In this document: piece after piece, positions 1 to 31,290 of the stretch
Layout: every line of letters starts with the position of its first letter
Numbering within the stretch: the stretch's first letter is position 1
DNA from: Welwitschia mirabilis
Lineage: Eukaryota
DNA: 31,290 bases
Direction: 5' to 3'
NCBI GenBank assembly: GCA_051453625.1
Contig: JBOZIK010000001.1
Coordinates: 47,071,378-47,102,667, forward strand
The notes under the pieces: model-generated
Database searches by the model: none
What the model was told of the DNA's origin: nothing
Seen by the model: only the letters and a program-made list of their open reading frames with translations
Made by a program: the position numbers and the translations under genes

Positions 1-800
1 AATTCCATCCACCTACTTATCTCCTGCACTTTCACCCAGCACATGAAGATGATGAAGAAAAAGAAAAGGAAAGGCATTCGCCATCCCAGAGGCGAGTGAA
101 AGCTCCAGATGTTATCGTCAATAAAATGTGTGAATGACATCACGCTTGTTTGCTTTGTTTCTTTCTTATTCTGCTTTGCTTTCCGCACAGGCTACGGGCC
201 GGCCACCGAAGGACTACAATTCTGCAACCCAACCCAGCCCAGCTCAGCCAAGTACAGTCTCACTTCTCCGAGCATTCATCCCAAAACGCCATTTCAAACG
301 CGCAACGTAATCCTTTTCTTAAGGCAAGTATACGGACCGGCTCCAGTTTTGTTCTTCTCTGTTGTTTTAGTTGCCAACCTTGGCTGCAAGTGATTTCTGA
401 AGAAAGTGTCGACACGGCAGATACAGAGACTGTAGAGACGCCAGTGACGGAAGATACCCATTGGAGAAACTTCCAGAAACGGTTAAAGCAATCCCACTGC
501 AAAGTGAGCTTGCAGAGTTACTGCCCTCTGAAATATTAAAATCGTAGTCAAGTCGTAATAATAAATAAACAAAGAAACACGCGCGTCTGAGAATGGTTAC
601 CATTGGAAAATATGTGCGGCCACTTGGAAAATCTTCTGAAAATCTTGTATATCAACTGATATAACGTTAATGGCTGAATTTGCTTTGCTCGAAGAAATCA
701 TTGGTTTTGCATTCGACTAATTTGGTTCGACCACTTCTTTTCCACGCACTACCTAAGTTAAATCAAAATCCGCATCACCACTGATATCATTTGACCATTA
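1..800. promoter_or_regulatory. CpG-retaining, non-repetitive-looking segment; possibly promoter/UTR/intron of a gene lying outside the window
   Basis: Many intact CG dinucleotides (e.g. ccgcacaggctacgggccggccaccg; cacgcgcgt at ~578-586), unlike the CpG-depleted TE DNA that follows. Acceptor-like polypyrimidine+CAG ending at 190. No recognisable protein in the short ORFs. Confidence 0.3.
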
Positions 801-987
801 TTAAAATATTAAATATATAAATATAAAATTCTCCTCATTGTTACATCATCCTTTTATTATGTATTTTTGATTCTTGTCCCGGAGGAGCTCCCTCACCAAT
901 ATCAACTTTGATACTTAGAATATACTCAACTTTAGCCTTGCAAATAAAAACAATGTTGGATATACTGTAAATAGTAATTTGATATGA

Positions 988-1043
988 ATGTTTTATCAAA
1001 AACTTCTATAATACATGTTTTATCAAAAACTTCTAAAATACAT
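988..1043 (+). repeat. Tandem duplication, 27-bp unit x2
   Basis: atgttttatcaaaaacttcta(t/a)aatac at 988 and 1015. Confidence 0.9.
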
Positions 1044-1059
1044 ACAGTAGGGGATCTCC

Positions 1060-1260
1060 TTTGACAAGACAAGATTTAAGAAAACGACAAAGTACATCGT
1101 AAAAGTAATAATGCAAAATCTGTTTTGATCTTTTTGACAAGAAGATTTAAGAAAACAACAAAGTACATTAGTAAAGTAATAATGCAAAATTTACTTTTGA
1201 TCTTTCTTTGACAAGAAGATTTAAGAAAACAACAAAAGTAATAATGCAAAATTTACTTTT
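1060..1260 (+). repeat. Tandem repeat, ~73-74-bp unit x3 (third copy internally deleted)
   Basis: tttgacaaga(c)aagatttaagaaaac..aaagtaataatgcaaaat starts at 1060, 1133 and 1207. Confidence 0.9.
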
Positions 1261-1405
1261 TAACATACTTCATAACAAGAATTGTTTTCCATTTCTAACT
1301 ATTATTTTTTAGTTAATTTTTAATTTATAATTTATATGGATAAGAATAATTAATTAAAAGTAACTTTATTAACCAAACTTGAAAATAACTAATCTTAAGA
1401 AGAGA

Positions 1406-1572
1406 ACAAAATTTCCAATCTTAGAAATATGAGTCTTCTCTGATTTTGTTTTAGGTTTCTTTCTGTTTCTCCATTAACATAAATGACTACAAAATTTCCA
1501 ATCTTAGAAATATGAGTCTTCTCTTGATTTTGTTTTAGGTTATGCTTTATGTTTCTCCATTAACATAAATGA
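1406..1572 (+). repeat. Tandem duplication, 83-bp unit x2
   Basis: acaaaatttccaatcttagaaatatgagtcttctc...ccattaacataaatga at 1406 and 1489. Confidence 0.9.
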
Positions 1573-1700
1573 TCATAAATTACAATATAAATTAACCTTG
1601 ATGCAAAAGTAAAGCCTGTAAACTAATATTGTAGTAGAACCTAATATTGTCATAGAATGTACTTCAAATTATAGAATTCATATTACTAATTCATGAGAGT

Positions 1701-1912
1701 AACCTTTTCATCAGTATTTTGAAATAGATATTAAAGGAGGAAAAGAAACTATGAAATAAAGAGAATTTTTTTTGCTCCTCTTGAATTAACTAATAATAAT
1801 TAAATAAACCTTTTCATCAGTAATTTGAAATAGATATTAAAGGAGGAAAAGAAACTATGAAATAAAGAGTAATTTTTTTGCTCCTCTTGAATTAACTAAT
1901 AATAATTAAATA
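1701..1912 (+). repeat. Tandem duplication, 106-bp unit x2
   Basis: aaccttttcatcagta.tttgaaatagatattaaaggagg...taataataattaaata at 1701 and 1807. Confidence 0.9.
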
Positions 1913-1959
1913 ATAATTAAACCAATAAATGAAGATTATAAATCATCTTCCCATTAACA

Positions 1960-4290
1960 GATTCATGTTCCTCTTGAATGAAAGTAAATTGGGGAAATTC
2001 TTTCCCCTACTCAAATAATTTTTCTTAAAGTGGTTTTCAAGTTCTCCACTTTTAAATCTATAATGGAATTTGCTTTGAAGTTTTAAAGTACTAACTATTC
2101 TAGTAAAGGTAGGATAAAAGGATCTACTTCATCTAATAGAGGGTTCAAAAAGCTTCAAATTTTTAGCATTAATAACTATAATTTCTCATATTTTAGTAAT
2201 TCCAATTCAAAAGCATTTTCTTCTATTTTCTCAAATTTTTAACTAATCCATACTAAATTAATTTTATATTTTTATTTTCATCTTTCTAGTGCTCTACAAA
2301 ACCATATGAGATCTCTAGCTTAAGAGAACATGATACATGATGTTGTCATGATGATGTTTATATACTGGGAATGCTATGCACATCCTTTTGCACTTTATGT
2401 AAAAAGGTAAGTAAATAAAAAAATAAATGAAGAAGGGAAAAAATAAATAATTATAATTCTTCCTTAAGTATTATCATCACTAATCACAAACTTCATGTTA
2501 GAAAGAATTTAAGGTAAGTAGTTAATAGACATTTTAAATGGATATTTCTTCATGGGATTTTGTATAAATTCTTTATAGTTATTAAAGATATGACATTTAT
2601 GGAATTTCATACATTTTGTTGTAGTCAAATTGAAGACATAGTATTCAAATGTTTGAAATTGTATCTTATAGAAGATGTGTTAAGGTTTTATTTGGAACTT
2701 TTATTTATCTATCTATTTACGAATGAAAGAATGGTCATTTTCAATTTTGTATCCATCATTTCCCATAAGGTTTCTAAAAATTCCTTCAAATATGACACAA
2801 AAGGAAAGTTCCAGTGCTTTCAAATCTATAGAAAATTATATTTTCTTATAATTTTATTTTAATAAGGGATGATACTAATCACTTTATTAAATCTATTTAC
2901 TCTTATAAAAAAATAATCATNNNNNNNNNNGTACACTTCTTAGAAAGTACATAAATACTTTTGCATGGTCTGCTACTATTTGTAAAACCACAACTTTTCT
3001 TTCAAAGGTTTTGATATATTAGATAATTCCCTACAAAATTTAGGAACAACATTCTATATTTTCCCCCAATAGAATACATTTCTAAATTTAGTGTATCTTC
3101 TCAACTTTAAGGCATCCCTGACTTGAAAATATCTACTTTAAATATTTAAAAATCTATTTGTTTGCTATAATACATAGTTGCTATCCTTAATATAATAAAT
3201 CATTTTTTAATGTAAAGTAATGAGGACAACCTTTAGATGACTTGTTTAAGAGTTCTACAGAATACTCATTAGCATAGTGAAAATTAGTATACTAGTCATA
3301 AATTAGTTATTGTATCATCATAATTGTAAGCAGTAGAGTAGTTTATCTTGATAACATATCATCCATCTTATTAATAATACATTATGTATATTTACTTAAC
3401 AAGTTAAAACCTTTTTAAACCAGAATCCACTTTGTGTTCCTAGCTTACTATAATTTAAATTGACTTTTCTAAAATTAAAGAGGTTTATATTAGTATGCAC
3501 TACCACCTTCCTTCTTAGTAAGTGTGTTGGTTAATGTTTCATCTCTTAGGTTAGTTTTGGCTGCTCTCGACCATGTGAATGCCATGTATCATTTGAGCAT
3601 GAAAGTCAAGGTGTATCGTATGCACTGTTATGATGAAGTGCAAACATTTCCTTATCATTAATGCGATAATTAATAACTAAACCATTGAATAATTCTAATT
3701 TATATACGACATGGTTTTTATCTAGAGTAACACTCTTGCTACATATGTTGATGCATCTTTTTCAATTTCAAAATATTTCTAGAGATTTAACAATTGTAAA
3801 GCATGAGCTATAAATATCTTCTTTAAAAGCTAAAATTTATCTTAATATTTTCTTTAATAGGTCTTATCAAAGAATGCAAAGGTATTCTCATTTAGAAAAG
3901 ATCTCTAATAAATTTCTTAATATATTTACATGCTTTCATAAAACATCTTAGCTCAATCATCATTTTTGAACTTAGCCATTCTAGCATGACTTTAATCTTC
4001 AATGTATTAATTTGGATTTATCCATTTCCTACCATAAATCACAGACATTAAAGACTACTTTCTAAATTAAAACATTTTTTAATTAAAATTTACTTAGTAT
4101 TCCTATTAGTTGCTTAGTATCGTTTCTACATGTTCAGAATGTTCTTTCTAACTTCCACTTAATATCAATATATTCTATAGATATTTAATCATAACATTAT
4201 TAAGAAAATGTTTTAGCACCTCATTCATAAATTGCATAAAGGATGCTAGTATGTTACTAATGATGTGCATTTTCATTTCAAACAAGTGAA
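1960..4290 (-). pseudogene. Highly decayed Ty3/gypsy pol relic (RT-RNase H-integrase order; CRM/chromovirus-like)
   Basis: Manual minus-strand translation across stops and frameshifts gives: SNILASFMQFMNEVLKHFLNNVMIKYL*NILI (cf. SNAPATFMRLMNEVLRPF..VIVYLDDILI); FEIEKDASTY (ETDAS); NYRINDKEMFAL; KWILV*KGFNL..NKMDDMLSR; SRPCKSI; ETLWEMMDTKLK; EKIEENAFELEL and VINAKNLKLFEPS. Confidence 0.85.
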
Positions 4291-5639
4291 CTTTCTATTC
4301 TTTTCTTTACAAGGTTTTTCACAATTTATGTTGTGTGAGCATGAAAATAGTTAAATTGTGATCATTTAAAACTTTTTAGAGAATTTTTAGTAATCATGCT
4401 TAAAGCCAATAATGATGAGTTAGAGAAAGGATGTAAGGAGGGATTGTGGAAAGATGGAAAACTCATGAAATCATTCTTTGAGTCATCATATGATTATATG
4501 AGATCTTGTTAATGAGCTTGATCACATAATGCAAACCCTTTTGATGATATAGAATTACTTTTAATGGTGATTTATATGGTAGTTATGCTTATCAAGGAAT
4601 ATTTCTATGTGATCAAGATGACATCTAAAAGTTCCTCTAATGTTTATATGACATCTACATAATAGCTAAGATTCTAGTAATGATCCAAGATTCTTATGAC
4701 ATGTTTCAATGGTTTTCAACCTTATGATAATGTCAAATTTGTTTATTTTTCATGTTTGGCTTAAGTATTAAAATTGAACTTGGAAAATTCTCATATGATT
4801 ATTAAATTAAAAATTAAAGAACTAAAAAAAAAAGAAAATAGAAAAACCTAAGTGGCTTATAAGTTGTCAAAATGACCAAAAAGGAGGTTTTGGAACCTTA
4901 AAATAGTACTACCTCGCTCTTAGTTTTTCTAAAATATATGAATAAATCTTAGACCTTTTCTCTAAAAATAACTTCATACTCAAGCCATTTAATCACTTGT
5001 GGAGCCTATCTTCTATCGATTGCTTTAGTTTTAGAGAACACCAGACAATTTCAACAAAAAATTATACCAGTTTTTATCTACTTTCTCACCTGATAACATC
5101 ATTCCTCATAACTTTAATCCACTCACATATCATTTCCACTAATAAAAGGTTTTAGAAGATTCAAGAAAGAATGATTTTACTAGTTTTAAGGCATTTTGGG
5201 GCTAAGCATTTGGATGATTCCACACTAATAAAAACATATTATTATCACTTTTTTAAATTTATATATTCATTTTATAGCATTTTATTTTAGGTTTTTTTAT
5301 ATGTATGCTAAGAATGTTTATCATTTTTAAGAGTTTATCCTGCTTTTTTATTAAGGTTTCAGCATTGAGACAGAAGTAGATGACAATGTTTCTTAGTTTT
5401 GCATGAGACTACAATTTATATTAGACTATTTGAAATAGAAGTGCAATAATTTTAATGTAAGCTTTTGAGAATATTATAATTCTTATTAATTTATCTTTTC
5501 TTTCTATCATTTTTATTGTAAATTATCACCTTTGATAACAAAATGTGGCTGAATTAATTTTAAATCTTATATAATTTTTTATTTGGATTTATATAAATGT
5601 ATTTTTAATATTTAAATTATTTTTTATTTTTATATCCTT

Positions 5640-6130
5640 AAAAAACTTTTTGTTGCTAATTTTTTAACCTCTTTTGGATGAAAAACGATAGTTTTAAATA
5701 TGTATCTTGCCTATGACTTTAGAAAAACCCTATGAAAGCCTCCTTAGATATATGCCTTTTTAAACATCTTGTTCAATTTATTGAAATTTTTCATCAAGGG
5801 ATATTTTCTTGTTAATTCTTATGAAAGTCACATTAGGACTTCTTTCTAGTTTATACCTTTACTTAGACAAAGTTTCTATTTGCAATATTTCATATAGTCT
5901 AAATTTTTTATACCCTTTTTAAATCAAATCATGGTTCTTTTTATAAATTAATATTTGAATTCATAATTATTTTTTAACATTTCCAAAAATCTAAATACTT
6001 TTTCTTACATGTCAATTTATTAATATTTTCATCTAAATCAAGCCTACAGGGTGTTCTTTTTGCATGTTCTACTTAACATGTTTTACCTTAGTTTGGTTTC
6101 ATATTTCTAAATCTAGTACTTTATACAAAA
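5640..6130 (+). pseudogene. Possible very old non-LTR (LINE) RT relic
   Basis: Weak but colinear motif echoes: LEKPYE (cf. DLEKAYD), FLVNS...LLRQSFYLQYFI (cf. GLRQGDPLSPYLFI), FLHVNLLIF (cf. FADDLLIF), then a frameshifted ISKSS. Very degraded. Confidence 0.3.
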
Positions 6131-6639
6131 CATTAAGCATATTTTTTTCTTATTAAACTTATCTTGTGCATTTATAAATGTTATAAAATGATTATTATAA
6201 AATCTTACACTCGTATTCTAAAGTTTGTATCATGCCTTATCATAAATTAGAAGTTAGATTTTACAAAATTATAATATATTTTTAGTTTGTTTAAGCATAC
6301 CTAACCACATTAAATATTTTTACTAATTAATATTCATTATTATCAATTTATCAAAACATAAATAAAATTTAATTTACATGAATTACTTAATAATTATATC
6401 ACTTCTTATGTGAAAAGTGAAAAATTAATATTTTTAAGTTAACACTATAATTTTTTTGAAAAAAGTATGCATATTAAACTAGAAAATGAACATCGAGGTG
6501 GAAAATGCCAGGGAATAATAGGAAAACTGAACTGTTCATAAAAGGGAAGTAGTCTACTAGTTGGTAAAGAGAGACTTGAGTAACAAACCAAAATGGGGGC
6601 GAAACCGTTCCTCGATGACATAGTCACAGGAATCTGCCT

Positions 6640-8050
6640 ATCTAGTATCACAAAACACATGTAGAAAATAGACAAAAGGAAACATAGAACTATTAACAAA
6701 CAGGGGAAAAATGGCCCCTTGAGATCAGAAGTAACAGAAAACTTAGTTTTATAGGGAAATAGACATGAATGGGGAGGATTACAGTCCTCTACAAAATGGG
6801 AATGTGTTCCCATGGTTATGTTCAAGGAGAAATCTACCTAGATCATCTGAGAGGAATTTAAATGCTTGATTTATCTCCTTAAATTCTTTAGCACTTACTG
6901 GATTTTTGTCTGAGTGAAGACGAAGAGCTTTCTTCCTGTAGTTTGATTTTATGGCCTAGGATAGGGTTATGTGTAAGAGCTCCAATGTGATGAAGGGGCA
7001 CATCTTCAACCCCTGAATGGTTGCTAGCAACACCTCTTGTCTAGTTGCATTTATGTCAATGTCTTTTTGAGGTTGATGTTATATTTCCACTGATGAAGAA
7101 TTAGAAGTAGAGCTCTAAGCAGAGCTAGGACCTGAGGTTGGAGTAGGGGAGGGTTGAGCATACCTACCTTGCTCCTAAGAATTGGGTGACGGTTGAGTTT
7201 GAGCTGGCTCCTGGGCTGTGTTGGAAAGGTGTTTTTCAGGTGTCTTCTATTGGGATGGGGATGAAGACGATTCCCCTGAATGACTTGGGGACAAAGGCAC
7301 CCCCTTTTTGCTGGGGCTGGCTTGCACAACAGTTTTCTCTAGAATAGGGTTCCTATCAGAAGAGGTTCTTCTTGTAGAGATTCTCCTAGGGAAAGTCTTA
7401 TGAGGATGATGACAGGGTTGGGAGGAGGGGATTCTCTCTTACCCTAGCTTCTTGTGCTACTCTCCAAAGAGCTAGGATTAATCCTGAGTACCTTAAGAAA
7501 TCCTTTCATTTAAGAACTTGAATGAAAAATAATGGCAGATTTACGTGATGTTCCAAGTCAAGAGCTTTAAGGAAAGCAAAATGACTATCTGAAAGCTTGG
7601 AGAAATTCTTTAATTGAATGAAGTAATGGTCTAGGATTTCTACACCTAGTCCCCAAGGGGGTGGTAATGCCTTCCTGCTGATGTGTCCGCTAGACAATTT
7701 AGGAAGCTTACAAGGGAAGAAATGGAGAGCTTCATGTTGCCCTCTACTTACAAACGGAATCCGCTTGCCTTTTGCGAGGATCTCTAATAGCCTGGAGAAG
7801 AAGTCTTCAGAGATTTCTATTGAAGTTCTTTATAGTGGTGCATCCTCCTCTCCATCGCCTTTAGAAGGGTGCAATATCAGTCCCCTTGTCTCATCTCAAC
7901 TTATGCAAAAGGGATTTCCACTCCACTACCTGTATTTTCTCCTATAGAGTAGGGCATCCTTCGAAGAGGCCTAGATTAGAAGGCTCAATAGTTGGAGTTG
8001 CTCCCATTACAATTTTGATTTGGAAATAAAGGTGAATAATCCTCCTTGCT
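6640..8050 (-). pseudogene. LINE copy A extra coding region (ORF3 or ORF2 extension): transposon-accessory domain + S/P linker + J-domain + hydrophobic tail
   Basis: IEISEDFFSRLLEILAKG...GHISRKALPPPWG...HFAFLKALDLEHHVNLPLFFIQVLK...SGLILAL, then an S/P/Q-rich linker, then KSNYRKKALRLHSDKNPVSAKEFKEINQAFKFLSDD. Codon-wise conserved with copy B. Confidence 0.8.
6821..7000 (-). pseudogene. DnaJ/Hsp40 J-domain coding segment in LINE copy A
   Basis: CPFITLELLHITLS*AI/KSNYRKKALRLHSDKNPVSAKEFKEINQAFKFLSDDLGRF matches the J-domain consensus (Y.vLG....as..eIKkAYRklAl.lHPDKNp....e.FkeIneAyevLSD). HSD at 6908-6916. Confidence 0.88.
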
Positions 8051-9855
8051 CTATATCTAGAAAAGGGTAGGGGGCATTATTGAAAATCAGATTTTTTCTG
8101 ATCCACTAAATCTTCCAAAAAGTTAGGTGGATCCCATCCAATAAATGCATGTCAGGGGTGTTACAGGTGTGGAAGTACTTTATCATTATGGAGATTAATT
8201 CCTTGCTCCAAACGCATTGATGAAAAAGATGTTGTATCGGTTCTGGATTAGACTGGCAGATGGGACAGTTAGGGTCTACTTGAAATCCCCTTTTGAGTAA
8301 TTAGTCTCTTATTAAAATTCTTTGATGGTCTTTTAGTTAACAAAAAACCTTATTTTTTTTTTTTTTTGGGAATCTGTCCCTTCCAATACTTCTTATAACC
8401 ATCCTGTTTTCCATACTTCTTTATAAGAATCTGCTTGGTTGAATTAGTCTGATAAATGTTCAAGTCTATGAGTTGTTAGAGAGCTTTGCTGAGATGCTTT
8501 CTTAAATAGGACTCCTCATGATCAATTATCTAATCTCTATATTTGTAGTTAATCAAATCGCACCAGGGTTGACCTCCTTCTTACAGTCTCTTTAGGATTC
8601 TATTTGTTCTAGTGACTATACAGCCTTCGGGTTTTTGAATCCCCCAACCTTCTGATTTCTTTGGGTGAGCAATAATCTTCCATTTACAGAAATGAATTTG
8701 GTGGTGATCCTTTTCTTTTGATCAAATAAAGTCATTTAAGATCCTGTTGATTTTTTATATGATATGTATTAAGGAGCGATAATGAAAGCTATGTACTGAA
8801 AGGATGAGATTAGATAGGAGTTTGTGAGAATAATTTTAGCCTTCAAGGAGAGAAAGTTATTTTGCTAGGAGTTGCACTGCATTTGAATGGATTCCAATAT
8901 GTAATTCCAGGTATTTGTCTTGTGCCAATTTCAAAGAGGGATACCTAGGTAAATATCTTGTAGGTCTTTTAACTTTATACTCAGGATTCAGGTGATTTCA
9001 CCTCATCTGATACATTTTCTATCCAAAGTGTGTATTCTTGATTTATTCTAATTAGTGTAAAGCCCTGTTGCCTCTGCAAAGATGTTCATGGAATTTTTAA
9101 TTACTTTTGTTTACTAACATAAAGGCCTGGTCATGATCATGGTATCATCTGCATAGTTATTGTTGAGAAAGGTTTGGCCTCCAATTCTAATTCTTGTAAC
9201 TTCATTCCTTCTTAAGAAAATCTATAATGAATTCATTATAAACAGAAAAAGGTATGGGAATTGGGGGTCCCCTTGTCTCAAATCTCTTCCTACTGAGAAG
9301 AAATTTGATCTATGATTATTGACCTTCAACTAAATTTAGCGGAAGCCTGCATGTCTAGCCAGAGATTAATAATATCTTGAGAGAAGCCTGTTTTTCTAAG
9401 AATACACTCTAAAGCTTGCCAACTAACAGAATTGTAAGCTTTAGCAATATCTAGTTTAGCAATAAGGAGAGGGAATTTGTATTTTTTAACAGAGTGAATG
9501 ATCTCATGAGTCAAGAGGATTTGGTCTTGGATATACCTGGATTGGATGAAGCCGGCTTGGTTCTCTGAAATCACATTGGGAAGCAGGGGGGCGATTCGGC
9601 CAACCATGATCTTTGCAAAAATTCTGTAAATGACGTTACAAACATCTAAAGGCCTAAAATCCTCTGGTTTGCTAGCATCCCTTTTTTTCGGTATGAGTAC
9701 CACTCTAGTTCTGTTCATTTTCCTAGGGATCCGTCTGTTGTGAAAGACTTCCTGCATTGCATCATGGAGGTTATCCCTTAGGATGGAGAAGTGGGATTTA
9801 AAAAGTTTGACTGGCCAACCATTAGGGCCAGGGGCTCTATTATTCTTCATGGATC
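8007..9855 (-). pseudogene. LINE copy A ORF2 fragment: reverse transcriptase + C-terminal zinc finger (zf-RVT type)
   Basis: DLRQGDPQFPYLF, NNYADDT, YLGIP, KRGFQVDPNCPICQSNPEPIQHLFHQC, FWKI*WIRKNLIFNN; multiple stops and frameshifts. Confidence 0.92.
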
Positions 9856-9955
9856 NNNNNNNNNNNNNNNNNNNNNNNNNNNNNNNNNNNNNNNNNNNNN
9901 NNNNNNNNNNNNNNNNNNNNNNNNNNNNNNNNNNNNNNNNNNNNNNNNNNNNNNN
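9856..9955. other. Assembly gap (others at 2921-2930, 10899-10908, 12917-13016, 27138-27364)
   Basis: N runs; true lengths unknown. Confidence 0.99.
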
Positions 9956-9959
9956 AATA

Positions 9960-12650
9960 TGATATGTTTAGCTTTCTTTCTTTCCAAATTTCATTAGGGG
10001 TTTTATCCATACTTACTCTTAGATAAACTTTATTGATAATGTAGCATGCAGTACTTACTGCTTCAGTCTAAAAAGTTTTAGGTACTTCCTTATCATTTAG
10101 CATCATTCTTATCATCTCTTGAAGGACTCAGATTTTCCTTTATATAATTCCATTTTGTTTTGGAGTTTTTGGGGCTAAAAAATAATGTTCTATACCATTG
10201 TCCACATAATATTTCTCAAAAAGATGATTTTCAAATTCTCCTTCATGATCGCTTAAATCTTTTTAATAGTGTATCCCTTTTTATTTTGGATTCTGTTATA
10301 GATTTCAACATAATGTTTGAAGGTTTCAGATTTATTTCATAAGAAAGAAATTCAAGTAAATCTAGAAACGTCGTCCACTATAGTCAAAACATGTCATTTT
10401 TCTCCTATACTTTTAGTTTTGGTTGGACCCGCTAAGTCCATGTGAATGAGTTCAAGTGGCATTGTTGAAGAGACCAAGTTTTTACTTTTATGAAAGGTCC
10501 TGACTTGTTTTTCTTTTTGATAAGCATCGCATAACTCATGCATATCAATATTGATCTTAGGGATTTTTTTCACAATCTTCTTTTTAATGATGATTTTAAG
10601 ATGGTCATAGTTTACATGTCCTAACTATTAGTACCATAATTCTTCTTGATTTATATGATAAAAATAACAAGCAAACAAAGATTAATCAATACTATAAATG
10701 TTGTTTATTCTATTTGGTTTAAGAAGAATATCATTTGTTTTACTATATCTAACTTCACATTTTTTACTATCAAAAATAATTGTATGACCTTTATTACCAA
10801 TCTGACTAGTACTCAGTAACTTATGTTTAAGAACATTCATATATAAAACTTCATTAATTTTAAGCATGTTACCTCCACCATGCTTTAAGTGCCTTCTANN
10901 NNNNNNNNCTTTGAAAGTTACTTATCTTTATCAAAATCGTCCAAATGTTGGAATCTTAATTTATCATCTATCATGAGCTAAGAACATCCATTATCCATGT
11001 GCCAGTAACTTCTATTTGATAATTTAAAAGCGATTTAAATCAGTAAACTTTTCAAATTATCATCCCTTGCTTACTTAGTTCTTGTAGACTATTGTAGTAT
11101 ACATTTCCTTAGGATAGATTTAAATGGAAAATTACTAATAAAGTTTGCAAAGGCGTCATATTTCTAAAATTACAAAATAATTTTGAATGACATGTCTTTT
11201 CAAACAAATGACACATAATCTTTAGCATAGAGTTATTTTGCCAAATTACCTTATCCAACTAATTTTGTGGTTTTTGAGAGATAAAACTAATAAATTTTTT
11301 GTCATGAATTGATCTTCATATTCCAAGATTTTTTTCTAATTTACTTGAACTATTATAAAATTTATTTACAAAATGAGGTAAGCTTTTTACCTCTTGAGAT
11401 AGTTTGGTTTTTTCTGTTTGAACCATCTTTTATGTTCCCTCTAACTCTTCCTTTTCCTTGTTTAGGGCCTTTACTATCTTTTTTAACTCATTGGTCTGTT
11501 TTACCAGCTTTTCACATATAGAATAGAGATCTTAATAAGTATCTTCTATCTCTTTTTAACCTTCTTCAATAGGGTCTAAATCATCTAGTTCAGTTGAACA
11601 TGATATGTTTTTCATGGGAAGGATTATTGCCATGAAAGAAAGTTTTCTATCTCCATTTGATTCTTGACTTGAGCTATTGTCTTCTTCTTCATTTACATTA
11701 TTTTAGATGGTGATGAAGGATGATGTCCTGAATTTCATTTGATCTTTTCTATTATATGCACATTCATTTACAACATGTCCATATCCCTTACACGCATAGC
11801 ATTGGATCACCTTTTTGTTTTTTGAATCTCTTCTTTGCTTGGACTGATTCCTCCTTAGTTCCTTCCTTGGTTCACCATCTTTCTTTCTTCTGTATAAGAA
11901 TTTTTTAAATCTTCTTATTAATAGATCAACTTCATCTTTACTAATGTCTTTATCTGACTTTGCAAATCTAGACTCTTTCTACATACTTTTAATGTAAGAC
12001 TTTTCTTTTTATCTTTAGGAAACTTTAACTCATAAGTTTGAAGATTACCTCATAGTCCTTTTAGTATCATTTGATTGATGTTTTTATTTTCTTCTATAGT
12101 TATGACCTTTGGTTCAAATTGTTTTAGAAGAAATCTTAGTACTTTTCATACTAACTTTTCTTCATTCATTGTCTTGCCTAGACTTGTTATAGAGTTTACT
12201 ATGTTTATTAGCCTAATACAGAATTCTTGCAGAATCTCTTCTTCTTTCATGCAAATATTTTTAAACTTAGAAATAAGCATTTGTAGCTTTGCTTATTTTA
12301 CAATGGATGTTCCTTTGTGTGCAATTTCAAGTATATTTTAAGCTTTCTTGACAAGTTAGCAGTTTAGATCCTTTTGAATTCATCTGCACAAACTACACAA
12401 AAAATAACGTTAAGAGCACAGGTATGGTTGTTTTGACTTTGTCAGTAGGATTCTATTAGTCTCGATATCTTTTAAAAACTAGGTAATTCTGTTACTATTA
12501 ATTTTAATTAGTGTAGAAATAGATAACCTCCTTTATGTCTACATCTAAACATCTAAGAAAGATTCTCATTTAGACATTCTAGTAAGCATGGTTAGTTCCA
12601 TCAAATATGGATGATCTTCTAGTAGAGATTCCATCAGTAGGATTACTCAT
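9960..12650 (-). pseudogene. Decayed copia gag-pol (gag, CCHC knuckle, protease, GAG-pre-integrase, integrase core)
   Basis: MSNPTDGISTRRSSIFDGTNHAY*NV*MRIFL at 12650; CYACKGYGHVVNEC 11760-11801; WHMDNGCS*LM (cf. WYLDSGCSRHM) ~10970-11005; ELWY**LGHVN; LELIHMDLAGP..TIVDDVSRFT; APKTPKQNGI. Confidence 0.9.
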
Positions 12651-12702
12651 GGTTGGGGTTCAGGAGCCAAAATCTATTAGGATATACAACTAACTCAACT
12701 AG

Positions 12703-12714
12703 GCTTTGATACCA
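12703..12714 (-). promoter_or_regulatory. Primer-binding site (tRNA-iMet) of the copia element
   Basis: Minus strand tggtatcaaagc (consensus tggtatcagagc), 2 nt after the LTR end ...aaca. Confidence 0.85.
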
Positions 12715-12716
12715 AA

Positions 12717-13970
12717 TGTTGAATCTAGAATCTTAGAGGAGGGGGTTGATAGGATTAAAAAAAATTGAAATACTATCTCCATAAAATATTAAACACTAGA
12801 AAATATTTTTGCATATAAAATAATCAAATGATCTATCTAAGAATGAGATTTGAAAAGAAAAATAACTAAAACTAGAAACTATTGATGGAGATCATCAAGC
12901 GTACAATTTATAGTAGNNNNNNNNNNNNNNNNNNNNNNNNNNNNNNNNNNNNNNNNNNNNNNNNNNNNNNNNNNNNNNNNNNNNNNNNNNNNNNNNNNNN
13001 NNNNNNNNNNNNNNNNAGTAGTTTGAAAATTTTCCTACTCCACTCTCAATAGTCAGCTTCTACCCAAGGCTAATTTAGATCCTTGTTAGTTACTTTCTAA
13101 TTTTCTTAAGTTTACCTATAACCTTTATACTCAAACTTTTTAAGGCTCGGTCTTAACCTTTATAGAGAAATACTTTTTAGTATCAATAGTGTGCCAAGGT
13201 GTACAAATTTTACTAGATCTAAAGTATAGCAAAGATAGTGCTACACTGTCTAAGAACGATGTCATAGATCTAAGTATGTATAGTGTGATCTATTTAACTA
13301 AAGAACTAACAGTAAAAAGAATGCATTTTTTTTATTTTGATTAGCCGAAAATCCCTTTTCATGATTTTATTTGGTTTATATAAAGGACATATTTTAGGGT
13401 TTTACAAGTGAATCTAATATTCTAATAGATGAAAATAAGGAGAAAATGGCTAGAAAATAGGATGAGAAATTTCATTTCCACCATGACCAGTCGACCTCTT
13501 GAAACATCTAAATCACCCTATTGAGTGCTGTCAGTGAAGTCGGTCGACTCCATCTTCTTTTGGTCGACTTGAGTTCTTTACATCACCTAGTCCTGTTGAC
13601 TCTATCCAGGATCCAATCAATTACATATATCTAGGTATAGTTGACTCCATTTTTGTCTCGTTGATCCCTTATAAGTATGATGCAACATGATGCAACATTT
13701 TTAGCATAGGTTTGGTTGACTCCTTAGGAGTCTGGTTAACTCCTTAGTAAACTGGATATGATCATTTTTAGTACAGTTCTGATCAATCCCTACAGGATCT
13801 GATCAACCCCTTAATTAATCTATTACTTATCAAGTACAAGCGTAGCTAGTGAGAAATGTTAGGTTACTTCTGACCTACAAGAATTATAATTTTCTACAAG
13901 AAATGCAACATATTTTGCTATACTAGAAAATATTAGTCTGATATCAACTTGGCAAAAATATAACTTAATA
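12717..13970 (-). repeat. 5' LTR of the copia element (outer boundary uncertain)
   Basis: Ends in CA next to the PBS; tatataaa TATA near 13376-13383; palindromic repeat cluster 13486-13812. The outer end is inferred as a TG>TA-mutated start near 13970. Contains a 100-N gap. Confidence 0.6.
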
Positions 13971-14465
13971 AATCTATTTTCTTCATGATCCTTGTATCTG
14001 ATTTTATTCTGTCTTTCTTTGATTCCTTTGTTTGTTATTTCAAAGTTGTTTTTGTACTTTTTTATCATTACTTAGGATATTATTATTTAGTAGTTTATTT
14101 GTTATTATTTTCATTTTTAGTCATGTTGTTTTATTAATTAAAATTTAATTTTCTTTTAGAATTTTAATTAGATGATCTTCGCTTATTCTCATATGAGTTA
14201 TTTATGATTTTTTATGAGAGTCCTTTGAGTCTTTTAAATTTCTACATATTTTTATGATTATTTTTTAGCTCAGGCTTATTTATTTTTTTTTTTAGGCTTA
14301 ATCCTACTTAGTAAATTTTTATCATCATATCTTTTGATTCCTTTGAGTATTTACCCATTATCCTCATTCATCATAATTCTTCATCATTTCCTATTTTTCT
14401 AGTTTTTTGATACATCCTGATACCTTTAGGATCTTCATGAAAATCTTAAACATAGATTAGCTTAA

Positions 14466-14843
14466 TTAAATCATCTTGATAAAAAATATATTTATGCTAT
14501 ACATCGTCAATTAATCCATAAAGCTCAAGCTAAGTTTAAGCATGATAAAAAGTTACTTTATAAAAAGTTTGGACCTGGTCAATTTGTCCTTGCATACAAC
14601 ACTAGAGTACATCTTGTGAATAATAAGTTGACCTATAAATTATTAGGTCCTTATGTTATAGAGAGAGTTCATTTTAATGACTCTGTTGAGATTTCCAACC
14701 TAGAAACTAAGGAGATTCAGAAAGTTAATAGATAACGATTGCAACTATATAAAAAATCTTTCGATGTAACTATGAAAATAGTAGAAGCACTTATTTTGGA
14801 GGTTTACCTCGATGAGGAGGACTTTCACCTTGTTATTGTTTGA
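14466..14843 (+). pseudogene. Athila-like Ty3 integrase C-terminal fragment (old host element)
   Basis: LNHLDKKYIYAIHRQLIHKAQAKFKHDK / KFGPGQFVLAYNTRVHLVNNKLTYKLLGPYVIERVHFNDSVEISNLETKEIQKVNR*RLQLY (cf. LNELDE..YKAKTK..HDK..F.PGQKVLLYNSRL..FPGKL.SRW.GPF....P.GAVEI.....FKVNGQRLK.Y). Confidence 0.85.
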
Positions 14844-15686
14844 ATTCTTTCTAGCTTAATCCTTTGGTAGATGTTATGATGTTATTTGATCATCTTTTAA
14901 ACTCAACTTATATGTTACTTTATAAAGTTTTCTATTACTATTATTCATACTTGGACATTTTATAGTGATAAAATTAGCTTCACCCCATCTTGAGACATTT
15001 CCATGTCTATGGACTTCACTTTAAAGGAAGATGCCTTAGTTCTTGTGTTTTTTAATGGTGTAAAGTCTTTTATTATTTGGAAGTATTCTTTTCTTTCTTT
15101 TATTTCATTTATTCACCTTCATCTTTTTGAGTGTAAGATCGTGTAGAAGTTTTTAAAGAAAAAAAAAAGAGGAAAAAAGAAAAATAAAAAGAAATAATAA
15201 CCATGATTTATTATATTTTGTGATTAAAACAAAAATACATGGTCATCATGATGTCCTATCACACTAGGGTAAATTTTTCTGAGAGGGACCTTTAGCAATG
15301 TTGATAGGTATGAAAACTCCACCAGGGGATTATTTGGTCATGCTTCATGGGTCCTTACTTCTCTGAATATGGTTGCACTTCCCTCATTATGGAAAATTTG
15401 TAATAAACTTTAAGGCTATGAGATCAGTGGTGTTCCTAGTGTCATTAGAGCTATTGCTTATTTCCTAGACTCTTAGTATTCCCACATTATCATTTCACTT
15501 TTAGGGATTTGGGTGTGTTTGTGAGGTATGAGAAAGTGAGTTTATTTTTGAGTAGCTTTTGATCTTATCATTTATTGTTCTAAGCACTTGAGTTTTGGTA
15601 TCATCATAATCACTGCCCTTTCGAGTGGAACTTTATGAAGTTTATACATTTTATTATGCATTTTTACTTAGGTGGCTTTATGATGT
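14844..15686 (+). mobile_element. 3' non-coding region of the old Athila-like host element (continues at 30165)
   Basis: ~14970-15680 is homologous to ~27690-28290 (e.g. taaaggaagatgc; catggtca..atgatgtcctac; tgggtccttacttctctga..atggttgcacttccctcat). Sequence after 30170 matches 28300 onward (gtttgctaggttagaattta.gataggta). Confidence 0.8.
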
Positions 15687-16803
15687 TGATGCCTTGCCAA
15701 ATTGTATGTATTCATTTGGGTGTTATGAGCTATTTTATAGGACTTTTATAAAGGTTAGATGCAATTCTGGGGATTTTAAAGAGTTGATGAATGATCACTG
15801 AAATATGCATTTCTTGGCACATTTAAAGGAATTTCAGGTACTTTCTGATGCTTACTTCTTTGAAAGAAGATCACTAATGCTAGAGCTAATTTCTCTTGAG
15901 TTGGAAAGCTAAATAAGATTGTCATTTCCACTATTGTCCCCATGAGAGATAAGATGATAGACCCGCACATGTTAAAATAAGATGTTGACTAGAATGGAGC
16001 TGGAACCAATGAAAGCCTTTTTTCTAAGGGTGTCATCCTCCATTTCATCCCCATGACATGAAGGATGACATATCATAATATATGAATCATCATCCCCTTG
16101 GTTATCTCCACGATAGGCAGGACAACACTTGTAATTGCTAGTCAACCTTTGTCTATTTCATTCATTTATTTCTTATAATTGAAGGCATTTTGCAGTGCCT
16201 TTTATGTGATGGTTTCACTTCTTAGCCCTATAAATAAGACTCCTCTTCGAATCTCCTTTCCATCTTCATTTACACTAGACAGTCTCATGACAGGAGATAA
16301 AAGAGATAAAGATCCATCTCGCAAGTTGCAGAAAGACATTTCCTTGGTAAAGAGTAGCACATTCTCCATTGAGGCTTAGCTATTTTGTAAACTAAATTAT
16401 GGTTCTACTTAACATAAAAGTCTATTTTATTTTTGCATTCAATTCTTTTATATTTCCATTATGATTTATGCTATCCTTAATCTGGTGATAGTTTCATTAA
16501 TGATGTAGGTCTTAAGGGCAATCTTTGTTAAGGCTAAAGAAAGTAGTTTTAGATTTATTTTTCATTGCATTTAGATTTAGTTGCACTTTCATTGCATTGC
16601 ATATTTATTTCCTATTCTATTTTTAAGTTTTAGTTACTATATTATATTTGAAAATTAATTCTCATTCTTCTCTCATAAGTCTTCATTGGCTTATGACATT
16701 TGGGTCGCTCCCATTCATACTAGAGTGTGTATCTTGCAATCTATATATTTTGATTAATAGGATTGAAGTAAGAAATGAAGTTGTAAAAATATGTACTACA
16801 ACA
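15687..16803 (+). repeat. 5' LTR (1117 bp)
   Basis: tgatgccttgccaaattgtatgta...tatgtactacaaca; TATA ctataaataag ~16228; homologous to 18782-19899 and 29056-30164. Confidence 0.92.
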
Positions 16804-16806
16804 TGT

Positions 16807-16824
16807 TAGCGTCGTTAGTAGGAA
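16807..16824 (+). promoter_or_regulatory. Degenerate Athila-type PBS (tRNA-Asp-like)
   Basis: tagcgtcgttagtaggaa vs consensus tggcgccgttgccgggga, immediately after the LTR; most differences are G>A or C>T. Confidence 0.65.
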
Positions 16825-17748
16825 AGGCTACTAAGGAGTATGACAATTATCGCCATTTGAGTGAGTAAATTATATTTCCATTTGGTTATTTATCCGTAAT
16901 GACATTGTATTTTTATTTAGGATTTATAGGTTCTTAGTTCATAATTTTTAGTTTTTCTTAGTCTATTATTAAAAGTTTGTCATTCTCTTTATCATCTCCA
17001 AGATACTAAGAATGATGATTTCTTAGTTTATTATCTATGTTTGTTTCTATGAATTTTTCTTTTAGTTTTTATTTTAACAGTAAAATAGCCATCGTCTTCC
17101 GTGTCGTTGCCACAACGAGGTAGATGATGCACATTTTCTGCATTCTATTTTCGGGTTACAACAAATTTTATCTTTCTTTTTTGGATTACAAAAAATTTTA
17201 GCTTTTTTTTTTTTGTCATCATCACCTGTGTCATTCCCATGACTAAAAGGATGACAATTTCTGTGTCTATGTTTTACTTTCAACTTTTTATGAATTTTTT
17301 GTTTTCTGTTTGTTCTTTCAGTTTTCATCATTCTCTCTGTCATCCCCATGACTAGAAGGATGAATGTTAGTTATTTTTTATTTTGTTTTCTATTGTTTTC
17401 TATTTACAGAATGCTATGATATGGTCAATATGGAAAGAAAAAGGCTACTGATAGAAGGAAGTATTAGAGAAGGATTGATCAGCTTTGAAATAGAACCAGC
17501 AATGCAATCTCTAGGTATGTATAATATCCCTTCTAATTTCTTTTTTTTTTAATCCACTTCCATGAAAGAAAATTTTTTAGAAGGTAATTTAAAAGATAGT
17601 AGCCATTATATTTTTGAATGTTAAGAATCTAGACAATTTTGATAAAAAATTTAAAGCATTAAAGAAAGTGGAACTTGATCTTCATTGTATTCTTATTTTT
17701 CTTATCATTGTGAATTATATTCTTTTTTCCCCATTCTCTTTAATTATG

Positions 17749-17935
17749 AATAGTGATACAAAGACCCTTAGGGAAATTCTTGCTAAAAGAAGGAGAAACT
17801 TGAAAATTTTTGAGGATAATAGTAAGAAAACACTTTGAGAAATTTTTATAGAAAGAAGGAGAAACTTAAAAGACTTTAAGAATAATAGTAATAAAACACT
17901 TCAAGAAATTTTTACAAAAAGAAAAAGAACAATGC
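17749..17935 (+). repeat. In-frame tandem repeat, 66-69-bp unit x~2.7
   Basis: NSDTKTLREILAKRRRNLKIFED / NSKKTL*EIFIERRRNLKDFKN / NSNKTLQEIFTKRKR starting at 17749, 17818 and 17884. Confidence 0.85.
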
Positions 17936-18781
17936 AAAATAATGTTGAGAGTAGGGATTGGTTCAATTCCTCTTTTTAACCATCTTATTATCCCACTTCT
18001 TTATTTCAAGCTTCATATAAAAATGATAATGGAAATTTTTCACATTTTAGGGATTCCACCTCATTTAGATAAACTTCTTACGATCCTTTCTTTCAATCCC
18101 ATCCATCTCCCATTACTTACCATGAAGAAGGACCATCTCTCATTAACTACTATAAGGAATACAATGATCCAATAAAAGAAATAATTGAAAAAAATAAATA
18201 AAAACTAAGAAAATATCAATAAAAGCCTAGAAAATACCGATAACAAACTAGAAAGTTTAATTAAGATCCTTTAACAAACACTATTACAAAATATAGGTTA
18301 TTTTGTAGTACAACAACCTCAAATCTATCCTTCTACATCCTATCTTAAGAAAAATGAGGATAATTTAGAAACAAATAATAATGATTATTGATTTCAAAAA
18401 GAAGATGTAATTTTAGATCAAACTTCAACATCTTACTCATTAGGAGATGAGTAAAGGAAAGACAACAATAACTCAACTAAATCTTTCAACAATAGGTATG
18501 AGGATGACCATTCATTAAATGATGATATTGAGGTATTAGATTATATCCTTAGCATCCATTGACTATGAGAAATCTAGATGAAGAATCCACTCATGAAAAA
18601 TCTGAAAATTCTTTAATCTGTAATAGGCATAATGATCACATTTCTTATTCATGCAATAAGATGATGAGAATGGTAAAAAAGGAGATGATGATGACATTGA
18701 AATATTAGATCATCCCTAGTTTTTACTTACTTTATAAGAATGAAGGAGTTCCACTTGTGAGAGAAGTTCAACTTATAAGAT

Positions 18782-19899
18782 TGATGCGTTGCCAAATTGT
18801 ATGTATTTTATGAGGTGTTATGAGCTATTTTGCAAGACTTTTATATAGGTTTAGATTCAAATTTAACAATTTTGGAGAGTTAATGAATGATCACTAAAAT
18901 ATGTAATTCTTAGCATATTTATAGGCATTTCAGGTATTTTTTTATGCTCACTGCTTTGGAAGAAGCTCACTAATGCTACAGCTAATTTCTCTTAAGTTGG
19001 AAAGCTAAGTAGGATTGTCATCCCTACTGTTGTCCCCACGAAAGCTAGGATGATAGCCCCGCACATGCCAAAATATGATGCTGACTGGATTGGAGCTAGA
19101 ACCAATGGAAGCCTCTTTTCTAAGGATGTCATCCCCATGATCGTCCCCATAACATGAAGGATAATAAACCATAATGTATGTACCATTTTCCCTATGATTT
19201 TTCCCAAGATGAGTAGCATGATACTTGTAAGCACTAGCCAACCTTTATCCATTTTATTCATTTCTTTCTTGTAATTGAGTGCATTTTACAATGCCTTTTA
19301 TGTAATGGTTTCACTTCTTAGCCTTATAAATAAGACCCCCTTCAACTCTTTTATCCATCTTCTTTGGCACCAAATATTCTCGTGATAGGAGATCAAAGGA
19401 CAGAAAATTCATCTCATAAGTTGCAGAAAGTCATTTCCTTGATGAAGGATTGTGCATCCTTCATTGAGGCTTGTCTATTTTGTAACCAAGATGCTAATTC
19501 TAATTTAATAAAAAACTCTATTATAATTATGCATTTAGTTTTATTATATTTTATTTATGGTTTATGTTGTTCTTGATCCAATAACATTTTCATTGATGAT
19601 ATAGGTCTTAAGGGCAGCCTTTGTTAAAGTTGAAGAAACTAGTTTTAGATTTATTTTGCATTGCATTTAGATTTAGTTGCACTCACATTGAATTACATCC
19701 TTATTTCCTATACTATTCTTAAGTTTTAGTTATCATATTTTCTTTGGAAATTAATCCTCATTCTTCTCTCTTAAGTCTTCAATAGGTTACAACATTTGAT
19801 CACTCCCATTCATACTAGAGTATGTATCTTGCAATCTATATATTTTGACCAAAAAAATTTTGAGTAAGACGTGAAGTTGCAAAAATATGCACTACAACA
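18782..19899 (+). mobile_element. Solo LTR of the same family, 5-bp TSD AAGAT
   Basis: tgatgcgttgccaaattg...gcactacaaca; aagat at 18777-18781 and 19900-19904; no adjacent PBS or PPT. Confidence 0.93.
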
Positions 19900-20241
19900 A
19901 AGATTAATAGAGAATTTAAGTATTGAGACAAAATTAATAAAGAAGAGTTAAGTTAGTAACAATAATTCAATAACCGAAAATAAGGATTACAGTTTGGAAT
20001 TAATAAGATTATTCAACAGAGAGGAAGAAGAGTCAGCTTAGGAATTATCAAAAAATCTTCCATCATATAATGAAGATAATGAAAAATTTCCTTTCTATAA
20101 TCTTATTAATGATCTTTTTGAGGAATTTTTTTTTTTTGAAAAAAGTATATATATTAAACTAGGAACTGTACATCAGGGGGAAAAACTGCCTAAGGGTAAC
20201 AGTAGAACTAAACTATTCATAACAGTGAATTAAACTACTAG

Positions 20242-21750
20242 TTAGTAAAGGAGAACTAAACAATAGCCAAAAATAGGTGATATTGGCCCTTGATAATAAA
20301 GTAACAAGAAACTGCCTATCGGGATGCAAACACTAGCATAAATGGACAAAATAAAACTTAAAACTGCTAAAAGACAAGGGCGAAAATGCCTCTTAAAACT
20401 AGAACTTACAGAGACCTTAGAGTTAGATGGGAGAAGCCAAGAAGAGAAAGGATATAGTCCTTTACAAAAAGGAAACATATTATCATGGTTGTGTTCGAGG
20501 AGGAATTTGCTTAGATCGTCTGAAAGGACTTCAAAACTTGATTTATTTCTTTAAATTCTTCAACACCTATAGGATTTTTATCTAGAGGAAGATGAAGAGA
20601 TTTCTTTTTGTAAGTTGACTTTATGGCCTAGGATAGAGCTTAGTGAGAGAGACCCATGGTAATAAATGGACACCTTTTCAACCCTTGAATCATTACCAAT
20701 AGGACTTTCTGTCTGGCTGCATTCATATTAAGATCTTCCTAAGGTTGATATAGAACTTCCACTGACGATGAGTCAGAAGTGAAGCTCTGAGGAGAGCTAG
20801 GGCCAAAAGTAGGAGAAGAAGAGGGTTGAGCATGCCCACCTTGTTCCTAAGGGGGAGAAGGATGAGCTAGAGATGGTTCTTGGACTAGGCTAAGAGGATG
20901 CTTCTTGAGAGTCTTCTGATGGGTCAGAAGTGAAGATGGTCCCTCTGGGTGACTTGGGGGTAAAGACAATTCCTCTAAATGACCTGGGGGTGAAGACACT
21001 CACCTCTTACTAGGGCTAAATTGAGCTTCTTTTTTCTTAGAAGTAGGATTCCTCATAGAGGAGGAACTTCTAATAGATGATCTCCTAGGGGATCCGGTAA
21101 GAACAGTGATGGGGAGGAGGGGAAGGGGTCTCTCTAGCCCGAGCTTCTTGTGCTGCTCTCCGTAGGGCCAATATTAATCTTGAGTGCCTTGAGGATTCCT
21201 TGTGTTTGAGAACTTGAATGAAAAAATAAGGTAGAGTCACCTAGTGACCTAAGTCAAGAGCTTTAAGAAATGCGAAATGGATACCTGATAGTTTAGAACA
21301 ATTTCCTGATTGAATGAAATATTGGTCCACAAGTTCTTCCCAAGTCCCTAAGGGCAGTAACGCCTTCCTACTAATGTATCCACTGGGTAGTTTGGGAACT
21401 CCACCAAAAAAGAAATCAAAAGCTTCTTATTAACCTCTACTTCTAAATGGGATACTCTCACCTTCTACTAGGATCTCCAACAGTCTAAAGAAAGATTCTT
21501 CAGAAATTTCTATTGGAATTCTTCTAAAAGTAGTTCACCCGCCTCTTCATTGCCTATAAAAGGGGGGCGATATCAGCCCTCATATCTCCTCTCAGCTTTT
21601 GTAAAAGGGGTCCCCAACCCACTGCCTATATTTTTTTCCACAGAGCTGGGCATTCCTCGAAGAGATATGGGTCTACAGGCTCAAAAGTTAGAGTGGCTTC
21701 CATGGCTATTTTAATTTGAAAATGAGTGCAGATAATCTTCCTTGCTGTAT
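20242..21750 (-). pseudogene. LINE B extra coding region (ORF3 or ORF2 extension): transposon-accessory domain + S/P linker + J-domain + hydrophobic tail
   Basis: MEATLTFEPVDPYLFEECPALWKKI*AVGWGPLLQKLRGD...IPIEISEESFFRLLEILVEGE...GYISRKALLP...QYFIQSGNCSKLSGIHFAFLKALDLGH*VTLPYFFIQVLKHKESSRHSRLILAL; S/P linker; J-domain; PCLLAVLSFILSIY. Confidence 0.82.
20494..20672 (-). pseudogene. DnaJ/Hsp40 J-domain coding segment in LINE copy B
   Basis: CPFITMGLSH*ALS*AIKSTYKKKSLHLPLDKNPIGVEEFKEINQ/FEVLSDDLSKF; PLD at 20580-20588 occupies the HPD position. Confidence 0.85.
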
Positions 21751-24700
21751 ATATAGGGAAGGGTGGGGGCATTATTAAAAATTAGATTATTTTTGATTCA
21801 CCATATCTGCCAGAAATTCAGGTTAATCCCATCCAATAAATGCATGTCAGGGGTGCTACAGGTTTGATAGTACTTTGTCATTATGACAATTAATTTCTTA
21901 CTCTAAACGCATCGATGGAAAAGATGCTATATTGTTTCTGGATTAGATTAATAGATGAGACAGTTAAGATCAACTTGAAATCCCCTTTTTGATACTTGAT
22001 CTCTTTTCAAAATCCGATGATGTTCTTTTAGCAAACAGAAAACTTTAATTTTTTTTGGTATTTATCCCCTCCAATATTTCTTGTAACCATCTTATTTGCC
22101 ATACTTCTTGATAAGAATTTATTTCGATGTTTTAATCTGAGAAATGTTCAATTCAGTAAGTTATTGGTGAGCTTTACAAAGATGCTTCCTTACATATGAC
22201 ACCCCTGATCAATAGTCTAGTTTCTATACTTATGATTAATTCAGTTACACTATGGTTGCCCTCCCTCTTGTCATCTCTTTAGGATCCTATGAGCTTCAGT
22301 GAGAATACAATATTTGGGTTTTTGAATCCCCCAACCTCCTGATTCTTTAGGACATGTAATAATGTTTTATTTACAAAGATGTATTTGGTTATGGTCTTTC
22401 CCTCCTAACCAAATGAATCCTGTCAATTTTTTATATTAAATTCTTCAGAAAGGTGATAATGAAAGCTAAATACTAGAAAGATGAGATTAAATAAAAATTT
22501 TTGAGAATGATTTTAGCCTTTGAAGAAAGAAAGTTATTGTGCTAGCAGTTGTACCTCCTTTGGATAGATTCCAAAATGTAATTCCAGATACTAGTTTTGT
22601 GCCAATTTCATAAAGGAATACCTAGGTAGATGTCTTGAAGGTCTTCTAACTTTGTGTTTATGATTAGATTGATTTCGCCTCTTTTGATACATTATCTACT
22701 CAATGTGTGTATTCTTTATTTGTTCCAATTAGTGTGAAGTCTAGTTGCCTCTGCAAATGTAGTCATGGCAATTTTTTATAGCTTTTGCTTGCTAACAGGT
22801 TACCTTGGTGATGATGATGGTATCATCCATGTAGTGATTAATGAGAAATGTTTGACCTCTAATCTTAATTTCTATAACTCCATTATTTCTTAAGAAAACC
22901 TGTAGAAAATTCATCACAAACAGAAAAAGGTATGGGGATAGGGGATCTCCTTGTCTCAAACCTCTTCCCACTGAGAATAAGTTTGATATATGGTTATTGA
23001 CATCCACACTAAATTTAGCAGAAACCTGCATGTCTAACCATAGATTAATAATATCTTGAAATAAGTCGATTTTCCTAAGAATGCACCTTAAAACTTACTA
23101 ACTAACAGAGTTATAAGCTTTAGCAATATCTAATTTAACAATGAAAAGCAGAAATTTATATTTTTGACAGAATGAATAATCTCATAAGTTAAAAGGATTT
23201 GGTCTTGGATATACCTAGAACGAATGAAACCGACTTAGTTCTCTAAAATCACGTTGGGAAGCAAGGGGACAATTCGGCTAATCATAATTTTTATAAAGAT
23301 TCTGTAAATGACATTATAGACCCCGAAGGGTCTAAAGTCCTTTGGTCTACTAGCATTCCCTTTTTTTCAATATGAAAACCACTCTAGTTCTATTCATTTC
23401 TCTAGTAATCCGTCTATTGTGAAATATTTCTTGCATTGCATCATAGAGGTTATCCCCCAGGAGAGAGAAGTATGATTTGAATAGTTCGACTGGCCATCCA
23501 TCAGGACTAGGTGCTTGGTTATTCTTCATCGATGTGACTACAGTTAAAATCTCTTCTCTACTTAGGGGTTTAATCAGCATGTGATTATTCTCCTTTAAAA
23601 GTTTTTTGTTTTCTAAAATTAGGCTAGGGGCGATATCATCCCACTTCCATATTCTCTAAAGATGGACCTGCAGTTCCTTAGCTATTTTCTTTTCATTTTC
23701 TGTGACTTGATGTCCTACTATAATTTTTCTGATTTTATTATCCGATCTATGCTGGTTGGTCTGCTGGAAGAAGAATCTAGTGTATCTATGACCCTCTATA
23801 AGCCACTTAATCCTTGAGCGTTCCCTCCAATAGTGTTCTTTATCCTCATGTATTTCTTAGAGATCCATTAGGCATTAATATTTTTTACTTCAAAAACTGT
23901 CTTGATTACCTCCCTCCTCCTACTTAGCTTAAATGCATTTGAGTTCCTTCTTAAGTTCAGTTTTTAAGTCAAAACTCTTCTTATCTTTCTTTCTCTAATC
24001 TCTTATGTGAGCCTTCAAAGTATTGATGCCTCTGTATAAGAAGGTAATAGATTGGATACCATCATAATGTGCCTAGATCTTTTTTAATAGCACTCTAGTT
24101 TCTGTCTAGTTGATTTAATATTGTTCCATATGAAATGGGGTTTTGGGGGGTGAAAATGCCCCTAGTCTAAGCATGATGAGACGGTGATCCGAGGCAACCC
24201 TGTTCAGACCATGGGCTTCAAGTAAAAGTTTATCTAGATCCTTCCTAGCCAGTACTCTATCAATCTTAGACATTATCAGCTCTATACTTGCTCTTTTGTT
24301 TGACCACATGTATTTGCATCTAGTGATGGGGACGTTTGTGAGAAAGTATCTTACTAAAAAGTCTTTTAGGATTGAAGCCCCTCTAGAGTTCCAGTTGTCA
24401 CCACCTGATTTTTTCTAGTGGTGGAGGTATTATTTAAAGTCTCTCAATATTAGCCATTTAGATTTATCTACTATAGTCTTCTGTGCTTCTTCTAAGACCA
24501 CGGCCTTATCTAGATTATACTGTAGGCTGTAGATATTTGTAACGGTCCATCCTTCATTCTTAAGGAAAATCATAATATGATTCTAACTGCTGCAAATCAG
24601 ATCTACCTCTTCTTTAGTAGAAACCAGAAGGCCACCAGAATTACCTTGGGCCACAACAGAAAAAGATGTCCATTGCTGCCTCAAATTCATATTTCCAATT

Positions 24701-24825
24701 TCATTTTTTATCTTCATTTTCTATAAGCAAACTAAATCAATATTATTTTGACTAATCAGATTTCATAGGGTTTTTTTATTTTAGGAGGACCCTAATCCCT
24801 TGCAATTCCATGAGAGACAATTCAT
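21706..24825 (-). pseudogene. LINE B ORF2 (APE endonuclease, reverse transcriptase, zinc finger); no RNase H
   Basis: MNCLSWNCKGLG at 24825; AQGNSGGLL; WLILRDFK (GDFN); SKIDRVL; ASDHRLI; QAPSPDGW; GRGLRQGDPLSPYLF; HYMDDT 22822-22833; YLGIP; HLFHRC; FWQIW*IKNNLIFNN. Confidence 0.95.
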
Positions 24826-25918
24826 TGGGGGAGTTTTCACCTCTTTTTGGGTGCTTGTCCTTTTTCTAATGTGTCTTCGATAGTAGCTTAAGAAATATTT
24901 GTGATGTTCTCTGCTATTCTGCGTTCACGTAAGGCTCTGTTACTAGGCCTTTCCTTCATCTAGATTTCCACATCATTGGATTCTTCGTCGTATAGGGTTT
25001 ATTGGGTATCATTCTCATTCACGACAGGTTGAAGTGGATTCTTCTATTTGATAACTTTCTTTTTCTTGCTTTCCTTTGGAAAAACAGTGGTTCTTTTTCT
25101 AGTTTATTCCTTCTGTTGCTTATGTCAGCATATGATCTAATTATGACCAGTCTTCCCATAAAAAGTATAGGTTTCTTTTTGCTTTTCTTTGATGTAAATC
25201 AGTCTTTTCCAGCATTCTTCACGAAGATGATCCAATCTTCTATAATGTGAGCATTTCTTCTTGGGAGGAGTACATCTTCTAGAGGGGTGTCCTGATTTTT
25301 CACAGATTGTACAAGAAGGATCAGGAGGTTCTTATATGTAACATCTAGATCATAGTTTCCTCATTTGGATCTAAACTTTATGGATTAGTGCTCTTTAGCA
25401 TCCTTAAGGCTCATCCACACATAAAATCTGGCTAATACTAATCTTATCTAGTTAATAGTGATTCAATTGAGTTTGATCAGATCTCTAAATTGACATGTCA
25501 TTTTCTTTAATAAATATTCATACTAGAACTCTAGAGGAAACTTGTGGATGCAGATATAGATCAGGAATTTCTTAAATAGATTCAGATCCGATTGTGTTTC
25601 CAGCGTCCATTTGGCTAAGGCAAGACCTCTGACTCCAAAAAACCATAGTCCTCTTGTGATTATTTCATCTTGATCTTGTTCATTGTTTAGTTGGAATAAA
25701 ACTAGCCCTTCTAGCATTACAATAATGTCAATCTTACTGACTCCTATCCATTTCATAACGACCTATTCATGGATCCAATCCAACCGAGGTCAAGGACCAA
25801 AAGAGACAAACTTGTCAATGAGGCTGAATCTAAACTTCTTCTTGATTTCACTGCACTCGTCTTCATCGATGTCTAATACAAGGGATTTCCCTTTCCTAGA
25901 AAACTGTGTCTTCTCCAT
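24822..25918 (-). pseudogene. LINE B ORF1 (DUF4283/RRM-like domain + CCHC knuckle)
   Basis: RGLWFFGVRGLALAKW..FLIYICIHKFPLEF* (DUF4283-type GPW..L.L.KW..VWV...LPLE.W); ARFYVWM; CTICEKSGHPSRRC 25272-25313. Start ATG 25918 is tentative. Confidence 0.85.
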
Positions 25919-28900
25919 CTTGGGGATAAACCCCTCAAGAAAATCCTAAAAGCTAATCAAAACTGCAAAACGAATAACTCCCGTAACTTACCTGATGAAT
26001 TCTGTCCTGTAGCCGAAAATGCCCTTCTACTCCATGATTAGGAACTGAAACTGCCCCCACCGATCTGTGATCTTTCAAGACCTGCATCCTCCTGTACTCT
26101 AGATCTACTAGAACCTCTCAAAGCCTTAGAACCCTAGCAGTGATAATTCAAATGTTTAATCTTTTTGAGGAATTTACCAACTTAGAAAAAAAATAATCCT
26201 CAACAAAATAATAAAGAATAGCAATATATAATCAATGTTATTGATAAAGATAATGAAGAAGAGGGAGATATGATCATAGAGCATAATGACAAAAGTGAAA
26301 AGATAATTCAACCAAGTAATGATGAAGTCAACAAGGAAAAGGAGAGGAATAAAAAAGAATCAATTAAAAATCAAATAAACTTAATGAAGAATAGACTTAT
26401 ACCTTTCAATGAAACAGACCAACTTAAAGAGTCTCTACATGTTTCTCTATCTTTTTAACTTATATTTCCATGCAGAACCTCAAAAGATATCCATCTTTTT
26501 ACTTTTAATTCTACATTACCTTATGATATTGATAATGATAACCTCTCTCTTTAGCCCTTTTTAATATTTAAGTAATTCTTCAAATCACATTCATGTCCTT
26601 AAATTTAATAAGACACATCACGTTGAGGACTCTACTCTAAAAATCTCTTAATCCTTTTCTTTTAAAACTTCATGTGCTACAAAAAGTAACATCTTTTCCT
26701 CTTTTGCAAAGACAAATCTGCCTTACACTTTTAATAACTACCCTTTTCAAAAATAATACTTGGAATATCTTAGAACTCTAAATTGAGGAAAACCTTATAT
26801 CTTGATCTAAATCCATGCTTAGAACTAAATGTTAAAGATTTTCTTAGGTATTTTAAACCTATCTTAATCACTCAACTTATAAAGTTTTTTTACAAATCCT
26901 TATATCCCAAATAATACCTCCCATGTTTAATATTAAGCTCTGAATGCAATTTATGTTTTAAATCCTTTATATCATGAGTTTAATAAGAGATTGTTTTTTC
27001 ATGAGTTATATGAACTTTGTATCTCTTGTTTTGCTGTTAAGTCTTGTGAAGATAAAATTTTATGTGGTCATGCTAATTGAAAAAAGTCTTATTTCTTTAT
27101 GAAAATTCATATCTTAAATTGAATGATAGAAAACTTCNNNNNNNNNNNNNNNNNNNNNNNNNNNNNNNNNNNNNNNNNNNNNNNNNNNNNNNNNNNNNNN
27201 NNNNNNNNNNNNNNNNNNNNNNNNNNNNNNNNNNNNNNNNNNNNNNNNNNNNNNNNNNNNNNNNNNNNNNNNNNNNNNNNNNNNNNNNNNNNNNNNNNNN
27301 NNNNNNNNNNNNNNNNNNNNNNNNNNNNNNNNNNNNNNNNNNNNNNNNNNNNNNNNNNNNNNNNCTTTGAGTACCTCCTCACCTGTCTTTTATAATGATA
27401 TTCATGATTTACATCATTTTAATAAGAGGTTGTTTGTTAATGACATTTATCACATTCATCTCTTATTTAAATTTTAAAAGTTGTGTTATCAAAGTTTTAT
27501 CACTCTACTCTCTCTTCCTCTAATTAATTTTACTCAAAAATGATTATATACCTTTTATGTTTTATCAATTAGTGAATTTTCTCTTAGCCTTTTCCTTTAG
27601 AGGCCATTATGATGTCACTTGATCATTTTCAAACATAACTTATGTATTTATTTCTATAACTAGTCTTTGATTTAGATATGTTACGGTGGTAACATTAGAT
27701 TCACCCAATCTTAATACATTCACATATCTATGAACTTCAGTCTAAAGGAAGATGCTTTATTTTTAATGTTTTTCTGAGTAATAAAAGGTCTTAGATTGTT
27801 TAAGGGTTTTCTTTTCTATTTTTTATCTTATTACTTCACCTTTGTCTTTTGGAGTGTTTTGGTTCTTTGTGGGGGAAAAACGTGAAATAAGACTATGATG
27901 TTTTATATTTGAGATAGTTCAAAAACATGGTCACTATGATGTCCTACTGTAAGTGCACCTAGGCAAATTTTTCCGAGAGGGATCTTTCATATTGTAATAT
28001 GTTAGCTATGAGAAATCTACAAGGGGGTCAATTGGCCATGCATCGTGGGTCCTTACTTCTCTGATTATGGTTGCACTTCCCTCATCATGAATAGTTAAAT
28101 AATAAAATAATAAAAACTTGGAGGCTATGGGATTAGTGGTGTTTCTGGTATCATCAGAGGCATTTCTTGTTTTCTAGACTCTTTAATCTTATTATTTAAA
28201 GCATTTAATTTTTAACATCATCATAACTGCTGCCTTATTGAATGAAATTTTTTATACATCAATTCATGCATTTTTAAATCAAGTAATGTTATAATTTCTA
28301 GTTTGCTAGGTTAGAATTTAGGATAGGTACGCTATCTTATTTATGTTGCCTTATGTCCATTCTTTTTGTTTTCTTTTGTTATTTAGTTAGTTATTTCAAA
28401 GTTATTTCTGTATTTTCTTATCATTTTAGGACCTTAACATTTAATAGTTTCTTTACCTATTTTTCAATAAAGAATACTTTTCTTGCTTAGATGAGTTTTC
28501 TTAATAGTTTTATGATATTTATTTTTAGTCTTTTGGAGTTCTAAATGTTGCTATTAATTATTTTTGTGATGGTGCATTTGTTGAGCATTCATGGATCTGC
28601 TTCATTGTAATTAGCACATTTTCATTGTCTACTCTTTCTATGCTTATTAGAATTATTTATACATCTTTATTGCTACACTTAGCTATGCACTTAATTCATC
28701 CATTGTCTAAATTCAAAAGCATCCATCATCTGCCTTTTCATTCTCGTCTGCTTTTTTCATTTTCTTCACTGATACAAGATGTATTGTTTTTCTTCGAGGA
28801 GGGTAGAACTCATCTTCATGTTTCATTTTCATATTTTTTTGAGTTATTTTAGAGCTTTCATAAGACATAATTTTTGAAATTCTCACTCCATACACGTGAT

Positions 28901-29027
28901 GTGTTATGTGTTATTTTGCTATGTAACATGTTTGAAATTATTTATGAACCTATTTTATAATTTTTAAATTGATTTTTTTAAAGATAATTTGGCTTATAAT
29001 TGTAGTTGTTCATCTAGTTTTTGTTAA

Positions 29028-29055
29028 GGACTAAAAAAGGCTAAGTGGAAGGATA
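29028..29055 (+). promoter_or_regulatory. Polypurine tract region preceding the 3' LTR
   Basis: aggactaaaaaaggctaagtggaaggata directly before TGATG; resembles Athila ggactagcaaaagctaagtgtgggg. Confidence 0.7.
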
Positions 29056-30164
29056 TGATGTATTATCAAATTGTATGTATTTGATGGGGTGTTATGAGCT
29101 ATTTTGCAGGAATTTTATACAAGTTTAGATGTAATTCTAAGAATTTTAGAGAGTTGATGGATGAGAACTAAAATACGTAATTCTTGGCATATTTAAAGGC
29201 ATTCCAGGCACTTTCTGATGCTCACTGCTTTAGAAGAAGATCACTAATGCTAAAGTTAATTTCTCTTGAGTTAGGAAGCTAAGGAAAACTGTGATCCTTA
29301 TGACAGATAGGATGATAGACTTGTACATGATAAAAGAGAATACTAACTAGATGGGAGCTAGGACCAATGAAAGCCTCTTTCCTAAGGGTGTCATCCCTTT
29401 CATGTCATCCCCATAACATGAAGGATTAAAAATCACAATGTATGAACCATCATTCCCTTGGTCATCTCCACGATAGTGAGGATGACACTTGTAACCACCA
29501 GTCGATCTTTGTTTGTTTCATTTATTTCTTTCTTATAATTTATCATGTTTTACAGTGCCTTTGGTGTAATGATTTAGTTTATTAGCTCTATAAATAAGAC
29601 CCCTCTTCGAATCTTCTCTCCATCTTCATTTATACTAGATAGCCTCATGATAGGAAATTAAAGGGCTAGAGATCCATCTTGTGAGTTACAGAAAGACGTT
29701 TCATTGGTGAAGGGCTGTGCATCCTTCATTAAGGCTTGGATATTTTATAACCTAGATGCTAGTTCTACTTAATATAAGACTCCATCTCATTTATGCATTC
29801 AATCCTATTATATTTTTCTTATGATTTATGTTGTCCTTGATTAGGTAACAGTTTCATTGACGATATAGGTCTTAAGAGCAGTTTTTGTTAAGCCTAAAGA
29901 AAGTAGTTTTAGATTTATTTTGCATTACATTTAGATTTAGTTACATTTGCATTGCATCTCATCTTTATTTCTTGCACTGTTCTTAAGTTTCGGTTACCAT
30001 ATTCCCTTCAAAAATCAATTCTCATTCTTCTCTCATAAGTCTTCAATAGGTTAAGAAATTTAGGTCACTTCCATTCATACTAGAATGTGTATTTTACAAT
30101 CTATATATTTTGACTAATAGAATTTGGAGTAATACATAAAGTTGCAAAAATACACACTACAACA
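29056..30164 (+). repeat. 3' LTR (1109 bp)
   Basis: tgatgtattatcaaattgtatgta...tacacactacaaca. Shares diagnostic segments with the 5' LTR (catcttcattta.actaga; atctccacgatag) that differ in the solo LTR. Confidence 0.92.
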
Positions 30165-31290
30165 GATGTCTCCCTTGGTGGTTTGCTAGGTTAGAATTTA
30201 AGATAGGTAAGCAATCTTCTCTTTATTCCTTGTGTCCATTTTCATTCTGCATTTCTTTGGTTTTTTTAGTTTATTATTTTAAATTCAGTTATGCATTTTT
30301 TTCATTCTTATATAGGACCTTATCATTTAGTAATTTTCTTATTGTTCATTGATGCAGTATCATTTTTATTTAGCATTTAAATTAATTAGAACATCTTTTA
30401 TGTTTCACAAATTTCATGAGATTCCTTCTATCTTTTGGAGTTTTATACTTTGTCTTTTTTTACTTTTTAGCTTGAGCATATTCATTCATTCTTCATGGTT
30501 AGGTTTAAGCCTAGTTAGTTTATTTTCTTTAGCTACAGTTTTCTTTTATTTTTATTTTTTGCACTTCATTCTAATTTTTACGATTTTCTTTCTTATTTCC
30601 TATTTTTCTGAGTTTTCTAATAAAGCTGGTACTTTTATGATTATATTTGGGCCTAACTTTCTTATCTCATATCTTTATTTTTGAAAAAATTTTCAAAGCC
30701 CCATCATTCATGTAATCATCTAGATGACACCAGGCAGATGATAATCTGATTTTTTCTAAGAGTGATCGTGGGGCTATCGTCTGGATGATATGACTAGATA
30801 ATAGTGCAATAAAACTATAACTCAAATCCTTTTTCCTCATTTTTCTTCATTTTCTTATCATTTCCGCCCATTCCTTTGAGAGATGATGACCCCCTTGAAC
30901 CTTACCAGCACATTGGATTTTGTCCTCCTCGATTTCATGTCCATATCCCCAAGTTTTCAGTGGATTTTTCAAAATTAGGTATGTTTTTCTCTCCCTCTTG
31001 TTTTTTAATTTTTTCTTCCATTTTTTAACCTTTCAATATGTAGTTTTCATGTATGTCTATCAGTCTTCGATTTGGAACAAATGGATTTGATTTTCACTAT
31101 GTATTTTAAAAGTTATGATCAGTTGTATGTTTTATGAGAAAACTTTAACTTTCTATTTGTTGCGGTTTGTATTTATGCAATAGTTCACGTTCAAATTCAA
31201 TCCTATTAATTATAATAAGATGCAAAATACAACACGCTAGTATAGATGGAGTGATCCGAATGTCATAATTCCATCGAAGGCCAATGGTAT
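30165..31290 (+). mobile_element. Continuation of the old Athila-like host element (3' internal region)
   Basis: 30180-30420 is homologous to ~28300-28540; extent beyond ~30700 is assumed. Confidence 0.55.

Follow-up and report, generated by a model that had tools for sequence, protein, structure and literature searches.

Two degenerate J-domain sequences are found on the minus strand of the window, by which we mean the whole stretch of 31,290 nucleotides of Welwitschia mirabilis DNA analyzed here, and they raise the question of what kind of unit these J-domains belong to and whether the His-Pro-Asp (HPD) tripeptide, which is disrupted in both, was intact and under selection in their ancestors. 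The window itself is eukaryotic DNA, rich in A and T, and contains assembly gaps. Both J-domains were found to sit in copies of one repeat, copy A at 6451-9854 and copy B at 20131-23533, which share 74.4% identity over 3453 columns and are collinear for 3.4 kb, from the reverse transcriptase (RT) through the terminal A-run. The parts of the element that could be placed are as follows.

6451..9855, minus strand: LINE copy A, 3' part, identified by similarity to copy B and by Pfam matches to RVT_1, zf-RVT, and DnaJ
20126..26158, minus strand: full-length LINE copy B of 6033 bases, identified by its target-site duplication, DUF4283, RVT_1, and zf-RVT
9344..9694, minus strand: RT match of copy A (ORF2), Pfam RVT_1, E 8.4e-15, 55.5 bits
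8199..8360, minus strand: zf-RVT in copy A, at the end of ORF2, Pfam PF13966, E 4.6e-9, 37.3 bits
25418-25780, minus strand: DUF4283 match (ORF1, copy B), Pfam, E 7.7e-12
6451..6778, minus strand: 3' untranslated region (3' UTR) of copy A (6458-6778) with the terminal A-run (6451-6457), no coding signal in any frame

In copy B, ORF2 likewise matched RVT_1 (E 8.6e-11) and zf-RVT (E 1.7e-10) in Pfam, while the match to Exo_endo_phos at 24112-24921 was weak (E 0.023, 14.9 bits against a cut-off of 24.5). Certain motifs of this copy, picked out by eye, we take to be endonuclease-like, and the CCHC-like strings in its ORF1 translation are presumably CCHC knuckles. No RNase H domain was found in the LINE. 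Copy A is truncated from view on its 5' side by a run of N (9856-9955), which is followed by a Copia-type gag/pre-integrase stretch, and its 5' end is not seen. Judged by these domains, their order and their ends, copies A and B are a plant L1-type LINE. A perfect 17-nt direct repeat, AAATTCCTCAAAAAGAT, bounds copy B at 26175-26159 and at 20128-20112, and this target-site duplication spans the element from ORF1 through the J-domain to the A-run. The A-runs lie at 6457-6451 in copy A and at 20137-20126 in copy B, and the likeness between the two copies ends just past them. Since this likeness stops past the A-run and copy B carries its own target-site duplication, A and B are independent retrotransposition events, as the initial annotation had presumed when it called the second J-domain an independent copy. 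The J-domain belongs to the transposed unit and lies about 330 nt upstream of its poly(A) end.

It could be argued that A and B are halves of a segmental duplication, or that the LINE targets a repeated J-protein gene so that the J-domain is merely flanking host DNA, and the window does hold other roughly collinear repeats (14841-15474 with 27573-28183, and 15687-16803 with 29056-30164) that would suit such readings. But the 1.1-kb repeat among these has a third copy at 18773-19899 and so is dispersed itself, the likeness between A and B ends exactly past the A-run, and no A-run is present between ORF2 and the part that carries the J-domain. We give these readings practically no weight; a segmental duplication and a target-site gene are both rejected on the target-site duplication of copy B, which encloses everything from ORF1 to the A-run.

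Plant L1-clade LINEs consist of ORF1 with DUF4283 and CCHC motifs, ORF2 with an APE endonuclease, RT and zf-RVT, and a poly(A) tail, and are flanked by a target-site duplication. Copy B shows this usual order of parts together with its 17-nt duplication, the endonuclease match being the weak one given above, but the element differs in that the ORF2 stop is followed, ahead of the 3' UTR, by a further module of some 410 codons that is closed by the J-domain. We refer to this module as the candidate ORF3, and its parts are given below.

6779..8007, minus strand: candidate ORF3 in copy A, roughly 410 codons long, now in the pieces 8007-7833, 7829-7439, and 7438-6782, with nine in-frame stops
20455..21703, minus strand: candidate ORF3 of copy B, in four frame pieces with 11 in-frame stops, a 1-nt gap falling in the terminal stop
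8005..8009, minus strand: putative ORF2 stop TAA (8009-8007) overlapping an ATG (8007-8005) as TAATG in copy A, from a three-frame alignment, the frame being chosen by stop counts
7434..7831, minus strand: constrained N-terminal domain, orphan and predicted to be helical, recognized by its synonymous excess
7040..7433, minus strand: Ser/Pro-rich linker with weak or absent residue constraint, no synonymous excess, and A/B length differences that are net multiples of three (1+2, 30, 3)
6835..7000, minus strand: J-domain in copy A, with the Pfam match at 6842-6961, from Pfam DnaJ and PDB matches
6782..6834, minus strand: tail past the J-domain (FLLEHNHGNTFPFCRGL), 17 residues up to a common stop, conserved between A and B
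6908..6916, minus strand: HPD position of copy A, CAC TCA GAC, His-Ser-Asp (HSD)
20580..20588, minus strand: HPD position of copy B, CCT CTA GAT, Pro-Leu-Asp (PLD)

Along the path of the candidate ORF3 stops occupy nine of 407 codons in copy A and 11 of 401 in copy B, as compared with 25 and 33 in the off-frames of each copy. No frame-breaking indel is common to A and B. Two such indels, one per copy, are separated by 38 nt within a poly-Pro tract rich in C, at which the contigs of the family carry a long homopolymer run. At the junction with ORF2, copy B (21708-21701) reads TAG, two bases and then the ATG at 21703-21701, in the context GCCATGG. The roughly 58 codons that follow the ATG are weakly constrained and gave no selection signal. 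Because this start and the linker are both without such a signal, it is by following the frames and counting stops that the ATG is connected with the J-domain. We infer, nevertheless, that the module was a separate ORF3 rather than an extension of ORF2 and that its ancestral frame was unbroken; on the sequence of the junction it probably begins at the ATG at the ORF2 stop and would so be a third open reading frame.

The alternative is that the module formed a C-terminal extension of ORF2, giving one polyprotein of endonuclease, RT, zf-RVT, N-terminal domain, linker and J-domain with no separate ORF3. Indeed, zf-RVT and the N-terminal domain share one frame in copy A, and in copy B too if a 1-nt gap at 8069 is allowed; the TAA of A and the TAG of B lie in neighboring codons, so that neither need be ancestral; and the stretch 8068-7873 has no selection signal in any of the three frames. 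However, A and B alike conserve an ATG that adjoins the end of ORF2, and over 8068-7872 the ORF2 frame holds four stops in A and five in B, which is what non-coding sequence would look like, while the ATG frame holds two and one, small numbers though these are. We consider an ORF2 extension unlikely, at something over one chance in five, and lean toward a separate ORF3.

The N-terminal domain, of about 130 residues, had no match in Pfam at E values up to 10, and a word-indexed homologue search returned no relatives, either among longer proteins or among proteins of similar length. The positive control, for which the RT from this element was taken, likewise gave no match at E 1e-10, and since this control was blank the empty database searches for the ORF3 module say little about plants. 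In the ESM Atlas the best score for this domain was 0.84, which is under the useful range, and AlphaFold2 run on the A+B alignment of the domain gave a mean pLDDT of 39.8.

The J-domain, for its part, is a genuine match. The peptide that had been reported for it, KSNYRKKALRLHSDKNPVSAKEFKEINQAFKFLSDDLGR, was recovered on the minus strand within the stop-to-stop frame 6955-6779, which translates to AIKSNYRKKALRLHSDKNPVSAKEFKEINQAFKFLSDDLGRFLLEHNHGNTFPFCRGL. When copy A was read through for 86 residues (7039-6782, with stops written as X), it matched Pfam DnaJ (PF00226) with E 4.3e-10 and 40.0 bits, above the cut-off of 27.8, and another Pfam search scored it at 35 bits. In copy B the J-domain lies at 20714-20455 on the minus strand, and tblastn splits it into two pieces owing to a 1-nt gap; its first half scored 19.1 bits on DnaJ (E 0.0014), which is under the 27.8-bit cut-off. 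The top matches among solved structures were class A J-domains, dnj-12 (2och, E 7.1e-9) and DNAJA1 (2lo1, E 1.3e-7), with equal loop length. The basic helix II (YRKKALRLH) and helix III (EFKEINQAFKFLSD) could be aligned to both without gaps, and a motif of the KFKEI..AY..LSD type is present. Thus in sequence and spacing (HxDKNP, three residues, EFKEINQAF.FLSD) the domain is like that of the class A/B J-proteins DNAJA1, Caenorhabditis elegans dnj-12, DNAJB1 and Sis1. It is the setting that differs, as the J-domain is N-terminal in those proteins but C-terminal in the LINE module, which has no G/F region, zinc finger or client-binding C-terminal domain and instead has an orphan partner domain. 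When the J region was compared with 1.84 billion representative sequences by HMMER, 29 matches were obtained at E <=1e-3 and none below 1e-10; all were generic J-proteins, the best at 48.8 bits, and neither a donor of the domain nor a protein of the family emerged among them.

At the HPD position an intact His-Pro-Asp tripeptide is present in neither copy of the window. The codons at 6916-6908 and 20588-20580 were read as in the initial annotation, HSD in A and PLD in B, and all four synonymous pairs that it listed beside them (CCA/CCT, AAG/AAA, GAG/GAA, and GAT/GAC) are present. It had omitted, however, that the His codon of copy B needs an extra A>C change (CAY to CCT), which makes two changes in the motif of B. 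Toward the end of the domain, over the 27 codons of 6862-6782 that include the tail, 20 residues are the same in B and nine of the 16 differing codons are synonymous, a result as low in 28 of 5000 permutations.

For the selection analysis a permutation test was used in which the sequence of A and the observed substitution spectrum were kept while the A-vs-B differences were redistributed, with 20,000 permutations. Over the J-domain and tail 51 of 85 codons differ, 25 of them synonymously; the 26 codons that change a residue compare with 38.8 +/- 3.0 expected, and only one of the 20,000 permutations was as low. Nucleotide differences here fall 14, 16 and 36 on codon positions 1, 2 and 3. The span 7000-6821, to which the earlier claim referred, also gave an excess of synonymous changes (59 codons, 33 differing, 14 synonymous; 106 of 20,000 permutations as low), so that the absence of such an excess, which had been named as grounds for giving up the claim, was found neither in this span nor in the longer one. 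The N-terminal domain likewise gave such an excess (126 codons, 77 differing, 34 synonymous; 0 of 20,000). No such signal was obtained for the Ser/Pro linker (128 codons, 87 differing, 22 synonymous; 3119 of 20,000) or for the first 45 codons past the ATG (29 differing, eight synonymous; 8934 of 20,000), nor did a synonymous excess between A and B show in either off-frame of the J-domain or in any of the three frames across the 3' UTR. Nei-Gojobori estimates of dN/dS between A and B were about 0.13 for the RT frame, 0.17 (7180-6864) and 0.08 (6862-6781) for the J frame, and 0.13-0.15 for 7831-7434, whereas off-frames gave 0.5 to 5. The selection signal ends at the TAA at 6781-6779 that is common to A and B (in B with a 1-nt gap in the stop), and beyond it indels are not in threes. 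An open frame of 130 residues (6445-6837) over the 3' UTR of copy A was also considered as a gene and was rejected, as it shows no selection signal and has three stops in B.

LINEs do acquire downstream sequence, and one might take the J-domain for a non-coding passenger, a piece of host DnaJ (from the gene or its mRNA) that was captured through template switching or 3' transduction and that rides in the 3' UTR without function. The module does lie 3' of ORF2, stops abound in both copies, and the rest of it has no detected homologue. A passenger, though, should diverge neutrally, yet the synonymous excess in the J frame is as strong as that of the RT; indels upstream are in threes, and the terminal stop is common to A and B with the signal gone beyond it. 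A subfamily described below, furthermore, holds the residues constant across five synonymous changes. A passenger origin is for us a very improbable explanation of these data, and a coding module selected during the activity of the family is preferred.

To what extent the family had kept the motif was read from DNA and RNA data. Contigs of two DNA runs (X1 and X3, from two organisms) were aligned to 6451-8100 at a likeness of at least 80%, and yielded 8054 and 8190 contig pieces, respectively, on this part of copy A, which makes the family very large; the letter states of the family were taken from 41 of 680 variant rows. Position 6913 is the first base of the TCA of copy A as read on the minus strand, and a G on the plus strand makes the middle codon CCA, Pro. 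This G accounts for 80% of family depth in X1 (1025.5 of 1274; 82 contigs) and for 89% in X3 (1951.3 of 2193.7; 85 contigs), and it was found in six of seven RNA reads in X15 and in four of four in X18. A family consensus lacking HPD had been named as the other observation that would tell against the reconstructed motif; the majority codon at its center is, on the contrary, that for Pro. For the His and Asp codons of the family the support comes from copies A and B and from loose ends of contigs at 6911/6912, of which there were 35+39 pieces in X1 and 42+37 in X3, with an agreement of 0.73-0.78. These loose ends represent a subfamily that reads, on the minus strand, TAC AGG AAG AAA GCC CTA AGA CTA CAT C..., and so encodes the YRKKALRLH of copy A through five synonymous codon changes, CGT to AGA among them, and has CAT for His. 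The row one base earlier gives CTA, as in copy B; in this family, then, Pro has been lost more than once through a C>T change that struck the CHG cytosine in CCA-G.

At other positions, too, the majority letter restores a typical J-domain residue and matches B, for instance at 6981 (Glu to Gly, helix I LGL), at 6856 (Phe to Val), and at 6895 (Ser to Gly), and synonymous differences with RNA support were noted at 6836, 6839, 6841, 6848, 6890, and 6944. The RNA reads on 6451-8100, 105 in X15 and 42 in X18, are all less than 95% alike to copy A, with mostly synonymous differences; they therefore stem from other copies, and this says nothing on the silence of copy A. No RNA record containing the stretch was present among the matches listed. 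Scans of metagenomes for more copies gave 593 pattern matches at the protein level with none confirmed, and eight loci at the DNA level, all of them chance matches of about 23-32 nt. As far as it is visible in these sequences, an HPD state of the family at the motif is supported, and the copies in the window are dead members of that family. The initial inference that the J-domain was intact and selected while the family was active, and decayed after insertion, thus gains support from both the family Pro codon and the synonymous excess.

Two in-frame stops nevertheless need to be accounted for, as they are common to both copies:

6956-6958, minus strand: TAG common to A and B in the A/B alignment, in the J-domain (helix I/II)
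7175-7177, minus strand: TAG common to A and B in the A/B alignment

If these TAGs were ancestral, the frame would have been broken already before A and B diverged, the selection signal would belong to older history, and the module would be a pseudogene carried along in a big amplification. That there are two such positions, both TAG, speaks for this reading; the 41 variant rows (of 680) on which the family states rest do not extend over the TAGs, and they record no departure of the family from A there. Against it stands the synonymous excess, which was measured on the A-vs-B differences and hence is later than the common ancestor. Moreover, CHG cytosines have undergone C>T at about 0.38 per copy, by which some 18 sites over the whole alignment are expected to be T in both copies, and the states in the ORF3 frame (CAG/CAG 0, CAG/TAG 3, TAG/TAG 2) fit parallel decay. 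It is plausible from these counts that the TAG/TAG sites arose by parallel CAG>TAG decay, which is at least as likely as their being ancestral stops, and the prior death of the module is an improbable account, to which we would give about one chance in ten. No intact copy was seen, full-length reading being limited to A and B.

Combined together, these results make it likely, to a degree of confidence that we would call good though short of firm, that the J-domain is the C-terminal domain of an extra coding module in a high-copy plant L1-type LINE family and was selected while that family was active. In order, the element consists of ORF1 (DUF4283 and CCHC knuckles), ORF2 (endonuclease-like, RT, and zf-RVT), the candidate ORF3 with its 410 or so codons, and some 320 nt of 3' UTR before the poly(A), and the extra frame consists of a weakly constrained start, an orphan N-terminal domain, a Ser/Pro linker, a J-domain of class A/B type and a tail of 17 residues. 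Purifying selection would have acted on this module during family activity, with the canonical His-Pro-Asp then in place. A and B inserted independently and would afterwards have decayed, for the most part through C>T where cytosines were methylated, and the change in the Pro codon fell on a different C in A than in B.

A J-domain with an HPD motif stimulates the ATPase of Hsp70 and hands a client over to it. From its domain family alone, the J-domain of this module would be expected to recruit host Hsp70. The layout of an orphan constrained domain, a flexible linker, a C-terminal J-domain and a conserved tail is that of a targeting J-protein, and the module protein might accordingly be pictured as turning on Hsp70 wherever its N-terminal domain binds. 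Likely targets of the latter would be the ribonucleoprotein of the element itself, or chromatin and silencing factors at the element, and we see roughly an even chance that host Hsp70 was indeed brought to one or other of these. Hsp70 recruitment would aid the assembly, transport or expression of the LINE. The fuller proposal, that the third gene of an abundant plant LINE family is an Hsp70 co-chaperone, in which a disordered linker joins an orphan targeting domain to a C-terminal HPD J-domain and which serves either ribonucleoprotein assembly or movement or the countering of J-protein/Hsp70-dependent silencing at methylated transposons, is offered tentatively, the balance lying somewhat against it. 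By analogy with the plant J-proteins treated below, an anti-silencing role is conceivable.

LINEs are thought to require ORF1 and ORF2 alone, and to our knowledge extra conserved LINE genes are rare, each so far having indicated host dependency or counter-defence. A J-domain closing an extra selected LINE gene is therefore moderately surprising and unusual for such elements, and the claim rests on two dead copies and summary read data. If the module was selected in a family with fragments in the thousands, the element would depend on, or gain from, steering host Hsp70, and what chaperones do in retrotransposition or in the silencing of transposons would become directly testable in a plant. The locus is also a worked example of a catalytic motif that decay at CHG and CHH sites has wiped out by a different route in each copy, with the family state still recoverable from read data.

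Full-text literature searches found no published LINE or other transposon with a J-domain, and the terms 'DnaJ' and 'J domain' are absent from the main text of a survey of L1 elements in 503 genomes (PMC5203782). If our reading is true, this would be the first transposon-encoded J-protein within the searched literature, and a retrotransposon counterpart of the J-domain of polyomavirus T antigens. The latter carry their own HPD J-domain and exploit host Hsp70 with it. They resemble the LINE module in that the J-domain is encoded by a parasite, but they belong to a DNA virus and are multifunctional proteins with the J-domain at the N-terminus, so that kinship is limited to the domain family. The nearest precedent for the gain of a C-terminal domain is that of insect R1 LINEs which have gained an SF1 helicase domain (PMC4686597); there too a foreign domain was acquired and kept at the 3' end of the coding region, although it is a helicase, is fused to ORF2 and occurs in insect hosts. 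With respect to function, a lead is provided by the plant J-protein SILENZIO, which is described as acting with MBD5/6 and HSP70 at methylated transposons (PMC8616336). Chromatin J-proteins of this type are host genes and offer a lead for function, not membership; since such plant J-protein/Hsp70 complexes act at methylated transposons, a J-protein encoded by a transposon could plausibly meddle with silencing.

Both copies of the LINE family in the window, copy A (the 3' part of an element) and copy B (a full-length element), have undergone strong decay of the methylation type. Across the whole A/B alignment, C>T change per copy was estimated at about 0.56 in CG, 0.38 in CHG and 0.20 in CHH context, and only 9 CG sites are still C in both. 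Each of the two copies has a frame-breaking indel of its own in a C-rich poly-Pro tract:

7395-7440, minus strand: C-rich poly-Pro tract with frame-breaking indel, copy A
21093-21132, minus strand: the corresponding tract and indel, copy B

The indels are separate, one in each copy, and lie at most 38 nt apart. In family contigs, loose ends at 7435 carry a long G-run (plus strand) at this tract. The tract is probably a slippage hot spot.

A further open frame was noticed at the 3' end of copy A, in a frame other than that of the J-domain:

6445-6837, minus strand: open frame of 130 aa

It covers the tail of the J-domain and the entire 3' UTR, and is free of stops in copy A while copy B carries three. 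Comparison of A with B gave no selection signal in this frame, which looks like a by-product of T-rich composition.

The surroundings of the two copies hold other repeats:

9956-12916, minus strand: decayed piece of a Copia-type LTR retrotransposon (Pfam: Retrotran_gag_2, E 1.5e-7; gag_pre-integrs, E 1.5e-7)
15678-16803, 18773-19899 and 29056-30164, same strand: three copies of a 1.1-kb repeat, pairwise identity 79-81%
14841-15474/27573-28183 and 28301-28450/30181-30336: related pieces of smaller size
1059-1236: tandem repeat, 71 bp, 2.4 copies, very AT-rich DNA
1701-1913: tandem repeat, 106 bp, 2.0 copies, 97% match, very AT-rich DNA

The Copia-type piece lies directly 5' of copy A, separated from it by an N run (9856-9955); either it interrupts copy A or the junction is hidden in the assembly gap.

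RNA depth of both runs (X15 and X18) peaked over the J-domain, at 6836-6945. Nearly all X18 reads there carried one set of letters (6836 G, 6841 A, 6890 G, 6891 A) that are in the minority in the DNA runs, at 6-43% of the depth. This suggests that the transcribed member of the family is one minor variant or locus.

Follow-up and report, generated by a model that had tools for sequence, protein, structure and literature searches.

A LINE lineage of Welwitschia mirabilis with a putative third open reading frame for a J-domain protein

Introduction

LINEs are thought to require just ORF1p and ORF2p, together with host factors. The accessory modules that non-LTR elements have gained comprise RNase H, esterase, PHD and helicase domains, and host Hsp70 and Hsp40 recur as partners of retroelements and viruses. 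Smyshlyaev et al. are said to have described in 2013 how plant L1 LINEs gained an RNase H domain behind RT/zf-RVT. The locus presented here resembles those elements in its DUF4283/CCHC ORF1, its EEP-RT-zf-RVT ORF2 and the insertion of a module downstream of the zinc-binding domain; however, this module is a gene for a J-protein and has an ATG of its own, whereas theirs is an RNase H fused to ORF2. The large and small T antigens of polyomaviruses are viral J-domain proteins that engage host Hsc70 for their own complexes. In both cases a genetic parasite encodes a J-domain joined to a targeting part, which for our locus is predicted from sequence, but the T antigens belong to a DNA virus and carry the J-domain at the N-terminus, while here an extra ORF of a non-LTR element carries it at the C-terminus.

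Plant hosts have class III (C) J-proteins of comparable build that act on chromatin, and the SDJ/DNAJ1-2 proteins do so with SUVH1/3. SILENZIO, of the same class, acts with MBD5/6 (PMC8616336). Like the module described here, these proteins join a J-domain to an unrelated targeting region and are devoid of the DnaJ C-terminal domains, and they are linked to TE expression; unlike it, they are host genes, and the likeness to ORF3 considered here is one of architecture. Insect LINEs of the R1, TRAS and Jockey groups have added a C-terminal SF1 helicase domain (PMC4686597; PMC6338049). There too, the 3' end of a lineage's coding region received a foreign accessory domain, but these LINEs differ in the kind of domain, in the kingdom of the host and in the role proposed (antiviral or RNA helicase), and PMC6338049 contains no mention of DnaJ, chaperone or Hsp.

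In this work we analyzed a window of 31,290 nucleotides of the Welwitschia mirabilis genome, in which an earlier note had read about 1.5 kb of a LINE as a J-domain module standing in the place of RNase H.

Results

The window contains a decayed full-length L1-type LINE, element B, on the minus strand (20127..26158), with ORF1, ORF2, the ORF3 module and a poly(A). It is flanked by a direct repeat of 15 bp, ATTCCTCAAAAAGAT, read directly at 26173-26159 (5' target-site duplication, 26159..26173) and again at 20126-20112 (3' duplication, 20112..20126). Contigs in which 20124/20126 connects directly with 26189 have the appearance of empty-site paralogues of the target, and 94 records of T-rich loose ends at 20126 were found in run X1. 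All features of the window given below lie on the minus strand. ORF1 has a DUF4283 domain (25418..25780; Pfam PF14111, E = 1.6e-11) followed by CCHC knuckles at about 25330-25200, read in the translation. In ORF2, a remnant of the EEP endonuclease was recognized at 24133..24342 by tblastn with the corresponding piece of L001, a second LINE described below (39% identity over 71 aa, E = 6e-11), while the Pfam scan of the element B frames gave no endonuclease match at E<=0.01. It is followed by the reverse transcriptase (22777..23366; RVT_1, E = 8.2e-11, with a further piece in a different frame) and, near the ORF2 end, by the zf-RVT zinc-binding domain (21894..22109; PF13966, E = 1.3e-10). The element ends in a poly(A) of about 11 A (20127..20137). 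The DUF4283 and CCHC of ORF1, the APE-type endonuclease, RT and zf-RVT of ORF2, and the poly(A) with its TSD are those of a plant L1-type LINE, and the TSD-bounded element proposed earlier is thus present. Between zf-RVT (22109-21894) and the poly(A) lie about 1.5 kb (21750-20242), as had been claimed. This module occupies the position of RNase H, for which no Pfam match at E<=0.01 was obtained in any frame of element B or L001.

A diverged second member, copy A, is represented by its 3' part (6451..9855), with RT, zf-RVT, the ORF3 module and a poly(A) at 6451-6457; its 5' side is cut by an assembly gap (9856-9955). The sequence from 6451 to 9854 aligns with 20131-23533 of element B at 74.4% identity over 3453 columns, unbroken across the module down to the poly(A), which bears out the statement that the diverged copy has the same module at the same place. 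The ORF3 ATG of copy A lies at 8007-8005, at the head of its N-domain (7405..8007).

A far more diverged LINE, L001, was found in a metagenome contig. Its parts follow the same order: DUF4283, EEP, RVT_1, zf-RVT, a homologue of the N-domain, a long linker, a J-domain and a poly(A). Pfam matched DUF4283 (E = 5e-20), Exo_endo_phos_2, RVT_1 and zf-RVT, and CCHC motifs were read in the translation; A-runs close the 3' ends of both L001 and copy A. The ORF2 pieces of L001 share 28-57% amino acid identity with those of the window, and the N-domain shares 42-46% (in a separate comparison with copy A, 39% over 117 aa, E = 1e-20), nucleotide similarity being absent. Since ORF2 and N-domain are both diverged to this degree, the module has diverged together with ORF2. 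As the same architecture is found in a LINE with so distant an ORF2, the module is old and not the result of a recent transduction of a host mRNA. A metagenome contig scan with the A+B alignment gave 430 pattern matches and no relatives.

ORF3 of element B starts at an ATG (21701..21703) in the context GCCATGG. In copies A and B, ORF2 terminates no more than about 25 nt from this ATG in either candidate frame, and in one candidate frame of copy A the junction reads TAATG. Stop/start coupling of ORFs is known from other LINEs, as in the UAAUG of SART1 and the reinitiation at ORF2 of human L1. The ORF3 ATG likewise abuts or overlaps the ORF2 end, but in L001 it is in frame with ORF2 and no stop intervenes. 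The ATG opens an N-domain of about 200 aa (21100..21703), supported by its pN/pS, by a transcript ORF (P0010) and by homology to L001; in element B it is broken by stops and by a frameshift of 1 nt in a C-run near 21563. A Ser/Pro/Gln-rich linker follows (20715..21099), with in-frame indels between copies A and B.

The N-domain was assigned to no known family. Pfam gave no match at E<=10 for P0007, P0008, P0009, P0010 and P0011, nor at E<=1 for P0013, and the best profile matches in the PDB reached only E>=0.57. An AF2 model built from 6 sequences had a mean pLDDT of 55.8, with a best Z of 4.4 in the wide VIA-align search and a best Foldseek E of 0.35 against the PDB. The Pfam, PDB profile and structure searches detected no chromatin domain, whether methyl-binding, SUVH-like or of another kind. 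Among 1.84 billion representatives no host protein with this domain was found, the 3 matches all being short ORFs of 86-148 aa, and homologous-protein searches with the copy A N-domain (longer and near lengths) and with P0010 (longer lengths) gave none. The affiliation with PF20167 or PF10536 put forward earlier was not borne out at E<=10 in the module frames or in P0007-P0011, though a remote kinship may exist.

The N-domain and the linker-J part do not share a frame in A, B or L001; the offset is +1 for both copies of the window and -1/+2 for L001. Copies A and B have a common TAG at 21087-21085, in the N-domain frame and shortly past the domain; the junction with the linker is a C-rich, indel-prone run, and A, B and L001 have no conserved ATG with which the linker frame could begin. 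We infer that ORF3 was a single continuous ORF, two ORFs being possible. An intron or a programmed frameshift was considered for the shared offsets and is unneeded, since private indels suffice, one of which P0010 crosses without a break.

The J-domain of element B lies at 20485..20672 and that of copy A at 6812..7000. In copy A the Pfam DnaJ profile scored 36.0 bits (E = 7.8e-9), against a curated threshold of 27.8 bits, and the best PDB sequence matches were the J-domains of dnj-12 and DNAJA1 (E = 1.6e-7); in L001 it scored 35.4 bits (E = 1.2e-8), covering profile positions 2-63 of 63. The match in element B (14.4 bits, E = 0.041) is cut by a private frameshift near 20537, and the domain, placed also by its alignment with A and L001 and by its pN/pS, contains two stops. 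DnaJ was the sole Pfam match at E<=10 in the six module frames, three per copy. The J-domain reading of the earlier note therefore holds, with scores above threshold in copy A and in L001. The strings that it quoted are indeed found in the minus-strand translation of element B, CPFITMGLSH*ALS*AIKSTYKKKSLHLPLDKNPIGVEEFKEINQ and, past the frameshift, FEVLSDD. Of the parts it had listed, N-domain, Ser/Pro/Gln linker and J-domain were retained, and a coding hydrophobic tail was not.

No Gly/Phe region, DnaJ_CXXCXGXG or DnaJ_C was matched by Pfam, at E<=10 in the six module frames or at E<=1 in the L001 J-region (P0012). Because these parts are lacking and the J-domain is C-terminal, the ORF3 product would be a class III (C) J-protein. 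The HPD tripeptide is mutated in all 3 decayed copies, to HSD in copy A (which also has one stop), to PLD in element B (20588-20580) and to YLD in L001; the recruitment of Hsp70 is for this reason a prediction. At 20587, in the codon of the first HPD position, the His-coding base accounted for 452.6 of 452.6 and 420.5 of 427.5 depth units in two DNA runs, figures that cover the His and not the Pro.

Selection was measured on one pair of copies, A and B, with 1000 simulations under the observed mutation spectrum as neutral reference (median pN/pS 0.60-0.69). The N-domain had a pN/pS of 0.29, against a neutral median of 0.63, and the J-domain one of 0.24, with none of the 1000 simulations as low in either case; for the rest of J and beyond it was 0.30 (2/1000 as low). 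The linker showed weak constraint (0.55; 19/1000), and the ORF2 control gave 0.21-0.33. The NG86 dN/dS in the coding frame was 0.17 for the N-domain (137 codons), 0.11 for J (54) and 0.21 for the rest of J and beyond (49), compared with 0.81-2.12 in the other two module frames and 0.11-0.30 in the best frames of the ORF2 windows. Purifying selection has thus acted on ORF3 no less strongly than on ORF2: in the dN/dS check suggested by the earlier note, N-domain and J-domain fall far below neutral in the coding frame, on a par with ORF2. With the module in A, B and L001 and its pN/pS at 0.24-0.30 against about 0.6-0.7 for neutrality, we agree with that note that it is a family feature and not a one-off 3' transduction. 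The refuting conditions named there were put to the test, and none told against its reading.

Copies A and B are both dead, with stops, frameshifts and a mutated HPD, mostly through C>T/G>A decay; 570 transitions and 252 transversions separate them. Of 37 stop-prone codon columns, 10 carry a stop in copy A and 10 in copy B, and 2 are common to both, versus 2.7 expected by chance. The decay is private to each copy, and the frame offsets can be explained by indels in one copy.

In copy A a stop (6781-6779) comes directly after ...CRGL, 21 codons past LSDD, and element B differs there by one base. In element B, the region 20138..20466 would accordingly hold the ORF3 end in about its first 10-25 nt and then a probable 3' UTR, as indicated by the copy A stop, the pN/pS of the tail and L001. 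The hydrophobic tail earlier read as a part of the protein is present in translation only: its pN/pS between A and B is 0.50, which is not significant, and L001 is without it. It is probably 3' UTR, and a role as membrane anchor was rejected on the same grounds. A T-rich 3' UTR yields hydrophobic residues in any frame.

In two DNA runs, 36463 and 31260 contig pieces were placed on element B. The listed positions of the J-region were covered by 35-64 contigs per run and those of the N-domain by 66-101. Depth over linker and J was 433-1427, that is 4-40% of the 1899-11748 in the ORF2 bins from RT to zf-RVT, at a placement threshold of 80% identity and with A and B only 63-74% alike in the linker and J part. 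Many members may be without the module, or their modules may be too diverged for placement at 80%.

P0010 is a 91-aa ORF of the Welwitschia mirabilis transcriptome which begins at the ORF3 ATG and crosses the N-domain frameshift of element B intact, at 75% identity; a transcript with an intact 5' part of ORF3 exists. Two raw RNA runs gave 145 and 329 reads on element B at 80% likeness (129 and 297 of them less than 90% alike), and 72% and 63% of the placed part, respectively, continue into unlike sequence.

Discussion

According to these data, we consider it likely, with a probability of roughly 0.6, that the 1.5 kb are the third gene, ORF3, of an old plant L1-type LINE lineage, encoding a J-protein that serves the RNP of the element. 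Translation would start at an ATG of its own beside the ORF2 end, and the predicted product would consist of the N-domain of about 200 aa, a disordered linker rich in Ser and Pro, and a J-domain at the C-terminal end. As in other J-proteins, the non-J domain would bind a client or a particular site, the simplest candidate being the ORF1p/ORF2p-RNA particle of the element itself. Through its J-domain the protein would trigger ATP hydrolysis in host Hsp70/Hsc70, so that the chaperone clamps on the client, and this clamping might help to fold the large ORF2 protein and to assemble, remodel or import the RNP. The odds seem even that an Hsp70 co-chaperone is encoded throughout a clade of L1 LINEs of seed plants, represented here by the window copies and by L001 on its unrelated metagenome contig. 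These would be three-gene LINEs whose ORF3, joining an orphan targeting domain to a J-domain, was maintained by selection since before the two lineages split, and the first retrotransposons known to supply a J-protein of their own. A literature search found no LINE with a J-domain, in agreement with the earlier note, whose author knew of no described LINE of this architecture.

ORF3 could also be functional in another way, countering host silencing: a J-protein at methylated chromatin or methyl-DNA readers would antagonize host J-protein complexes or imitate them, as with the SILENZIO-MBD5/6 and SDJ/DNAJ-SUVH1/3 types, and LINE promoters would stay active. The DnaJ matches, the conserved N-domain of L001 and the pN/pS values fit this as well. 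The type of host genome fits too, its TEs being heavily methylated and strongly deaminated (PMC8275611), with the excess of transitions between A and B. Plant J-proteins do work with methyl readers and HSP70, as described for SILENZIO (PMC8616336). Nothing specific points that way, however, and the N-domain has no recognizable chromatin domain in our searches, so we regard it as unlikely, though ahead of the other alternatives. It is considerably less probable that the module is passive cargo, a functionless host DnaJ fragment acquired by 3' transduction or template switching and carried along by a subfamily. The J-domain does lie between ORF2 and the poly(A), the usual place of transduced sequence, in copies that are rich in stops and frameshifts, and the J-part is less deeply covered than ORF2. 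But cargo of this kind is disfavoured by constraint on a par with ORF2 and confined to the coding frame, by an order of parts conserved as far as L001, by an ATG of its own at the ORF2 stop and by the absence of a host protein with the N-domain from the 1.84 billion representatives.

The frames bear on whether there is one gene or two. The N-domain ORF might end at the TAG at 21087-21085, with a separate linker-J product made by frameshifting, reinitiation or splicing; both the frame difference seen in A, B and L001 and the stop that A and B share soon after the N-domain would agree with this. We find it rather improbable, a little less favoured than the silencing role, as offsets of +1 in the window and -1/+2 in L001 imply no conserved frameshift signal, the linker frame has no conserved ATG at its start, and at so C-rich and indel-prone a junction one private indel per copy is an equally good explanation of the offset. 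From element B alone, with its E of only 0.041, one might have suspected that decayed, AT-rich DNA yields a DnaJ-like translation by chance, but this is refuted by two independent DnaJ matches above the Pfam threshold (copy A and L001), by DnaJ being the sole family matched in the module frames scanned and by codon-structured substitutions.

If a J-protein serving the RNP is indeed what ORF3 encodes, the recruitment of chaperones would be so limiting that a LINE bears the cost of another 1.5 kb, and co-chaperones would join the short list of non-LTR accessory modules. The pair of ORF3 and Hsc70, together with an orphan client-binding domain, would be a defined starting point for experimental work on how LINE RNPs assemble, or on the escape from silencing where TE methylation and deamination are extreme, as in this genome. 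Such a lineage would parallel, among retroelements, the T-antigen strategy of polyomaviruses, and it would open a natural way to study how LINE RNPs depend on Hsp70.

Results

At 30.9% G+C the window is AT-rich; it is broken by five assembly gaps and contains a decayed yet full-length L1-type LINE, copy B, on the minus strand at 26158-20127. Identical 15-bp repeats in direct orientation, ATTCCTCAAAAAGAT, lie on either side of the element (26173-26159 and 20126-20112), which is closed by an A-run (20137-20127). Pfam recognises DUF4283 of ORF1 (25780-25418, E=1.6e-11, with CCHC knuckles 3' of it), RVT_1 (23366-22777, E=8.2e-11) and zf-RVT (22109-21894, E=1.3e-10), and the endonuclease (24342-24133) is recognised solely by tblastn with a relative, all on the minus strand. 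A diverged relative on the same strand, copy A (6451-9855), is cut by a gap at 9856 and shares 74.4% identity with 20131-23533 over 3453 columns, the alignment running unbroken from the RT through the region 3' of ORF2 to the poly(A).

In X1, one of two DNA runs whose contigs were aligned to copy B, positions 20124/20126 are linked to 26189 (2 contigs at each of 2 listed joints, with 15-19 extra letters between), and these joints are like unfilled paralogues of the target site of copy B. The insertion site (20100-20126 with 26189-26300) is itself repeated, and the X1 joint letters are diverged. Since the flanks are joined without the LINE in X1 contigs, copy B lies inside an older repeat. Other repeats in the window include three same-orientation copies of about 1.1 kb (15678-16803, 18773-19899 and 29056-30164; mutual identity 79-81%), two of them just upstream of the 3' flank of copy B, whose translations have Cys/His/Asp-rich stretches in common. 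There is also a dispersed pair (14841-15474 and 27573-28183, 69% identity over 658 columns), together with short tandem arrays at 988-1913 and 17143-17923 (periods of 27, 71, 106, 30 and 66 nt, with two to 2.4 copies per array).

The stretch from zf-RVT to the poly(A) contains a module of about 1.6 kb, a putative third gene (ORF3) comprising an N-domain, a Ser/Pro-rich linker and a J-domain, and we recovered the same translation across stops and frameshifts that an earlier note had given. DnaJ was the sole Pfam family at E<=10 in the six module frames scanned, three per copy. It scores well in copy A (E=7.8e-9, 36.0 bits against a threshold of 27.8 bits) and weakly in copy B (E=0.041), owing to a frameshift, private to that copy, inside the domain. 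The closest PDB sequences to the J region are the J-domains of dnj-12 (E=1.6e-7) and DNAJA1 (E=2.7e-6). As no Gly/Phe region, zinc-finger or DnaJ_C domain is present with the module, the architecture is that of a class III J-protein. The note's statement that RNase H is missing from the element also held, with no Pfam match in any frame at E<=0.01.

The breaks in the module are best read as decay private to each copy. Among 37 stop-prone codon columns each copy has 10 stops, with 2 in common as against 2.7 expected if independent, and where a stop is unshared the other copy mostly has CAG, CAA or TGG. Apparent common frame offsets can be explained by one A-private and one B-private indel each, the two lying in C-rich runs separated by a few dozen bases. 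When the two N-domains were searched as a profile against 1,835,955,588 representative proteins, three matches were obtained (E<=0.001). Among these is P0010, a 91-aa ORF of a Welwitschia mirabilis transcriptome assembly (EukProt), which starts at the module ATG. It is 75% identical to copy B (residues 1-48 to 21703-21560, residues 47-90 to 21564-21433) and crosses the copy B frameshift without a stop. This natural intact sequence confirms one private-indel reading, and shows that the module has its own start codon (GCCATGG in copy B) and that transcripts arise from at least one family member whose 5' part is intact. P0011, a 148-aa ORF that has its own Met start and comes from a Logan contig of 2.5 kb, is distantly related to the helical half of the N-domain (profile E=2.5e-4; 34-40% identical to copies A and B over 50-58 aa).

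Through the remaining match, P0009, we reached L001, a metagenome contig of 13,874 nt, which carries on its plus strand, in order, DUF4283 (Pfam E=5e-20), Exo_endo_phos_2, RVT_1 (E=2.6e-18), zf-RVT, an ATG-led N-domain homologue (39% identical to copy A across 117 aa, E=1e-20), a charged linker of roughly 1.4 kb, a full-length J-domain (E=1.2e-8, 35.4 bits, positions 2-63 of 63) and an A-run. About 47 codons, two stops and about 140 nt separate the J-domain from the A-run. Apart from likeness at the 3' terminus, L001 has no nucleotide similarity to the window. Protein identity to the window is 28-57% for its ORF1, endonuclease and RT pieces and 42-46% for its N-domain (tblastn), so that the module diverged in step with ORF2. 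The same architecture in so diverged an element rules out recent transduction of a host mRNA and means that the N-domain-linker-J gene characterises a LINE clade. At their 3' termini the window copies (20131-20175 and 6451-6495, TAATAT..ATACTTTTTTCAAAAAAA) and L001 (7985-8017, ATATACTCAAGTTTTCTCAAAAAAAAA) look alike, in what may be a conserved 3' recognition end. Downstream of its LINE, L001 (8018-13874) has 27-28% G+C, is without long ORFs and looks like plant-like AT-rich intergenic DNA.

The HPD motif of the J-domain reads HSD, PLD and YLD in copies A, B and L001, so that an intact HPD is absent from all three and the Pro of the motif is not seen. Five of the six base changes away from His-Pro-Asp codons are explicable as C>T, the exception being an A>C transversion (His to Pro) in copy B, and the departures fit the decay spectrum. 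At 20587, in the first residue of the motif, the His base accounts for 452.6 of 452.6 and 420.5 of 427.5 depth units in the two DNA runs; the Pro of copy B is therefore private.

Selection was assessed by codon-wise comparison of copies A and B (Nei-Gojobori). In the coding frame dN/dS was 0.17 across the 137 codons of the N-domain, 0.11 across 54 codons from the first part of the J-domain and 0.21 across 49 codons that cover its remainder and the residues beyond, as against 0.81-2.12 in the two non-coding frames of the same DNA and 0.11-0.30 in the best frame of sliding windows of ORF2. Because the excess of transitions (570 against 252 transversions) inflates apparent synonymous change, neutral decay was simulated with the observed base-specific spectrum (1000 replicates). 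Median neutral pN/pS was 0.60-0.69 for the N-domain, J and after-J segments. Observed values were 0.29 and 0.24 for the N-domain and J-domain (0/1000 simulations as low in each) and 0.30 after the J-domain (2/1000), with ORF2 controls at 0.21-0.33. The linker is weakly constrained (0.55, 19/1000), and neither the first 44 codons past the ATG (0.56) nor the tail (0.50) differed significantly from this simulation. Most divergence of the N- and J-domains thus accrued while coding, at the stringency of ORF2, which would not be expected of passive cargo. C>T leads the A-B spectrum (20131-23533 against 6451-9854) at 0.285 per C, followed by G>A at 0.206 per G, the pattern left by deaminated methylcytosine as described in TEs of Welwitschia (PMC8275611). 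Together with the P0010 match and the G+C of the window, this strong bias suggests Welwitschia or a close relative as the probable source. Family contigs depart from copy B mainly by A>G and T>C.

When contigs of the two DNA runs, which carry two organism labels, were aligned to copy B at 80% likeness, 36463 and 31260 pieces were placed. The module is present on dozens of separate contigs per run: 35-64 at J-region positions 20415, 20587, 20811 and 20819, and 66-101 at N-domain positions 21162 and 21602, with 54-118 at the ORF2 positions listed. Summed depth was 2120-4096 in N-domain bins (21135-21755), 1899-11748 in ORF2 bins from RT to zf-RVT (21756-23618) and 433-1427 in linker and J bins (20307-21134), where A-B likeness of only 63-74% falls under the alignment threshold and members may be under-counted. 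Many members may lack the linker-J part. Bin 20100-20306 is the deepest of the module (8108 and 6978). In two RNA runs, groups of 3-6 reads match only 40-60-nt stretches (20644-20691, 20792-20848 and 22924-22966) and then continue into sequence unlike the element, their loose ends being fully consistent. Some transcripts from elsewhere in the genome have short pieces of the J region, linker and RT in common with copy B.

Discussion

Comparison of the copies shows that a LINE clade carries an additional gene, which evolved under selection and ends in a J-domain. The earlier note had proposed a family feature and not a one-off transduction, and the presence of the module in A, B, dozens of contigs and L001 bears this out. 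Its J-domain is supported by DnaJ scores above the Pfam threshold in both copy A and L001, and the dN/dS check among copies, made on the pair A-B, places the module far under neutral and level with ORF2. Purifying selection in the coding frame and the intact transcript ORF P0010 agree on a past coding function. Two suggestions of the note found no support. A coding role of the hydrophobic tail was rejected as unsupported, given the absence of significant constraint, a stop in copy A 21 codons past LSDD (copy B differs there by one base) and the lack of such a tail in L001. The region is T-rich and reads as hydrophobic in any frame, and is probably 3' UTR. The N-domain, for which PF20167 or PMD had been considered, had no Pfam match to either or to any other family (E<=10; E<=1 for P0013, one translation scanned), and a PDB profile search gave nothing under E=0.57. 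An AF2 model built from six sequences was of low quality (mean pLDDT 55.8, with about 70 reached in the helical C-terminal half alone), and fold searches gave Z<=4.4 and E>=0.35.

J-domains stimulate ATP hydrolysis by Hsp70 via the HPD, and Hsp70 locks onto what the J-protein holds. From this we infer that the ORF3 protein would act through Hsp70, with the orphan N-domain as its targeting part. The simplest client would be the element's own particle of ORF1p, ORF2p and RNA, Hsp70 being recruited for ORF2p folding and for RNP assembly, remodelling or import. The main functional rival is that the protein would act on host silencing complexes, and plant J-proteins are described as working with methyl-DNA readers, as SILENZIO does with MBD5/6 and HSP70 (PMC8616336). 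As to how an Hsp70-recruiting ORF3 would be made, the ORF2 frame closes within about 25 nt of the module ATG in either candidate frame of copies A and B, and copy A reads TAATG at the junction in one of the two. Reinitiation at the ORF2 stop is a possible route, and a fusion with ORF2 is possible in L001, where the N-domain ATG is in frame with ORF2; the coding layout could be either one ORF or two.

A review that surveys the accessory domains of retrotransposon polyproteins contains 0 occurrences of DnaJ, chaperone or Hsp (PMC6338049). Nor is a retrotransposon encoding a J-domain described in the titles and abstracts of the full-text literature matches listed, a scope outside which lie subscription journals, Repbase and supplements. 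Plant L1 elements have gained RNase H as an accessory domain. Gain of an SF1 helicase has been described in insect R1/Jockey LINEs (PMC4686597). Since such gains of accessory modules by LINEs are already known, the J-protein gene extends a known phenomenon.
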